This document shows, piece by piece, positions 1-63,283 of a stretch of 63,283 bases of DNA. A model generated the notes under the pieces. That model ran no database searches and was not told where the DNA came from. It saw only the letters and a program-made list of their open reading frames with translations. Numbering within the stretch: the first letter of the stretch is position 1; each line of letters opens with the position of its first letter. The DNA is from Candidatus Abzuiibacterium crystallinum. GTDB taxonomy: Bacteria; Omnitrophota; Omnitrophia; Omnitrophales; Abzuiibacteriaceae. Position numbers and translations under genes: made by a program. Location of the stretch: the NCBI GenBank assembly GCA_002787155.1, contig PCVY01000022.1:29336-92618 (forward strand). The letters are read 5' to 3'.

Positions 1-1355
1 GCGGCTGTAATGGTGCCTCCGCCGCCGCTTCCGACATTCAGAATGTCCGAATGATGGCCTTTGATCATGTCATCAAAATCTTCCCACATAGGCAGTTCCC
101 AGCAGCGTTCGCCCGTCTGCTCTCCCGCTTTACGGATGCGATTAATCAAAACAGGATCGTTCCCTAATAAGCCGCTTGCTTTGTCGGCCAAAGCAACCAA
201 ACAAGCACCCGTCAGTGTCGCAAAATCAACGAGCGCTTGCGGCTTGTATGTTTCACAGGCATACAGAAGCGCATCGGCTAAAATTAGGCGGCCTTCGGCG
301 TCCGTATTAATGACTTCGGCTGACTTTCCGTTCCGGTAAGTAATGATGTCCCCGGGACGCTGAGCGCTCCCGCTTGGCATGTTCTCAACCAACGGGGCCA
401 CCGCCACAATATGGCGTTTGGGTTTGAGTTCGGCAATCGCGTGCATGATACCGGTCACGGCTGCCGCACCGCACATATCATATTTCATTTCTTCCATGGC
501 TTTTGACGGCTTAATCGAGATACCGCCCGTATCAAAACAAACGCCTTTGCCAACCAGTGCCAGCGTGCCTTTGCTTTTATACGGCGTGCCGTATTCCAGC
601 ACAACCATGTGCGGCCGTTCAACGGAACCTTGGCAAACGGCAAGGATACCCACCATCTTCATCCGTTTTAAATCCGGCTCTTTAAAGACGGTGATTTTTA
701 ATTTCTGTTTGGATGCCATCTTGCGAGCTTCTTCCGCAAATGCACGGGGCGTCATGACATTGGCCGGTTCATTCGCTAAATTGCGCGTAAACGTCACGGC
801 ACGGCTGATGATTTCGGTCCGCTCTAAAGCAAGCTCTGCTGTTTTGCGTTGATCTTTTTTACCGTAGATTAATTCAACGGTTTGAATTTCTTTTTTAGGC
901 TCATCTTTGGGTTTGGATTTATAGCGGTCAAAAACGTAATCGGCTAAACCAAGGGCATCGGAAACCGCCTCAAAAGCATCCTGCCACCTGACCGATCCGC
1001 CCACAAAAGAATCCATGAGGACGGCAACCTGTCCGGCTCTTTGGCATTTGGCTTGTGACAAGAAGCCTCCTGCCGTTCTTCTCAATTTTTCGGTGGAAAA
1101 TTGCTCCCGCTTCCCTAACCCAACAACCAAGAGGTCATCCGTACTTTTAAACTGAGAAGTGCCGTAGATAGGCAGTTTGGCGCCTGGTTTGCCGGTGAAC
1201 CTTTTTTTCTGAAGACTTTCCTGAAGGACATGATGCGCGGCAGAATCAAGCATGGATAATGACTTAGGGGCGCTTTTATCACCGTCGAAGAGACCGAGGA
1301 TGAAGAAGTTTGCGCGTGCCCTTTTTTGATCAATGAAACTGGCTTTAATTTCCAT
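1..1355 (-). CDS. pepA: Leucyl aminopeptidase (peptidase family M17), 3' end cut by the window edge
   Basis: The minus-strand frame is open from the left edge to ATG at 1353-1355. It is missing from the ORF track because its stop lies outside the window. My translation contains the M17 signatures VGKGVCFDTGGISIKP and NTDAEGRLILADAL. AAGGAG lies 5 nt upstream of the ATG. Confidence 0.9.
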   Translation of the reverse strand, partial: MEIKASFIDQKRARANFFILGLFDGDKSAPKSLSMLDSAAHHVLQESLQKKRFTGKPGAKLPIYGTSQFKSTDDLLVVGLGKREQFSTEKLRRTAGGFLSQAKCQRAGQVAVLMDSFVGGSVRWQDAFEAVSDALGLADYVFDRYKSKPKDEPKKEIQTVELIYGKKDQRKTAELALERTEIISRAVTFTRNLANEPANVMTPRAFAEEARKMASKQKLKITVFKEPDLKRMKMVGILAVCQGSVERPHMVVLEYGTPYKSKGTLALVGKGVCFDTGGISIKPSKAMEEMKYDMCGAAAVTGIMHAIAELKPKRHIVAVAPLVENMPSGSAQRPGDIITYRNGKSAEVINTDAEGRLILADALLYACETYKPQALVDFATLTGACLVALADKASGLLGNDPVLINRIRKAGEQTGERCWELPMWEDFDDMIKGHHSDILNVGSGGGGTITA

Positions 1356-1443
1356 CTTTGTCTCCTTGTCCCCTATGAGGTATGATGATGTACAGCTTTT
1401 AACGGAATGACCGAATTATAACATGAACTTGCTTCCAGAATAA

Positions 1444-3042
1444 ATGGCTACTTTAAATCAAATTGCCGATCAAGAGTGGGAAGTTTTGGTCATCGGGGGC
1501 GGCATCTTTGGCGCTGCTGTCGCACGCGATGCTGTCATGCGCGGATTCAAAACTGCCCTGGTTGAACGGAATGATTTTGCCGGTGAAACATCCGGCCGGT
1601 CGACCAAACTTGTTCACGGCGGCATCCGCTACCTGGAACATTTAGAGCTGGGCCTTGTCCGCGAATGTTTGGCCGAGAGAACCATTTTATTGACCATGGC
1701 ACGCCATTTGGTCAAACCGCTGCCGTTCTTGTTTCCCGTTTTCAAAGGCGACCGCTTTCCTTTGCCTCTCATTAAATTAGGAACAGCCCTTTATGGGACG
1801 CTGGCAGGCCGTAATACTTTAAAAACGCAGGAAAGTTTTTCGGCGCTTGCTGTCAAAGATTATTACCCTTTTTTGGCCAATGCTCCCATTCAAGGTGCCG
1901 TCAAATATTACGACGCTCAAATGGATGATATCCGCCTTTGTCTTGAAACCGTTCTGACGGCACAGATGGAAGGCGCGCAGGCTGCCAATCACACGGAGGT
2001 TATTAAAATTGGAATCCGCAGCGACGGCAAATATGATGTGGTTTTAAAAGACACACTTTCCGGCGCACGGGGCAAAACAAGGGCTCAAGTGCTGGTCAAT
2101 GCCGCCGGTCCTTGGGCAGATAAATTGCGCTCAAAACTTGAGCCGCAGCATAAGCCGATGCTTTTGTTGAGCAAAGGCATTCATTTGATCGTCAATAAAA
2201 AATTCAGCGGGGATGCGGTTGTTTTGTCTTCCAGTGACAAAAGGATCATTTTTATCATTCCGTGGCGGGAAGGTTCCATCATCGGGACCACGGACACACC
2301 TTTCGCCGGTGAATTAGAAGAAGTGCGAGCGAGCGAAAATGACATTGAATTTCTCCGAAATGAAGTGGAACGAATCACATGCGGAATACGTATTGAAAAC
2401 AAAGACATTATCACGACATTTGCGGGCCTAAGACCGCTTGCTGCGCTCAACAGCGGCAACACGGCCAAAGCCAGCCGCAAGCATCACATTTATGAATCCC
2501 CGCCACGCTTTTTTTCAATCGTAGGCGGTAAATACACCACTCACCGGCTGATTGCCGAGCAAGTTTGTAATAAAATTGAACATGCCCTGGGACGCGGGCA
2601 CGTGAGAAGCAGAACAGCCCAGACACCGCTTTTAGGAAGTTTTGATTTGCAGAGTGACCCGCCCCGTTTCTATATTCCTGCTCAGCGTTCCGAGATGCAA
2701 TTATCTTCACTGAAGAATTTGCTTTGCACTTACGGCGGCCAAATCAAAAAAGTCCTTCAAATTGCGAATCGCAGCAGTGTCCTCCAAAGACCTTTGAGCC
2801 CCCAACATCCTTTAATCGGGGCACAAGTCATTTACGCCATTGAACACGAAATGGCGCGAACGCTGATGGATGTCTGCGTGCGGCGGCTGCGGTTAGATCA
2901 AATGCCGGGATGCGGGCTTGACACCGTCGGCCAAGCAGCTGATTTAATGGCCGCCAGACTCAACTGGTCGTGGCTGCAAAAAGAAAAGGAAATTCTGGAA
3001 TACCAATCTTGGGTCAGGCAGCAAACCGAATTTTTGTTTTAG
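1444..3042 (+). CDS. glpD: FAD-dependent (aerobic-type) glycerol-3-phosphate dehydrogenase
   Basis: 532-aa track ORF. The N-terminal FAD fold VLVIGGGIFGAAVARDA and the block GRSTKLVHGGIRYLEH match the GlpD N-terminus. Divergent from pepA across an 88-bp spacer. Confidence 0.85.
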   Translation: MATLNQIADQEWEVLVIGGGIFGAAVARDAVMRGFKTALVERNDFAGETSGRSTKLVHGGIRYLEHLELGLVRECLAERTILLTMARHLVKPLPFLFPVFKGDRFPLPLIKLGTALYGTLAGRNTLKTQESFSALAVKDYYPFLANAPIQGAVKYYDAQMDDIRLCLETVLTAQMEGAQAANHTEVIKIGIRSDGKYDVVLKDTLSGARGKTRAQVLVNAAGPWADKLRSKLEPQHKPMLLLSKGIHLIVNKKFSGDAVVLSSSDKRIIFIIPWREGSIIGTTDTPFAGELEEVRASENDIEFLRNEVERITCGIRIENKDIITTFAGLRPLAALNSGNTAKASRKHHIYESPPRFFSIVGGKYTTHRLIAEQVCNKIEHALGRGHVRSRTAQTPLLGSFDLQSDPPRFYIPAQRSEMQLSSLKNLLCTYGGQIKKVLQIANRSSVLQRPLSPQHPLIGAQVIYAIEHEMARTLMDVCVRRLRLDQMPGCGLDTVGQAADLMAARLNWSWLQKEKEILEYQSWVRQQTEFLF

Positions 3043-3755
3043 CGGTTGGACGGCTGTTTCAAAGAAGGGTTGTCGATAAATTCAAGGATTGTCGATAAAT
3101 CTTCAAGTGTTTCAAGAACCAAATCCGGATTCAATACTTTTAACTCGTCCACGCCGAGCGATCCGGTTGCCACTGCTGCGGTTCTTAAGCCCAATGCCTT
3201 CCCGCATTCAATGTCCTGCCGTGCATCTCCAATCAAAACTACTTCCCCGGCACGAACACCCTGCGGGGCACAAGCAAGACCGCGCTCTAAAGCCAAGCGT
3301 GTTAAAGCCAGCCGTTCGTAAGCGTCGCTTCCGAATCCCCCAAAGCGGAAAAAATGAGACAGCCCTGCCCGCCTTAACTTTTGCTGCGCGGTCAACTCGA
3401 AATTACCCGTTGCCAAACCAAGTAAATCCTGCCGTCCGTGAAGCGTTTGCAATAATTGAAAAGCCCCCGGCATTAATCTAAAACGTTCCGCCCGGTCAAT
3501 ACCGGATGCAAAAAGCTCGGTATAGCGCTCACTCAAACGGCGCATTTCTTCGGGTGTGGTTTGGCGGCCAAGCGCACGCCGGCTGAGATCCTGAATGATT
3601 TCCTGATCTGTTTTGCCATGCGGGTCGTAATGATCCCACACTTCCGGGACATGAAACAATTCGTTAAACGCTTGATTGAATGCGTCAACACCAACACCGC
3701 CTGCCAGTAAAAGCGTGCCGTCTATGTCAAAAATAATCATCTTCATATCAAACAA
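3039..3755 (-). CDS. HAD-superfamily hydrolase (phosphoglycolate-phosphatase-like, subfamily IA)
   Basis: N-terminal DxDGT motif (IFDIDGTLL), mid-protein GLATGN, C-terminal LIGDARQDIECG. Its 3' end overlaps the glpD stop by 4 nt (convergent). Confidence 0.75.
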   Translation of the reverse strand: MFDMKMIIFDIDGTLLLAGGVGVDAFNQAFNELFHVPEVWDHYDPHGKTDQEIIQDLSRRALGRQTTPEEMRRLSERYTELFASGIDRAERFRLMPGAFQLLQTLHGRQDLLGLATGNFELTAQQKLRRAGLSHFFRFGGFGSDAYERLALTRLALERGLACAPQGVRAGEVVLIGDARQDIECGKALGLRTAAVATGSLGVDELKVLNPDLVLETLEDLSTILEFIDNPSLKQPSNR

Positions 3756-4929
3756 AACTCACGTGATTGTGAGGCATTGGCCCTGTTAAGGGCAATGCGT
3801 AACGTTTAAAAGCGTCTGTGACGTCATTGCCGGCACGGTTGATAAAATTGGCAGGAAGCGCTTTTTCATGACCGGCAACTTGCTCGAGGCTTACCATGTC
3901 ATATTGAATGCGGTAAGGTTTGTTTGAAAACCGCTTCATGGCTACCATGACACCGCTTTCGCTGCGGCGCATCAACCGAACGGCATGCACGCCGCATCCA
4001 AAGGCTTCTTTTTGATCTACTTTTGAAATGTAAGCCATTGCCATCCGTTGAATGGTGCCCGGCTTGTCAAAACGTGCACGTACCCCCATTTTACTTTCGA
4101 GAAAATGGCATAAATATTGGGCTGTCCCTTCGACATAGGCATGACCAAATTGATCTTTGGCCACGACCGATGCCGGTGAGCCGATGCGCTTGCCATGGTG
4201 ATCACGGATGGTTTCGGAAATGACAATCACCGCAAAACCAAAACGCTTATATACCCGTTTGACGTCTTGCAAGAATTTTGACAAATGAAAAGGCCTTTCG
4301 GGAAAATAGAGCAAATGGGGACCATCTTCATATTTTTTCCGTCCCAAAGCCGCTGATGCCGTAATCCAGCCGGAATCGCGCCCCATGGTTTCGATGATTT
4401 TGACCGGATCGGAATATCGAATGGCGCGCGTATCCAGTGCTGCTTCTTGAACGGTTTGTGCAAAAAAACGGGCAACACTGCCGTAACCCGGCGCATGATC
4501 CATGCCCGGCAAATCATTGTCAATGGTTTTGGGAATACCGATCACTTGAAGTTTTTCTCTTTTCACGCGGGCCTGACGGGCAAGTTTTAAACCGGTTTGG
4601 GCCGAATCATTACCGCCAATAATAAAAATAGTCTCAACCCCCCGGCGCTTTAATGTGCTGATCGCTTGGCTGCATTCACGTTGGTTTAATTGGTGCCGGC
4701 ACGATCCCAATGCCGATGAAGGCGTTTCCCCAAGCGCAGTTAATGTCCTGGGCGGGCATTCCAATAAATTTATCCAATTGGGTTTGAGAATACCCAAAAT
4801 ACCAAAACGCGAACCGTAGAGATGTGAAAGCGTTTTTGACCGCTTTGCTTCATAAATGACACCGGCCAAGCTTTGATTGATGACCGCTGTCGACCCGCCT
4901 GATTGAAGAATAATGGCTTTCTTTTTCAT
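3748..4929 (-). CDS. 6-phosphofructokinase family protein (ATP- or PPi-dependent; cannot tell which)
   Basis: PfkA-family blocks SGGSTAVINQ, FIIGGNDSAQT, IPKTIDNDL and ETMGRDSGW. The track start at 5118 would overlap the upstream gene by 185 nt. ATG at 4927-4929 (MKKKAIILQSGG) lies 4 nt after that gene's stop and is the likely start. Confidence 0.85.
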   Translation of the reverse strand: MKKKAIILQSGGSTAVINQSLAGVIYEAKRSKTLSHLYGSRFGILGILKPNWINLLECPPRTLTALGETPSSALGSCRHQLNQRECSQAISTLKRRGVETIFIIGGNDSAQTGLKLARQARVKREKLQVIGIPKTIDNDLPGMDHAPGYGSVARFFAQTVQEAALDTRAIRYSDPVKIIETMGRDSGWITASAALGRKKYEDGPHLLYFPERPFHLSKFLQDVKRVYKRFGFAVIVISETIRDHHGKRIGSPASVVAKDQFGHAYVEGTAQYLCHFLESKMGVRARFDKPGTIQRMAMAYISKVDQKEAFGCGVHAVRLMRRSESGVMVAMKRFSNKPYRIQYDMVSLEQVAGHEKALPANFINRAGNDVTDAFKRYALPLTGPMPHNHVSFV

Positions 4930-4933
4930 GGAT

Positions 4934-5719
4934 TTAAGACGAACTGCCGGCTGACTGCACCATAAAACGGATAGGTTTATCAAAGAAATCTGCCCCGAGT
5001 AACTCGTATAAATCGTTATGACGCCCTTCGGGTACGGACACCAACTCTTTTGGCTGCGGCGCTTCCCGAAACAAGGTTTCTCCCATGCGGTAAGGGCAAA
5101 TGCCGTCTTGGATGCCATGCAGGATGATCACCGGTGTGTGAATTTGTCTCAAACGCTCAAGATTATTGAACTGGAATTGTCGGAGCAAGAAACTGGGAAC
5201 AAACGGATAATGAATTTTTGCCACATCGGCGAGAGACGTAAAAGGCGACTCGAGGATTAAGGCTTTGAAATTTCTTTTGACAGCCAAGTAAAGAGCGGGC
5301 GCTGAACCGATTGACTCGCCATAAATAATCAAATCGGAAAGTGCGGTTTTCTTCTCATTTCTGAGCCACGCCAGTCCCGCTTCAGCATCCTGGTAAATAT
5401 CATTTTCACTGGTGATACTTCCCTTGCTTTGACCGTAACTGCGGTAATCCAGCAAAAAAACCGAATAACCGCGTTTGACCCAGCCTTCCGTTTTGTAAAG
5501 ACGATCGCTGATGTTACCGGCATTGCCGTGGAGAAAATAAATCGTTGCCCGGGACTCGGCAGCCGGCATAAACCAGCCGTATAATTGGGTACCATCGGCT
5601 GCTTGACACCTGACTTCTTCATAAGCAAGGCGATAAGCCGAAGGCAGCTGTGTATAGTCACGGGCTGGAAAGAAAATAAGCGATGCAATCATAACTTGAA
5701 TCAGTGTCAAAATCTTCAT
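4934..5719 (-). CDS. Alpha/beta-fold hydrolase with N-terminal signal/anchor
   Basis: Hydrophobic N-terminus (MKILTLIQVMIASLIFF), HGNAGN oxyanion region, nucleophile elbow GESIGS, C-terminal ILHGIQDGICP and GRHND (Asp/His of the triad). Confidence 0.75.
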   Translation of the reverse strand: MKILTLIQVMIASLIFFPARDYTQLPSAYRLAYEEVRCQAADGTQLYGWFMPAAESRATIYFLHGNAGNISDRLYKTEGWVKRGYSVFLLDYRSYGQSKGSITSENDIYQDAEAGLAWLRNEKKTALSDLIIYGESIGSAPALYLAVKRNFKALILESPFTSLADVAKIHYPFVPSFLLRQFQFNNLERLRQIHTPVIILHGIQDGICPYRMGETLFREAPQPKELVSVPEGRHNDLYELLGADFFDKPIRFMVQSAGSSS

Positions 5720-5804
5720 ATTGAAAGGAATTAAGCGTGAAGATTATCTCATAAAAGGCGGAGAATAGCAAAATGGCGGGTCATATCCGTTAAGGTGGAC
5801 CCTA

Positions 5805-5840
5805 TAAAAAGAAATCCCGCCCGTTTGATACGGGCGGGAT
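5805..5840 (-). terminator. Rho-independent terminator
   Basis: Perfect 11-bp GC-rich stem ATCCCGCCCGT (5814-5824) / ACGGGCGGGAT (5830-5840) with a 5-nt loop. On the minus strand it is followed by TTCTTTTT. Confidence 0.6.
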
Positions 5841-5865
5841 CTCGAATACTGTGCTTTCTGGTTTT

Positions 5866-6003
5866 TTATGTGATACGTCTTAGAACCAGAAAACCTGTAC
5901 CGATCACGAACAGAGGCATATATGTGATCAGCGAGGTACCGTAGTGTAATCCAACGATCACACCTACGAGCAACCCTAAAATCACCTTTTCGTCGATCTT
6001 CAT
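5866..6003 (-). CDS. Small (45 aa) two-helix membrane protein, hypothetical
   Basis: Hand-translated: MKIDEKVILGLLVGVIVGLHYGTSLITYMPLFVIGTGFLVLRRIT. The ATG is preceded by AAGGGGGTGA, and the stop is followed by the terminator at 5805-5840. It is below the size cutoff of the ORF track. Confidence 0.5.
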   Translation of the reverse strand: MKIDEKVILGLLVGVIVGLHYGTSLITYMPLFVIGTGFLVLRRIT

Positions 6004-6310
6004 TGCCTTCACCCCCTTTAGAACCGCGGCTTCGTAACGAGCACTCCCGACAGCTCACCCGAGCCCCAATCCTAAATAAAGCAGAACAAAAGACACACTT
6101 TGCCTTTCATCCTACTATAAATGATAATGACAATTTGACGGAAATCAAGGTATGGCAATTATTTACAGCTTATATTCGGACTTACTAATTATCCAAAATA
6201 AGGTGCTTCCCGGATTGCAATCCTGATAAAGAACAGATAAAATACCACCTTATCGAAAACAGCCTAAAATACCTTAAACAGCTTTACACGTTATATATTG
6301 ATCGGCCATC

Positions 6311-7141
6311 ATGGCTCAAAAGTTACAAACAAAAAATTTGCAGGGTATCTGGTTCTGGCTAAAGTGGATTACCATCGCTATAGCAGGTTTTACCGCTTCC
6401 ATTGCTTTTTGGAACTGGCTTCTCCTTAAACGATTAGGCGCAGATGTCACAGAGCCGCGAGTTACAATCTGTTGGTTTATTGCTGTTTTTGGCAGTTGGT
6501 TTTTGATTTTAACCGTCCTCATGAAAAAGAAAGAAAAAGTCATGGGGCACATGGATAAACAAGATGAGGCGACGGTTTCTTGGTGGCTGATTTGGATTGG
6601 CCTCACAATTGGCACCTTTTTTCTATCGGTTTGGTTTTGGACACCTTTTATTGCCGAGCATTTTGGCTCGATCAAAGAATCTCCTAATTCGATTATTTGG
6701 GTAATCGCCGTATTCGGGACTTGGCTGATTGCTTTAACACCTCTGATGATTTTTATGTATCAAAAGGTGGATTACGCTTATGAGCGTGCCCGTGCGATGC
6801 GTCAGCAAAAAGCAGACCTCCCGCGCCTTGATGATCCCGTGAAGATCCGCTCCATCTTGGTAGACGAGAAAAAAAGACGCATTCCGGAGGTTTTGACCGA
6901 GCAGCTTAAAAAAGTACCGCCGACGATTAAGGGCGGTCATTTGGTCACTGCTATTTTGAAAGACGGGCGTCGAATTGAAAATGTGTTTATTGCCAAACGA
7001 AAAGAGATTTTAGGATTGTATGATGCTCAGGAACTTTTATTTGACCCTCAAGACATTGTCAGCATGATCCCTGCCAATTTGGACCATCCGCCTGATTTTA
7101 CCGAGAAAGTTTGGCTTCGTTTGGACGGCAATTCTGCTTAA
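6311..7141 (+). CDS. Hypothetical membrane protein with an internally duplicated two-helix unit and a soluble C-terminal domain
   Basis: 276-aa track ORF with an ATG start. Residues ~12-75 and ~88-150 are clear repeats of each other (W[FW]WL.WI...FW...I.W.IAVFG[ST]W[FL]..LT.LM). No family recognised. Confidence 0.7.
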   Translation: MAQKLQTKNLQGIWFWLKWITIAIAGFTASIAFWNWLLLKRLGADVTEPRVTICWFIAVFGSWFLILTVLMKKKEKVMGHMDKQDEATVSWWLIWIGLTIGTFFLSVWFWTPFIAEHFGSIKESPNSIIWVIAVFGTWLIALTPLMIFMYQKVDYAYERARAMRQQKADLPRLDDPVKIRSILVDEKKRRIPEVLTEQLKKVPPTIKGGHLVTAILKDGRRIENVFIAKRKEILGLYDAQELLFDPQDIVSMIPANLDHPPDFTEKVWLRLDGNSA

Positions 7142-7164
7142 TTTGTAGTGAACTGTGGCAACTG

Positions 7165-7569
7165 TTAATGCGTGGGGTCAGACCCTCCCGGGTCTGACCC
7201 CTTTAATGTTGACAAGAGATCTTGTTCTGTTTTTTGATTACAAGCACTTCGAATGGTGAGTTCGGGCGCTCGTTTGATGCCTGCCGTGTAACTGTACATC
7301 GGAATCGTATCCCACGGACAGTGTTTTGCACACAACGCACAACCAATGCAGCGTTCAATATCCACTTCCACGACTTGCTGGAATTGGGCATGCTCGACAC
7401 CGGGAACAATTTCGATGCAATCAACCGGGCAAAAAACAATACACGCCTCACAACCCGTACAGCCATGCTGATCGATGACTGCCAGCTTAAGAGGTTCTTT
7501 TTTACGCTCAGGTTTCTTTGCAATTAATTCCGGGCGCGGGCCCTTACGAGCAGTGTTTTCGGTTGTCAT
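7165..7569 (-). CDS. 2x[4Fe-4S] ferredoxin-type protein
   Basis: Two CxxCxxCxxxCP motifs (CTGCEACIVFCP, CIGCALCAKHCP). The last ~12 codons (GSDPGGSDPTH) are simply the translation of the 28-nt palindrome, so the true C-terminus is uncertain. It lies 23 nt downstream of ccsA on the same strand. Confidence 0.8.
   Translation of the reverse strand: MTTENTARKGPRPELIAKKPERKKEPLKLAVIDQHGCTGCEACIVFCPVDCIEIVPGVEHAQFQQVVEVDIERCIGCALCAKHCPWDTIPMYSYTAGIKRAPELTIRSACNQKTEQDLLSTLKGSDPGGSDPTH
7174..7201. repeat. 28-nt GC-rich perfect palindrome (REP-like), copy 1 of 2
   Basis: GGGGTCAGACCC-TCCC-GGGTCTGACCCC, a 12-bp stem with a 4-nt loop. An identical 28-mer in the opposite orientation lies at 50426-50453. 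Copy 1 sits between convergent genes and is followed on the plus strand by TTTAATGTT. Confidence 0.85.
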
Positions 7570-7592
7570 AACAAAATAATTGTATCATAAGG

Positions 7593-9278
7593 TCAGGTAT
7601 TCTTAAAACGCCACGCAAAATAATTAATCACCAAGACATCAATGGCAATCACAATGGAAACATAAGGAAAACCGCCGCCGCCGAAACCATAACTATGCAA
7701 TCCGGCTGCTAAAACAAAGTTAACGCCATACCAGGCCATGATGACTGTTAAGAAACAAAGCGCCGAATAAAAAGCCACGCCAAACGTATCTAGCCAACCG
7801 GCTGAACGTGCATGTAAAACAGCCAAGTAAGCTAAAATGGCAATCAATGCCCAAGTTTCTTTGGGATCCCATCCCCAAAACCTACCCCACGACTCGGCTG
7901 CCCACACCCCGCCTAAAATGGTACCGGCCGAGAGAAAAATAATGCCGATCTGGAGCGTCCTAAAAAGAAATTCTGTCAATGGCTCGGCGGATTTCTTTTG
8001 CTTTTTACCAAAAGACATTTGATACATCAAAGCGTGCGCAATGCCCCAGTTTAATAAAAAAGCACCGTATCCCAGCGTAATCGTCAACACATGAATGGTG
8101 AGCCAATAATTGCTTCGCAAAACGGGGACCAAGGGTTTAATTGAAGGATCAAGTACGGCAGGCAAACTTTCACCGATCAGAAGCGTGAGCGCCGCCACCA
8201 TACTCGCAATGGCCGGTATCGCGGGTGATCGATAAACTAACCATAAGATACCTGCAAATAAAACAACGCCCCACGCCACCCAAATAACTGATTCATACAT
8301 GTTACTGACGGGCGGCCTCCCGGCGATCATCACACGCAAAGCAAAACCATAAGTATGCAGCAAGAAACCCGTGACAAAAAAAGTAAATGCAGCGGAAGCC
8401 CATTTTTTCTTTTCTCGCGGGCCGAAGAAAAAAGCCAATGCGCCTAAGAAATAGAACAGGGAAGCCAACCGAAAAGGTTTGAGTTGGAGATACTGAAGTT
8501 CCAAGTTAATCTTAGACTGATCAAGCACGATATCTCTGGAAGCCAGTAAAGATTTTAATTCCTTCGCAAATGCCTCGGTTGATGAAAGCGCCAAAGCCAT
8601 ATTCCCTTCACGAAGACGCCCCAGCATATAAAAGAAAGCGTTCTTCGCCGAATCGAAATAATCGACGGGATAAAGGTTTCCGATAAATGATTGAGCGTTG
8701 TCCATCCCAAAAATTTCAAGCGGCAGCCATCCCAACGTCGGATCGTCCGGATGCGGCATAAACCCCGGAAACTGGCCGTGACTGATCGCTTGGAAGAGGC
8801 GTGCGCGGTGATATAAACTTAATTTCTCTTGTTCAAGTTTCGTGAGCTTTTCTTCTCTATTATTTTTTTCCTGAATGGAACGGACTTCTTTGCCAAAATC
8901 AAGATCGGCTAACACCAAACCGGGCGCCAGGCGATGCTTGACTAAATCGGATGAAAACCGCTCTTGGAGCACCGGATATGAAATTTTCAGCAACGGTGTG
9001 TTGGACCACTCATCCGGATTGGCAATCCATAACCAAACCAACAAACTCGGCGGCAGGTGTTCATAAGATGACTTGCCTGTCACTTGCAAGACATTCTCGC
9101 GTGCAAAACTCTCGAAGGGTTTGATGCGTCCGCTGTCCTGAACCGGTATTTTGTCAAGAATTACGGAAACAGATCGAGCGTCATCGGCAGCCGCAAAAGG
9201 AATGTGGAGAGTAGCTGCAGCGAACCAACACCCCGCAAGTAAAATAAGGATTGACGGTTTCCAAAACATTTTCTTCAT
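7593..9278 (-). CDS. ccsA: Cytochrome c biogenesis protein CcsA/ResC (System II haem-handling subunit) with a long N-terminal periplasmic extension
   Basis: Tryptophan-rich WWD-type motif WGRFWGWDPKETWALI and many TM helices in the C-terminal half. The ATG overlaps the resB stop by 1 nt. Confidence 0.85.
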   Translation of the reverse strand: MKKMFWKPSILILLAGCWFAAATLHIPFAAADDARSVSVILDKIPVQDSGRIKPFESFARENVLQVTGKSSYEHLPPSLLVWLWIANPDEWSNTPLLKISYPVLQERFSSDLVKHRLAPGLVLADLDFGKEVRSIQEKNNREEKLTKLEQEKLSLYHRARLFQAISHGQFPGFMPHPDDPTLGWLPLEIFGMDNAQSFIGNLYPVDYFDSAKNAFFYMLGRLREGNMALALSSTEAFAKELKSLLASRDIVLDQSKINLELQYLQLKPFRLASLFYFLGALAFFFGPREKKKWASAAFTFFVTGFLLHTYGFALRVMIAGRPPVSNMYESVIWVAWGVVLFAGILWLVYRSPAIPAIASMVAALTLLIGESLPAVLDPSIKPLVPVLRSNYWLTIHVLTITLGYGAFLLNWGIAHALMYQMSFGKKQKKSAEPLTEFLFRTLQIGIIFLSAGTILGGVWAAESWGRFWGWDPKETWALIAILAYLAVLHARSAGWLDTFGVAFYSALCFLTVIMAWYGVNFVLAAGLHSYGFGGGGFPYVSIVIAIDVLVINYFAWRFKNT

Positions 9279-11038
9279 TATTTCCTCCTTAACTTCGGGT
9301 CACTCGCTTTTAAGCTGGACAAAGAACGCACATAAAAAAGTAAGGCAATGCCCAACACAATAATAATAGATCCCAGATATTTCAAGACAATACCGGGGTC
9401 TTTGGCGACCGTAAAAATGGAAATATCGGGCCCGTTATTGGGATGCAGCCGGTAAGCGGACTGATAGACTTTCCATCCGCGATACTTGAGAGGTTCATTC
9501 ATTTGAATCATTTGATCGCGTTTTACTCCCGCCGCGGGATCCTTCAGGGTGACTTCGCTTTTAAAAGCAGCAGGCCGATTGGTGCCCGGATCCGTATCCA
9601 TGATGAAATCTTTGAGTTCAACTTGAAATCCCAGCGGTACCGTCTGTAAACCAAAGAAAGCGTGGAGTGATCCGTGTCCGAAAGGAATCAATTGCGCGAT
9701 TCCCTGTTCAAGCCAAACTTGTTTGGTGATTTTGCCATCCGTAATTTCTACTTGCACAACAGGGACAGCTCCTTTTTGTTTTGAAATAGGCGGCAGAGGG
9801 ACGTAGTCAACTTCGATTTGGCCTGAGGGGAAAAACTGATCGACAACAAAATGAAAATCCATCCAACCGGTCGCTTGACTTTCCCCCAGATGTACTTGAT
9901 CTTTAATGATATCATCGCCGTGCTTAGACTCATAAACAAGCTTCCCGTCATGATCTAAGAGAAATCGAAGTTCATTTTTAGCCGCCTGGATACCCCCGCC
10001 GGATGGTCCTTCGTAAACCGCCTTAAAAGCAGATTGGTCAGGATTTCGGCCGTGAATGGTGGGAAAATCCGGAAAATTAGAGAAGACCGTGTGCCGCTCG
10101 AGGTTGCCGTCTTTTGTTAAGGTGAATTGGACAGCGGGATTGCGCCAGGCATCAGATTTATTTTTAAGTTCATTGCCTTCCACCACAGCATCCCGAAAAA
10201 TGTCATGAATGTTGATCGTGTAGCCTGTGTTGCCAAGCGGGATATCTTTGCTTATGTTCTCGTTGTGCAGCGGAAAATAAACGATTTTACCGTTTTCCCA
10301 CACAAACTTTAACCGGCCATTGTCTTTGACAACCGGCTGCTCTTCTTGAAAAGGCTCGCTTGTAAAACGAATAGCCGCAGGGCCTAAAAGAATTTGTCCG
10401 CGTTCTTCATGATCGCGGATGAGCCACTCGTCACTGTCTGCCATCATACCCGACAAATGAATATGCAAGGCCGGTAAGCCGTCTTTGGCTTCTACAACTT
10501 TTTCCTCACGTAAAGCCAAAGGATAATCACGCAATAAGGTCACTTGGAATCGCTCGCGTTCATCCGCTTTCAACATGATTCTCCCCTCCCATGTTAATGG
10601 ATGCGTCTGCAAGGAATACGTCCAACGCTCTTTGGTGGATGGCGAGAGAACTTCGATTAAAGGCCGATACGGATTTTGAAGCGTCATCCGGCTTTCGGTT
10701 GTCCCCTCCTGAATGGTCAGTTGTCCTTCGGTGCCGAATTGTTGACTGAGGAAAGAACCTACCAGAAGAAGGATGATGCCCAAATGAGTTGCTAAGAAAC
10801 CAACGTGCTTTTTCTGCCAAGGCCAACGATCGACAGCCGAAGCAAAGAGATTAAGCGCCAATAAGAGCAGCATGAGGCCAAACCAGGGAGTGCGGTAAAT
10901 AAAAACTTGAGCAGCCGTCGTACCATAGGCAGATTCGATGAGGGTGCCGCCTGCCACGGTGAGAGCAAGCATCACAATCAATATCACGGCACAGCGGAAA
11001 GAAGCAAAAAATTTAAATAACAAACCGATGAATTTCAT
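9278..11038 (-). CDS. resB: Cytochrome c biogenesis protein ResB/CcsB (System II)
   Basis: 586 aa. ResB-like N-terminus (FASFRCAVILIVMLALTVAGGTLIES), several N-terminal TM helices, a large soluble domain and a C-terminal TM. Translationally coupled to ccsA. Confidence 0.85.
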   Translation of the reverse strand: MKFIGLLFKFFASFRCAVILIVMLALTVAGGTLIESAYGTTAAQVFIYRTPWFGLMLLLLALNLFASAVDRWPWQKKHVGFLATHLGIILLLVGSFLSQQFGTEGQLTIQEGTTESRMTLQNPYRPLIEVLSPSTKERWTYSLQTHPLTWEGRIMLKADERERFQVTLLRDYPLALREEKVVEAKDGLPALHIHLSGMMADSDEWLIRDHEERGQILLGPAAIRFTSEPFQEEQPVVKDNGRLKFVWENGKIVYFPLHNENISKDIPLGNTGYTINIHDIFRDAVVEGNELKNKSDAWRNPAVQFTLTKDGNLERHTVFSNFPDFPTIHGRNPDQSAFKAVYEGPSGGGIQAAKNELRFLLDHDGKLVYESKHGDDIIKDQVHLGESQATGWMDFHFVVDQFFPSGQIEVDYVPLPPISKQKGAVPVVQVEITDGKITKQVWLEQGIAQLIPFGHGSLHAFFGLQTVPLGFQVELKDFIMDTDPGTNRPAAFKSEVTLKDPAAGVKRDQMIQMNEPLKYRGWKVYQSAYRLHPNNGPDISIFTVAKDPGIVLKYLGSIIIVLGIALLFYVRSLSSLKASDPKLRRK

Positions 11039-11103
11039 GAACCCGGACTATTTGACAGGTTAAAAATGCCTCTGAAAGTTAAAGGGGGATTATATAAGAA
11101 TAC

Positions 11104-11181
11104 CTGATCGGATACCAGTTCTAAAAGTGCCGGGTTTTGTTTCTGATCGGGTACCAGTTCTAAAAGTGCCGGGTTTTCTTT
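11104..11181. repeat. Tandem direct repeat, 2 x 39 nt
   Basis: CTGATCGG[A/G]TACCAGTTCTAAAAGTGCCGGGTTTT[G/C]TTT occurs at 11104-11142 and 11143-11181, with 2 mismatches. The second unit contains the left 22-bp inverted repeat flanking the IS. Confidence 0.85.
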
Positions 11182-11297
11182 CGCCTACCATTTGACCATC
11201 ACCCAAAACCTGATCATATGAAAAGCTTCCTCCCCTGCGTAGAATAGCAGGCGGAAAAGAAACTAGATCTTGCTGCTCACAGCAAAAGGAGGAAGCC

Positions 11298-12332
11298 ATG
11301 TACACCATTGGTTGCGATCAACATAAATATTTTTGTCAGCTTGCTGTCCTTGACGAAGAAGGAAAAATGATTCAGCAACAAAAACTTTACCACGATGACC
11401 GGGAAACTCTCAAGCGGTATTTCACCTCACTGCCCCCTGGGTCGCAGATGGCTGTTGAAGCTTCGGGATTTGAGTCTTGGTTAACCGATTTCGTTCAGGA
11501 TCTTGGCATTAAGGTTCATTTGAGTCATCCTCTAAAGACCCGAGCCATTGCTGAGGCTAAAATAAAAACAGATAAAGTCGACGCTAAGATCCTCGCCCAA
11601 CTGCTTTACGCCGATCTTCTCCCGAAAGCTTATTTGGCAACCCCCCAGACACGCCGGATCCGCTACTTTTTAAGATTTCGTCTATGTCTCAATCGTTACA
11701 GGAGCAGCTTAAAGAACCGGATCCACTCTTTACTCCATAGCTTAGGGATTCCTGCACCGGCGGTCACCGATCTTTTCGGAGTCAGTGGCCGGCGATTTCT
11801 TGACTCCCTTCAACTCGGCGAAGGATACCAAGAAGCTCTTTTGGGCTATCTCGATTTGCTTGATACTACCGAAGCACGGATTAATTGTCTGAAGAAAAAA
11901 TTAGCCGCCGGCGTCAAAGAAAATCCGGATGCCGAACGGCTAGAAACCATTCCAGGCGTGGGCGTCTTGCTCTCACAGCTCATTCTTGCCGAAATTGCTG
12001 ACATTCAGCGGTTCGCATCTCCCGAACGGCTGTCGTCTTACGCCGGCCTTGTCCCAAGCATTCATCAAAGCGGGAAACGGCTCTATCACGGTCCTTGTCC
12101 GGATCAGGGAAATAAATTCTTACGATGGGCGATGGTCGAAGCTGCTCAAACAGCGGTCCGTAAAGACCCGAGGCTCAAAGATTTCTACGAACGGATTAAA
12201 CGCAAAAAAGGACCACAAAAAGCTATTGTTGCCGCTGCCCGAAAGATGCTTGTGATTGTCTTTCACGTTTTAAAGAAAAAAGAAAACTTTAGATTCTATG
12301 TTTCTCCCAGACAAGTCCGGCAAAGTGCCTGA
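11298..12332 (+). CDS. IS110-family transposase (DEDD/RuvC-like N-domain plus C-terminal transposase_20-type domain)
   Basis: N-terminus YTIGCDQHKYFCQLAVLDEEG...AVEASG. C-terminal block LETIPGVGVLLSQLILAEIADIQRFASPERLSSYAGLVPSIHQSG, typical of IS110/IS116/IS902 transposases. AAAGGAGGAAGCC precedes the ATG. Confidence 0.9.
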   Translation: MYTIGCDQHKYFCQLAVLDEEGKMIQQQKLYHDDRETLKRYFTSLPPGSQMAVEASGFESWLTDFVQDLGIKVHLSHPLKTRAIAEAKIKTDKVDAKILAQLLYADLLPKAYLATPQTRRIRYFLRFRLCLNRYRSSLKNRIHSLLHSLGIPAPAVTDLFGVSGRRFLDSLQLGEGYQEALLGYLDLLDTTEARINCLKKKLAAGVKENPDAERLETIPGVGVLLSQLILAEIADIQRFASPERLSSYAGLVPSIHQSGKRLYHGPCPDQGNKFLRWAMVEAAQTAVRKDPRLKDFYERIKRKKGPQKAIVAAARKMLVIVFHVLKKKENFRFYVSPRQVRQSA

Positions 12333-12461
12333 GCCAAGCGCTCGTTAACCTGATTGGGAAGTCTGGATTCGAATGACGATCATGTGAATATTGACCACGA
12401 ATGGATGAATGAATCTCTTTTAAGTCATTAAATGCTTGACCCGGAGAAGCTTTTCATGGAT

Positions 12462-12483
12462 GGCACTTTTAGAACTGGTACCC
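12462..12483. repeat. Right copy of the 22-bp inverted repeat flanking the IS
   Basis: GGCACTTTTAGAACTGGTACCC is the exact reverse complement of 11149-11170. It is followed by a tandem 11-mer GTACCCGTACA x2 (12478-12499). Confidence 0.85.
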
Positions 12484-12502
12484 GTACAGTACCCGTACAT
12501 AA

Positions 12503-12841
12503 TCAGGACTTGCTTTTATCTACCTCTTCAATGGCTTCTACAATCAGTTCGAAATACCGATCAAGACCGCATTCTGATTCCGAACGAAGCTGGCAGCTGC
12601 CGTCCGGCTCTTGGTTTTTGCAATCATGACAAACTGTCTCGCGGAGCAACTTCACATATTCAGCTAACTCTTTGGCCTTCACGGATTGAACCACTTTAAC
12701 AATATTTTCCAAATACAATTCAACACCGCAATGTTTATCCCCCGTCAAGGTGCAATGGGCATTCTCATGATCGTAATCAATGCAGTGTTCACAAACTTTT
12801 TTACGAACAGCATCGCGATAGCGTTTATAGTCGTCCGGCAT
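12503..12841 (-). CDS. Cysteine-rich hypothetical protein with two tandem 4-Cys modules
   Basis: 112 aa with no signal peptide. There are two repeats: VCEHC-x9-C-x7-CGVELYLENIVKVV and VCHDC-x8-C-x7-CGLDRYFELIVEAI. No family recognised. Its stop codon abuts the right flank of the IS. Confidence 0.6.
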   Translation of the reverse strand: MPDDYKRYRDAVRKKVCEHCIDYDHENAHCTLTGDKHCGVELYLENIVKVVQSVKAKELAEYVKLLRETVCHDCKNQEPDGSCQLRSESECGLDRYFELIVEAIEEVDKSKS

Positions 12842-13075
12842 ATTTTTCCTTTAGGTTATCCTAATCATATAATTATAGCATACCCAATTCCTATTAATAG
12901 GGATTCTAGAAAAAGAAGGCTGGTTTTTGAAGAAGTAATTATTTTTAAACATGCTGCGACTCAGCATTTAAATTCGGGAGGGCGAATTAGTCGAAAAGCC
13001 GTGTCGCAGCCGGGAGCACATTTCCTTGTATTCAATCAAGAAAACATGCCTGTGAGAAGAACGGGTCTGTGAATC

Positions 13076-15181
13076 TTAACCCCAGGAAAACTTTGCTTCC
13101 AATGAAACTAACTGAGCGGTGTAGTCCCCTTGTTCTACATTTGAATTCGCCAAATAATAGTAAAGTGCATATTTGGGTTCAAGAACAATGGCATCCGTCA
13201 GATTCCATTTCACTTCAAATTCCAAATCAACTTTGTCAAATTCTGCTCCGAGCGGCAACCCGATCGCAGAGAAATCGTTGAAGTTCCTGGCCTTGGTGTA
13301 AGCAATCGTGTTAGTCAGTGATACTTTCTTGGCCGGCGCATAATTCGCCGTAAAAAGCCACGTGCTGACATCCGCATTGAATTCCGGAACTTGAGCAAGG
13401 GTGGAGAATTCCGCCAGCGGTGTGAAGGTTCTGGCCTGCGTCCGGTTATAAGATGCCATCAGTAAAAGATCCGGCAGCGGCTGAGAAGTCACGTCAAAGA
13501 TGAGCGACTGTGTGCTGTGTCCTGTATCCACAGATGCTTGCGATTGAACGGCGGTCGCAAAATCGGTATCCCGATAAACATACCGCACGGAAGGTTCAAA
13601 GTACTTGGTGAGCGGCAACGCCACCCTGCCCAAATATTCATTCACACGAATGCGCTGGCTATCAAAAAAGGCCGATAAAATGCTGGTTGTGGGTGATTTA
13701 TTAGAGTTATCATAATCGCTTAACTTATTGGTATAACGATAATGTGAAGTCAAGCGAAGCCGCCCAATGGGTGACGAATGGAAGCCGATTGTCCAAACTC
13801 CTTTTTGAATAGAGGTGATGGTTTCACGGTTAAAAATTTCACCGGTGCTTACGCCTCCATCTCCGCCAATGCTATCACGATTTTCTACCAAAGGAATTCT
13901 CTCCTGTGCCAATTCCAAATCAGAATAAACTGCCGTTCTAGGGATGGCAGTGAAGCGAGCAGTAAAGGTTTCGCCCCAGCGTGTGATGGTGCTTTTGGAA
14001 TCGGTAACTTCAAAGCGATTGGGCGTATTATCCGGCGGGTTATCTAATTCGGTATTTTTGGTCGATTCACCGCGGCGGCTTGCTACTTCACCCTTCAATT
14101 TGGCGCCAAAATTAAACCAGTCGGTCGGGAAAAACATCAGGTTTTGCACCCAAATATTAGAATCATATTGAGTTTCGGCTCGTTGATTGAACGAATTCTC
14201 CGAAAAAGAGCCGTTTCGAATGGGGTTCAAGTTTTCATCGTATTCACGTTCATCTTCCCATTCTTGATGTTTGATGGTAGCAAAACGATAACCTGTCGAA
14301 GAAAATATTTTGTCCTTTAAAAACCACTTAGCTACTTGAAAGAAATTGGTGTAGCTTTTTGATTCCGGCTTCTGATGCAATCGAAGGATGTATTTATCTG
14401 TATTGGTCGGATCGCTCTCTGTGGCATAGAAATTTTCTTGCCTGGTTTGATCAATGCGGACCTGTTCCCAATGCTGTTCGCTCTTCACTTCATACCCGTT
14501 CATCGTGTGTTCTGCTTTGAATTTGAACTTATCTGCCACTTCTTTAAGATCAGAAAAAGCGGGCGCAATTTTCCGGCCGGGGTTTGAAGTGCCATAGTCG
14601 GTGACGGTGCCCCAGGTTAAACGTGATTTTGATCCATTTTTAAATTCTCTTTCATAACCGAATGTCAATTCCGGGTAATCCTCCATGCGTAAACCTGCCT
14701 CCACTCCAAAATGCCCAATGTCTAAAGCTAGTTCCTTAGGAGTATCGGTAGCGCGAAGCGGGCTGCCTTCAGACCGGTAACCAACGTATGGATGATAAAC
14801 ACCGCCTGTTTTGTCATAATACTTACGAAATTCCTGGTAATCAAACTTCACATATCCCAGGTTTTTCTTTTTAATCAAGAGAAGACCTTCATACTCATTA
14901 TTGGCGGGAATTGCCTGCGCTTCTAACTCAACACTGACACCATTGGGCAATTTGTAATAAGCTGATAGATTTTTCAAACCACCCGCATAATTATGATTGA
15001 TCCAATGATGTGTGCGAAATTTATCGGCTTCTCCATCCACAAAAATATAGCGGCTGGGCAATAACGTATAGTCCATGTAATTTTCAGATTCATCCGAATC
15101 AGAGGCCATGACAGGGCGAGGTGCGCCTATGAGAATGAAACCCAACGTCACTACGCCTAAAATCCGAATTAGCCTATTCAT
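13076..15181 (-). CDS. Outer-membrane beta-barrel protein, probable porin partner of the adjacent multihaem cytochrome (MtrB/PioB-like by size and context)
   Basis: 701 aa with a signal peptide (…GAPRPVMA/SD). The sequence is rich in alternating aromatic/polar stretches and Y/N/D/T, and the C-terminus is aromatic (…AKFSWG). The gene lies 11 nt downstream of the octahaem cytochrome gene. Confidence 0.65.
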   Translation of the reverse strand: MNRLIRILGVVTLGFILIGAPRPVMASDSDESENYMDYTLLPSRYIFVDGEADKFRTHHWINHNYAGGLKNLSAYYKLPNGVSVELEAQAIPANNEYEGLLLIKKKNLGYVKFDYQEFRKYYDKTGGVYHPYVGYRSEGSPLRATDTPKELALDIGHFGVEAGLRMEDYPELTFGYEREFKNGSKSRLTWGTVTDYGTSNPGRKIAPAFSDLKEVADKFKFKAEHTMNGYEVKSEQHWEQVRIDQTRQENFYATESDPTNTDKYILRLHQKPESKSYTNFFQVAKWFLKDKIFSSTGYRFATIKHQEWEDEREYDENLNPIRNGSFSENSFNQRAETQYDSNIWVQNLMFFPTDWFNFGAKLKGEVASRRGESTKNTELDNPPDNTPNRFEVTDSKSTITRWGETFTARFTAIPRTAVYSDLELAQERIPLVENRDSIGGDGGVSTGEIFNRETITSIQKGVWTIGFHSSPIGRLRLTSHYRYTNKLSDYDNSNKSPTTSILSAFFDSQRIRVNEYLGRVALPLTKYFEPSVRYVYRDTDFATAVQSQASVDTGHSTQSLIFDVTSQPLPDLLLMASYNRTQARTFTPLAEFSTLAQVPEFNADVSTWLFTANYAPAKKVSLTNTIAYTKARNFNDFSAIGLPLGAEFDKVDLEFEVKWNLTDAIVLEPKYALYYYLANSNVEQGDYTAQLVSLEAKFSWG

Positions 15182-15192
15182 AACTTTACCCT

Positions 15193-15984
15193 CTAATATC
15201 TCAAGTGGTCGTCAAAATTTGAACCGTGTACTGCCGTATGACATCGGGCGCTAAAACAGGTGCCCTGACTGATGCGTGATCCGCTGCCGCCATGGCTGGT
15301 ATCAGCCATATTGGGGAAATTGTCCTGCGTATGGCAGCGTAAACATAGATTAGAATCACGCGCCACCAACATCTTGTCACTGATAGACCCGTGCACTTGA
15401 TGGCAACTGGTGCAGCCTTCACGCAGTGCCTCATGCTCGAAGACAAACGGACCTTCTTGATCTTTGTGACACTTAAAGCAAGCTTCGTTCACATCATCAA
15501 TTGTAGTCGCTGACCAGGGACGAACTTCCTGACCATGTGCGTCGTGACAATCCGAACAACTCATTTTGCCTTCCAAAACCGGGTGATGATAAGGCAGGTT
15601 AAATTCCGCACGCTTATCTGTGTGACAGGCAAAACAAATGGTTGGGTCTTTCGCCGGATTAATAATGTGTTTGTCCATTTTACCTTCACCGCCGCCTTGA
15701 TCCACATGCAGACTGCCTGGACCATGACACATTTCACAACCCTGCACTTCATAATTTTCTCCGGGTATGCTGATGCGGGCGTGCGTGCTCAATTTAAATT
15801 CTTTAACTTCTTTTTCATGGCAAGCCTCGCAAGTTTCCATGCCTACGTATTCCGCTCCTTGGAGAGCTACCGTGTGGGCGTTAAGTGCTTTGCGAAGCAT
15901 TTCGGAATCATACTTACATGAAACAAGGCCTAACGTGAAGAAAAGACTGATAATACTAAAGAAGAAGATTGCTTTTGCTTTCAT
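15193..15984 (-). CDS. Octahaem c-type cytochrome, secreted, possibly a lipoprotein
   Basis: Seven CXXCH motifs (CEACH, CEMCH, CFACH, CSDCH, CFKCH, CTSCH, CLRCH) plus one CX4CH (CFSARCH). The signal peptide MKAKAIFFFSIISLFFTLGLVSC ends in a lipobox-like LVSC. The track start at 16008 adds 8 residues before this Met, and neither start has a clear SD. Confidence 0.85.
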   Translation of the reverse strand: MKAKAIFFFSIISLFFTLGLVSCKYDSEMLRKALNAHTVALQGAEYVGMETCEACHEKEVKEFKLSTHARISIPGENYEVQGCEMCHGPGSLHVDQGGGEGKMDKHIINPAKDPTICFACHTDKRAEFNLPYHHPVLEGKMSCSDCHDAHGQEVRPWSATTIDDVNEACFKCHKDQEGPFVFEHEALREGCTSCHQVHGSISDKMLVARDSNLCLRCHTQDNFPNMADTSHGGSGSRISQGTCFSARCHTAVHGSNFDDHLRY

Positions 15985-16120
15985 AGTGTCTGAGTATATA
16001 CAAGACATATGCCAACTTAAAAGTTTTATGAGAAAATTTAGATTTTAAAGTGGTAATTAAAATGAGGAGGGTAAGCGTCAAGTGTCAATCATAGTTTAGA
16101 ATACTTCAAACTGGGTTAAT

Positions 16121-17572
16121 TCACGCAGATGCCTTTTCTGAGGGGGCTGTTTCACCCACTTTTGGATGGTCTTCTTGGCTGTCAATTCCGAACTTTTTCA
16201 GCTTATAACGCAGTGCATCCCGGCCGATTTGAAGCAACCTGGCCGCTTGTGATTGATTGCCGCCAACCGATTCCAGCGTTTGCTCTACTACTCTTTTTTC
16301 TATTTCTTCAAGCGGGATACCAACCAAGCAATTGGTAACCTTTGTTGAATTTGATTTTTGACCCGGGCGCGACTTAAACATGTCTTTAAGCTGACAGCTG
16401 CAATCCAGTTCAACCGGTAAGTGCTCTAATAAGATTTCATTCCCTTGAATCAAAATCATGGCGCGTTCCAAAATATTTTTAACCTCGCGTATGTTTCCCG
16501 GCCAATCATATAAACTCAGCACTTCTTTCACTTCGGGCGCAACACTGGTGATATTCTTTTTAAACTCGCGGTTAAAATGGGCAATAAAAAAACTGATCAG
16601 TTCCGGGATATCTTCACGGCGTTCCCGCAAAGGCGGAAGAAAAATGGGAATCACATTTAAACGATAATATAAATCTTCGCGAAACCGGCCTTCCGACACT
16701 TCTTTCTTAAGATCTTTGTTGGTTGCTGCCACAATTCTGATATCCGATTCCAGCTCTTTGACACCGCCCACGCGGCGAAACTTTTTCTGATCGATTAAAT
16801 GAAGCAACTTGGCCTGCAATTCTTTTTGCATGTCTCCGATTTCATCCAAAAACAAAGTGCCGCCGTTGGCTTCTTCAACCAAGCCGGCGCGCGCCTGCCG
16901 GGCATCTGTGAAAGCCCCTTTTTCATGTCCGAAAAGTTCACTTTCCAATAACGTCGCTGGAAGCGCCGCGCAATTGACGGCCATAAAATGCTGATTTGAC
17001 CGATCGCTGGCGTAATGGATGATCCGTGCAATGAGGTCTTTACCCGTACCGCTTTCTCCCTCCAGCAAAACGGTGCTTGCATTAGAAGCAGCCACTTGCT
17101 TAACCATTTCCAAAATGATTTTCATTTTTTTGCTGACTGCCACAATGTTATCAAAGTCATATTTACCGCGCTCGGTTTGCTCCCATGCCATGACACGTTT
17201 CTTTAAATGACGGGACTCCATAATTTTCTCTAAATTCAACCGAATTTGGTCAAACTCAAACGGTTTATTGATATAAGTGTAAGCCCCTAATTGCATGCAA
17301 GCGACTGCGATTTTTACATCGTCATTAGCGGTAATCATGATGACAGAGGTTTCCGGTTCTCTCCGTCTAATAACCCTGAGAACATCTTTTCCGTTTCCGT
17401 CCGGTAACCGGATATCCAACAATACAATGTCAAAGATATGTTCCTCAAGCAAATCAAATGTCTCCGCCGCGGATTCGGCGGTCAGCACTTCATATCCTTC
17501 TTGCGACAAATCTTTTTTAAGCGACCATCTGATCAATCGCTCATCATCCACAACTAGAATTTTACCTTTCAT
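16121..17572 (-). CDS. Sigma-54-dependent response regulator (NtrC family: REC + AAA+ + Fis-type HTH)
   Basis: Receiver domain (ILVVDDE…LLDIRLPDGNG), Walker A GESGTGKD, ESELFGHEKGAFTDA (a GAFTGA-type sigma-54 contact loop) and a C-terminal HTH (NQSQAARLLQIGRDALRYKLKKFG). Confidence 0.9.
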   Translation of the reverse strand: MKGKILVVDDERLIRWSLKKDLSQEGYEVLTAESAAETFDLLEEHIFDIVLLDIRLPDGNGKDVLRVIRRREPETSVIMITANDDVKIAVACMQLGAYTYINKPFEFDQIRLNLEKIMESRHLKKRVMAWEQTERGKYDFDNIVAVSKKMKIILEMVKQVAASNASTVLLEGESGTGKDLIARIIHYASDRSNQHFMAVNCAALPATLLESELFGHEKGAFTDARQARAGLVEEANGGTLFLDEIGDMQKELQAKLLHLIDQKKFRRVGGVKELESDIRIVAATNKDLKKEVSEGRFREDLYYRLNVIPIFLPPLRERREDIPELISFFIAHFNREFKKNITSVAPEVKEVLSLYDWPGNIREVKNILERAMILIQGNEILLEHLPVELDCSCQLKDMFKSRPGQKSNSTKVTNCLVGIPLEEIEKRVVEQTLESVGGNQSQAARLLQIGRDALRYKLKKFGIDSQEDHPKVGETAPSEKASA

Positions 17573-17614
17573 CGTCTTTCTCTCCTTAAATCAAATTTTC
17601 TTCCGCCAAACCGC

Positions 17615-19201
17615 TTAAACGGTTACCAAATTTTCTGCCTTCATAAATTTTTGAAACGATAGAATAATTTTGGTTCCTTTATCAGGCAAACTCTTTACCT
17701 CAATGGTGCCGTGATGCGCTTCGATGATCCCTTTCACGACAGAAAGCCCGAGTCCCGTTCCTTTTCTTTTCGTACTGTAAAATGCTTCAAAGATCTTTGC
17801 CAGATCGTCCTCCCGTATGCCTTCTCCGGTATCCTCTACTTCAACACGTACAATTTGTTTGGCGCGGTTGGGTTGATCAAAATATTCGCGCTGGTCAATC
17901 GAAATGGTTAACAAACCGCCATGCAGCATGGCATCCGCTGAATTTAAAAATAAATTTAAGAAAACCTGTTCCAACATACCTTGATCTGCTTCCACAATGG
18001 GAACAGATGCGCTTGACATCACTTGCACGCGGATACCTTGCCGTTTCAAACGATGACCCGCCAAATGAAGCGCCGAATGAATCACTTCCAATAAACGGCA
18101 TGATTCCCAATGCGGAGGCGATTGCCGCGCGTAGCGTAGTAGATTATTGACCGTCCGTTCAATTTTTTCAATCTGTGTTTTGACTTCTTCATAGACCGCT
18201 TCATTGCCCGTACTTTTCAACTCATTTCGGAGCGCATGAAAAGCTGAACTAATGGCTGCCAAAGGGTTTTTAATTTCGTGCGAAATATTGGATACAAACT
18301 GACCGATAGATGCCAATCGATTGGACTGCGCTAACTCATGCCTATGCTGCCGGCTGATTCGATTTTGTGCCATTTGGATCCCATGAATCATGGTGTTAAA
18401 ACTCTTGGCTAACCGCCTGAGTTGTGGATCTTCGCGGATGCTCGTGCGAACATCCAACTCTCCTTGCTCGGCTCTTTCCATGACTTGCATAAGTTTGTTA
18501 AGCGGCCTCTTCACAATCCGGTGAACCAACCATTGAATGAGCAGCGCGATAAAGAAGATTAAAATGACGCCCAGGCAAATAAATAAAATATTGTTGGAGA
18601 CGAACCGTTGGTAAATCGATGATAAAGGAATAAAAAGTTCTATGCCGTTGATGCGGTTTCCGGTTTCGTCCCGACACCAAGGGCAAGTGGCATTGATTTT
18701 GATTGGTTGAATAATATGCAATCTCTCTTTGATGCCTTGACCGACAAACTCCGTAAAAGCATTGTCTTGCGTCACACGGTTAGTTTGTCCGGACAGAACG
18801 GTGGCCTGCCTGCCCAACTGTTCCGGTGAAGAAGAAAAGGTAATGAGACCATCCTCATTGAATGCATTAATCTCCTGTACGTCGAAATTTTGCTTGTCAT
18901 AACCGGTTTTTAAAAACCGATCAATGTCTTCGGGCTGCGCTGTCTCATCTAAAAGAATCTCGATTAATTTAGATTTGATTAATTGTGCATGATAAAGCGC
19001 TGTCGTGATGGATGTCTCCGCAATCCGTTGTTGGGATATATTCATCAGTAAGAAAGTACCAAAGCCAACCGTCAAACAAACGATGATGCTGACTGCCCCA
19101 ACCAATTTAACGGTAAGAGATTGCTGGCTAAACCATTTCCAAAGTTTCAGCTGTCGGCGGGTTTTGAAGAAGAGGAAAAATTTTTTCTTTAGCATTGCCA
19201 T
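17615..19201 (-). CDS. Sensor histidine kinase (two TM helices, periplasmic sensor, HAMP, HisKA, HATPase_c)
   Basis: H-box SHEIKNPLAAI, N-box FLNLFLNSADAM, G1 VEDTGEGI, G2 GTGLGLSV, and a HAMP segment after TM2. The track start at 19264 is probably too early; ATG at 19201 (MAMLKKKFF) sits just before TM1. Confidence 0.85.
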   Translation of the reverse strand: MAMLKKKFFLFFKTRRQLKLWKWFSQQSLTVKLVGAVSIIVCLTVGFGTFLLMNISQQRIAETSITTALYHAQLIKSKLIEILLDETAQPEDIDRFLKTGYDKQNFDVQEINAFNEDGLITFSSSPEQLGRQATVLSGQTNRVTQDNAFTEFVGQGIKERLHIIQPIKINATCPWCRDETGNRINGIELFIPLSSIYQRFVSNNILFICLGVILIFFIALLIQWLVHRIVKRPLNKLMQVMERAEQGELDVRTSIREDPQLRRLAKSFNTMIHGIQMAQNRISRQHRHELAQSNRLASIGQFVSNISHEIKNPLAAISSAFHALRNELKSTGNEAVYEEVKTQIEKIERTVNNLLRYARQSPPHWESCRLLEVIHSALHLAGHRLKRQGIRVQVMSSASVPIVEADQGMLEQVFLNLFLNSADAMLHGGLLTISIDQREYFDQPNRAKQIVRVEVEDTGEGIREDDLAKIFEAFYSTKRKGTGLGLSVVKGIIEAHHGTIEVKSLPDKGTKIILSFQKFMKAENLVTV

Positions 19202-19375
19202 TTGACGAACGCCTCGGTTCTTAAGAGACTTGGGCAAGCTGAGGAAGCCTTGCCTTCGTCTCACCGAAGGCTACAAGCCTCTCCCGAAATGCCTGAAAGG
19301 CTGATTCTATCATGAGGAAATGCCTTGGGGAAAGGTCAAAAACACCTACTTTGGCGGCTCGGAAAAGAGGTATTC

Positions 19376-20809
19376 TTAAGAGGGATTTTGTTTGAGATCG
19401 TCATCCGTTCTTTCTTCTTCTTTGGTAATGAGGCCTGTTTTCATGCTCCAATTCATCGGATAGTGATCAGGGTCAAAAATCGTAAAATAAAAGTGCCAAA
19501 CAATAATCGCAAGCGTTGCTAAAACTGCTTCATAAAAATGAATGGTAAGCGCCACATCCAAAATCCACTTGGGGAAATAACGCATGGTAAAATCTTCGAA
19601 TGTCATCAAAATGCCCGTGGCAATCATGACAACGGAGCCCCATACCAATGCCCAGTATTCCATTTTTTCAATGTAATTATAGCGTTGAAATTTTGGTTTC
19701 TCTTTTATTTTTCCCAGATTATATTTCATCAACTGAGTAAAATCTTTTGCATCCTTTTTTCTGAAAAAGAATGCTTTCAGTTGTTTCCTGCCTCGTTCCG
19801 TGAATAATAAAAAGAAAATATGATAAAGAGCTAATAAAGTAAAGAGGGCTGCCGCAAACCGGTGTACCACACCGCGCCAATCAAAATTAAAATGACCCAG
19901 TGTAAACGGAAATGCCCACCAGGCATTCGGCCACTTCAGCGCAAAACCCGTATAAGCTAGTACGCAAAAAGTGAGGGTCAGGATAGAATGTTGCATCCTC
20001 TCCACTTTGGTAAAACGCAGTTCCGTTGCTTCTGTTTTTTTGCGGAGATAGTGAAGCCTTAATTTCCGCAGAAAATCCAAGCCGTTATGAAGAAGCATGC
20101 CGCCGATGGTGAGAAAAATAACGGTTAAATAAACGGCGGTAATGTAATAAATAATTCTATCCTGCGTGGGTGAAGGCGCTAAATGGACGGAGCCTTTTGC
20201 TAATTGATCACCCGCATTGGGATGACACTTCCCGCATGTTTTGGACAAATTGCGTTCATTGACTGACGAATTCGGATCACTGGAAGGTAAAATATTATGA
20301 GCGCCGTGGCAACTCGCGCAATTGGCAACGGTGGTCACGCCATATTGATTGGCCATGCCATGATAACTTTCCAAATAGGTCTTAACACTATCGGACGGCA
20401 ACCGGTATTTGGTCGTTATTTTTTCTGCTGCATGGCAATGTCCGCAAGTTTTAACGGATAAAGTGGTTGAATAAACGGACGATTCCGGATCTTTAGCGCC
20501 GCGGATGGTATGCTCTCCGTGGCAATCGGTGCAAACCGGCGTTTCTAATTTGCCGGCCCCGGCAGCTTTGCCGTGAATGCTCCGCTCGTAAGTTTTAAGT
20601 ACGTTTTCATGGCATTTCCCGCATGTTTTGGGAATATTATTGCGATAAATTTTAGACTCCAGATTGGTGGGTGCGTGCAGGTCGTGCGATCCGTGACAAT
20701 CGGTGCAAGTAGCGGCAGACACCAATCCTTTATCGGTAAATGCCCGGCCGTGAACGGTTTCCGAATAGGATTTCAAAGGTGCTTTCTCAAGCAAATCAAA
20801 AGGTGCCAT
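19376..20809 (-). CDS. C-terminal fragment of a CbcL-like cytochrome: 6 haem c motifs plus a membrane b-type cytochrome (HydC/FdnI-like) domain
   Basis: CTDCH, CGKCH, CTDCH, CGHCH, CASCH, CGKCH, followed by a 4-5 TM domain with ERMQHS…H…H spacing typical of Ni/Fe-hydrogenase/FdnI b-type subunits. It has no signal peptide of its own. Its ATG lies inside the A8 run that ends the upstream fragment. Confidence 0.8.
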   Translation of the reverse strand: MAPFDLLEKAPLKSYSETVHGRAFTDKGLVSAATCTDCHGSHDLHAPTNLESKIYRNNIPKTCGKCHENVLKTYERSIHGKAAGAGKLETPVCTDCHGEHTIRGAKDPESSVYSTTLSVKTCGHCHAAEKITTKYRLPSDSVKTYLESYHGMANQYGVTTVANCASCHGAHNILPSSDPNSSVNERNLSKTCGKCHPNAGDQLAKGSVHLAPSPTQDRIIYYITAVYLTVIFLTIGGMLLHNGLDFLRKLRLHYLRKKTEATELRFTKVERMQHSILTLTFCVLAYTGFALKWPNAWWAFPFTLGHFNFDWRGVVHRFAAALFTLLALYHIFFLLFTERGRKQLKAFFFRKKDAKDFTQLMKYNLGKIKEKPKFQRYNYIEKMEYWALVWGSVVMIATGILMTFEDFTMRYFPKWILDVALTIHFYEAVLATLAIIVWHFYFTIFDPDHYPMNWSMKTGLITKEEERTDDDLKQNPS

Positions 20810-21294
20810 TTTTTTTCGTCTTCATGACATTTGGCGCAAGTTTCCGCGATGTTGACACGATTGACCGGCGAGTCTTCGCGGCGAGAACCGAGAATTTGGT
20901 GGGGTTCCCCGTGACAATCAAGACATGCCGCTGCCGGCAGGCCGGATTTCAGAGCAATCCCGTGATCGGATGCGGTATAAATATCCGATTCCAATCGGTG
21001 ACATTCACCGCATTTGACCGGAACTAATTTATCCTCGTGCGGGATTTCATGAATGTCACTGTGACAAGAAGTGCATAAATGCCCGCCATGCGCAGAACGG
21101 GAAAATTTTTCCGCATGCATGGTATCGTGGCAGAGAAAGCAATCATCATTTTGAATTTTTGGCGAAGGCGCGGGATGGTTTGCTGTTGATGCCGCTGGAG
21201 CAGACGGCATGCCGGTATTATCAGCTTTCGTTTGGAAAGAGCATGCTAATGTCAGACAGATAGTTAAAAGGAATTTTCTTCGCAACAACATCAT
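20773..21294 (-). CDS. N-terminal fragment of the same CbcL-like cytochrome: signal peptide plus 5 haem c motifs
   Basis: Signal peptide MMLLRRKFLLTICLTLA…, then CFLCH, CTSCH, CGECH, CLDCH, CAKCH. After the A8 run (20809-20816) the frame runs 12 more codons to a stop and overlaps the downstream fragment by 37 nt. Confidence 0.8.
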   Translation of the reverse strand: MMLLRRKFLLTICLTLACSFQTKADNTGMPSAPAASTANHPAPSPKIQNDDCFLCHDTMHAEKFSRSAHGGHLCTSCHSDIHEIPHEDKLVPVKCGECHRLESDIYTASDHGIALKSGLPAAACLDCHGEPHQILGSRREDSPVNRVNIAETCAKCHEDEKKWHLLICLRKHL

Positions 21295-21318
21295 GGTTAA
21301 CCGTTCGGTTGATTAAAA

Positions 21319-22833
21319 TTAATCTGCACCGCCTGTATGACAATCGTAACAGGCCATTTCTTTCCACATTTCTTCAATATCTTCCGGATGTTTGAATTCA
21401 AGCCCATCAACAGAAGTTTCGGGCATATCAGGCGGACCTTGCGCAATAATACTATGACAACTTTTACAATCATGGGAAATCGCATTGCCGGTTTCGGTTT
21501 TGTGTTTGCCGTCATGACATCGAAAACATCCCGGAAAAATCATGTGCCCAATGTGATTGGGGTATTCTTTCCATGAAACGTTCATTTCTGGGAAAAAGTT
21601 GTGCTCGTAAATACGCGCTACTTCATCAATGGAAGATTTTAAACTGACTTGTTTCCCCGTCCAAACTTCCGGGTATTCTTTTTGGTAAAATTCCATTAAT
21701 TTGCTTCTGATTTTTGTCACGGCTTCTTCTTTGGTCTCATATTCTCCCGTCAGCGCTTTCACCGCTTCACGTTTGATATACGGCAGCGACCGGTCAATTG
21801 CTTCAAAAGCCATGGCTTCATTCACTGCCACCGAAGGCGATTTATAATTGTGACTGGGACGATTGTGACAATCCATGCAATCCATCCGGCGAAGCTCGCC
21901 TTTGGGGGGATTTTCAGACGAGTATTCTGATTCTTCATCCACAAATACTTGTTCCGTTCCGTCAGGACCAATCATCTTTATCCACGGAATCTTTTCTCTT
22001 TTTTCATCGGCCGCGATGTAATACATCTTGTTATTAATGTTCATATGCCAGTGAATGCCGCCCCGCTTGCCAAATTGCGGCGCTCCGCCGCCGACAAACA
22101 TCAGCATTCTTGTTTGCCAAGGTGTATTGTTTTCATCCGGAAGAAAATATTCATAATCTTGCTCAATGGCGCCGAAAAATTTTTGCGGCCAATGACATTG
22201 CTCACAAGTTTCCTGCGCCGGACGTAAATTTTTAACCGGGGTCTCAATCGGGCGTGAAAATTTATTGGCAATTACTGAATAAATCTGGTAACTCCCCGAT
22301 AGTTTTGACTTAATGAACCAGTCAGCTCCAGGTCCGATATGACATTCGGCACAAGTCACGCGGGCGTGGGGTGAATGATGATAAGCCACATACTCAGGCT
22401 CCATCACGACATGGCACATTTTGCCGCAAAAGGTAACCGACTCGGTAAATTCATAAGCGCGAAAAGCGCCAAACATAGAAAAAATTAAAAATGCGGTCAC
22501 GATGGCAATGCTGGTATAAGCCCACTTCTGGTGGAGCGGATTGTTAAAATCGATATGAGGAAATCTGCGGACGTAGCCCCTTTTTTGACGTTTGGATCTT
22601 TCACGAAACGCACCAATCGGAATCAGCAAAAGACCGATGGTAAGGAAAATGGGAAGGATGAGGTAAGTCACAGCTCCCAAATAGGGATTATGTTCTTTGC
22701 CGAGAAAATCGAGAGTGACAAAAACTAGGATCACGGCAAAAAAGACGCTGGACAGAATAGCACCGATCACACTTAACCAATTTTGGAAAAGACTTCTTGG
22801 TTGATTTTTCGGCTCAGGCTGATTGTTCACCAA
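21319..22833 (-). CDS. Heptahaem inner-membrane cytochrome, ImcH-like (NapC/NirT-related)
   Basis: N-terminal TM helices, then CGKMCH (CX3CH), CAECH, CEQCH, CMDCH, CFRCH, CKSCH, CYDCH. The start is not ATG (TTG at 22833 or GTG at 22830, with AAGGA upstream). Confidence 0.7.
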   Translation of the reverse strand: MVNNQPEPKNQPRSLFQNWLSVIGAILSSVFFAVILVFVTLDFLGKEHNPYLGAVTYLILPIFLTIGLLLIPIGAFRERSKRQKRGYVRRFPHIDFNNPLHQKWAYTSIAIVTAFLIFSMFGAFRAYEFTESVTFCGKMCHVVMEPEYVAYHHSPHARVTCAECHIGPGADWFIKSKLSGSYQIYSVIANKFSRPIETPVKNLRPAQETCEQCHWPQKFFGAIEQDYEYFLPDENNTPWQTRMLMFVGGGAPQFGKRGGIHWHMNINNKMYYIAADEKREKIPWIKMIGPDGTEQVFVDEESEYSSENPPKGELRRMDCMDCHNRPSHNYKSPSVAVNEAMAFEAIDRSLPYIKREAVKALTGEYETKEEAVTKIRSKLMEFYQKEYPEVWTGKQVSLKSSIDEVARIYEHNFFPEMNVSWKEYPNHIGHMIFPGCFRCHDGKHKTETGNAISHDCKSCHSIIAQGPPDMPETSVDGLEFKHPEDIEEMWKEMACYDCHTGGAD

Positions 22834-22919
22834 TATTCCTTAAAAAAGTAGAAAGAAAAACTCTGTCATTAATTTCTTAATGTTGTCATTACATATATCG
22901 AATCAAAAAAGATTTCTCT

Positions 22920-23474
22920 TCAACCTTTTGGCACTGGATGCTTAATCTTCTCCCAGCTTTCATGGAAATCGAAAGATTTGAAGGACGGAGATTCCGGGTT
23001 GTGGCACTTCTGGCAGGTGGCTTCATTGGGGATAACTAAGCCTGCGGCAATCGCGGCATCCTGATCTTCCATCACACTCTTTTTCATGTAATCTTTCCCC
23101 GGACCATGACAAGATTCACATGAAACCCCTTCTTCGACAGGGACAAAACTGGTGACCATTTCTTCGCTAAATCCGTAAGCCGTGGAATGACATTTCAAGC
23201 ATTTACCGCTTGTTTGAGGATCATCAACGCCTAGTTTAGCGCCCGCTTCTTTGGCTTCCGGCGTTCCCAAAGTTTCGATCGCTTTGGCATGTTTAGAATT
23301 TAACCAAATACCATACTGATCACCTTGTTCCGGTTTTTTGTGACAAATGGAACATTTTTTAGCCCCTATAAATTCATGGGCAAACGATTCCGCCATGGCT
23401 GGCGGTGCGAACCACAAAAAAACGGTGAGTACGATAAAGCCTTGCATCCATCCAAAATAAAGTTTTTCTTTCAT
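22920..23474 (-). CDS. Tetrahaem c-type cytochrome (cytochrome c554-like), secreted
   Basis: Signal peptide ending PPAMA/ES. CSICH, CLKCH, CESCH, CQKCH. 184 aa. Confidence 0.85.
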   Translation of the reverse strand: MKEKLYFGWMQGFIVLTVFLWFAPPAMAESFAHEFIGAKKCSICHKKPEQGDQYGIWLNSKHAKAIETLGTPEAKEAGAKLGVDDPQTSGKCLKCHSTAYGFSEEMVTSFVPVEEGVSCESCHGPGKDYMKKSVMEDQDAAIAAGLVIPNEATCQKCHNPESPSFKSFDFHESWEKIKHPVPKG

Positions 23475-23512
23475 GGCATTCTCCTTGTTAGAATTAATGA
23501 TGCTTCATTTGA

Positions 23513-24682
23513 TCATTTAACTTCTGCATCTGTCAACTTAGCCATATGCTCAGCCGCGGTTCCTGCATGCGGTAAACCGTAAACATCGAAGTAATAGGTT
23601 TTCCCAAAAAGTTGCCGTTCCGTTTCAGACAAATAACCTACGACCCCAAAAATAAATAATGACAATAACACCAGGATGCAAAACCCAACCGCAAAAGGAC
23701 GCTTGCGCGGATCCCGTTCTTTGTTTCTATCCAGAAAAGGCCACAAGAACAAAAAGATCGGCGCTAAGGTAACGACAAAAATACCGGCTAACTTTGGGAA
23801 ATATTTTAGAACTTGGTAGAAAGGCAGGAAGTACCATTCCGGCTTGATGGCGTGAGGTGTCGTGAGCGGATCTGCTTTTTCACCAAGATCAAATGGCGCC
23901 AAAATAGCCAACGTAATTAAAATACCAAGTAAAATATAGAAAACAATACCTTCCTTTAAAACATGGGTCGGAAAGAAAGGCGTGCCGTGTGCTTTATCCA
24001 CTTCTTTTTCCTCATCGACTCTCTCCATGGTTGCAACCCCTTGCAAACGAACCAAAAATAAGTGAATAAGGACAAGTAGAACAAGGAGCCACGGCAAAAT
24101 AATCACGTGAATCACAAAAAATCTAGAGAGAGTTTCACTGCCGACAGACGGTCCGCCGCGCATGAGTGTTCTAATCCATTCACCCACAATAGGCACTGAA
24201 CCGGCCACTTCGGTGCCCACGGTAGTTGCCCAGTAGGCCAATTGATTCCAAGGCAGCAAATAACCTGTAAAACCAAAAATCATGGTGAAAATAAACAAGA
24301 AGACGCCAAAAATCCAAGTGACTTCGCGCGGTTTTTTGTAAGAGCCTGTGATATACGTCCTTAGCATATGAAGAAAAACAACAATGACCATTAAATTAGC
24401 CCCCCAAGCATGCACCTGGCGGTATAACCAACCCATATAGGGTTTGGTCATGATAAATTTGACGCTCTCGAAAGCTTCGTTAACAGTGGGACGGTAATAC
24501 ACCAACAACAAGATGCCTGTTACAACTTGACTTAAAAATAAGAAAAGCGACATGCTGCCTAAAGTGTGGAACCAGCCAACATTATGCGGCAAGGGTTTCT
24601 TGAGTTGTTTTTCAACCGGCCCGCGCATTTTATCGACATCAAAACGCTGTCGTACCCAGGCATCTACCAAACGTTTAATCAT
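23513..24682 (-). CDS. Cytochrome b of a Rieske/cyt b complex (unsplit: b6-like plus subunit-IV-like parts in one chain)
   Basis: N-terminal GWFHTLGSMSLFLFLSQVVTGILL…YRQVHAWGANLMV (haem b His ligands) and C-terminal PEWYFLPFYQ motif. 389 aa. Confidence 0.9.
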   Translation of the reverse strand: MIKRLVDAWVRQRFDVDKMRGPVEKQLKKPLPHNVGWFHTLGSMSLFLFLSQVVTGILLLVYYRPTVNEAFESVKFIMTKPYMGWLYRQVHAWGANLMVIVVFLHMLRTYITGSYKKPREVTWIFGVFLFIFTMIFGFTGYLLPWNQLAYWATTVGTEVAGSVPIVGEWIRTLMRGGPSVGSETLSRFFVIHVIILPWLLVLLVLIHLFLVRLQGVATMERVDEEKEVDKAHGTPFFPTHVLKEGIVFYILLGILITLAILAPFDLGEKADPLTTPHAIKPEWYFLPFYQVLKYFPKLAGIFVVTLAPIFLFLWPFLDRNKERDPRKRPFAVGFCILVLLSLFIFGVVGYLSETERQLFGKTYYFDVYGLPHAGTAAEHMAKLTDAEVK

Positions 24683-24722
24683 GATTTAATTCCTTTGTAC
24701 CTCAAAAAAACCGGCGATCATT

Positions 24723-25184
24723 TCATAACTTCACAAAAATTTTTCCATCAACTACTCTGACTGTGTGACCAACCAAAGATTTAGGCGGCGGTCCCGAAAT
24801 CACCCTGCCTTCAACATCAAAAAACCCGGCATGACAGGGGCATTCAATGAGGCGTTTATCAGCACTCCATTCAACCAAACAACCCAAATGCGTACACACA
24901 GCCGAATAAGCCTTAAAACTCTGAGGTGTTCTTAAAAGAATCATCGGACTTTCCCCGATCGAAATCTTTTTTGCTCCCCAAACTGCAAGATCATCTTCAC
25001 GGCCCACTTCCACCATACCGCCGACAGGCCCCCTTCTTGTCACGGGCCATAAATAGGTAAGCGCCGGCAAAAACATACCCAAAAGCGTTGCCAAAAACCC
25101 GCCTTTAAGAATCCAATCTAAAAAATGACGTCTTGACGTTTCCGGCTGTTCTGCATGATTTGTTTTCATATCGGACACGGTCAC
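24723..25184 (-). CDS. Rieske [2Fe-2S] protein
   Basis: Twin-arginine-like N-terminus (TSRRHFLDW). Cluster boxes CTHLGC and CPCHAG. GTG start. Confidence 0.9.
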   Translation of the reverse strand: MTVSDMKTNHAEQPETSRRHFLDWILKGGFLATLLGMFLPALTYLWPVTRRGPVGGMVEVGREDDLAVWGAKKISIGESPMILLRTPQSFKAYSAVCTHLGCLVEWSADKRLIECPCHAGFFDVEGRVISGPPPKSLVGHTVRVVDGKIFVKL

Positions 25185-25195
25185 CTACTCCGTTC

Positions 25196-26473
25196 TTAAT
25201 CTTTTTGATTTTTTAACTGCTTATATTTTCGGTAAAGCACCAAAACCATGATCACGATAAATACCCAAATCGGAACCAGCATCCACTGTCTTTGCTTATG
25301 GCTCAGCCGCTTATGGCGTATCGAGCGTTCAATCTCATCCGTGCTTTTTACAATAGCATCATGCCGCTCCGTCAGAAAATGATTGTTCAAGGTATGCTGG
25401 ACCGACTTAATTTCGATGAGGTGCGTTTTCACTTCTTCCAAGTTAGCCGCTTCTTCCTCCACAAAAAATCCTTCGATGGCTGCCTGTTTGACCGTTCCTT
25501 TTGTTTTTTCAAACGCTTGCTCGGCGTTATTTAATTCGCGTTCGATGGCTTGGCCAAGTTGATATTCGGTTGTGCCCGTTGCGTGACAATTTAAACACGC
25601 CTTCTCGTACAACGCGGCGGTGGGATGTTGAACATCATGAAATCCGTGACAAGACGTACACTCCGAGAATTTTCCTTCCACCATGGCCGCCGCATGCGGA
25701 CTTTCCAGAAAATATTTTTTCTCATTCACATGACATTTACCGCAGGTCGCTCCCAGGTCTTTTACGCCGGGCGGCACGGCCCCATGACTGCCGTGGCAAG
25801 CCGCACAATTGGCAACCGCAAGATTTCCTTTTTCAAAAAGGGCTTTGCCGTGAACGCTTTCACGGTACTGATCAAACACATCTGTCGGATGATGATAAGG
25901 TTCCATTAAACGTTCATTGCCGTGGCAATGGTTGCAGGTTTTTGGAACGTTTGATGGGTAAACCGGGCTGTTGGGATCACTCACCGCGATCACATCGTGA
26001 TAACCGTGACAATCCATACAGGCTGCGGCTTTCATATCATGATCGACCATCACGCGTTTGCCGTGTGTGCTGGTGAGGTAGCGCGCCAATTGATCGGTTC
26101 GAATGCCATAGGGATTCATAAATTCGACATTGGCATGACAGTTACCGCAACGCTGGACAGCTTGGTCTTTTTCAGGAACACCGATGTAACCGGTTTCCGG
26201 CCCTTTCGCAAGCGCTTGATCTGCTTGCGCCGGATCTCCCCCATGACAATCTTGGCAGGCAACACCATTTCGGCTATGGATGCTTGCCTGCATTTCTTCC
26301 CAGTAATCCGAATGGCAAGCAATGCATTGATTTTCATTGTCAGTATTGGCAAATAAAGGGTGGGTGGAAAGAAAGAGAAGAATGATCAGGATGCCAAAAT
26401 AGACAAAAAAACTCCCTCTCTCATTGGTAATGAAATGAGCAGCCTGATGATTCAAATTGCGATGATGACTCAC
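25196..26473 (-). CDS. Nonahaem c-type cytochrome with N-terminal signal/anchor and C-terminal TM helix
   Basis: CIACH, CQDCH, CGNCH, CMDCH, CNHCH, CAACH, CGKCH, CTSCH, CLNCH. C-terminal WMLVPIWVFIVIMVLVLY. GTG start with GGAG 4-5 nt upstream. First gene of the co-directional cluster. Confidence 0.85.
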   Translation of the reverse strand: MSHHRNLNHQAAHFITNERGSFFVYFGILIILLFLSTHPLFANTDNENQCIACHSDYWEEMQASIHSRNGVACQDCHGGDPAQADQALAKGPETGYIGVPEKDQAVQRCGNCHANVEFMNPYGIRTDQLARYLTSTHGKRVMVDHDMKAAACMDCHGYHDVIAVSDPNSPVYPSNVPKTCNHCHGNERLMEPYHHPTDVFDQYRESVHGKALFEKGNLAVANCAACHGSHGAVPPGVKDLGATCGKCHVNEKKYFLESPHAAAMVEGKFSECTSCHGFHDVQHPTAALYEKACLNCHATGTTEYQLGQAIERELNNAEQAFEKTKGTVKQAAIEGFFVEEEAANLEEVKTHLIEIKSVQHTLNNHFLTERHDAIVKSTDEIERSIRHKRLSHKQRQWMLVPIWVFIVIMVLVLYRKYKQLKNQKD

Positions 26474-26788
26474 TTAGCTCCGTGATCTTTGTTACTTATG
26501 TTCATGTCTTATGCCAAGTTTCTGTATTTCATAAGAAAAAACAATTATTTTTTCAATCACCTAATTTGTCCGGGGTAAAATGATCTGTTTTCCATTTTCC
26601 CCTTTCAAAAATAGACTTGTGGGATTTGTGGTCTATCAAAACTGGGTGAAATAGCGCAATGGATCTAACCAACTGCTCCAACTCACCTAACCCGTTTTCT
26701 CATCATTTTTTTAAGAAACCGCTTTGACCGTCATAAAAACAGCCAAAGTTTTGTGCGCTGTTGAATCAGTGCGCAAAAGATAAGCCTG

Positions 26789-26953
26789 TCAATGTTTCTT
26801 TGATATCAGAACACCGATATAAAACACAGTGATGGAACCAATAAAAATAGACAAACTGGCTGGTTCATTGTGATCAAATTGAGCATACCAAATGGCTGAC
26901 GGCAGCACCAAGAGACCGATGAGTTGAAGTGTGCGCCCAACCAAATAAAGCAT
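26789..26953 (-). CDS. Small (54 aa) two-helix membrane protein, hypothetical
   Basis: Hand-translated: MLYLVGRTLQLIGLLVLPSAIWYAQFDHNEPASLSIFIGSITVFYIGVLISKKH. Its ATG (26951-26953) directly abuts the TAG of the upstream ORF. It is below the track cutoff. Confidence 0.4.
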   Translation of the reverse strand: MLYLVGRTLQLIGLLVLPSAIWYAQFDHNEPASLSIFIGSITVFYIGVLISKKH

Positions 26954-27235
26954 CTATGACGAACGCCGCGATTTCTTGTGGTGGAGGTAGAGAATCAGGA
27001 TAAAACTCCCCACTAGAATAGCCGGAATGAACTGCATGAAAAAAATGCTGTAATTAAAGCCCAAGGAAACCCAGATCTCCCCCGCTTTTTCAACAGCCTC
27101 GGCGCATAGCGGACAAGCATCTGCCGAAGGAGAGAGCGGCAAGGAGAGAGCAGAGAAAAGGAGAAATGAAACGAAACAATGTCGAAATTTTTCCGGAAAT
27201 TTAAAATTTGAGTTCAAAAAATATTTCAAAGACAT
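26954..27235 (-). CDS. Small secreted/membrane protein with a CPLC motif, hypothetical
   Basis: From ATG at 27235: MSLKYFLNS…FSALSLPLSPSADACPLCAEAVEKAGE…, then one TM helix and a basic tail. The track start at 27310 would overlap the DUF420 gene. Confidence 0.5.
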   Translation of the reverse strand: MSLKYFLNSNFKFPEKFRHCFVSFLLFSALSLPLSPSADACPLCAEAVEKAGEIWVSLGFNYSIFFMQFIPAILVGSFILILYLHHKKSRRSS

Positions 27236-27249
27236 CGTCTCTCTACTCT

Positions 27250-27666
27250 CTACTGCCATTGATATAACATCCAGTAAATCACAACACCGGTAACTGATAC
27301 GTACAGCCAAACCGGAAAAGTAATCTTGGCGATGGCAATGTGGCGTGCAAAATCACTTTTGAGAGCCCGATAAAATGTGATAATCGCTAAAGGCGGGACC
27401 AAGGCCGCTAAAAAAGTATGCGAAATTAAAATCGTAAAATAGACGGGACGAACCCACCCTTGCCGTAAGAAATGCGTTGAGCCGTGATGAAAATGATAAG
27501 TGAGATAAGAAATCAAAAAAAGCGTTGAAAAAAGCATGGCTAAGCACATGCAAAGCGCATGGCCCGTCCACGCACCCTGACGGATCATGACGAAGCCCAA
27601 GATAATTAATAAAGCACTCGATAAATTCAAACCCGCATTGAGCGCGGGCAGCATATCATAATTCAC
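27250..27666 (-). CDS. DUF420-family membrane protein (CtaM-like haem-copper oxidase accessory factor)
   Basis: 138 aa, four TM helices. The N-terminus LPALNAGLNLSSALLIILGF and the HFHHG region are typical of DUF420, and the gene sits in a cox/SCO context. Confidence 0.75.
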   Translation of the reverse strand: MNYDMLPALNAGLNLSSALLIILGFVMIRQGAWTGHALCMCLAMLFSTLFLISYLTYHFHHGSTHFLRQGWVRPVYFTILISHTFLAALVPPLAIITFYRALKSDFARHIAIAKITFPVWLYVSVTGVVIYWMLYQWQ

Positions 27667-27677
27667 GATCAGATTTC

Positions 27678-28271
27678 CTATGATGAAGCTGCATCCAGCT
27701 GTTTAGCCAACTTGGCTAAGTGATCTATTGTATCAGGATTAGTGCCTTCAAAATAGCCTCTGATTTGACCCGTTTGATCAACCAAGACAAAACGATTGCT
27801 ATGCAGTACGGGTTGTGCGCCTTGTTTCATTTCTTCCGGCGTTGCTTGCCCGACTCCCAAATGAAAATTGCTGCTCGCGATCTCCCAAATGGTTTGACGT
27901 TCACCCGTTAAAAACACCCAATGATCCCCCGCTTCATATTTGGCGGCATAATCTTGCAAAATAGCCGGTGTATCATGGTCAGGATCAACGCTGAAAGAAA
28001 CCAATTTGACCGGCTCACTTTCTAAATGTCTTTGAAGACGTGCCATTTGAGCGCTCATGATGGGACAAACGCCTAAACACCTCGTAAAAATGAAATCTGC
28101 GATCCACACATGCCCTTTCAACGTATGGGATGAAAAAGAATTTCCGTTTTGATCCGTTAATTGAAAGTCGGGCGCCGGGCCTAATGCCGGCAAGGATTCG
28201 TTTTGAGCCCTGAGTGTTTGCGTACTCAATAAAAAAAGGAAGAAGCATAATCCAACGAAACGAGTTAACAT
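27678..28271 (-). CDS. SCO1/SenC-family copper chaperone
   Basis: Signal/anchor, thioredoxin-like fold with CLGVCP (CxxxCP), SVDPDHDTP, and a downstream conserved His (VLHSNRFVLVD). Confidence 0.9.
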   Translation of the reverse strand: MLTRFVGLCFFLFLLSTQTLRAQNESLPALGPAPDFQLTDQNGNSFSSHTLKGHVWIADFIFTRCLGVCPIMSAQMARLQRHLESEPVKLVSFSVDPDHDTPAILQDYAAKYEAGDHWVFLTGERQTIWEIASSNFHLGVGQATPEEMKQGAQPVLHSNRFVLVDQTGQIRGYFEGTNPDTIDHLAKLAKQLDAASS

Positions 28272-28280
28272 AAAAGAGGC

Positions 28281-29186
28281 CTAATGGATGATGGATTCTA
28301 ACGCTTGGCGGATATCGGGATAGCGGAAAGAAAAACCGATTTCTTTAGCGCGCTGCGGTACAATCCGTTGACTGCCGAGCAATAAGTTTTCTGCCATTTC
28401 TCCCAATAAGAATTTTAATAAAACCGCCGGAACAGGCAGTAAGCAAGGGCGTTTGAGAACCTGCGCTAACACGAGTGAGAAAGCTTTGTTAGTGACCGGC
28501 TGCGGCGCAACAGCGTTGATAACGCCCGAAGCTTCATGGTGTTCTAAACAAAATAAAATCAATCTCACCACATCTTCAATGTGAATCCAACTCATCCATT
28601 GATTACCGTCTCCCAGCCAGCCTCCGATCATCAATCGAAAAGGCAGCGCCATCCGTTGAAAAGCGCCTCCGTCTTTGCCTAAAATGACACCAAGGCGCAA
28701 ACGAACCACCCGCACACCAAAACCTTCGGCACGCATCGCATGCCCTTCCCAGGACCGGCACACTTCCGATAAGAAACCTTCTCCGCCGCGCGACGCTTCC
28801 GTGATTTCTTCGCTGCCCCGAAAACCATAAAAACCGACCGCAGAAGCATTAATTAAAACCTTGGGACGAATGGGTGCTTTTTCAACGGCTGAAACGATTG
28901 CTTGCGTGACTTTGATGCGGCTATTTTGTATTAAATCTTTTTGACTGGCTGACCAACGTTTGTTGGCAATGGACTCTCCCGCCAAATTAATAACAGCATC
29001 ACAGCCATTAAGAACGTCGAGCTCGGCAGAAGATTCAAAAGGATTCCATTTGACATAACGAAGATTGTTTGCCCGGGATGAACGACCCTGACGTGTTAGA
29101 ACGATCAGTTGATGGTTTTGATTGAGCAGAGATTGAACCACTTTTTTCCCGACGAAACCCGTACCGCCTGCAATCAAAATTTTCAC
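28281..29186 (-). CDS. NAD-binding epimerase-family SDR (TIGR01777/DUF1731-type)
   Basis: (GTG)KILIAGGTGFVGKKV Rossmann motif. Length and C-terminal region fit the SDR39U1-like family. Confidence 0.75.
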   Translation of the reverse strand: MKILIAGGTGFVGKKVVQSLLNQNHQLIVLTRQGRSSRANNLRYVKWNPFESSAELDVLNGCDAVINLAGESIANKRWSASQKDLIQNSRIKVTQAIVSAVEKAPIRPKVLINASAVGFYGFRGSEEITEASRGGEGFLSEVCRSWEGHAMRAEGFGVRVVRLRLGVILGKDGGAFQRMALPFRLMIGGWLGDGNQWMSWIHIEDVVRLILFCLEHHEASGVINAVAPQPVTNKAFSLVLAQVLKRPCLLPVPAVLLKFLLGEMAENLLLGSQRIVPQRAKEIGFSFRYPDIRQALESIIH

Positions 29187-29189
29187 GGT

Positions 29190-29483
29190 TCACCCCATGG
29201 GGGTTGGCGCTTGATCAAGAAGGGTCATGACCGTTAAGATAACGGCCAACACCAGCGGAAAAATAACGATCAAGTAGATCAGGAATTTCTCAAACTTAAG
29301 ATGCATGTAAAATAAGGCGACCAAAGAGGCTTTGATAACCGCCAACACGATCAATAAGACCACCACGATGACTTTTGCGAACGGCATATTGGCAGCCGCA
29401 ATTTCAAGAATCGTGAGGATGAACAAACTCCAGAAAACACCGGCATAATTAGGCTGTGGATGTGCAGTTTCTGCCTCGTTCAT
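29190..29483 (-). CDS. ctaF: Cytochrome c oxidase subunit IV (prokaryotic COX4 family)
   Basis: From ATG at 29483: three TM helices with the characteristic ALFYMHLKFE segment. The track start at 29564 overlaps CoxIII. Confidence 0.75.
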   Translation of the reverse strand: MNEAETAHPQPNYAGVFWSLFILTILEIAAANMPFAKVIVVVLLIVLAVIKASLVALFYMHLKFEKFLIYLIVIFPLVLAVILTVMTLLDQAPTPMG

Positions 29484-29491
29484 ATGTCCCC

Positions 29492-30073
29492 TTAAATTAA
29501 ATAAACAATCGTAAAAAGTATAATCCAAACTAAATCGACAAAATGCCAGTACAAACCAACGCACTCAACGCCCATCGAGTCTTCCGGTGTATATTTACCT
29601 TGCATACTGCGGATAAAAACAACGATGAGCCAAATGACGCCGACCAAAACGTGAGCCCCGTGAAAACCAGTGAGTGTAAAAAAACATGACCCGTACATGC
29701 TGGATGAAATCGTTAATCCTTCATGGATGAGAATGCTGTACTCTTTCATCTGAATCAACAAAAACAAAGATCCTAACAAGATAGTCAGAAATAAGCCCAC
29801 TTGCAAGCCTTCCCGATAACCCCTCTGTCCTGCCGCTAACCCCAACACCAGCGTGGCGCTGCTGCAAATGAGAAGAAACGTATTAAATCCGGTTAACGGA
29901 ATGTTGAGAACAGCGCCCGGATGAGGCCATTCCTGAAGATGAGCAAATCTGAGCACGATATAGGCGCCGATTAAACCCGTGAAAAACATAATTTCAGACG
30001 CCAAAAAAAGCCAAACGCCTAATTTGCGGCTATCAACACCCATTTGTCCGATATGCGACTCAACCTGTTCCAT
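29492..30073 (-). CDS. ctaE: Cytochrome c oxidase subunit III
   Basis: LFLASEIMFFTGLIGAYIVLR…, FTLTGFHGAHVLVG, GLYWHFVDLVWI. ATG at 30073 with AAGGTG upstream is preferred over the TTG at 30094. Confidence 0.9.
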   Translation of the reverse strand: MEQVESHIGQMGVDSRKLGVWLFLASEIMFFTGLIGAYIVLRFAHLQEWPHPGAVLNIPLTGFNTFLLICSSATLVLGLAAGQRGYREGLQVGLFLTILLGSLFLLIQMKEYSILIHEGLTISSSMYGSCFFTLTGFHGAHVLVGVIWLIVVFIRSMQGKYTPEDSMGVECVGLYWHFVDLVWIILFTIVYLI

Positions 30074-30080
30074 ATTCACC

Positions 30081-30977
30081 TTACCATTTATCAATAACCA
30101 TTAACATCAAAAGCAACGTCAAGTAAACAACCGAACCCCTTAAAACAAACCGTGCCCGCTGATTTAGATCGCGCACGGCTTTCATAATCACCCATGAGAA
30201 AGTAATTCCCAACAAGAAACTGCCTACAAAATAAAGCTCTTTTGCCATGCCAAAAATAGTCGGCAGTAAGCTGACGCAAAAAAGAGCGCTCATATTGACA
30301 ATCATCTGCCTGGCGACCATTTGGCCGTTTGAGTCGATGACGGATAACGTTTTGAAATCCACGCGCTTATAATCATCCCGGTACATCCAATCGATGGCTA
30401 AAAAATGAGGCACTTGCCAGAAAAAAAGGATGGCAAATAAAATAGCTGCTTGAACCGGGTTTGTCCCCTGAGCCGCCGCCCATCCAATCAAAGGCGGCAG
30501 GGCGCCGGAAACGGCTCCGGGGAAAGTGGCAAGCGACGTTACTTTTTTGAGGGGCGTATAACATCCTAAATAAATAAACCAAGTGGCAAAAGCAAATAAA
30601 GCACTTAACGCATTTACCCAAATACTTAAAATGCTGAATCCCAAAATCGAAATCGCCGCGCCAAATGCCAGTGCTTGAGCAGGCGTTATTTGACCGGCAG
30701 GAATGGGACGGTTCTGGGTCCGTATCATTTTCGCGTCCGAACGCCACTCCATCCATTCATTAAGCGCCATCGCACCGGCACCGACACAGGTTGTTCCTGT
30801 CATCAAAAACGCAAAAATGCCAAAAGCATTGACGGGAGAAGCAAAAACACAAAACCCAACCGCGGCACTGATTAACACCATCGAAAGCAGCCTGGGCTTG
30901 GTTAACTGCCAATAAAATTCCCAATGAGGGGTGAGGGTTTCACTTTTTACTGTTGCTGCTACAGCTTCTAACTTCAT
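30081..30977 (-). CDS. ctaB: Protohaem IX farnesyltransferase (haem O synthase)
   Basis: UbiA-type prenyltransferase with NEWMEWRSDAKMIRTQNRP. The ATGA overlap with the ctaA stop indicates translational coupling. Confidence 0.9.
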   Translation of the reverse strand: MKLEAVAATVKSETLTPHWEFYWQLTKPRLLSMVLISAAVGFCVFASPVNAFGIFAFLMTGTTCVGAGAMALNEWMEWRSDAKMIRTQNRPIPAGQITPAQALAFGAAISILGFSILSIWVNALSALFAFATWFIYLGCYTPLKKVTSLATFPGAVSGALPPLIGWAAAQGTNPVQAAILFAILFFWQVPHFLAIDWMYRDDYKRVDFKTLSVIDSNGQMVARQMIVNMSALFCVSLLPTIFGMAKELYFVGSFLLGITFSWVIMKAVRDLNQRARFVLRGSVVYLTLLLMLMVIDKW

Positions 30978-31885
30978 GGTGCACCTGAGGGGCGCAGCAG
31001 GCCCGTTGCTATTTTTTCATGACCCGCGTGAGGATCCAATCGAAAAACCCTGGCAGTTAAGAAAACGCAGGCCGCTAGAATTAAGGCGCCGAGCGATTGA
31101 TGTCCGGTGACAAAGAAAACCTGGCTGAGGCTTGCTGGTAAATCTGATTTCGGAAAAACAACGGTATAAACAAACGATCCCATTCCCAATAATAATTGGG
31201 CAATCACTAAAGCAAATAAGAAAATGGCCGGTTTGGTCAACCGACTTTCAGCGGAATGGTGCCGCAATACATGAACCAGAATCGCAATCGCTAAGACCAA
31301 TACGATCAATGCCCCGATGAGATGCGGAATAAGCAGCAAATGATTATGGGTATGGCGAATGGCGGCCCCCAAAACCAATTGGGCATATACAAAACCAAAG
31401 GCGATCAAAAGAAATTGCTTCAACGCCGTCACACCTGTGCGAATCATCTCTTTAGACTGCCATTCTTTCGATTGCCCATAAGCTAAAACCACCAACCAAG
31501 CAAAAAATGTTTGTGCCAAGCAGCCATGAAAAATTGAGAGGGGCGCCGGTAACAAAAAAAGGACCGTCATACCGCCTAAAATGCCCTGAAATACCACCAT
31601 GCCAAGCGCACCGATACTCATCCAGCGCATCCAGCGCCGCTTCTCCCGCCAACCAATCCAAAATGTCAACAAGAGCGTCATAAATCCGATCAAAGAAGCA
31701 ATCAACCGGTGCGAATGCTCGAAACGGATACCGCCTACCATCGGCGGCATCAGCTGACCGTACGAAAGCGGCCAATCAGGCACCGCTAAACCGGAACCGG
31801 TACTGGTAACCAAACCGCCTGCAATGACCAAACCAAAAGTGAGTCCCGTTAAAATTTTAGTATATCTTCTCAGCCAAATATTCAT
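30974..31885 (-). CDS. ctaA: Haem A synthase (COX15/CtaA)
   Basis: Eight-TM protein with paired His motifs (FEHSHRLIAS, IRHTHNHLLLIPHLIG). Located between ctaD and ctaB. Confidence 0.85.
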   Translation of the reverse strand: MNIWLRRYTKILTGLTFGLVIAGGLVTSTGSGLAVPDWPLSYGQLMPPMVGGIRFEHSHRLIASLIGFMTLLLTFWIGWREKRRWMRWMSIGALGMVVFQGILGGMTVLFLLPAPLSIFHGCLAQTFFAWLVVLAYGQSKEWQSKEMIRTGVTALKQFLLIAFGFVYAQLVLGAAIRHTHNHLLLIPHLIGALIVLVLAIAILVHVLRHHSAESRLTKPAIFLFALVIAQLLLGMGSFVYTVVFPKSDLPASLSQVFFVTGHQSLGALILAACVFLTARVFRLDPHAGHEKIATGLLRPSGAP

Positions 31886-31888
31886 GAC

Positions 31889-33571
31889 TTATGCCGCTTC
31901 GCTTTGGGGATGAAAATCGCTTGAGCGTCCCGGTTCGCTGTATTCATAAGGCCCGCGATAAACCGTTGGGGTCGTTTCAAAGTTCCCATGCCCGGGCGGT
32001 GAAGGTGCCTGCCATTCCAGGGTGTTTGATTCCCAAGGATTTTTGCCCACTTTTTCACCCCATTTTAAGCTTTTGACAAAATTAACCAATAAAATTAATT
32101 GTGACACACCCAGCACAAAAGCGCTTAAGGTAATGAAAACATTGATGGGCTGCAAGTGCTGCAAATGCGTGTATTGCATGGGATCATAAATACGGCGCAT
32201 GTGCCCGCCGATTCCTAAAATGTGCATCGGGAAGAAGGTGCAATTAAAAGCGATGAAGGTGAGCGCAAAATGAATTTTACCCAACGGTTCATTTAATTTT
32301 CGGCCAAACATTTTAGGAAACCAATAATAAACGCCGGCAAAAGCAGCAAACATACTGCCGCCAAATAAAACATAGTGAATATGTCCCACGATAAAATAAG
32401 TATCGTGAAAATACATATCCACCGCGGTGGAAGCCATAAAAATACCGCTCAAACCTCCGATTACAAACATGGAAACAAATGCAATCGCATTCAACATAGC
32501 TGAAGTAAATCGTAAAGTACCCCGCCACATGGTACCGAGCCAATTAAATGTTTTGATAGCCGACGGTACGGCGATTAACATGGTGGATAACATGAAAGTG
32601 GTCCCTACGGTAGGATTCATCCCGCTTTGAAACATGTGATGACCCCAGACAATGAAACCTAAAAAGGCAATGCCCATGATGGCATAGACCATGGCATGAT
32701 AACCAAAAATAGGTTTGCGGGAAAATGTGGAAATGACGTCTGAGACAATCCCCATCCCTGGTAAAATCATAATGTAAACAGCCGGATGTGAATAAAACCA
32801 AAACAAGTGCTGCCACAAAAGTACGTGTCCGCCCCCTTCTGATAGAAAGAAATGCGTCCCCATGGTTCGATCAAACAAAAGCATAATCATGGCTGACGTC
32901 AAAACAGGTGTGGCAAGAAGCGTGATGACAGACGTAATAAAAATAGCCCAAACCGTCATGGGCATTCTAAATAAACCCATGCCGGGTGCGCGCATATTGA
33001 GAATGGTGGTTAAATAGTTGATTGCACCCATGAGAGATGATGCCCCAACCATAATCACAGCCACCACCCAAAGCGTTTGCCCCGTTCCTTCTATAGCACT
33101 TAAGGGCGGATAAGCCGTCCAGCCGGTTGCGGCTGCGCCGCTCTGAACAAAGAATCCTGAGAGCGCCACAATGGCAGATGGCCAGAAAAACCAATAAGAA
33201 AGCATGTTGAGCCTCGGAAAAGCCATGTCAGGCGCACCGATTTGAAGCGGTACCACAAAGTTGCCAAACGCTCCCACCAACAAAGGAATGATGGCAAAGA
33301 AAATCATCACAGAAGCATGCATGGTAAAAAGCGCATTGTAAAACTCGGGTAACATGATGCCGCCGACCATCATGCTTTCAGGAAATACTTGTCCCAGTAC
33401 CGGCATGGGTTTCCCCGGATAGGCTAATTGCCATCTGAGAAGCAGTGCTAAGGCGCCGCCGACCAAAAAGAAAAATAAAGTCGTAAACAAAAATTGAATC
33501 CCGATGGTTTTGTGATCGACAGAGAAAATATATTTCCTCAAAAAACTTTGTTTTTGATGTGATTCACTCAT
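31889..33571 (-). CDS. ctaD: Cytochrome c oxidase subunit I, A2-type (YS motif)
   Basis: Canonical HCO subunit I blocks (WFYSHPAVYIMILPGMG, HHMF, GGLSGIFMAS…HDTYFIVGHIHYV). YSHPAVY replaces the GHPEVY glutamate. ATG at 33571 overlaps the CoxII stop (ATGA). Confidence 0.95.
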   Translation of the reverse strand: MSESHQKQSFLRKYIFSVDHKTIGIQFLFTTLFFFLVGGALALLLRWQLAYPGKPMPVLGQVFPESMMVGGIMLPEFYNALFTMHASVMIFFAIIPLLVGAFGNFVVPLQIGAPDMAFPRLNMLSYWFFWPSAIVALSGFFVQSGAAATGWTAYPPLSAIEGTGQTLWVVAVIMVGASSLMGAINYLTTILNMRAPGMGLFRMPMTVWAIFITSVITLLATPVLTSAMIMLLFDRTMGTHFFLSEGGGHVLLWQHLFWFYSHPAVYIMILPGMGIVSDVISTFSRKPIFGYHAMVYAIMGIAFLGFIVWGHHMFQSGMNPTVGTTFMLSTMLIAVPSAIKTFNWLGTMWRGTLRFTSAMLNAIAFVSMFVIGGLSGIFMASTAVDMYFHDTYFIVGHIHYVLFGGSMFAAFAGVYYWFPKMFGRKLNEPLGKIHFALTFIAFNCTFFPMHILGIGGHMRRIYDPMQYTHLQHLQPINVFITLSAFVLGVSQLILLVNFVKSLKWGEKVGKNPWESNTLEWQAPSPPGHGNFETTPTVYRGPYEYSEPGRSSDFHPQSEAA

Positions 33572-35052
33572 CCGATTCCTCCCTGCGCCGCTTCGCGGAG
33601 CCATGCGTCAAATCCTTCTTGCGAATGAATGGAAAGAAAACCACGCATTCGGTAATGTCCTAATCCGCAAAATTCGGCACAAGCAATTTCATATTGGCCT
33701 GTCCGTGTCGCTTCAAACCAAACGTCAATGGCCATTCCGGGTACCACATCTTGTTTTAATCTTACTTCCGGCAAAAAGAAACTGTGGATGACAGGATGTT
33801 TATTATCTTTTGCGATAGAGGTGAGACGAACACGAACCGGCTTACCGACCGGGATGTGTAATTGATTAATGGTTTTGATGTCATCAGAAGTTCCAAATTT
33901 TCCGTCTTTTCCGGTATAACGTACGTTCCACGCAAATTGTTCTGCTTGAATTTCAATCGGAATAGCGCCTGCCGGCGGTTGACCTTTGATTTCAGACCAT
34001 AACTTTTGACTCGCTATGGTGAGAAAAACTAAAATCAGCGCCGGGATAACGGTCCATATAATTTCAAGCCGATTATTGCCGTGCGTGTAAGCTGCCTTAG
34101 CACCGGGACGATCTCGATATTTAAATAAAAAAATCAAGAGCGCTACTTGGACAGCTATAAAAACGATGCTGGTAATCCACAGAATCACGTAAAATAAGCG
34201 GTCTAGTTTACCGCCGTAAGTTGAAATGTTTTCTGGTAACCACCAGCCTGTTTTAGCGCGGGGTTTATTTAAAGCGGCGGAATCATCAAAACGGTTAATG
34301 GGTTTAGGCGCTTCCGCGGTAATCTTAAGACCGCTTGCTTCATCCACAATTTCACTAGAACTAAACTGAAAGTCCGCGTTTACAGAACCGCCGGGGACGG
34401 CGATCTTTTGCGTTTGAGTGCCATACACTTCATGCCAAGCCTCAATCGTATATTCGCCGGGCGGTAAATCTTTGATTTCAAAAGAACCGTCATCACCCGT
34501 CACAGCATAAAATGGATGAGAAACCACGCCAATATAACCATTCATCCAAGGATGCACGTCACATTTCATTTTGATCATGATTTCCGGATTGGAGAATGTT
34601 TTTTCAAGTTTCATTCCCTGAAGCGGCATGCCTAAATTAAATTCGGCATTATTTTTTGCCACCGCATGGACATTGTGAAGGGTGGCATCGCTATTAAGGA
34701 TTTGCAGTTTTTGTCCCGCTTGCATGCCCTGCACATGCGGATAGTACCAACAACCCTCTTGATCTAAAACAGCAGGCGTTTGAGGAGCGGGAAAAGCTTG
34801 ACCGCCCAATCCCTCTTTCACATACACAAAAACATTTTTTAATGTTTGGTTTGAATTGACCACGACACGTTCGTTCAGGAAATCCGTCTTATGCATCCCG
34901 CTGCAAACCGGATCAGCCGCCATATCAATTTTCTGATTCGGAGGCGCTTCGCCGCTAAACAAAGCTTTGCCCGTTACCGTTCCTGCTTGAACGAAAGCAG
35001 GAAACAGATACAGACAAACCAAACCTGCGGTAATGACTTTTCTTAAATTCAT
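33568..35052 (-). CDS. ctaC: Cytochrome c oxidase subunit II with an N-terminal cupredoxin (type-1 Cu) module fused in front
   Basis: The C-terminal half has two TM helices plus the CuA site CAEFCGLGHYRM. The N-terminal ~235 residues are a paralogue of the neighbouring free cupredoxin, with LHNVH…CDVHPWM. Confidence 0.9.
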   Translation of the reverse strand: MNLRKVITAGLVCLYLFPAFVQAGTVTGKALFSGEAPPNQKIDMAADPVCSGMHKTDFLNERVVVNSNQTLKNVFVYVKEGLGGQAFPAPQTPAVLDQEGCWYYPHVQGMQAGQKLQILNSDATLHNVHAVAKNNAEFNLGMPLQGMKLEKTFSNPEIMIKMKCDVHPWMNGYIGVVSHPFYAVTGDDGSFEIKDLPPGEYTIEAWHEVYGTQTQKIAVPGGSVNADFQFSSSEIVDEASGLKITAEAPKPINRFDDSAALNKPRAKTGWWLPENISTYGGKLDRLFYVILWITSIVFIAVQVALLIFLFKYRDRPGAKAAYTHGNNRLEIIWTVIPALILVFLTIASQKLWSEIKGQPPAGAIPIEIQAEQFAWNVRYTGKDGKFGTSDDIKTINQLHIPVGKPVRVRLTSIAKDNKHPVIHSFFLPEVRLKQDVVPGMAIDVWFEATRTGQYEIACAEFCGLGHYRMRGFLSIHSQEGFDAWLREAAQGGIG

Positions 35053-35058
35053 ATATTC

Positions 35059-35748
35059 TCAGACTCCAAACTCAAAACTGACTTTGATCTGCTCTCCCTC
35101 GGCAACACTCACGGATTGTGTTTGAGTGCCATAAGTTTCGTGCCAGGCCTCAATCACGTAATCACCGGCCGGTATACTTTCAATTGAAAAATTCCCCTGA
35201 TTGTCCGTCACCGAAAAATAAGGATGCGGCAATACACCGATATAAGCGCTCATCCAAGGATGTACGTCGCATTTCATTTTGACCATAATTTCAGGCGAAT
35301 CAAACTGCTTGAATAATTTCATACCCTGGATCGGCATGCCGAGGTTGAATTGTTTGCTTTTTTCCGCCAGTGAATGAACGTTGTGAAGCGTGTTATCACT
35401 ATTCATGATCTGTATTTTTTGGCCCACTTGCGCACCGACGACATGCGGTGTGTACATGCAGCCTTTTTGATCAAACTCGATTGATTCTTTCGGTGTTTCA
35501 AACGTTTTGCCTTCCAAGCCTTCTTTCACATACACAAACACGTTCCGGAGCGTGCCGTTATCATTCACGATAACCGACTGTGAATAAACGGGCTCTGAAT
35601 GGGCTGCCGCACAAGTAGGATCGGCAGACATGGATAATGGTTCTGGAGCCGGAGCGGTTCCTTTAAATTGAACGGTGCCGCTGATACCGTTTGCATAAGC
35701 ACTCGAAGTAACGAGTAAAGCGATGAGAGATAAAATTAACTTTTTCAT
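35059..35748 (-). CDS. Secreted cupredoxin (amicyanin/plastocyanin-like type-1 Cu site) combined with a carboxypeptidase-regulatory-like beta-sandwich
   Basis: Signal peptide ending SSAYA/NG. Candidate ligands are H in LHNVH and C-x2-H-x2-M in CDVHPWM. The C-terminus GNFSIESIPAGDYVIEAWHE is beta-sandwich-like. Confidence 0.75.
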   Translation of the reverse strand: MKKLILSLIALLVTSSAYANGISGTVQFKGTAPAPEPLSMSADPTCAAAHSEPVYSQSVIVNDNGTLRNVFVYVKEGLEGKTFETPKESIEFDQKGCMYTPHVVGAQVGQKIQIMNSDNTLHNVHSLAEKSKQFNLGMPIQGMKLFKQFDSPEIMVKMKCDVHPWMSAYIGVLPHPYFSVTDNQGNFSIESIPAGDYVIEAWHETYGTQTQSVSVAEGEQIKVSFEFGV

Positions 35749-35784
35749 GTTCGTTCCTTTTTTGTTAAAGATTGATCGTTCCTA

Positions 35785-38640
35785 TTAATTCGTCTTGGCC
35801 GCCAAATTGGCGCTTTTGATGGCTTCTGCTTGTTCTTCCGTGAGCTGCCACATATAATCCCTTAAAGCATGAATTTGTTTAATCCAGTCACCGTCCAAAA
35901 CATCAGCGATTGGAGTCGTGCCATCCGCAAAAAATGTCGGCATCATGGTGCCTTCTTGCAATCTTTGGGGTTCTTTTAACCACTCAACTACCCACTGGGG
36001 TTTAAGACGATCTTTGGAAATGACAAGATCCGGCGCTAAGAAAGAAGCGGTCAACCCAGGGGATTCCGCGGATTGATGGCATTGAATACATTTGAATTGC
36101 ATAAACAATTGCCGTCCCGCTGTTAAGATGTCCTGATCGGTTGAAATATCGCTAGGCGCAAACGAAACTTTCTGGTGTTCCAGAAGCGCAAAATATTGTA
36201 TCAATGCATTCAATTCATCTTCGCTTAAACCAAAACCCGGCATATGATATTTTAACCAAGGACGAATCGTGCTTGGCGCATGCAGAAACTCAAAGAGCCA
36301 GTCCTCCTGGACCTTCGCACCTTCCCCGTCCAGGACAGGCGGCGCATTGCCAAGGTCTTCAAATAAAGACCGGACACGCCCTTCAACACCGTCTAAAGTA
36401 TGACATCCCTGACAATTATATTTGTTTACCAGAAAACGTCCTGCTTCAATGGCCTGCTCATCAAGATTCAATTGTCTCTGCATTTCAAGCGGAATATCCT
36501 CCGTTCGCAAACTCAACAGAAACGTGGTCAATGCTTCTGCTTGTTCATCCGTCAAACCAAAATCCGGCATTCTTAATTTGTCCTGGTAAGGCTTCACGCG
36601 GCCTTTGTCGTAACTTCTGGGATGTTTGAGTTTCTGAAAGAACCAGGCTTGGCGCGAATGCGGGATTTCAACAAAACCAAAATCTAATTTGGTAATTTCT
36701 TTTTGCCCTTCTTTGGTCAGCTCGGTGCCGATTCGTTTCGCGTTCTCAAACCCCTGAATATCGTGACACCCAAAACATCCCTGCCGATTAATCATCTCCT
36801 TGCCGACAAATTGCAGCTTGGCATCCGCATCCATTGCGGATAGCGTTTCTTCCGCTTCCGACTCACGCATCCTGCCGATTAAAAATGACATAGCCAATTG
36901 ATCAACATCCGCTTCTTTTACTTCGGGAATGCCGGTACTTTCAAACGCTTCATTACGATCTTGGAGTAAGTAAGCCGTGATATCGGCTGCTTGCTGATTA
37001 CTTAATCTGAGATTAGGCATGGGCGTCTCAGGCGAATAATGCTTGGGATCCTTCAGCCAAGTGTAAAGCCAATCCGCGCTGACTTTACTGCCCAAGCCCG
37101 TCAATTCAGGACCGCGGTCATTGACGTGAACACCTTCGGCAGAGTGACAACCTAAGCAGCCGATTTCCTTAATGAGCGCTTGACCGGTTTCCGGATTGCC
37201 TTTCGGCGGCGGCGACTGGAGCGGAACTTCTCCCGAATGAATCATTAAATACCTGGAAATGCCTTTGATCCCGGCGTTTGAGAGAGTTTTGCTTTCCTGA
37301 TCACTTGTGTTTTCAAGATGAAAGACAGAAGGCATGCGGGTAGAAGCGCGGAATTTCTTGGGCGCTTGAAGCCAGCGTATCATCCAATCAGAATCTACTT
37401 TACTCTTCACATTTAATAAACTTGGACCTACTTTCCATGCACCTTCTCCGCCAGAGGCAGAGCCGCCTTCGGCGGAAAATCCCTTGACGGTGTGACAGGC
37501 AAAACAGCCAAATTCTCTGGCCAATTGACGGCCGTGATTAATCTTGGGCGCTTCCGGAATATCAACAACCCCTTGATGACATTTGGTGCATGAAGCTTCC
37601 GTAAATTGAAGCGGCAGCATTTTAGCTTCCCATTTTTCAAGTTCATGCCAATGATATTCTTTCTTCCATTCCTCCGCTTGCACTTCATCGCGCGGGGTGT
37701 GGGCCGCCCAAGTAAATGACAAGGATTGCCCGCTCCCGCTGTGGCAAACCGTGCAACCGATTTTTTCAAGCGGGTGCGGCGAATTCGATGCCAAAAAAAG
37801 ATCAAGGCTGGGATGTGTCCGAAAAGGCTGTGGGGCATCTTCAAATCCTTCTTGATCGATGGCCAAATGGCAAGTTGTGCAGCGATCAATTTTATTTGAT
37901 TTGGCAAAAAAGAAATCGTCGTTCAAATCTTCCAGAACAATTTGTTGGATTTGGAGTGTGGGCACCATAAAATCCAGCATCGGGGCATTTAATAATTCCT
38001 TCACGACGGAAGGTTTAAGTTTTTCAAGTTTCTTTTGGTAACGCTCCTGGTCGCGCAATTTTGCACTGATTTTATCAGTTAATGTTTTCTGCTCTGCCTC
38101 CAGATCACGAATCGCCTGATCAATGTCTTCTTGTTTCTTCTCCAAGCGCTCCATCTCTTCCTTCGCGGTTTCAAGCGACACGGCTGTTTTCTCTAGTTTC
38201 TCTTGATATGCTTTCGCTTCTTTTTGCTCGCCTGCTTCATTGTCTTCTTCAAAGAAAAATTTGTACGAATCATAATATTGTTTTAAATCTTGATAGCGGT
38301 TTTTGGCACTAATAAGCGGTAATTGAATGGATTCTTTTTCTTTTACCAATTGATTGTATTGATCTTGCTTTTGTTTGAAATCAAAATTAGCTTCCTTGAG
38401 TTCCTCTTTTAGGCGCTGCAGCTGCTCCATGTTGACGTTTTTGATTATTTCGTCCAGTTTTTCCTGAGTTTTCTCACGCTCCAATTTAACAAATTCACGC
38501 TGATAATATTTCCATTCCCGATCATGATCCTGAAACAGCATGAGTAATAAAGTAACCAAGAGTCCGACGCTTGCGATCGCAAACCAAAACGTCGTTTTCT
38601 CGACACTATAAAGTTTGTTGTCGTTTTTTGAAGGAGGCAT
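35785..38640 (-). CDS. Membrane-anchored 951-aa multi-domain c-type cytochrome (8 CXXCH) with an N-terminal coiled coil
   Basis: One N-terminal TM, ~200 residues of K/E-rich heptad-like sequence, then CTTCH, CTVCH, CTKCH, CFACH, CLGCH, CFGCH, CQGCH, CIQCH. Translationally coupled to the subunit-IV-like gene. Confidence 0.8.
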   Translation of the reverse strand: MPPSKNDNKLYSVEKTTFWFAIASVGLLVTLLLMLFQDHDREWKYYQREFVKLEREKTQEKLDEIIKNVNMEQLQRLKEELKEANFDFKQKQDQYNQLVKEKESIQLPLISAKNRYQDLKQYYDSYKFFFEEDNEAGEQKEAKAYQEKLEKTAVSLETAKEEMERLEKKQEDIDQAIRDLEAEQKTLTDKISAKLRDQERYQKKLEKLKPSVVKELLNAPMLDFMVPTLQIQQIVLEDLNDDFFFAKSNKIDRCTTCHLAIDQEGFEDAPQPFRTHPSLDLFLASNSPHPLEKIGCTVCHSGSGQSLSFTWAAHTPRDEVQAEEWKKEYHWHELEKWEAKMLPLQFTEASCTKCHQGVVDIPEAPKINHGRQLAREFGCFACHTVKGFSAEGGSASGGEGAWKVGPSLLNVKSKVDSDWMIRWLQAPKKFRASTRMPSVFHLENTSDQESKTLSNAGIKGISRYLMIHSGEVPLQSPPPKGNPETGQALIKEIGCLGCHSAEGVHVNDRGPELTGLGSKVSADWLYTWLKDPKHYSPETPMPNLRLSNQQAADITAYLLQDRNEAFESTGIPEVKEADVDQLAMSFLIGRMRESEAEETLSAMDADAKLQFVGKEMINRQGCFGCHDIQGFENAKRIGTELTKEGQKEITKLDFGFVEIPHSRQAWFFQKLKHPRSYDKGRVKPYQDKLRMPDFGLTDEQAEALTTFLLSLRTEDIPLEMQRQLNLDEQAIEAGRFLVNKYNCQGCHTLDGVEGRVRSLFEDLGNAPPVLDGEGAKVQEDWLFEFLHAPSTIRPWLKYHMPGFGLSEDELNALIQYFALLEHQKVSFAPSDISTDQDILTAGRQLFMQFKCIQCHQSAESPGLTASFLAPDLVISKDRLKPQWVVEWLKEPQRLQEGTMMPTFFADGTTPIADVLDGDWIKQIHALRDYMWQLTEEQAEAIKSANLAAKTN

Positions 38641-38641
38641 G

Positions 38642-39724
38642 TTAGATATTGAAGAAAAATTCGGGTATGGCGACCAAATACTTTAAGTTAAACGCCCAAC
38701 GCAAATACATTTTAATAGGAACGGCAATCACCATTAACAAAAGAAAGGCGGCGACCGCATAACGCACGGCACCCATTTCTTGGAATGCTTTTTTACAAAA
38801 AGTTTTCGCAGCCATAGCTGGCGGTATTAACAAATAAGCCAAAACCAGCAGAATACCGGGCAGTTCCCTTAGGTACCATTGACTCGGCAGTCCCCATCCC
38901 AGCCATTTGATAAAAACAAACTCGGATAAGTTGACGTTGAGAAGCGGAACCACTTTATGCACATTCCATACTTCAAACGGTCCAAAAAAGTTCCAGTTAG
39001 GCCCTCTTAAGAATGTCCCCAAAACAATCAAGACAATCCAAAGCATCCAAAAACAAAACAAGAATCCGCTGATCCAAACCCGCCTTTGTTGATACGAGTA
39101 ATAACCTGATCCTTTGGGACTCCGGTCCAGGTAAGGAATCGCGCACAAACCAATGATAATTAAAGTAGGCAGTAAGACGCCGGCAATCCAAGGATCAAAA
39201 TAAACCAAGAGTTCCTGCAGGCCTAAAAAATACCAGGGGGCCTTCGAAGGGTTAGGCGAAATAGACGGGTTAGCCGGATCTTCCAAAGGCGCTTTAAGCG
39301 CCAGCGACCAAACCACGAGCATAATCGAATAAAAAAGCGCAACGACAAACTCAATAAAAATGAGATAAGGAAACACGAGAACTTTTTGTTCGGATTCTTC
39401 TTTCTCAAGAGGGCCCTTGCCTTCCGCCATGCGCATATCGTTGACCGTCGCCTTACGCATGGCATACCACGTAAAATAAAGCATAATAAAAAGCATCATG
39501 ACGATCGGAACATTGTCAGGTGTGGTAATGATCATTTTAAAATGCTCATCCGTTAAACCGAAAATAAAAAATGCGACCACCAGAATGCCAAGAGGCCCCG
39601 CTACTTTCGGAGCAGTCAGTTGCCCGGGAAATGAGAGGAAAAGAAAAAGGAGTCCCGTTCCCAACGTAAACATCATGACCGGAGATGAAATTTGATTAAA
39701 GAAATGTTTGATCAATTCAGCCAT
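38642..39724 (-). CDS. Subunit-IV-like (C-terminal half of cytochrome b) membrane protein, extended
   Basis: KAPWYFLGLQELL (PEWY-type Qo motif) and about 8 TM segments. ATG at 39724 lies 5 nt after the cyt b6 stop; the track TTG is at 39733. Confidence 0.8.
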   Translation of the reverse strand: MAELIKHFFNQISSPVMMFTLGTGLLFLFLSFPGQLTAPKVAGPLGILVVAFFIFGLTDEHFKMIITTPDNVPIVMMLFIMLYFTWYAMRKATVNDMRMAEGKGPLEKEESEQKVLVFPYLIFIEFVVALFYSIMLVVWSLALKAPLEDPANPSISPNPSKAPWYFLGLQELLVYFDPWIAGVLLPTLIIIGLCAIPYLDRSPKGSGYYSYQQRRVWISGFLFCFWMLWIVLIVLGTFLRGPNWNFFGPFEVWNVHKVVPLLNVNLSEFVFIKWLGWGLPSQWYLRELPGILLVLAYLLIPPAMAAKTFCKKAFQEMGAVRYAVAAFLLLMVIAVPIKMYLRWAFNLKYLVAIPEFFFNI

Positions 39725-39729
39725 AGAGA

Positions 39730-40536
39730 TCAAAGCGGCCCGCTAATGCCGCCATCCTTTCTGATACGCCAAAAGTGAACCGCCATTAAGATCACCACAA
39801 CAACGGGAATGGCCACGCAGTGCAAAATATAAAAACGAAGCAGCGTAGCTGCCCCGACAAACCGGCCGCCTAAAAGCGCAAAACGCGCATCATCCCCAGC
39901 ATGAATGAGTTGAATATCGCCAATCGAAAGTAAAGAGGCGCCCGGGCCTTCATAGCCTAGGAAAGGTGTGGCACGCGCCATGTTGGAACCAACGGTAATG
40001 GCCCAAATCGCCAATTGATCCCACGGAAGCAGGTACCCCGTGAAACTGAGCAACATCGTTAAAACCAAAAGAAGCACGCCGATCACCCAGTTGAATTCGC
40101 GAGGCGGTTTGTAAGAGCCTGTCATAAAAACACGCAGCATGTGCAGCCAAACCGTGATCACCATCGCGTGAGCGCCCCACCGGTGGAGTTCGCGCATAAT
40201 CCCAAAAGGCACGTGTTCGCGGAGTGCCACAATATCGGTATACGCATATTCAACCGTCGGCCGGTAGTAGAACATCAATAGAATGCCGCTCACCACTAAC
40301 GTAAGAAAAACAAAGAAAGAAAGCCCGCCGGCGCACCAAGTAAATCCAAAACGAGCACCTGATTTTCTGACCTTAACGGGATGCAGGTGAAAGAAAACGT
40401 TGGTTAAAACAGTGAGCGCACGGTCCCTGTCGTCGGTTTTATAACCGTGACGAAAAATTGATTTCCAAATTTGACCTTGTGTGACTGATTTTTTGATCTC
40501 TTCAAAATTAATTTTCGGGAGTTCAAATTTTTTCAT
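39730..40536 (-). CDS. Cytochrome b6-type subunit (N-terminal half of cytochrome b)
   Basis: FFHLHPVKV…, [28 protein letters not shown] at 40536 with GAGGAA upstream is preferred over the TTG at 40548. Confidence 0.9.
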
Positions 40537-40554
40537 GGGGTTCCTCAAATCAAA

Positions 40555-41169
40555 TTAAAGTTTCAAAAATGCTTCGGAATTACTCAACTCGCCTTTTTCC
40601 TGATGAAAAGATTTGCTTTTATCAATCACAATTTGTCCGTCATCAGCTAAACCGATTTTCAAACGTTCCAAAGGTCTCGGCGCCGGTCCTTCAAAGTTAA
40701 TGCCGGATTTATAAAAACCGCTCCCGTGACACGGGCATTTAAATTTTTGCTCGCTTTCAAGCCAATTGGGCGTACAGCCTAAATGGGTACAAACCGCCAA
40801 AAGCGCATAAATGCCTTCAACCGTTCTAACGACCCACACGCCATACTTTCCTTTCCAACGCAAATCCACCACACCCACTTCATAATCATCGGGATAACCG
40901 ACTTTAAAAGTACTTTTGGGTTCAAAAAGCACATTGGGGAACATAAAACGCAGCACAAAAGAAAGGGCCCCCGCGGTAGCGGCAACAAAAGTGAGCCACG
41001 CAATGGTAAACCACGAAAGAAATTGCCGGCGGCCAGGGACAGAGATTTCCGGCGCAGGTCTTTTCAGTGCTGGTTCGGCTGTTGCGGCGGGTGCAGCGGG
41101 TTTCGGCGCGTCAGCAGATGGTTTGGGTGTCGGTGACGGATCAGGCTTCGGCGCTATCGGTTCATTCAT
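40555..41169 (-). CDS. Rieske [2Fe-2S] protein with a Pro/Ala-rich N-terminal extension
   Basis: PGRRQFLSW (Tat-like), one TM, cluster boxes CTHLGC and CPCHGS. Confidence 0.9.
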   Translation of the reverse strand: MNEPIAPKPDPSPTPKPSADAPKPAAPAATAEPALKRPAPEISVPGRRQFLSWFTIAWLTFVAATAGALSFVLRFMFPNVLFEPKSTFKVGYPDDYEVGVVDLRWKGKYGVWVVRTVEGIYALLAVCTHLGCTPNWLESEQKFKCPCHGSGFYKSGINFEGPAPRPLERLKIGLADDGQIVIDKSKSFHQEKGELSNSEAFLKL

Positions 41170-41172
41170 GTT

Positions 41173-42042
41173 TTATTTCGACTGTTGTTGATGCTGAAGT
41201 GCGGTTAAAGCTTCTTGTCTCACTTTTAAACTGGGGTCTTCCCTTGATATTTTTTCTAATATTGGTACAGATTCTTTTCGACGTATGTGCGTAAAACCTT
41301 TTGCGGCATTTGCCATCACGGTTTCGATTTGTTTTGGATCCATTTCAAAAGCATTGATCAAATAATTTCGATCAAGTATTTTCACCAAAACTTCCCACCC
41401 GTCGTCATGGCCCAAACGCGCCAAACTTAAAGCGGCATTCCAACGAACATCATTGGCCGGATCATCCAAATGACGTTTTAAATCCTTCACCGCCTTTTGA
41501 TTGTTTAAAACACCCAGCACATATGCTGCTGTTTTCCGGTTGTCGCTTTGATCGCTACCCAAAAAACGGAGCACCTCCGATGCGCTGTCAGGATTGCCAT
41601 ATTGACCGATGGCCCACATTAAAAAGATAGGCAATTCGCTCACATCGTTTAAATCAACTTTTGCTAAAGCCGATCTCAAAGCTCCTTCTGCTTCCGGGCT
41701 CTCGAAACGGCTGAGCGCCATGGCCATGTAAGCACGGGTTTTGGCATCATAATGCGTATCGTCATTCAACATGTGAATAACGTCCGCCATGACACCCGAA
41801 CTGCGCAGAAGCCCTTCTTGATGATTAAGTTCGTTCGCTAACTCATAGGCTTTCTGCCACTTTTTGCTGGGCGCGCCCGTTTTGATAGACGAAATCAGCG
41901 ACTGAGGCGTTTCATCTTCTTTGGTTAAGAAGACAATCACCGAAAGCATCAGCACCATGGCTGCTGCAATCAATAACGGAAAAACAAATAAGCCAAAGAA
42001 CAGTTTTTTCTGGGCATTTGGCTCTTGTGTTTGTTTATTCAT
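41173..42042 (-). CDS. Membrane-anchored HEAT/PBS-lyase-like repeat protein
   Basis: N-terminal TM (LFFGLFVFPLLIAAAMVLMLSVIVFL), followed by repeated helical units with D..VR..AA.AL patterns. First gene of the respiratory supercluster. Confidence 0.65.
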   Translation of the reverse strand: MNKQTQEPNAQKKLFFGLFVFPLLIAAAMVLMLSVIVFLTKEDETPQSLISSIKTGAPSKKWQKAYELANELNHQEGLLRSSGVMADVIHMLNDDTHYDAKTRAYMAMALSRFESPEAEGALRSALAKVDLNDVSELPIFLMWAIGQYGNPDSASEVLRFLGSDQSDNRKTAAYVLGVLNNQKAVKDLKRHLDDPANDVRWNAALSLARLGHDDGWEVLVKILDRNYLINAFEMDPKQIETVMANAAKGFTHIRRKESVPILEKISREDPSLKVRQEALTALQHQQQSK

Positions 42043-42243
42043 GACTTAACAATTATCTAAAACAAAAACGTCCTGCCTAATGCCAGAGTAAGCCTTCATG
42101 ATTTCTGCGTTAAATCGGTTATTTTAGGAAGGCAATAGCCAATTCTTATTCAAACAACTGCTTATTATTAAGATGCATAGATTATCAAATTGTGGGCTTA
42201 ACGTCAATAAAGTTCACCGAAACAGTATAGGCGGAAGCAAAGG

Positions 42244-45200
42244 CTAAGCCCGAACGGCCAGTTCGCGGGCATTTTGGAATTGTTGGATGAGATTGGCAGC
42301 AACAACACCCAGGAAATCACGCACAAAACTTAAGACATTATCGATATAGACGATCTCATCCGCCACACGTTTCAAAAGAAAATCCATGGGTCGATCCCGT
42401 TCGCTTGCAAAAAGACGAATCGTCCCGACGCCAAGGCTTCTGAGTTCTGAGCGCGCTTCCTCATAACTCTTGGCAGTCATGATTTTGTGATCCGGAAAAT
42501 GGCCGGCAACCGCTTCGACCATCATTCGATCCGCTTGAATGGGAGTAATAATGACCAAATAGCCGGGAATGATCTTTGCCAAAGGTTCCAGTGCCAAACC
42601 AAGCGATTCACCAAACACAAGCTGGGGTGTGAAAATATTGCCTATGTTACTTTCATCGGCCGATGGGTTTAATTGAAAAACATGTGTCACGAGATCGGTT
42701 CGTGTTTCGGTTTGTGCCGTTTGCGCTTGTTGATGTAAAACATTCATGAGATCCGTCACGGCTTGCTCAGCCGGCAAAGCTGTTACCTGGCTCAGCGATA
42801 AAAAAGCTGCCGGTAATAAATTTTGAAAGTGACGTAACTCCGAACGCTTTTTCTTTTTACGCGGTTTGGGCGGCTTGCGTATTTCGGGAAAACCGATGCC
42901 GCGCGCACGTCCTATGCCGTCATTTCCAGCTGAACCAACTTGACCTGCAGCTTTTTTTTCATTCAATTTTTTTTCAATCCAGGGATCGATGCCGCTCGAC
43001 CCGGAAGACACAGCGCCTGAAGACCTGGCTGATGATGACCAAGTTCCGTAAGCCGCTTCCTTCCCCCGCGATGTGCCGCGATGTCGTTGGGTGCCCGGCT
43101 CCCACATGGTGAACTCCACAAATTCACGATCGAGGTCTATCCGTTTCACATAAACTGTTAGTTCGTAACCTGCCATCCCCTCCAACTCTCGCTCCGAACT
43201 GACAGACTTATCATCAACTAATACATTTGCGATATAAATGAATCCGCGCAGTCCCTCTGCGGTTACAACGTTTAATCCATTTCCCTTGCTGGTCACGCTT
43301 TGAACGGTTACGTTCAACGGCTGATCTTTTTGGTCTTGTAAAGCTTGAATAGCGGCCCGGCGGTCAATACTTCTGTTTTCTGCGAGCGCTTTTTGTGCCT
43401 GACTGGGATCATCTAGAAACGACAAAACCAAACTCATCTCACCGCGATAATGTTTGACGTCGATAATGGCTGCCTCAAATGTTTGGCCGATCACTTGAGA
43501 ATAGTTCTCACGGAGCGCCTTGATTATTTCCGGCCGTAAATGACTAAAAGGCACAAAACCTCGAACGCCTGCAACATCAACTTCTAATCCAGACATGGTT
43601 TCCGAGCGCTGCCTTCGCAAAAACCCAAAATCACCTCCAAAGGAGTAAGCTTCGCGTGTCACTCTGACCTGTACTTTTTGACCTTTTTTCAGACGGGCGC
43701 GTTCGCCTTCACGAATTGAAAATTTGGCTTCCTGCCCGCGGCCTCTACGTGATTCTTCTAACTCCGTAACGGTCGCCGGAAATTCCTTACCAAGCATATG
43801 TTCTTCCAAAAGCGCTAAACGTTCCCGAAGCGCTAAATTGCGCGAGTCTTCTGCTATGCCAGGCCCAAAGCGAACAGGTACAAATCCGCGAACGCCTTTG
43901 TAATCTACTTCAAAACCAACCACATTCCCTTCATTTGCCGTTTGTAATTTAATGATGACGCGTGTCACAGTGACGGGAAAAACAGGTTCTGGTTCTACAT
44001 CACCGCCGCCTATGCTTTCTCTTTCATAACGATCATCTCTCAAAGGTTCATGGCCATAACCCAAGCCCATTGAATCTTCAAAACCCAGCGGATCATCGTA
44101 GTCCCTTCTTGGTTCAAATCGGCTGAGATACCTCTCAGTCTCTCTCATAGCCAGCATGGCTTGTCGACTACGAAAAGTCTGTCCGATAGACAAAGCTTCC
44201 TCCAATTCCTGAATGGCAGCAGCGGTCACTTCCGGTGCTGGTTTTTTAACTTCAAACGGGGTCGATTGAACTCTGTCTGGTTCTTCAGCATCTAAAATTG
44301 AAAAGGTTGGCTCCAGGCCTTCGCGCCGTCTGTCCAGCGCATGAAGCGTCGCTCGAAAAGTTTTTCCCACCATTAAGTTGTTAATGAGAACAGGCCTATC
44401 GCCTTCTCCAACGACTTCGCGCAAAGCAAGTCTTAACGGCACAAAACCGCGTAAACCCTTGTAATAAACTTCCAAACCAATCGCTTTTTCTTGAGCGGGG
44501 CGATCGTAGTAGCGATACTGAGAAGGGCGTTCTGTCCTTTCATTTTTTTTGGTCATCACACGCAAAACTAAGATCTCAAAAGTTTTATTTGGGTTTTCTC
44601 GGCCCTCTTTTAATTCTTCAAGCGCCTCTTTTGATATCAGTCTTTCAGCGTCTGAGACTGAGAAAATAGGTTCCCGTACGTTCTGATTACTTGAGCCCCT
44701 ACGAAATTTCAGCTCAACCAGTTTCGCCGGGAAAAATTGATCGACCACCACCTGTTCAAGCCGTTCCGATGTCCAATCTGCCGCTCTGCCATAGAGTTTC
44801 GGCCGCTTTCCGTACGGCAAAAAACCTCTGAGACCGTTGTAAGAAACCTCAAAACCAGCGACGCGGTTGCCATCGATTCTTTTATGAACGACCATTTTGT
44901 TAATCCGGATATTGAAAATGCGCTTTGGATCTCTTTCCGCTTCTTCAAGTTCACGATAAGCTTTGGGGTGAACCGCTGTCAAAAATGGCGGGCCTTCTTC
45001 AGGCACAGCCGTCACAAAAACGTCGAGTTCGTTTTCCTCGCCAAAAATTTCTTCGGGCGCAGCCGGAAGTCCTGACCGCATGATGACACTTTCAATGCCT
45101 TTATACGAAACCGCAAGACCGTCAGCCGCACGATGCTCAGGGCTGCTGTAATATAAATCTTTTATTTTTGCCCTCAGCACAACCGGTGCGCCTGTCGCTT

Positions 45201-48200
45201 GCTCTGAAGCAAGTGCTTCTTTTAATTCTTGCATCGGATCCTTAGCAGGAACCGGCGCCTCTTCTAATTCTGTTTCGTCTTCTTCTATTCCTAATAGATT
45301 GCTTAATAAATCAATCGAACCGTATTCCATCTCGCTCAACGAACCAATATCACTGATAGTCAATAAAACCGGTCCGAGGCCATCATCCAAAACCCGCGCG
45401 CTGAGTGTTGCGAGCGGAAACAAGTAGCGGGATTCAAGCGAGTAAGAAGGGAGCGCGGCACCATATACATACCTGCCATAACTTTGGAGTTTTTTTGAAT
45501 CCATTCCGGGAAACACAAATAATGAGAGAGTTTGAGCCACCCTGTCAGGATCAAACACAGCCAATCCGATTACCTTTGCCTCTTCACCTTTGTTTTGCGA
45601 GACAATCACGTTCATTCGGTAATGACGCAGACCTTTGGGTATTCCGCCTGAAAACAATCGAGAAAGATAGGCCAACGCTCTTAAGGCATGAGGATCAGTC
45701 ATGTCCAGTGCGTATTCGTCCCACTCTCCAGAATAAGTTGTGCTTTGTGCGGTCTTTGATGCTGCTCTCAACTTAAATTCTTTCTGATCAAAAGTAGACG
45801 CTGAAGATTGTGTTGGGGTTGCCTCTTGCACTATCGGCTTGAACGCCACAAAGGTCGCTGCATTATTCTTCCGAACCTTTGTTTCTACCTGTGCAAAATG
45901 AACACGCTCTTTCAGAAGTTTTTCAGCCAATAGCTTGCCGGAACCGCGAAAGTGACGGTTGACCCAAGTCTTATAAATTTCCGGCTGACCGCTAAAATCA
46001 ATGATTTGAAATCTTTGCAACTTTTCACCGATAAACTCCTCACTCGGTAAGAAAGCCAATCCTATTACTTCAGGCGTTTTTTCAGAACCTTTTCTCTCAC
46101 CCATGATCAGAAAAAAGCTGCCGCCTGATGTATGGATCATGTCAAGCTGACTTTGCGGCGAATGGGTTTCTAACTTTTCGAGAAATCCGGAAATCGCATG
46201 TACATTTGATGAAACAGCGTCAGGAATCAATACTTCGAAAATAGATTGAAAAGGATCCGGAGGACGGCTGAGTGAATCAACATGGCGCTGATTAGTAAAA
46301 AATACCTGAAATCCGGCTTCTTTTGGTAATGTGATGGAAAGTTGATGATCACCAAAAGATTCCCCTTTGGAGACAGCATGCATTTCTGCCGATTCAATTT
46401 CAATATCAGGTTCGTTTTGAACGTTTACAAGAGGCGCCTCTTCTAGAAAAAAAGTATCGGCCCAGGCGCGTAACTGAAATTCGTTTACGAATGCTTGCAA
46501 TGGTTCAACCGGCATGTTGAGACGAAATAGGCGATACTTTTCCTGATTGGAACTTTTGATCACCAAAGCGTAGCTGGGTTCTTCGGCAGCTAGTTCTAAA
46601 ACAAATATGCCATACCCCGCGCTCCAATGGTTTCGTCCCCTTGCATCTAAGCCTGCTTTCCACAAAAGATCCGTCACGGCTTGCTCAGTAAAATGATCGC
46701 CCCATTGAATCTCATACCAATTCCATGTTTGGCCCGCTTTGTCGACTTTGGTTTTGGTTTCATCTTTCGTTAATCGGACATGCAACATACCCTGCGCAGT
46801 TTCTTCGCGGAGTTCGGAACGACGTGCCCTTTCTCCTTTTCCTCGTACTTCACCGATGGTCAGTAATATTTGCTCCTCTAAAGGACTCGCGGGATCAGGA
46901 CGGATATGCACCGTTACCAAAACGGGCCCCAGGCCTTCAACTATGATATAACCAATCGACGGCGCTCTTTCTGAGAATGACGTGTCGCTGATTTGAGCAA
47001 CTGTTTTGATATTTTGAAAAGCAGTTCTAGCTTCCGCAACGGGCGCGTGGAGATGCTGGGTCGTGGGTATTTGATCATGCAGATCTTTAGTTTGTAATTC
47101 AATGAAACCGTCCCGGTAATTAAGCTGAACTCTTACAATTTGACGCGAGTCATCCAAAATCATCGGCTTGATGACTTTCTCGAAAAATTCATGAGGCCCT
47201 TCGATTGCTGTTTCCGGCAGAGGTAACGACTCATTTCTGAGTTCGGCGCGGGTACCCGATAATGCAACATCCTCAAACTCCAATACCACAAAACGCTTGA
47301 TAAAAGCTTCTGTCAATAAGTCGATCATCAGCGTCCGGTCTTCAGGAGATAATGTGCCGGCATAATCAACCAAAGCCCATAAAACATTTTCGTCTTGAAC
47401 AGAAAGGAAACCTTTTAATTGATCGATGGTTTCACCTGTGCCGTCGTTTTGCATTGTCATTTTGATAACGGCGACCTGCCTAAGAGCATCTTCTTCCAAA
47501 CTCTCAAGCCTGGCCCGGTAAAGCGCCGCTTGCCGCATCACCCACTCAGCATCTTGATCTTCAAGTTCTTTGTGCAGCCATTCCGTGATGTTTTTTTTCC
47601 TATTTGTCTCTTGAATCATTGAATCATTTTCTGAAACATGTTTGCCGGAGCGCGGGTCGAAATAAAAAACGATAAAGCCGGCCGTTCGATAGGCATAAAC
47701 TTCTGCTAAAAGATCAATCGCCACTATGCGATCCACGGTGCTCAATCTGCCAAGGCGCGAGAAAATGATAAACTTGCGGTAATCAAACTCTGAAATATAC
47801 GAATTATTATTCAGATCATTCAAGACAGAGTTGATTTCGCCCAACAACGCATCGTTGTCCATGCGCTTTAATTCTGCAATATAGTCATTAATAGACTGAA
47901 GGGTAGACGGTAACTTTCCTGCAGGTATTCTTTCTGCGATGCGGCGTAAAACAATATCACGCGTCCGCTCGAGATGAATATCAAGAACACCTGAGTCATG
48001 AGGTGATACAACTTGAGATACTGCTAAGGAAGTCCTAAGTTCTGATTTCATCTCTCCAGATGCAGACAATTCATTTAACCGGAGAATTTGATCGGGCGCC
48101 AAAAGGTTGCCGGTTTTCTTGATTTCTAAGAAAGACATGGGTTCCTTTTCCAAAGCATCGAGAACAGAGGGAACATCCGAATAGGTGAAAGCGGTCGAAA

Positions 48201-48303
48201 CAGAAAATGAAAACAACACGGAAAAAGCGGCTGTTTTCAGCGCTAAACAATGGAGTGGTTTTCGGTGGTGAAGTGGCTGCACGGTCTTATTTAACTTTGC
48301 CAA
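42244..48303 (-). CDS. Giant (2019 aa) hypothetical protein: unknown N-terminal ~1000 aa, six S1-like OB-fold repeats, a basic/Ser-rich linker, and a C-terminal module shared with the other giant ORF
   Basis: Uninterrupted 6.06-kb ORF. The repeated block [VI]xGxEVxYxGxRGFxP…G[KQ]xFxAxxxxxx resembles ribosomal protein S1 domains. The start is uncertain: TTG at 48303, or GTG 6 codons later; there is no nearby ATG. A hydrophobic segment lies near the N-terminus. Confidence 0.85.
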   Translation of the reverse strand: MAKLNKTVQPLHHRKPLHCLALKTAAFSVLFSFSVSTAFTYSDVPSVLDALEKEPMSFLEIKKTGNLLAPDQILRLNELSASGEMKSELRTSLAVSQVVSPHDSGVLDIHLERTRDIVLRRIAERIPAGKLPSTLQSINDYIAELKRMDNDALLGEINSVLNDLNNNSYISEFDYRKFIIFSRLGRLSTVDRIVAIDLLAEVYAYRTAGFIVFYFDPRSGKHVSENDSMIQETNRKKNITEWLHKELEDQDAEWVMRQAALYRARLESLEEDALRQVAVIKMTMQNDGTGETIDQLKGFLSVQDENVLWALVDYAGTLSPEDRTLMIDLLTEAFIKRFVVLEFEDVALSGTRAELRNESLPLPETAIEGPHEFFEKVIKPMILDDSRQIVRVQLNYRDGFIELQTKDLHDQIPTTQHLHAPVAEARTAFQNIKTVAQISDTSFSERAPSIGYIIVEGLGPVLVTVHIRPDPASPLEEQILLTIGEVRGKGERARRSELREETAQGMLHVRLTKDETKTKVDKAGQTWNWYEIQWGDHFTEQAVTDLLWKAGLDARGRNHWSAGYGIFVLELAAEEPSYALVIKSSNQEKYRLFRLNMPVEPLQAFVNEFQLRAWADTFFLEEAPLVNVQNEPDIEIESAEMHAVSKGESFGDHQLSITLPKEAGFQVFFTNQRHVDSLSRPPDPFQSIFEVLIPDAVSSNVHAISGFLEKLETHSPQSQLDMIHTSGGSFFLIMGERKGSEKTPEVIGLAFLPSEEFIGEKLQRFQIIDFSGQPEIYKTWVNRHFRGSGKLLAEKLLKERVHFAQVETKVRKNNAATFVAFKPIVQEATPTQSSASTFDQKEFKLRAASKTAQSTTYSGEWDEYALDMTDPHALRALAYLSRLFSGGIPKGLRHYRMNVIVSQNKGEEAKVIGLAVFDPDRVAQTLSLFVFPGMDSKKLQSYGRYVYGAALPSYSLESRYLFPLATLSARVLDDGLGPVLLTISDIGSLSEMEYGSIDLLSNLLGIEEDETELEEAPVPAKDPMQELKEALASEQATGAPVVLRAKIKDLYYSSPEHRAADGLAVSYKGIESVIMRSGLPAAPEEIFGEENELDVFVTAVPEEGPPFLTAVHPKAYRELEEAERDPKRIFNIRINKMVVHKRIDGNRVAGFEVSYNGLRGFLPYGKRPKLYGRAADWTSERLEQVVVDQFFPAKLVELKFRRGSSNQNVREPIFSVSDAERLISKEALEELKEGRENPNKTFEILVLRVMTKKNERTERPSQYRYYDRPAQEKAIGLEVYYKGLRGFVPLRLALREVVGEGDRPVLINNLMVGKTFRATLHALDRRREGLEPTFSILDAEEPDRVQSTPFEVKKPAPEVTAAAIQELEEALSIGQTFRSRQAMLAMRETERYLSRFEPRRDYDDPLGFEDSMGLGYGHEPLRDDRYERESIGGGDVEPEPVFPVTVTRVIIKLQTANEGNVVGFEVDYKGVRGFVPVRFGPGIAEDSRNLALRERLALLEEHMLGKEFPATVTELEESRRGRGQEAKFSIREGERARLKKGQKVQVRVTREAYSFGGDFGFLRRQRSETMSGLEVDVAGVRGFVPFSHLRPEIIKALRENYSQVIGQTFEAAIIDVKHYRGEMSLVLSFLDDPSQAQKALAENRSIDRRAAIQALQDQKDQPLNVTVQSVTSKGNGLNVVTAEGLRGFIYIANVLVDDKSVSSERELEGMAGYELTVYVKRIDLDREFVEFTMWEPGTQRHRGTSRGKEAAYGTWSSSARSSGAVSSGSSGIDPWIEKKLNEKKAAGQVGSAGNDGIGRARGIGFPEIRKPPKPRKKKKRSELRHFQNLLPAAFLSLSQVTALPAEQAVTDLMNVLHQQAQTAQTETRTDLVTHVFQLNPSADESNIGNIFTPQLVFGESLGLALEPLAKIIPGYLVIITPIQADRMMVEAVAGHFPDHKIMTAKSYEEARSELRSLGVGTIRLFASERDRPMDFLLKRVADEIVYIDNVLSFVRDFLGVVAANLIQQFQNARELAVRA

Positions 48304-48514
48304 AGATTGAATCTTTAAAACAAAAACCTCCCTTAAAAAAATAAGCGCTTAGCGAAATTGTAGAACGATCACACTTCAATATATACGGGAAAGGCGTAAT
48401 GGTGATTGTACCTTATAAGATGAATTTGATCAACATTTTAGGGTATTAATATTTAATAATAGGAATACAATAGTACTAAATAGTACTATGCATGATTGTA
48501 TAGAAGGTTTTTGA

Positions 48515-49630
48515 TTAAAAGAACTTTTTAACCAACCCCACAATAAACTGCTGTTGAGACACACTCAGATAGGGATGGATGGGAAGGTGTAAAATACGCT
48601 CACAAACTTTTTCCACTTCGGGGAGATCCCCTTCGTGATACCCCAAGTGTTTAAGACAAGGCTGTAAATGAAGCGGCGTGGGATAATAAACATTGGCCGG
48701 CACGTGGTGCTTGCGAAGGTACCTCAATAACGCATCACGGCGGTCAGTTAAGATAGGATACTGATGAAAAACATGATCTGTTTTACAATACCGTGCGGGC
48801 ACTTCAATGCTGCCGTTGACACCGGATTGCTCAAGCAAGTGATTATATTGTTTTGCCACCGCACGCCGCTTGCTGTTCCAATGTGACAAGCGCTTGATTT
48901 TGACATTTAAAATGGCAGCCTGCAATTCATCTAATCTAGAGTTGAGCCCGATTTTTTCGTGATGATAAGGCGTATTCCCGGTTCCCTGATTGCGCAAACT
49001 CCGAAGCAAAGTATTTAATTTGGCTTGGTCAGTCGTAATCATGCCGCCGTCTCCAAAAGCGCCCAGCGTTTTGGTCGGATAAAAACTAAATGCACCCAAC
49101 TGGCCAAAACTCCCCGTCATCCTGCCTTTCCATTTGGCACCAGTGCTTTGGGCACAGTCTTCAATCACAGTAAGTCCGTGCTTTTGCGCCAATTTGCCAA
49201 TCACGGTCATGTCTGCCGGCGATCCATACAAGTGAACGGGCAAAATAGCTTTCGTTTTCTGCGTGATGGCACCTTCGATTTTGGCGGGATCAATTTGAAA
49301 AGTACGGGGATCAATATCAACAAAAACAGGACGAGCACCCACCCGCACAATGGCTGCCGGTGTTGCAATGAACGAGAGGGGTGTGGTAATTACTTCGTCC
49401 CCTTTGCCAATACCAAGGGCCATGAGACTTAAGAGTAAAGCGTCCGAACCGGATGCCACGGCAACGGCGAATTGTGTGCCAATGAGTCGGGCAAAACTTG
49501 ATTCCAGACTCATGACTTCACGGTCTAGAATAAAACGACCGCTTTTAAGGACGCGGGCAAGCCTTGTTTGAATGCCGCTTTTGATTTCTTTATACTCAGC
49601 CGCCAAATCAACGGGAACAATCTTTTTCAT
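48515..49630 (-). CDS. DegT/DnrJ/EryC1/StrS-family PLP-dependent aminotransferase (sugar aminotransferase type)
   Basis: Family blocks GDEVITTPLSFIAT, FSFYPTKTLGAFGDGG (PLP Lys) and NSRLDELQAAIL. ATG at 49630 overlaps the stop of the upstream gene (ATGA). Confidence 0.9.
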   Translation of the reverse strand: MKKIVPVDLAAEYKEIKSGIQTRLARVLKSGRFILDREVMSLESSFARLIGTQFAVAVASGSDALLLSLMALGIGKGDEVITTPLSFIATPAAIVRVGARPVFVDIDPRTFQIDPAKIEGAITQKTKAILPVHLYGSPADMTVIGKLAQKHGLTVIEDCAQSTGAKWKGRMTGSFGQLGAFSFYPTKTLGAFGDGGMITTDQAKLNTLLRSLRNQGTGNTPYHHEKIGLNSRLDELQAAILNVKIKRLSHWNSKRRAVAKQYNHLLEQSGVNGSIEVPARYCKTDHVFHQYPILTDRRDALLRYLRKHHVPANVYYPTPLHLQPCLKHLGYHEGDLPEVEKVCERILHLPIHPYLSVSQQQFIVGLVKKFF

Positions 49631-49989
49631 AACCACATTCTAATGGCGACAATCACCAGAAAAACAGCAAATATTTTTTTAAGTAAAACGGTATCCATTC
49701 CAACAGACATCTGAGCGCCGATAAAGCCGCCAATCACGGCAAACAGCACCGCACTTAAAAGCACGCGCCAATCGATAAACCCGTAGAGCTCATGCTTCCA
49801 TGCGCCGACAAATGCGGTGGGTATGATAATGGCCAAACTGGTGCCGACAGCGTGATGCATATCGAGTTTTAACACATAGTGAAAAAGCGGTACAAAAATA
49901 AGCCCGCCCCCGACGCCCAAAAGTGCACTCACAATCCCGCCGAACAAACTAATGACAATGGTTAATGCAATAATAACCGGGCCTGTCAT
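49627..49989 (-). CDS. Half-size TauE/SafE (TSUP) family membrane protein
   Basis: 120 aa, four TM helices, GGIVSALLGVGGGLIFVP motif. There is no room for a second half on either side. Confidence 0.7.
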   Translation of the reverse strand: MTGPVIIALTIVISLFGGIVSALLGVGGGLIFVPLFHYVLKLDMHHAVGTSLAIIIPTAFVGAWKHELYGFIDWRVLLSAVLFAVIGGFIGAQMSVGMDTVLLKKIFAVFLVIVAIRMWL

Positions 49990-49990
49990 A

Positions 49991-50401
49991 TCAATGCCCT
50001 CCTTGATTTAAAGCTTGATTCACCAATCGATCGGCTTGTTTGATCATCACGTGTTCGCGCGGAAGATGGTGATAAGTTACCGAATCAAGTTGTTTTGCCG
50101 CTCGACGAGCGCGCTCTGAGAGCGTGCGGATATGATCTGTTTTGATTTTAAAACTTCCATTCATTTGATTCATGAGAAGTTGCGAGTCGGTATAACACTG
50201 TAAGGATTTAGCTTTAAGGCGATACGCTATTTCCAAACCTGCGATTAAAGCACAATATTCGGCAATGTTGTTGGTGGCTTCACCAATGGTATCTTGATGT
50301 TCAAAAACAACTTCATCTTTTTCATTACACACCACCACACCAATAGCGGCAGGGCCTGGATTACCGCGCGCCCCGCCATCTGTATAAATTTTAAGTTTCA
50401 T
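49991..50401 (-). CDS. rnhA: Ribonuclease HI
   Basis: MKLKIYTDGGARGNPGPAAIG…NNIAEYCALIAGL…TDSQL (DEDD catalytic residues). The track start at 50455 (MGSDPPGSDPW…) is the translation of the 28-nt palindrome and is rejected. Confidence 0.85.
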   Translation of the reverse strand: MKLKIYTDGGARGNPGPAAIGVVVCNEKDEVVFEHQDTIGEATNNIAEYCALIAGLEIAYRLKAKSLQCYTDSQLLMNQMNGSFKIKTDHIRTLSERARRAAKQLDSVTYHHLPREHVMIKQADRLVNQALNQGGH

Positions 50402-50425
50402 AGCAATGACCCGGAGTTTTATCCA

Positions 50426-50453
50426 GGGGTCAGACCCGGGAGGGTCTGACCCC
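50426..50453. repeat. 28-nt GC-rich perfect palindrome (REP-like), copy 2 of 2
   Basis: GGGGTCAGACCC-GGGA-GGGTCTGACCCC is the exact reverse complement of 7174-7201. It lies in the 68-bp cysE-rnhA spacer. Confidence 0.85.
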
Positions 50454-50469
50454 AAGTTTAAAACTTTTC

Positions 50470-51141
50470 TTAGTCTTTTTTCTTTCCGTGATCAATTTCT
50501 TTTTCTAAGTGGTCGATTTCGCGCTGGAGAAAATGAATGCGTTTCTTAAGCTGCAAAACGGGATCCGGTAAATCACCGTGATCCAGCATAGCAGCCTCAT
50601 CTTTTGAAACACGTTTCCCCTCACGCCTCACAATTTCAGCAGGCACACCGACCACGGTGCAGTTGTCAGGGACGGAACGTACCACGACCGAACCTGCTCC
50701 GATGCGCACATGATTGCCAATCGTGATATTGCCCAAAACTTTTGCGCCCGCACCCACCACCACGTAATCACCAAGCGTCGGATGCCGCTTGCCTCGTTCG
50801 GCACCGGTGCCGCCCAAGGTCACACCCTGATAAATGAGAACGTCTTTTCCAATTTCCGTTGTTTCGCCAATCACAACACCCATGCCGTGATCGATAAAAA
50901 AACCGGGACCAATTTGAGCACCGGGATGAATTTCAATACCGGTAAACCATCTCACCAGTTGCGCGATCAAGCGCGGAATAAAAGGTAAATGAAGTTTTTT
51001 ATGAAGAAAATGCGACAAGCGGTGCCAGAAAATGGCGTGAAAACCCGAATAAATAAAGATCACTTCCAGCAAACCAAAAGGCGTGCGTGCGGCCGGGTCG
51101 CGTTTAAAAACAGCTTTGAGGTCTTCGATAACGGTTAGCAT
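50470..51141 (-). CDS. cysE: Serine O-acetyltransferase
   Basis: The N-terminal helical SATase region and left-handed beta-helix hexapeptide repeats ([28 protein letters not shown]…GGTG…[24 protein letters not shown]). Confidence 0.9.
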
Positions 51142-51147
51142 AAAAAG

Positions 51148-51243
51148 AGTACCGGATCTCCCTCGCGGGGACTGCTTCGCCGTGCTGCGGGACAGGTTTT
51201 GGTTTAGATTCGATCAAAACCTGTCCCGGCCAGAACCGGTACT
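51148..51243 (-). promoter_or_regulatory. Nested-hairpin element in the cysE 5' leader / cysE-nth divergent spacer (function unknown)
   Basis: Outer 8-bp stem AGTACCGG (51148-51155) / CCGGTACT (51236-51243). It encloses a 13-bp perfect stem CGGGACAGGTTTT (51188-51200) / AAAACCTGTCCCG (51216-51228). On the minus strand the outer stem is followed by CTTTTT and then the cysE ATG. Confidence 0.35.
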
Positions 51244-51356
51244 GTGTTATTTTATCAAAACCAGCCTAAAAAACTACCAAAAGGTTCTTGCCAATTAAAT
51301 CAACAGTTTATCTGATTCATCCTATTCAGGCTCATTTGCGATATACTATATTTTCC

Positions 51357-52013
51357 ATGAAACAGATACCGATTAATCGTGTCTTGGCGCACCTGAAAAA
51401 AGCAGCTCAACAATGGGTCACGCCAAGCGTCACATTTATTTCCGTTCAAACAAAAGATCCTTTTAAGATCTTAATGTCAACATTGCTGAGTCTTCGTACC
51501 AAAGATGCAACTACCATTCAAGCCTCTGAACGCTTATTTCGGCTAGCGGAAACACCGAAAGCCATGCTCAAACTTTCACGGAAGCAAATTGAGCAGACTA
51601 TTTTTCCGGTTGGTTTTTACCGGACCAAAGCCAAGCGAATTCTGGAAATTTGTCAAACACTTCTCAATGAATATAAGGGGCAAGTGCCTGATCAGTTGGA
51701 TGAACTATTAAAATTGAAAGGCGTTGGCCGAAAAACTGCTAACTTGGTTCTTACCCTTGGATTTCAAAAACACGGGATTTGTGTTGATACGCATGTCCAC
51801 CGCATTTCAAACCGCTGGGGACTGGTCAAAACCAAAACACCCGAGCAAACCGAATTTGCGCTGATGAAGGCCTTACCCAAAAGACATTGGATTGCTTACA
51901 ATGATCTTTTGGTTAGTTTTGGTCAAAATATATGTCAACCAATCTCACCCTGGTGTTCGCGCTGCCCGATTGAAAAAAATTGCCCTCGAATTGGCATCAA
52001 ACGAAACCGTTAA
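51357..52013 (+). CDS. nth: Endonuclease III (HhH-GPD DNA glycosylase with a [4Fe-4S] cluster)
   Basis: LLSLRTKD, helix-hairpin-helix LKGVGRKTANLVL, catalytic D in VDTHVHR, and C-terminal C-x6-C-x2-C-x5-C (CQPISPWCSRCPIEKNC). ATG at 51357 is preferred over the TTG at 51288. Confidence 0.9.
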   Translation: MKQIPINRVLAHLKKAAQQWVTPSVTFISVQTKDPFKILMSTLLSLRTKDATTIQASERLFRLAETPKAMLKLSRKQIEQTIFPVGFYRTKAKRILEICQTLLNEYKGQVPDQLDELLKLKGVGRKTANLVLTLGFQKHGICVDTHVHRISNRWGLVKTKTPEQTEFALMKALPKRHWIAYNDLLVSFGQNICQPISPWCSRCPIEKNCPRIGIKRNR

Positions 52014-52159
52014 TTTGCCGGCAGATTCCAGCCTACTCGTTCAAAACATTCATGGCACTGATAAATAGAGCAGCTTGATAATAGAAGAACAACGCCTAAT
52101 AAAAAGCAGATTTTCTTTAAAGTATGCTGAAACTTTTGACGTTTTTTTAGCGGATCCAT
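52010..52159 (-). CDS. Candidate 49-aa lipoprotein precursor (hypothetical)
   Basis: Hand-translated: MDPLKKRQKFQHTLKKICFLLGVVLLLSSCSIYQCHECFERVGWNLPAN. It has a basic n-region, a hydrophobic core, an LSSC lipobox and a 20-residue Cys-rich mature part. No clear SD. It overlaps the nth stop by 4 nt (convergent). Confidence 0.3.
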   Translation of the reverse strand: MDPLKKRQKFQHTLKKICFLLGVVLLLSSCSIYQCHECFERVGWNLPAN

Positions 52160-52286
52160 TTTTTAAGCTGAATTTACAAGGTTTTTAAGTGTTACTCTTT
52201 TTTAAAAAAAATATTAAGTGGGATTTTTCACCTTAAATCTGGACAGCAACCTTGAACATATCCCATCAACCCTCTAAGCTTTTATA

Positions 52287-52502
52287 ATGGAGCAACCAGC
52301 TATGGAAAACCAAGAAAATCAAGAACCAGAACAAAAAGAACCTGAAAACCAGCCTCACGGCGGTGACCAATATTGGGTCAAAAAGCAAGATACCGGCCTG
52401 GGTCAGGGCCTGAAAAACTTCATGACAGTGGTTGGTATCCTGTTTTTTATCGGTATATTTGCCGCTATCTATTTTATCCGCGGTTATATTGCCGGTCATT
52501 AA
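52287..52502 (+). CDS. Small (71 aa) protein with an acidic Q/E/N-rich N-terminus and one TM helix, hypothetical
   Basis: Track ORF. The composition is protein-like (MEQPAMENQENQEPEQKEPENQ… then FMTVVGILFFIGIFAAIYFI). The competing antisense ORF 52266..52508 looks like a mirror artefact. Confidence 0.45.
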   Translation: MEQPAMENQENQEPEQKEPENQPHGGDQYWVKKQDTGLGQGLKNFMTVVGILFFIGIFAAIYFIRGYIAGH

Positions 52503-52522
52503 TCCCACCGCAACACGGCTGT

Positions 52523-53620
52523 TTACACATTAAACCGAAAATAAATCACGTCCCCATCTTGAACGATATATTCCTTGCCTTCTGAGCGGTAAAGCCCTTT
52601 ATCTTTAACCGCCTGTTGATTACCTAGAGTCACCAAATCTTCATAACGCATGACCTCGGCACGGATAAAACCTTTCTCAAAATCAGAGTGAATCACGCCG
52701 GCTGCTTGCGGCGCCGTTGCGCCTTTTGATACGGTCCAAGCTCTCACTTCCGTTTCACCGGCCGTTAAGAATGTAATTAAACCTAACAATTTGTAACCCA
52801 CTCGAATAATTTGGTTAAGCCCCGATTCTTTTAAGCCCAGTGATGAAAGAAACTCTTGGCGCTCGGATTCAGATTCAAGTTCCGCGAGTTCGGCTTCTAC
52901 CTGCCCGCAAATGACAGCTACTTCAGCGCCTTCTTTGGCAGCAAACGCACGAACGGCTTGCACTTGAGAGCCGCCGTTGGGTAAATCACCTTCTTTGACA
53001 TTCACACAGTAGAGAGCAGGTTTGGTTGTTAATAATTGCAGCATTTTAAGTGCTTTCTGCTCATCTTCGTTGAGCGTCAGATGGCGAAGCGGTTTACCCT
53101 GTTCTAATTGAGGCTTCAATCTTTCGCAAAGTGATAATTCAAGAATGGCTTCCTTATTACCCGTCTTCGTTAACTTGCTGACTTTATCAATCCGTTTTTG
53201 AACCACATCCAAATCAGCCAGACAAAGTTCGGTCTGGATAATCTCGATGTCGCGGATGGGATCCACCGAGCCGGAAACGTGGGTAATATTGTCGTCTTCA
53301 AAAGCGCGCACTACATGCATCACAGCGTCCACCTCTTTAATGTGCGAAAGAAATTTATTGCCGAGCCCCTCGCCCTCCGCCGCCCCTTTGACAAGTCCGG
53401 CAATGTCAACAAAGCTGAGGGTAGTGGGCGTCACTTTAGGCGGATGATAAATCGCGGCTAATTTGGTCAACCGTTCATCCGGCACTGAGACAATGCCCAC
53501 GTTTGGTTCGATCGTACAAAACGGATAATTAGCCGCTTGCGCACCCGCTTTGGTCAGCGCGTTAAAAACGGTCGATTTACCGACGTTAGGAAGTCCGACA
53601 ATCCCGCATTTGAAACCCAT
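52523..53620 (-). CDS. ychF: Ribosome-binding / redox-regulated ATPase YchF
   Basis: [23 protein letters not shown] (P-loop), DIAGLVKGA, and a C-terminal TGS-like domain ending RFNV. ATG at 53620 with AAAGGAGAA upstream; the track start at 53671 is rejected. Confidence 0.95.
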
Positions 53621-53702
53621 GCATTTCTCCTTTCTTGATAAATGAAGGTGAAATTTTACCACAGGATGCACGTCGATCTCTTGTAGATTTCACAAAAACC
53701 GC

Positions 53703-53731
53703 TTGACAAGTATTAATAATTATGCATAATA
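53703..53731 (+). promoter_or_regulatory. Sigma-70-type promoter candidate for the BNR-repeat gene
   Basis: TTGACA (53703-53708), a 16-17-nt spacer, then CATAAT/ATAATA (53725-53731). AGGAGGA RBS at 53754-53760 and ATG at 53765. Confidence 0.5.
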
Positions 53732-53764
53732 ATTATTTATATTTGTTATATTTAGGAGGATGAA

Positions 53765-55417
53765 ATGCGGGTTTTTAGGTGGATTTGGACATTAATCACT
53801 GGGCTTTTTTTGTTTTGTACGACAGCTTTCTCCCAAGGTAGTTGGACACCCATGGAAACTCCCCGGTTTTCAGGCATCCCGCAAAGTATCAATTCGTATG
53901 ACTCATCACCGGACAACATTTTTGTTGCCGCTGCCGGTGACTTGTTTCTAAAATCCGGGGATCAAAAAGAGTGGGAGCGTATTTTTAGAATCAGAGGTGA
54001 AAATTCAAAAGTGAATCGTTTTCTCATCTCACCGTTCGACCCTCGTGCCTGGTATATATTAACCACAAATGGTTTGTGGCAATCCGTGGACGCGGGTTCT
54101 CATTGGATGCTGTCTTTTCAAAAGATAGGAAATGAAGCGAACAACATTCTGTCACTTACTTTTGATTCCCAAAATAAGTCCAGACTTTATTTAGGGACCA
54201 ACCGTGGTATTTGGATTAGTCATGATCAAGGCAATGTGTGGCACCGGATATTTTCCGAACTATCTCATACACCCATGGTTGATATGGCAATAGCGCAGCA
54301 AGACCATGAACTTTTTTTAGCGACCTCCCGTGCACTTTATCGTTATCATACCGGTCTTGACCAATTAGAACGGGTTTTCCAAAATACTTTATCTCTCAAT
54401 GAGGAACCTGAGGCATTTGAATTTGAAGATGAGGCACACACGTCGTCAGGCATTAAACGCATCATCCTCGGTCAGGATACTTTCTTTGAAATAGCTCTCG
54501 GCACAAGCCACGGCGTTTTGGTAAGTCAGGATGAGGGTGAAACTTGGGAACAATTATCATTGGCGGGTTTGCGCTCAATTGAAATCACTGACCTGGCGTA
54601 TGCTAAAAAAACAAAACAATTATTCGCCGCAACTGCTAAAGGTGTTTATGTTTATCATCTAAACGAGAAACGCTGGATAGAGCTTTATGAAGGTTTGACC
54701 GAAAACCGCATTTACGCCATTTGTGTTCAGCCCACTGCTCCCGAAAAATTAATCGCAGCCGGCGAAAATAGTTTTTACCAAATGGATTTGCATATGCCTT
54801 CCTTTCAAAATGAAGTCATGCTGCCAACCAAACAAACATTCGATCAACTGCATCAATTAATTCAACTAGAACCAACCGTACGTGATGTCCAGCGCGCCGC
54901 TATTCGCTATGCCCATGTGGGTAACGGTAAAATCAAAAGATGGCATTTGGCTGCGCGTGCGCGTGCTTTAGTGCCGGATGTTTCTTTTTCGAAAGATTTG
55001 GATATTTCTAATAACATTCATGTGGATACAGGCGGTACCAACAATCCCGATTCTTTTACACAAGGGCCGGATGACCGCGATAAGTCTACCGGGATTGATT
55101 TTTCATGGGATTTGGGAGACCTTTTGTTCAGTTCTTCACAAACTTCTATTGATTCACGTGAAAAATTAATGGTAGAACTGCGGGATGAGATTTTGGGTGA
55201 AGTGACACGCCTTTATTTCGAACGCAGAAGATTGCAGCTAGAACTTCTTCACCAGCCGCCGGCAGATGAACTTTCTCAAATGAAGGCTTGGCTGCGGATT
55301 GAAGAACTCACAGCCAATCTGGATGCCTTAACGGATGGATACTTTTCACGCGAACTTGAAAAACGTTACAGTCACTCACCCTATTGGCTGTATTTATTTA
55401 AGAATGCGGATGTCTAG
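53765..55417 (+). CDS. Secreted BNR/Asp-box repeat (beta-propeller-like) protein with a helical C-terminal region
   Basis: Signal peptide. Asp-box motifs SxDxGxxW occur three times (SVDAGSHW, SHDQGNVW, SQDEGETW). Strong RBS. Confidence 0.75.
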   Translation: MRVFRWIWTLITGLFLFCTTAFSQGSWTPMETPRFSGIPQSINSYDSSPDNIFVAAAGDLFLKSGDQKEWERIFRIRGENSKVNRFLISPFDPRAWYILTTNGLWQSVDAGSHWMLSFQKIGNEANNILSLTFDSQNKSRLYLGTNRGIWISHDQGNVWHRIFSELSHTPMVDMAIAQQDHELFLATSRALYRYHTGLDQLERVFQNTLSLNEEPEAFEFEDEAHTSSGIKRIILGQDTFFEIALGTSHGVLVSQDEGETWEQLSLAGLRSIEITDLAYAKKTKQLFAATAKGVYVYHLNEKRWIELYEGLTENRIYAICVQPTAPEKLIAAGENSFYQMDLHMPSFQNEVMLPTKQTFDQLHQLIQLEPTVRDVQRAAIRYAHVGNGKIKRWHLAARARALVPDVSFSKDLDISNNIHVDTGGTNNPDSFTQGPDDRDKSTGIDFSWDLGDLLFSSSQTSIDSREKLMVELRDEILGEVTRLYFERRRLQLELLHQPPADELSQMKAWLRIEELTANLDALTDGYFSRELEKRYSHSPYWLYLFKNADV

Positions 55418-55450
55418 TCGCAACCGAACGGTAAAGAAGCTAAAAAGGAA

Positions 55451-55482
55451 TTTGTCATTCCGGCACAAGCCGGAATGACAAA
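55451..55482. terminator. Hairpin between convergent genes (probable bidirectional terminator)
   Basis: Perfect 14-bp stem TTTGTCATTCCGGC / GCCGGAATGACAAA with loop ACAA. On the minus strand it is followed by TTCCTTTTT. It lies 34 nt after the BNR gene stop and 73 nt after the stop of the giant ORF. Confidence 0.6.
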
Positions 55483-55555
55483 CTAGGCGCACTGTCAATT
55501 TTGCGTAGTTAACCTTTGGCGATACATGGATTAAAAAGTGGAAATCGCGCAAGCG

Positions 55556-58500
55556 TTAAGCGGCGATTGCAACCTGAACTCTATTCTTCAGATCGTTTAC
55601 CAATTCACGCGCTAATCCAATCACGCTCAAGAAACGCTCAACACCATCCACCACGCGCAAGGTTGCATCCATCGTCAATTTCTCCAACACATACCGGCCA
55701 TAAAGGCGGTCGGCCGGAAGCGCGATTACCTGGGCACTCGAAGCACGTAATTCGCTTCGGAGGATATGATTTAAATCAGCAATAGAACGCGCCACGCGAA
55801 CACGCTTTGCTGGCGGCATATCTGCCATCAGTGCTTGTACCTGAATGGCTTCTGCTTCGTTACCTACTAATGCAACTAAGGGATGTTCGTCAGCGATTGC
55901 TTGAGCCACCGGGAGCAAGGTAGCGCCTAATTCGCGGTTAAATTCGGGTAAAAACACCAAAGCTTCACGGCTGGTCACATTTTCAGTCAGTGCCGATTCC
56001 GCCGCAGAAGACCCGTTGACATTTTGACCGGAAATGACATTTGCAGCATCCGGTGATTGGCTGCCGGCAGCGACGCTAAGCGCAGCCAAGATGATTTGTG
56101 TTTTACTTTTCAAATCAAGCGCCGCAACTGCGTGTTTAACTGCTTCTGCGCTTTGTAAAATATTTCTTAATGTACGCGGCGCATAAGCGCTTTTTACGTC
56201 CAATGTTTCAAAATCAAGACGCAGCTCTGAACGTTCCCGAGGTGCCGACTTCTCAGTTTGCGCATTTTGCTGCAGCAGCGGCTCATAAAGTGTCTCGGGT
56301 TGTTTTGGTTTTAAAACCAATTGACTGGCTAGAGCTTCTAGACGAGAAGCTATGTGATCTAAATCCTGTAACCCGGGTTCTATCACTCGAATACCATGTG
56401 CAATTTTGGTGTGTAAAATAATTTGACCTATTTCGCCAAAAAGCTTGTTGAACCGTTCTAACCGGTCATCCCCCGCATTGATAAAATTGACGAGGATTTG
56501 TGCCGCATCAAAATGCGACCTAAGTTCACGCAATGAACGGCCTTTCGGCATTTCAAATTGCCGTTCAATCGAGTCAAGTGCTGCCAAGCCTTGGCTTAAA
56601 ATAAGATCAACTTGATCAACAGTTTCGGTCTTCACTTCAAGCGATTGCACAAATTGAATAATTTGTTCGACTGACTTGGATGCCCTTTGAATTGGCGTGC
56701 GAACACTTTCAATGCCGGTCAAATGCGGTAACTGTAAACGAATCTCTTGTAAGACTCTCGACAGCGTATGCAAATCTTTAACTGTAATCAATTCGTCGGA
56801 ATCTTTGCCGACCGCACGGATAATGAGATGAATAGCCTGATCCAAATGGCGAATCACTGGTTTTAAGGACCGATTGGCCGGCAACGCTTGTTTTGTTTGG
56901 GCCTCTTCCAGCAATACTTTAATCAAAGCCAGCTTGGCTTTCACAAAATTAAGCGTGGCAATCGATGGACGTGCCTTGGGTCTCGTAACCGATGTTTCCG
57001 GTTGTGTTTCTATTTGAGTACGTAATTCCGCTTTCGGACTTTCTTGCGCCAAAATAGCTTCCCCTTCTAGCACGATTTCCCCAGAATCTGGTTGATCTCC
57101 ATCTTCTTCCAGCACCACTTTAAAAATACCGGATGCTGCGTTGACGGGTGCCGCTACCAAATGAAAATCTCCAAAGAACGACCCTTGTAAAAAACGGAAA
57201 TTAGATTCGCCTGAACGCTTAATCCGAGGCAGAACATCTTGCAAATGAGAAATCAATTGATCAGAAACCGCTTGGTCTGATGCGCCGCGAAAAGCGCCGC
57301 GGTTAATAAAATTGATCCGGAGTTTCACCGCACCGTTCGGAATGCTGAGACGGTCTAATTCGGCAAATACCGATTCCACGGTCGGAAAATGCAAAAGAAT
57401 ATTTCTTTTAAGCCGCTCACTTTGCCATTTGTCGACGGACTCTTGACGGTCTTCCCACGGCAGCCACATCTCATACAAAGACTTTGTCTCAAGCGGATTA
57501 ATTTGAGGTTCGTCAGGCACCAAAGTGCGCCGCACGTGGATAAGAAGCGCGGCTGTCAAACCTGCTAACAAGCGATTGGTTTTCTCATCCTGGCTCTGTG
57601 TACCGAATGCTACTTTCGGAGACGTGTTCGATTGCCCCCAAAAGATTTCTCCCACCGGGGTGATTAAATGATAAACACCCTCTTCGTTCACCAGCGTATA
57701 GGTCGTTGGTATTGCCTGACCAAGACCGGCATTGTAATTTTCCCAATTTTCAAAGTAAGTAAAATCTCCGCGGCCGGTAAAATAATTAATCATGCGATCA
57801 CGCATGGTGTCCATTACAAGTGTTTTGGCATCATCCGACATCGGCATGCGCTGCTCTTTCAATTGAAAGTAAGGAATGATCCCTTCATCGGTCTTCAGAT
57901 GTGTAAGATATTCTGCGTAAGACCAGTTTTGCAAATGTTTCTTCTTGATAGCCGCAAAAACCTGCAGCCAATAAAATGCAAAGTCTAAGGCATCGTCAAA
58001 AGAATTAATGAAAAGATGAAGCGAATATTCAAATTGAACCAAATTAAAACCCGGATATTTTGCCTGGAAATCTTGGACGCTCTTCACACCTTCTTTTTCG
58101 GCTAAACCCCGCATGATTAAATCCATGGTTGCCTTTACTTTAGAATGGCCTTTGGGATGAACGCCTGAGAGGCCCCCGAAATGGGCAATGGCTTGCCCCA
58201 TCCCGGCATTCATGCGCGCATCACGATAGAAAATCTTACTGAAGTCGCCATACGGATCGAGTGTTAATTTATATTCGATAATCGGATAAGACATATCATC
58301 GCCTAAATAGAGTTCACCTGCCTGCAAGAGACTGACGCGGTCCACATCTAAATCGAAATTAAGAATCAAAAGGTCAGGATGATTGCGGGAATAGTCAACA
58401 ATGTTCGCATCCGGATGCGAAAGTGCTTTGGCATCCTTGCGGGACGGGTCCGCAAGTCCCTGACGCGCCCAAGGATCTCCCTGACTTTTTAGGAGTGTGA

Positions 58501-61500
58501 TATCTGGACCAAAAAGTTCTCTGAAAAATTCAACGTATTCGGCGGCAGAACCGGCATTTAAATTAAAGGCAACTTTCATATGGGAAACTTTGAGCGTTTG
58601 TGCCAGATTGCCATATTTTGCTCTCAAAGAATCAAGGTACATTTGGCGGGCACGATCTCTCGTCGTTTGCGAATCATCTAACGATCCTTCTTGATCGGCT
58701 TTTTCATACTCGGCGGATAAAATCTGAGCTTTCACTGCTTGCAGCATTTCCCCGTAAAGCGTGATACCACCGATATTTGGTTTCGCACCATTGGTACCGA
58801 CTTCCACATGGCTCCGGGTCACATAAAGACCGCCCTGCGCCCCTAGATTGCCGATACTCTTGTAAAGTTCGCCGGACACCGCCACACCAAGATCAATCAC
58901 ATTCACACCCGTGTCACGTAAACCTGCAATCAAAGCCGCTTTAAACGATTGGGTTGAAGGACCGTTGTCACCGGCAATTACAAAGGTATCGCCTGTTTTT
59001 AACCCAACTTTTTGATCGTGACGGCGTGAATAGAATTCAACGGTTCCAAGCGCGCGGCCTATCCAACGCAGAAGGGTTTCATCCACTTCTTGCGGGAAAT
59101 TTTGATCATCGGCACCGTCAAAACCTCTGAAATCGTATTCTTTGACAAATTTATTTAAGATTTGCTCCAAACTTTTACCGTGCTTGGACTGCCACGTCAA
59201 AATGCTTTCGTCTTTGACCACGGCGCGCAATTCTGATCGTGAGGTTGGAGAGTTCACTGAAAGATCTAACAAATCATGGATGACGATAAACTGATCCAAC
59301 TCTGTCACAGCTCGATCCAACAATTCAAGCTGCACAAGTTCTGCCGCTGTATGAGGAACGCGGCTATGATTTTCACGAATGCTTTTCAATGTTCCTTGAA
59401 CAGCATTAATGGTCCCCACTAATTCTTCAAAGTTTTGCCGCTCCACGATGGATATTCGATCGCGTCTTTTGGCAGCACCGTCACGCGATTGCCTGATGAG
59501 TTGATTGGTATCCACGGTTGAAGTCGTGCGAATGCTCAGCCACTTTTGTATCCATTCCTTAAAATCAGAAGAAGGCTGACTAGCAGGACTTGAAAATAAC
59601 CGGATAATCTCTAAAGAGAGTAAGCGAAGTCGGTTATGTTTAGCCATTAAGCCAAGAAAGATACGGTCAATCACAATGGTTTCAGAATCTGCTTGTGAAA
59701 TTGGTGAGGTTGCTCCTGCGGCAACTTCGGTCGTTTTAATATTCTGAAGTTCCGAGGGGATATTTTCTAAATGACCATTGCTAACTGATCGGCGGCTGGC
59801 AATTCTTAATGCCTGCTGATAGAAGCTCGGCAATGCTGCGACAGCTTCTTCAATTAATTTGTCTTTGGCATTTGGGATTTGTTCTACGTCCAGATTTGAT
59901 TTGGCTAGTCTCAAACCCTTGCCATAAATTTGTATCGTTTTCTCAATGCCGTTTAAGAATGCTTGGTATGATTTCTTCTTGGGGTGATTCTTTGGTAAGG
60001 TACTGACAAATTGTTTCCACCGAACTAATAATTGAAGCCGGCGTTGAATCTCCTGCTGGGCTGGTCGAACGCCCACTTCTTCAACTAAACTTTGGACATC
60101 TTCCGGTGTCATCGAAAGACCCTTTGCCTTCAAGAGAGCTGCTTCTGCTTTAGCGAAAGGCGTGTCTCCACTCACATATTTTTCGTGCCATTCTCGAATA
60201 CGCTGATTGGTCACGCGATCCGCCGCCGCTGAGGTGGGAATATTTTCCTTAACGGACATCTCCAGAATTTCATGAACGGTATCACCGATTTGTGCGATCT
60301 TTTCATCAAGTGTCAGTCCTTTTGTGTCATCTTTTAACAGATCCCATCCGGCCGCAATCAGTCCGCCTGCATTTAAAATGTAATCCGGAACATATAAAAT
60401 ATTTTCTTGGTGAAGCCGGTCGCCGTCCGCTTCTCTAGCCAGCTGATTATTAGCAGCACCGGCAATCAACTGAAATCCGGCTGCTTTTAAACGGGGAATC
60501 GTTTTTTCATTCAAAATAGCGCCGACAGCATTAGGACTAAAAACTTCGGCTTCTTTCACATCGTAAACATCATCCGGATGATTCAAAATGACAAGTCTGC
60601 CTGCTGCAATCTCTGGAGCATATTTTTTTCTGAGCTGTTCAAGCAAAGCTTGATTCACGTCCGCGAGATAAACTTTCTTCGCGCGCTCACCTAAGTCATC
60701 ACTACGCATCCATTTTTCAAGCAATTCACCCCCTACGCTGCCCGCACCCTGACTGGCAATGGTGATATTTTGCAAACCGCCGGTTCCAAACTTTTGGCGC
60801 ACACCGCCGCGAATACCGGCCATCACACCTCTAGCCGTATAAGCTGCGGGGATTCTGCCGCCATGATCAATTAATTCATCCCCGGTTCCGACCATCGTCC
60901 AAGGGGCTACAGCAGCCATGGCTGCTACATCTTGATCCGAAGTATTCATGTCAACAGCAGTCAAAATAATTTGCAATTGATTAAGCGCGCGCGCCACATA
61001 CTGTTGGATACGCTGCTTTCGTTCTTTGTTAGCGGGATCTTTCGGGTCAAAGCCTGCTTGGATCACGACTTTACCGCCCGCCCATTCCACGCCTGAGCCG
61101 GCTGACTTATGTCCCATACCTTCGCCTAAGCGCTCATTATCGATTAAAGCATCTACTGGGGTTGGGTAATTTTTAATCCGTGTACCGCCCAAAGCCCAGC
61201 TGCCGTGAAAAGCCTTTCGAAACGCATCAATGAACGCCCATTCTTCTGTCATACCTTCGGCTTCTACTACTTCCTGACGTGCTTGCCAAACGCCATACGC
61301 CAATTTAAATTGCGCGATCGACGGATGAGCGATCGAGGGATAAAGACTCACATATGCTTTCGTATCCGTTTCAAACGGAACGGGGATTTCGTAGAGCGCC
61401 ACATGATCATGCCAATATTCACGTGCCGGCGGCGGCAAAAGTTCTTTAATAGTATATTTTAAAACTTCCGCATCCGGCATCCCGGCAATGTGAACTTCAT

Positions 61501-63232
61501 ATAAACCCGGTGTGTCGGTTTCAATTTCATCAACACCTGATTTAGAAGCGCGAAGTTCCGATTGAACGCCTGCGCGTACTGATGTGTCTAATGCTGACAA
61601 TTCTGTAATTGGCAGGCCATTTTGCCCCTCAAACTCATTCAGCGCTCCTAAAGCTTGTTGGGCCTCTAGACGGCGCGCTTCAATGTCATCACCATTATGA
61701 AAATCTCCGTCCCGCCGTTCAAAACGAATCGCGTTAAGTGCCCGCTGTGCGTTTTGGGCAGCTTGGAGCAAAGGCAGCCGTTTGGTTTCAAGGGATGCTT
61801 TCATGCTTAATGCAACTTGTTTTAAGAAAAGCGCAGCCCGCTTTAACTCAATTTGATCAGGCCGTTCGAGGGAAATCGTGAATCCCGCCCGACGCAAGGC
61901 GTCTTGAAACATGAGTTCGCGCTGGTGACCGTCAAAAAACTTTTCCCGAGTGATTTCGCCGCGTTTAAATTCCGGAATCCGTGACTCAATTTGGTGAGGG
62001 ATAAAACCAAGCCTTAAATATTCGTTGGCCGCTTCGGCAACTTTTGAATCAGAAATGCCCGTATAGCCAATGAGCAAAATCGTTCTTCCGATAAATAATT
62101 CCTCTTTTGGAAACTCCTCGCGCGCCGCTTGAAGACCTTCGAGTGCAAGCGTATTTAAGAAACGGAGCGTGACGAGCATGCGGTTTCCAATACGCTCTCC
62201 GACAGAGCGCTTTAAGTACGCCGCATTGGTTTGTTGAGGTGTAAAACCGCTCAGCCATTCGGTGAATTGCTCAAGCGTGAATTTATCTCTCAGAGATTCC
62301 GGCGTCAGGCCGTAGAGTGTATGCCAATTCATGTGCTTGTCTGCCAAATTCAGGCGCAAAAAATCAGCGATTTGTCTTAATTCTTCGGTCGTGAGAATGT
62401 TCGCTAATTGAGTAGGGTTCAACTCGGCAGGGGTCAGGGATCGGGGATCAGCCCTTCGACTATGCTCAGGACTGATGCTGAGCGAAGTCGAAGCATCAGA
62501 AATTAATTGTTTTTCCTGTTCCCTGTCCCCCGACACCTGTTCCCTTTTTTGCCGCAGCTCAGAGTGGGACTTGAGATCGAAAATCTGCGTTAGCGCTTGA
62601 CGTGTCACTGCAAACATCCTTTGATAAGGTTGTTCGCGCGTTTGTTTTGCACTTTGGGCGAGTGCTTTATTTAAAACGTGTTTTTGATCGACGGCCAGTG
62701 AACCGCTCCTGCGCAAAATTCGGATTTGTTCCAAGGCAGCCATACTGGCATTTGCGTTCAAATCTTTGACAGCAGGCGGCGCATTGAGTTCAAGAATAGC
62801 CTCGCTGCCAAATCTGGCTATCAGCTTATCTTGTTGAATAAGTCCCGTTAATTGACGAACCGCTTCTTCCCGCACTACTCTCATGTGAACCGCTTGAAGA
62901 AAAACGCTTAAACCTCTATCAGAAATAGTGGTCAAATTCATTTTTTTCGGTAAATCGGGTACCGTTTTTGTTTGATTGTCTACAACCTGAGAACGTCTAA
63001 AAGAAGTGCCTTCGATAACGTGGTAAGGATTCGGATGCCGCCACAACTCTTGGACTAATAATAAGGCTTCACGCCTGACCAGCTTAGATTGATCAGTGCC
63101 GCTTAGCTGCCAGATAGATTGATTCGGGTCTGCAAGCCATTTAGCGGTTTCAATGATCGGTTTGATCCGAGGGTCATTTTCAATATCCTTTGTTCCTGCT
63201 ATCCAATCCCGTAAACGTGTTGTTGCAATCAA
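55556..63232 (-). CDS. Giant (at least 2558 aa) hypothetical multidomain protein: Leu/Phe/Val-dehydrogenase-like domain, phosphohexomutase-like domain, long helical regions, and a C-terminal module shared with the 2019-aa ORF; 5' end probably outside the window
   Basis: Uninterrupted 7.7-kb ORF. The track start is a TTG without an SD, and my reading finds no in-frame stop between it and the right window edge. The first ATG is ~98 codons in. Domain motifs are given in the findings. Confidence 0.85.
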   Translation of the reverse strand: MIATTRLRDWIAGTKDIENDPRIKPIIETAKWLADPNQSIWQLSGTDQSKLVRREALLLVQELWRHPNPYHVIEGTSFRRSQVVDNQTKTVPDLPKKMNLTTISDRGLSVFLQAVHMRVVREEAVRQLTGLIQQDKLIARFGSEAILELNAPPAVKDLNANASMAALEQIRILRRSGSLAVDQKHVLNKALAQSAKQTREQPYQRMFAVTRQALTQIFDLKSHSELRQKREQVSGDREQEKQLISDASTSLSISPEHSRRADPRSLTPAELNPTQLANILTTEELRQIADFLRLNLADKHMNWHTLYGLTPESLRDKFTLEQFTEWLSGFTPQQTNAAYLKRSVGERIGNRMLVTLRFLNTLALEGLQAAREEFPKEELFIGRTILLIGYTGISDSKVAEAANEYLRLGFIPHQIESRIPEFKRGEITREKFFDGHQRELMFQDALRRAGFTISLERPDQIELKRAALFLKQVALSMKASLETKRLPLLQAAQNAQRALNAIRFERRDGDFHNGDDIEARRLEAQQALGALNEFEGQNGLPITELSALDTSVRAGVQSELRASKSGVDEIETDTPGLYEVHIAGMPDAEVLKYTIKELLPPPAREYWHDHVALYEIPVPFETDTKAYVSLYPSIAHPSIAQFKLAYGVWQARQEVVEAEGMTEEWAFIDAFRKAFHGSWALGGTRIKNYPTPVDALIDNERLGEGMGHKSAGSGVEWAGGKVVIQAGFDPKDPANKERKQRIQQYVARALNQLQIILTAVDMNTSDQDVAAMAAVAPWTMVGTGDELIDHGGRIPAAYTARGVMAGIRGGVRQKFGTGGLQNITIASQGAGSVGGELLEKWMRSDDLGERAKKVYLADVNQALLEQLRKKYAPEIAAGRLVILNHPDDVYDVKEAEVFSPNAVGAILNEKTIPRLKAAGFQLIAGAANNQLAREADGDRLHQENILYVPDYILNAGGLIAAGWDLLKDDTKGLTLDEKIAQIGDTVHEILEMSVKENIPTSAAADRVTNQRIREWHEKYVSGDTPFAKAEAALLKAKGLSMTPEDVQSLVEEVGVRPAQQEIQRRLQLLVRWKQFVSTLPKNHPKKKSYQAFLNGIEKTIQIYGKGLRLAKSNLDVEQIPNAKDKLIEEAVAALPSFYQQALRIASRRSVSNGHLENIPSELQNIKTTEVAAGATSPISQADSETIVIDRIFLGLMAKHNRLRLLSLEIIRLFSSPASQPSSDFKEWIQKWLSIRTTSTVDTNQLIRQSRDGAAKRRDRISIVERQNFEELVGTINAVQGTLKSIRENHSRVPHTAAELVQLELLDRAVTELDQFIVIHDLLDLSVNSPTSRSELRAVVKDESILTWQSKHGKSLEQILNKFVKEYDFRGFDGADDQNFPQEVDETLLRWIGRALGTVEFYSRRHDQKVGLKTGDTFVIAGDNGPSTQSFKAALIAGLRDTGVNVIDLGVAVSGELYKSIGNLGAQGGLYVTRSHVEVGTNGAKPNIGGITLYGEMLQAVKAQILSAEYEKADQEGSLDDSQTTRDRARQMYLDSLRAKYGNLAQTLKVSHMKVAFNLNAGSAAEYVEFFRELFGPDITLLKSQGDPWARQGLADPSRKDAKALSHPDANIVDYSRNHPDLLILNFDLDVDRVSLLQAGELYLGDDMSYPIIEYKLTLDPYGDFSKIFYRDARMNAGMGQAIAHFGGLSGVHPKGHSKVKATMDLIMRGLAEKEGVKSVQDFQAKYPGFNLVQFEYSLHLFINSFDDALDFAFYWLQVFAAIKKKHLQNWSYAEYLTHLKTDEGIIPYFQLKEQRMPMSDDAKTLVMDTMRDRMINYFTGRGDFTYFENWENYNAGLGQAIPTTYTLVNEEGVYHLITPVGEIFWGQSNTSPKVAFGTQSQDEKTNRLLAGLTAALLIHVRRTLVPDEPQINPLETKSLYEMWLPWEDRQESVDKWQSERLKRNILLHFPTVESVFAELDRLSIPNGAVKLRINFINRGAFRGASDQAVSDQLISHLQDVLPRIKRSGESNFRFLQGSFFGDFHLVAAPVNAASGIFKVVLEEDGDQPDSGEIVLEGEAILAQESPKAELRTQIETQPETSVTRPKARPSIATLNFVKAKLALIKVLLEEAQTKQALPANRSLKPVIRHLDQAIHLIIRAVGKDSDELITVKDLHTLSRVLQEIRLQLPHLTGIESVRTPIQRASKSVEQIIQFVQSLEVKTETVDQVDLILSQGLAALDSIERQFEMPKGRSLRELRSHFDAAQILVNFINAGDDRLERFNKLFGEIGQIILHTKIAHGIRVIEPGLQDLDHIASRLEALASQLVLKPKQPETLYEPLLQQNAQTEKSAPRERSELRLDFETLDVKSAYAPRTLRNILQSAEAVKHAVAALDLKSKTQIILAALSVAAGSQSPDAANVISGQNVNGSSAAESALTENVTSREALVFLPEFNRELGATLLPVAQAIADEHPLVALVGNEAEAIQVQALMADMPPAKRVRVARSIADLNHILRSELRASSAQVIALPADRLYGRYVLEKLTMDATLRVVDGVERFLSVIGLARELVNDLKNRVQVAIAA

Positions 63233-63283
63233 TGATTGTAAAATGTGAATAACGGTTTCGCTTTCTGTCCAGGCTCCGCCTTC

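Follow-up and report, generated by a model that had tools for sequence, protein, structure and literature searches.

Large and giant proteins in which many metabolic-enzyme domains are tiled along one chain have been described from Omnitrophota, with PGM/PMM domains among the most frequent (10.1101/2023.11.21.568195; 10.64898/2026.06.07.730766). Giant or large multi-enzyme genes are a hallmark of this phylum. West-Roberts et al. 2023 stated that the cleavage points are unknown and that this blocks further analysis (10.1101/2023.11.21.568195), and both surveys explicitly left open whether the giant products are cut (10.1101/2023.11.21.568195; 10.64898/2026.06.07.730766). A recurrent delimiter motif is not mentioned in the texts of these two surveys, as judged by word searches of both. 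The stretch of DNA analyzed here (hereafter the window; 63,283 nucleotides from Candidatus Abzuiibacterium crystallinum) harbors a further multi-enzyme gene together with a giant paralog.

The reading frame on the minus strand at 55556..63283 comprises 2575 sense codons plus a stop codon and is free of stops up to the window edge, in agreement with the single unbroken ORF of an earlier note on this DNA, in which 2558 codons had been counted. The suspicion raised there that the gene extends beyond the window was also correct. The full gene, recovered from two assemblies that span a break point, has 3627 codons (protein P0005, carried by a 108-kb JGI contig); the window ORF represents its C-terminal 71%, and the 5' 1052 codons fall outside the window edge. 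The gene starts with GTG; three codons before it stands an in-frame TAG, and GGGGAG is located 12 nt upstream of it. The TTG at 63232, already doubted as a start, is an internal codon. Chance is excluded as the source of so long an ORF, and an artefact of stop-codon reassignment was dropped because the frame is open under the standard code. Two members of the protein cluster, PIQ87602.1 and PIW65726.1, are named Candidatus Omnitrophica bacterium (Omnitrophota) at NCBI. Residue numbers refer to the translation of window positions 55556-63283 (minus strand) unless P0005 is indicated. The features of the gene are as follows.

55556..63283, minus strand: C-terminal 2575 codons of the gene (P0005 1053-3627), stop codon at 55556-55558
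62552..62566, minus strand: delimiter copy HSELR (window residues 240-244; P0005 1292-1296)
61550..61564, minus strand: delimiter copy QSELR at the N-terminal edge of the LeuDH unit (residues 574-578; P0005 1626-1630)
59240..61549, minus strand: leucine-dehydrogenase-like (LeuDH) unit (window residues 579-1348)
60197..61240, minus strand: LeuDH-like Pfam domains (window residues 682-1029)
59225..59239, minus strand: delimiter copy RSELR before the mutase unit (residues 1349-1353; P0005 2401-2405)
57347..59224, minus strand: confidently folded part of the mutase unit (window residues 1354-1979)
57035..57346, minus strand: tail of ~105 residues that follows the mutase fold and precedes the next delimiter, without homologue and with low model confidence
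57020..57034, minus strand: delimiter copy KAELR (residues 2084-2088; P0005 3136-3140), pLDDT about 30 in the model
56234..57019, minus strand: unit of ~262 residues, function unassigned, without homologue or internal repeat, with one RELR at window residue 2252
56219..56233, minus strand: delimiter copy RSELR (residues 2351-2355), aligned with an RSELR of the second giant
55760..56218, minus strand: penultimate unit, ~153 aa, its C-terminal half common to the second giant gene
55745..55759, minus strand: delimiter copy RSELR (residues 2509-2513), aligned with the last RSELR of the second giant
55559..55744, minus strand: last unit, 62 aa, ending at the stop codon and likewise present in the second giant gene

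The chain does combine two enzyme folds, as had been claimed from the letters of the sequence; one is LeuDH-like and the other phosphohexomutase-like. The amino-acid-dehydrogenase-like domain matched both ELFV Pfam domains above their gathering scores, namely ELFV_dehydrog_N (PF02812) at residues 682-790 (E 1.8e-6, 28.2 bits against a cut-off of 25.3) and ELFV_dehydrog (PF00208) at residues 816-1029 (E 5e-8, 33.4 bits against 23.4), and phmmer matched leucine dehydrogenase 8gxd over 334 residues (E 3.5e-44). The K-x-A, GGK, A-x-D, GxGxxG and PD..N.GG positions align with those of 8gxd; in the alignment to 8gxd and 6acf the corresponding segments are ghKsA/tyKnA, waGGKvv/lgGGKav, tAvDmnT/tAeDvnT and GAGSVG/GVGNVA. 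The catalytic set of ELFV dehydrogenases is present, comprising the lysine of the G-G-x-K loop, the substrate-carboxylate lysine, the catalytic aspartate and the GxGxxG dinucleotide fold. Besides the leucine/phenylalanine-dehydrogenase-like domain, the unit contains a giant-specific N-terminal extension and a C-terminal extension of ~320 aa, the first ~170 aa of which are kept in other giants. No equivalog-level NCBIfam match was obtained for the dehydrogenase (best Trp_DH_ScyB with 169.9 bits against a cut-off of 600; GDH models at ~25 bits). As both enzyme units lie far under every NCBIfam equivalog cut-off, their substrate specificity is not assignable.

Within the mutase unit, Pfam detected PGM_PMM_I at residues 1422-1525 (E 1e-10, above the gathering score) and, weakly, PGM_PMM_II (15.3 against a gathering score of 29.3), and the PMM/PGM structure 3bkq was matched by sequence (E 2.6e-6). 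An AlphaFold2 model of the unit, with a mean pLDDT of 78, matched 1pcj, 3bkq and 9du5 in Foldseek (E 2e-26, target-normalised TM 0.82-0.85), which upholds the earlier description as a complete phosphohexomutase-like domain; the model predicts a four-domain alpha-D-phosphohexomutase fold. The loops are TRSH (phosphoserine), which aligns with TGSH of P. aeruginosa PMM/PGM, DLDVDR (metal), EYSLH and QSNTSP, the pairing of the last two with the canonical sugar- and phosphate-binding loops being judged by eye. All of 14 homologues keep D-L-D-x-D-R, G-H-S-K, E-x-S-x-H and S-N-T-S-x-K unchanged. Throughout the subfamily E-Y-S-L-H and S-N-T-S-x-K do not vary, but the canonical leading Gly (G-E-x-S-G-H) and Arg (R-x-S-x-T-x-P) are replaced, and the phosphate-type loop reads Q-S-N-T-S-P here as against W-S-N-T-S in most relatives. 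The unit thus described is a member of a divergent subfamily with 16-19% identity to solved structures, mostly located inside giants.

The paralogous second giant gene is located 7 kb from the 3627-codon gene.

42244..48303, minus strand: second giant gene, paralogous, 2019 aa, with the same leader and the same two C-terminal units
48034-48048, 47236-47250, 46807-46821, 42832-42846 and 42439-42453, minus strand: its five [SA]ELR copies

In both proteins the leader consists of a hydrophobic segment followed by YSDVP. The shared C-terminal module proposed earlier is real: the last ~140 aa of the two giants reached a Smith-Waterman score of 87 compared to 30 +/- 5.3 for 3000 shuffles, none of which reached 87, and a score of 65 compared to 28 +/- 4.8 with the motif masked. 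An HMM of this module matched only the two giants of this genome among 157 fetched proteins; the module is not a family-wide tail. A structure model of the C-terminal 232 residues, built on a two-sequence alignment, had a mean pLDDT of 43. The ~550 helical residues between the mutase and this module had been called repeat-like, but self-BLAST of residues 2020-2450 showed no internal repeat, and the same was found for residues 1-650 and 1030-1350.

The units are separated by a five-residue delimiter with the consensus [R>K,H,Q]-S-E-L-R, of which 13 copies occur in the 3627-codon protein and five in the second giant. Among all six-frame ORFs of at least 80 aa in the window, [SA]ELR is confined to the two giant ORFs. 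Counted separately, the upstream part of the protein contains six copies, the window part six and the second giant five, compared to shuffle means of 0.11-0.23; 0 of 20000 shuffles reached the observed counts. The background set comprised ORFs with a total of 721,055 aa at 80 unrelated loci, which were taken from a scan with the neighbouring YchF. There the motif occurs at a rate of 0.054 per 1000 aa with a maximum of two per ORF, whereas it reaches about 3.6 per 1000 aa in this protein and is thereby ~65 times commoner. An unbiased scan of 4-mers likewise ranked SELR first for over-representation (12 observed, 0.14 expected). The RSELR delimiter is absent from the earlier note, although it is the most informative feature.

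The position of the delimiter coincides with the edges of the modules. In BLAST comparisons with five other giants the homologous blocks start at P0005 2400-2402, where the motif occupies 2401-2405, and homology of the LeuDH unit to other giants begins at P0005 1621-1672, with SELR at 1627-1630. None of the 17 xELR copies is located inside either conserved unit. In the mutase model RSELR falls into a stretch with pLDDT<50, and the first confident strand begins one residue further on. After the mutase fold a delimiter is missing at the place where relatives have one, and the next copy follows ~105 residues later. Two delimiters of P0005 immediately precede TM helices and one in the giant P0012 immediately precedes a lipoprotein-like signal, which suggests that new N-termini are made at these sites. 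A modular architecture with the delimiter between the modules is regarded as highly probable.

The LeuDH and the mutase module each recur across many further giants, paired with other enzymes, and relatives sharing units carry PGI, hexokinase, ACP, PEPCK, TIM and others. Orthologous mutase units carry RSE[VA]R, RxELR, D.AM[LV], GAMH, DGG or SSP[A] at equivalent positions on both flanks, and D.AMLT, SSSP, xDGGxK and RSE[AV]R were found as further motifs flanking shared modules in related giants. Delimiter classes other than R.E.R were first recognised visually, and loose patterns were then used to test them. A stand-alone mutase homologue (P0027) stops where the giants carry the motif, nine of ten LeuDH units are preceded by the motif of their own lineage, and in the giant P0022 all eight x-DGG-x-K/R copies are located at domain edges. 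P0012 harbors 25 R[SA]E.R copies compared to one in its 17 neighbouring genes together. Three adjacent giants at locus L085 all contain D.AM[LMI]T (2, 8 and 3 copies), with 0-1 in the ordinary genes there. Within a genome the giants have their motif in common and the ordinary genes lack it, and the likeness of the motifs drops with the divergence of the modules, from RxELR at 74% identity to RSE[VA]R at 56-66% and unrelated motifs at <=56%. The delimiter was shown to be genome-specific and to separate modules.

No other protein containing both modules together was present among the best 150 matches of 1.84 billion representative proteins. To this extent the earlier remark that no characterised protein is known to combine the two folds still stands, but the uniqueness it implied does not, as multi-enzyme giants with PGM/PMM have been published for the phylum. 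A homology search with the entire ORF gave no match besides the protein itself. Searches with the alignment of the C-terminal module and with the junction query returned nothing and missed even the identical protein, showing that the index is unreliable here. Scanning genome contigs with the giant protein gave no match, scanning metagenome contigs with P0005 gave the same organism only, and the scan with YchF yielded <=64% identity over several phyla, no syntenic orthologue and no close relative among species representatives. None of these searches yielded an orthologue of the entire protein. Assignment as a T1SS/RTX, autotransporter or T9SS substrate was rejected, as such domains are absent.

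The product is composed of the leader with YSDVP, TM-like segments, a string of independent modules and the two small shared C-terminal units. As an explanation, it is proposed that it is translated as one chain and would be tethered to the membrane via its N-terminal part. RSELR would be read by a trans-acting factor of the same genome, most probably an endopeptidase, and the chain would be cut there into separate proteins, including a soluble amino-acid dehydrogenase and a sugar-phosphate mutase. Hydropathy analysis indicated five more TM-like segments behind the leader within the first ~900 residues, and the topology predicted from it would place the enzyme units on the cytoplasmic side, which is considered rather probable. 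Cleavage at the delimiter, which would make the product a bacterial polyprotein, is given an even chance. The recurrent short site at unit boundaries that characterizes polyproteins is present, whereas a cognate protease was not found within the chain or the 63-kb window. The latter result counts against cleavage, as does the delimiter missing right behind the mutase fold. No peptidase domain was detected anywhere in the window, in P0005, in the second giant or in P0022, P0019, P0020 and P0106; an M48 peptidase is located near the L085 giants, but not in L086. More generally, and with somewhat less than even confidence, it can be suggested that in Omnitrophota, and perhaps in neighbouring lineages, a part of the housekeeping metabolism is produced as polyproteins that are cut in an RNA-virus-like manner by a dedicated, co-evolving endopeptidase at genome-specific delimiters. 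These would tentatively be RSELR here and RSE[AV]R, D.AMLT, SSSP[VIL], ASSLG and xDGGxK elsewhere. For the DGG motif class, C39 double-glycine processing is a lead.

Alternatively, the chain might stay uncut and act as a membrane-tethered multi-enzyme scaffold or metabolon, in which RSELR docks a partner of the same genome, such as a chaperone, translocase, modifying enzyme or scaffold, or serves as a hinge between modules. This is considered rather unlikely. The positional and genome-specificity evidence is compatible with a binding site no less than with a cutting site, and the failure to find a protease in the window or in the giants examined is consistent with an uncut chain. Uncleaved multi-enzyme chains occur elsewhere, for example the fungal AROM protein. 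A pure hinge, however, needs neither a uniform sequence per genome nor differing chemistries (RSELR, D.AMLT, SSSP, DGG.K) at equivalent positions, and the exact termination of the stand-alone homologue at the motif position as well as the delimiters directly before a TM helix or a lipoprotein-like signal argue against an uncut scaffold. In the N-terminal third, several of the segments between delimiters have a length of just 5-80 aa. Such very short segments would suit arrays of docking sites better than separate proteins. The region conserved between the two giants includes the last RSELR copy, which the model (pLDDT 43) placed at a helix end within a beta-alpha-beta unit rather than in an obvious linker; it may sit within a folded unit, which would also favor docking.

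The signal-like leader of both giants would fit a surface-exposed predation or attachment protein similar to the Archaeovorins, the bulk of which would be exported via the leader and whose modules would act on prey substrates outside. In the second giant the leader is not followed by any further TM segment, so that the same topology argument would place its bulk outside the cell, against the polyprotein explanation. In the 3627-codon protein, on the other hand, the leader and the five TM-like segments would put the enzyme-bearing part on the cytoplasmic side. NAD(P)-dependent amino-acid dehydrogenases and sugar-phosphate mutases depend on cytoplasmic cofactors and substrates, which also argues against export. 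Adhesin, dockerin, lectin and glycoside-hydrolase domains were not detected, and full aerobic respiration is encoded in the same window, unlike in the anaerobic predatory class. In the published reading of Omnitrophota giants PGM/PMM-like domains were predicted to be extracellular, but West-Roberts et al. themselves doubt this prediction (10.1101/2023.11.21.568195). A role in predation or attachment is considered improbable.

The location of the motif at module junctions is also where fusion scars would be expected, and the motif could then be the translated trace of a nucleic-acid element (a fusion junction, recombination site or recoding signal) with no peptide function. However, across 18 copies Ser is encoded by five different codons and Leu and Arg by five to six each, and codons vary likewise between the motif copies in L085 and L086. 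This shows that no DNA or RNA sequence is conserved, and a DNA repeat or recoding signal was dropped as the nature of the motif for this reason. Furthermore, neither Rfam families nor tRNAs were matched anywhere in the window. A nucleic-acid element is therefore very improbable, and the delimiter is maintained at the peptide level. Internal translation starts behind the motifs were dropped as well, since start codons are absent after them.

The open frame at the window edge results from a break point of the assemblies, several of which break at one spot within the gene. P0005 and P0002 span this break, which is bridged by the JGI contig and a second NCBI contig; two independent assemblies thereby give the continuous junction sequence ...SLSQRA-KTSH-SELRGLMSG-EGGAWTESETV... 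The chimeric assembly against which the earlier note had advised a check is very unlikely, because an identical sequence of 2572-2575 aa was obtained from at least four independent assemblies (the window contig, NCBI PFGO01000007.1, Logan SRR6240790 and the JGI 108-kb contig). Despite the common break site, these identical sequences and the dozens of proteins from unrelated samples with the same architecture leave next to no room for an artefact of assembly or annotation, in which a chimeric join, or separate genes with stops lost to sequencing errors, would mimic the long ORF.

Among the known systems, stand-alone ELFV dehydrogenases (leucine/phenylalanine/tryptophan) and stand-alone PMM/PGM-type alpha-D-phosphohexomutases share fold and catalytic signatures with the LeuDH and mutase units, respectively, but here both units are embedded in a 3627-aa chain and carry giant-specific N- or C-terminal extensions. 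MARTX toxins and gingipain/HagA are large bacterial precursors that are cut between domains at simple recurring sites, MARTX after Leu by its internal CPD and the gingipain/HagA polyproteins after Arg/Lys by gingipains. Both kinds are secreted virulence factors whose protease has been identified, whereas the units here are metabolic enzymes with no recognisable domain in common with them, and RTX repeats are absent. Viral polyproteins of the picornavirus, flavivirus and nidovirus type combine units in one chain with a short, lineage-specific boundary site, as here; their sites differ between lineages while the units stay homologous. In contrast to them, the present case concerns housekeeping enzymes of a cellular bacterium, a protease unit was not found in cis or nearby, and cleavage is a proposal.

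The delimiter at the module boundaries provides a concrete, falsifiable map of where the giants would divide, which is derivable for any genome via simple k-mer enrichment and can be checked in existing metaproteomes. If RSELR is a cleavage site, the giants would represent a type of polyprotein processing in bacteria in which the specificity of the protease co-evolves. To our knowledge, such processing has elsewhere been encountered only in viruses and in a few secreted toxins. The delimiter would in that case supply the missing cleavage map and the giants would be operon-like expression units. Even if the chain is uncut, the delimiter allows a principled splitting into units for structure prediction and annotation. 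The 'multi-enzyme metabolic clusters' of Nielsen & Lui 2026 and the Archaeovorins belong to the same phylum and likewise tile unrelated enzyme domains, commonly including PGM/PMM, and they share with the protein described here the TM segments, large unannotated stretches and poor overall conservation. They differ in that 3627 aa stays far below the operational cut-offs of 10 kAA and 30 kAA used in those giant-protein studies, only two enzymes are recognisable here, HEAT, dockerin, GT, C39 and S8 domains were not found, and the organism is an aerobe. The LeuDH-mutase fusion is a further member of the published Omnitrophota multi-enzyme proteins, and the delimiter motif is the part that is new relative to the two surveys.

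The ORF 55556..63283(-) belongs to a modular protein with several enzymes; a genome-specific pentapeptide, RSELR, that is confined to the giants separates its modules, with little room for doubt. The minus-strand frame is uninterrupted from position 63283 to the stop at 55556-55558 (2575 sense codons), confirming the single long ORF of the earlier note, which also considered it possible that the gene extends past the window edge. This is indeed the case. The 90%-identity protein cluster, whose members are labelled 'Candidatus Omnitrophica bacterium' by NCBI, includes the 3627-aa protein P0005 (from a 108-kb JGI contig) and the partial protein P0002 (from another NCBI assembly), both continuous over the break (...SLSQRA-KTSH-SELRGLMSG-EGGAWTESETV...); window residue n is full-protein residue n+1052. 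The true start codon is GTG, preceded by an in-frame TAG at a distance of three codons and by GGGGAG at 12 nt; the annotated TTG start at 63232 is internal to the longer gene.

NCBI contig PFGO01000007.1 (assembly GCA_002781965.1), which was reached via a neighbouring gene and overlaps the window end, has 49 N immediately upstream of the final bases of the window and a 1039-aa 'gene' on the far side. A Logan contig stops 28 nt beyond the window, reading ...SELRGLMSGEGGAWTES, and another JGI contig stops a further ~100 nt inside the gene. Thus, assemblies break repeatedly at one spot. The break point lies within ~130 nt in four assemblies (window end 63283; L003 9952-10000; ends of L002 and L088), at P0005 residues ~1040-1085 and inside a gene that two other assemblies read through; candidate causes are variation between strains or a repeat at another place in the genome. 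Since the same sequence was recovered from at least four assemblies, a mis-join inside the ORF, considered earlier as a possible chimeric assembly, is very unlikely. Upstream of the true start in locus L003, the 3' end of an RlmN-like gene contains a tandem duplication of ~60 bp (6330-6389, 6397-6456), and an AT-rich intergenic region of ~500 bp precedes the giant gene.

The amino-acid-dehydrogenase-like domain and the complete phosphohexomutase-like domain proposed from the sequence were both recovered. Both ELFV dehydrogenase domains (window-translation residues 682-790 and 816-1029) lie above Pfam gathering scores, and among solved structures this region matched leucine dehydrogenases (E 3.5e-44), the alignment covering the K-x-A, G-G-K, A-x-D, GxGxxG and PD..N.GG positions. 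PGM_PMM_I also exceeded its Pfam gathering score (residues 1422-1525), PGM_PMM_II was weak, and the mutase region matched the P. aeruginosa PMM/PGM structure (E 2.6e-6), the phosphoserine loop aligning with TRSH. An AlphaFold2 model of the mutase unit, based on an alignment with 13 homologues (mean pLDDT 78), superposed on PMM/PGM structures with target-normalised TM scores of 0.82-0.85 at 16-19% identity; the mutase is thus a complete four-domain fold. No equivalog matched either unit; as the NCBIfam scores were far below every equivalog cut-off, neither enzyme's substrate can be named. Self-BLAST did not bear out the 'repeat-like' character ascribed to the helical parts.

The N-terminus of P0005 (VHSKLFSKQLRFIALFTALAFTSTSTIAYSDVPY...) is similar to the N-terminus of the second giant, a paralogous window gene (42244..48303(-), 2019 aa; ...AAFSVLFSFSVSTAFTYSDVPS...), with a Smith-Waterman score of 51 vs 23 +/- 4.6 for shuffled sequences (reached by 1 of 3000 shuffles). 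The second giant has a leader and YSDVP like P0005 and no Pfam match; its residues ~1570-1730 form a weak S1/OB-like stretch (NCBIfam, far below cut-offs). The suspected C-terminal module of ~140 residues is common to both giants (87 vs 30 +/- 5.3, reached by none of 3000 shuffles) and was not found by an HMM search in the other giants retrieved. In a longer alignment the last two RSELR copies of each giant coincide, so the shared region consists of two consecutive motif-bounded units. P0005 possesses five TM-like segments beyond its leader, all in the first ~900 residues; counting these membrane passes places the remaining ~2700 residues, including both enzymes, presumably on the cytoplasmic side, judged by hydropathy only.

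Among all six-frame ORFs of at least 80 aa in the window, [SA]ELR is confined to the two giants, and it is absent from the seven genes that precede the giant gene's true start. P0005 contains 12 SELR and one AELR, besides PELR, IELR and VELR variants, and the second giant five [SA]ELR copies, where shuffling predicts 0.1-0.2; none of 20000 shuffles reached the observed counts. The background, measured on 721,055 aa of ORFs at 80 unrelated loci, is 0.054 copies per 1000 aa, with at most two per ORF, compared to ~3.6 per 1000 aa in P0005. The logo is [R12, K2, H2, Q2]-[S16, A2]-E-L-R with unconserved flanks. The copies differ freely in synonymous codons; thus the delimiter is selected as a peptide, not as DNA or RNA.

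None of the 17 xELR copies falls within either conserved unit. The lineage's own motif is located 26-43 residues upstream of the mutase KEYD(I/F)RG anchor in ten giants and directly after the mutase-unit tail YPT.E.AL..L in twelve, and a stand-alone mutase homologue (P0027, 663 aa) terminates where this post-tail motif sits. In the R.E.R class, four of five proteins carry the motif in a 25-residue N-side interval (chance 0.05-0.10 each). The leucine-dehydrogenase-like unit is preceded by the lineage motif in 9 of 10 cases, and when P0005 is compared with other giants by BLAST, the aligned blocks start at the motif. In the relative P0022 all eight x-DGG-x-K/R copies occur at domain edges, the ninth DGG being TIM's own IDGGLIGG loop. 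The mutase model places the upstream RSELR in a stretch with pLDDT<50, the first confident strand following from the next residue, and the downstream AELR where pLDDT is about 30. In window 55559..55984(-), a low-confidence model puts the last RSELR at the end of a helix in a putative beta-alpha-beta unit conserved between the giants. This copy is a possible exception to the rule of a delimiter in a linker.

HMMER, run exhaustively on 1.84 billion representatives, gave 4001 hits to residues 682-1881. Among the matches listed, mutase-unit relatives (42-74% identical) reside within many large proteins of 858-5831 aa and the dehydrogenase unit recurs in giants of 1634-6752 aa; both units together occur in no other protein among them. 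The relatives string together housekeeping enzymes (PGI, hexokinase, ACP, alanine dehydrogenase, response regulators, PEPCK, TIM, phosphoglycerate-mutase-type phosphatase, PLP enzymes). Every relative showed its own strongly enriched short motif in an unbiased 4-mer scan.

Motifs enriched in related giants (4-mer scan)
P0012: RSEA/RSEV, 13 vs 0.24 expected
P0110: RSET/RSEM
P0019: RNEL/ELRN
P0045: SSSP, 11 vs 0.075 expected
P0016: AMLT
P0021: GAMH

P0005, P0045 and P0110 share the Omnitrophota label despite their different motifs. Closer mutase units have closer motifs: RxELR at 74% identity, RSE[VA]R at 56-66% and unrelated motifs at <=56%. In locus L086 the giant P0012 harbors 25 R[SA]E.R copies vs one in its 17 neighbours combined. 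In locus L085, D.AM[LMI]T occurs in three large genes that lie side by side (1994, 2803 and 717 aa; 2, 8 and 3 copies) with a common C-terminal tail, and ordinary neighbour genes show none or one degenerate match. Codon choice at the copies varies in both loci too. The three large genes of L085 (896-18029; JGI 3300021183) are a second family, by architecture, among delimiter-bearing giants; they have a conserved N-terminal domain (...NPL.FDFI...WVNLSPYE...) and the tail GGIDLN...PVIINITP. In P0010 (MDD3663449.1; 2.8-kb contig), labelled Candidatus Paceibacterota, the mutase unit has RAELR, RSEVR and RAESR around it; this points either to misbinning or to a delimiter system that reaches beyond Omnitrophota.

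Uniformity within a genome, arbitrariness between genomes and location at flexible unit edges suggest a site that is read by a trans-acting, co-evolving factor. The simplest such reader would be an endopeptidase, and the gene product would then be a bacterial polyprotein. In P0005, at residues 412-436 and 883-906, delimiters directly precede TM helices (RSELR-RAVLWALIGAGF..., RPELR-AELILWTGLLVG...), and at residues ~1521-1545 of P0012 a delimiter stands immediately before a lipoprotein-like signal (RAEVR-SSWIKLVFAAILCGAGC). Units seem to come with targeting signals of their own. Both arrangements hint at cleavage, and the lipoprotein-like signal would best suit a new N-terminus. Against cleavage, the last RSELR is possibly part of a small fold (low-confidence model), certain inter-motif segments are very short, and the topology argument is not transferable to the second giant. 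No protease was found in the chain or the window, or consistently near relatives; L085 has an M48 peptidase gene 2.4 kb downstream of its three large genes. The main rival, an uncleaved scaffold with repeated docking sites, is somewhat unlikely. On these points for and against, the role as module delimiter is held with high confidence, and that as candidate cleavage site is given even chances.

The window is largely filled by respiratory genes, and their content at 13076..41169, including many multi-haem cytochromes, is unusually dense for an Omnitrophota contig.

23513-25184 and 38642-41169, two bc-type complexes
27678-35052, aa3-type oxidase operon with CtaA/CtaB/SCO1
35785-38640, 951-aa cytochrome c fusion

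An IS110-family transposase (11298..12332, plus strand; DEDD_Tnp_IS110 + Transposase_20) is flanked by cytochrome c maturation genes on one side and by a 701-aa ORF (13076..15181) without Pfam match on the other. Giant ORFs occur across the phylum, which has aerobic classes with cytochrome c oxidase (Seymour et al., PMC10066038), and the respiratory genes fit these classes.

Archaeovorins of Omnitrophota contain PGM/PMM, TIM, PGI, FBPase and aldolase-like domains; their cleavage points were stated as unknown, and cleavage was suspected because of C39 and S8 domains (West-Roberts et al., 10.1101/2023.11.21.568195). 'Multi-enzyme metabolic clusters' are one of three architectures, and PGM/PMM Pfams among the most frequent, in Nielsen & Lui (10.64898/2026.06.07.730766). 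Word searches of both giant-gene papers, and the literature searches (which excluded Kizina et al. 2022), turned up no recurrent delimiter or linker motif. Given these published giants, enzyme-fold fusion itself is of a known type. The two-enzyme fusion noted as unusual does unite both folds in one chain but is not exceptional in a phylum known for such proteins, of which the present one is a small and ordinary example. The delimiter, in turn, is previously unremarked, statistically very strong and generalises across related giants, and it makes the question of giant-protein cleavage testable.
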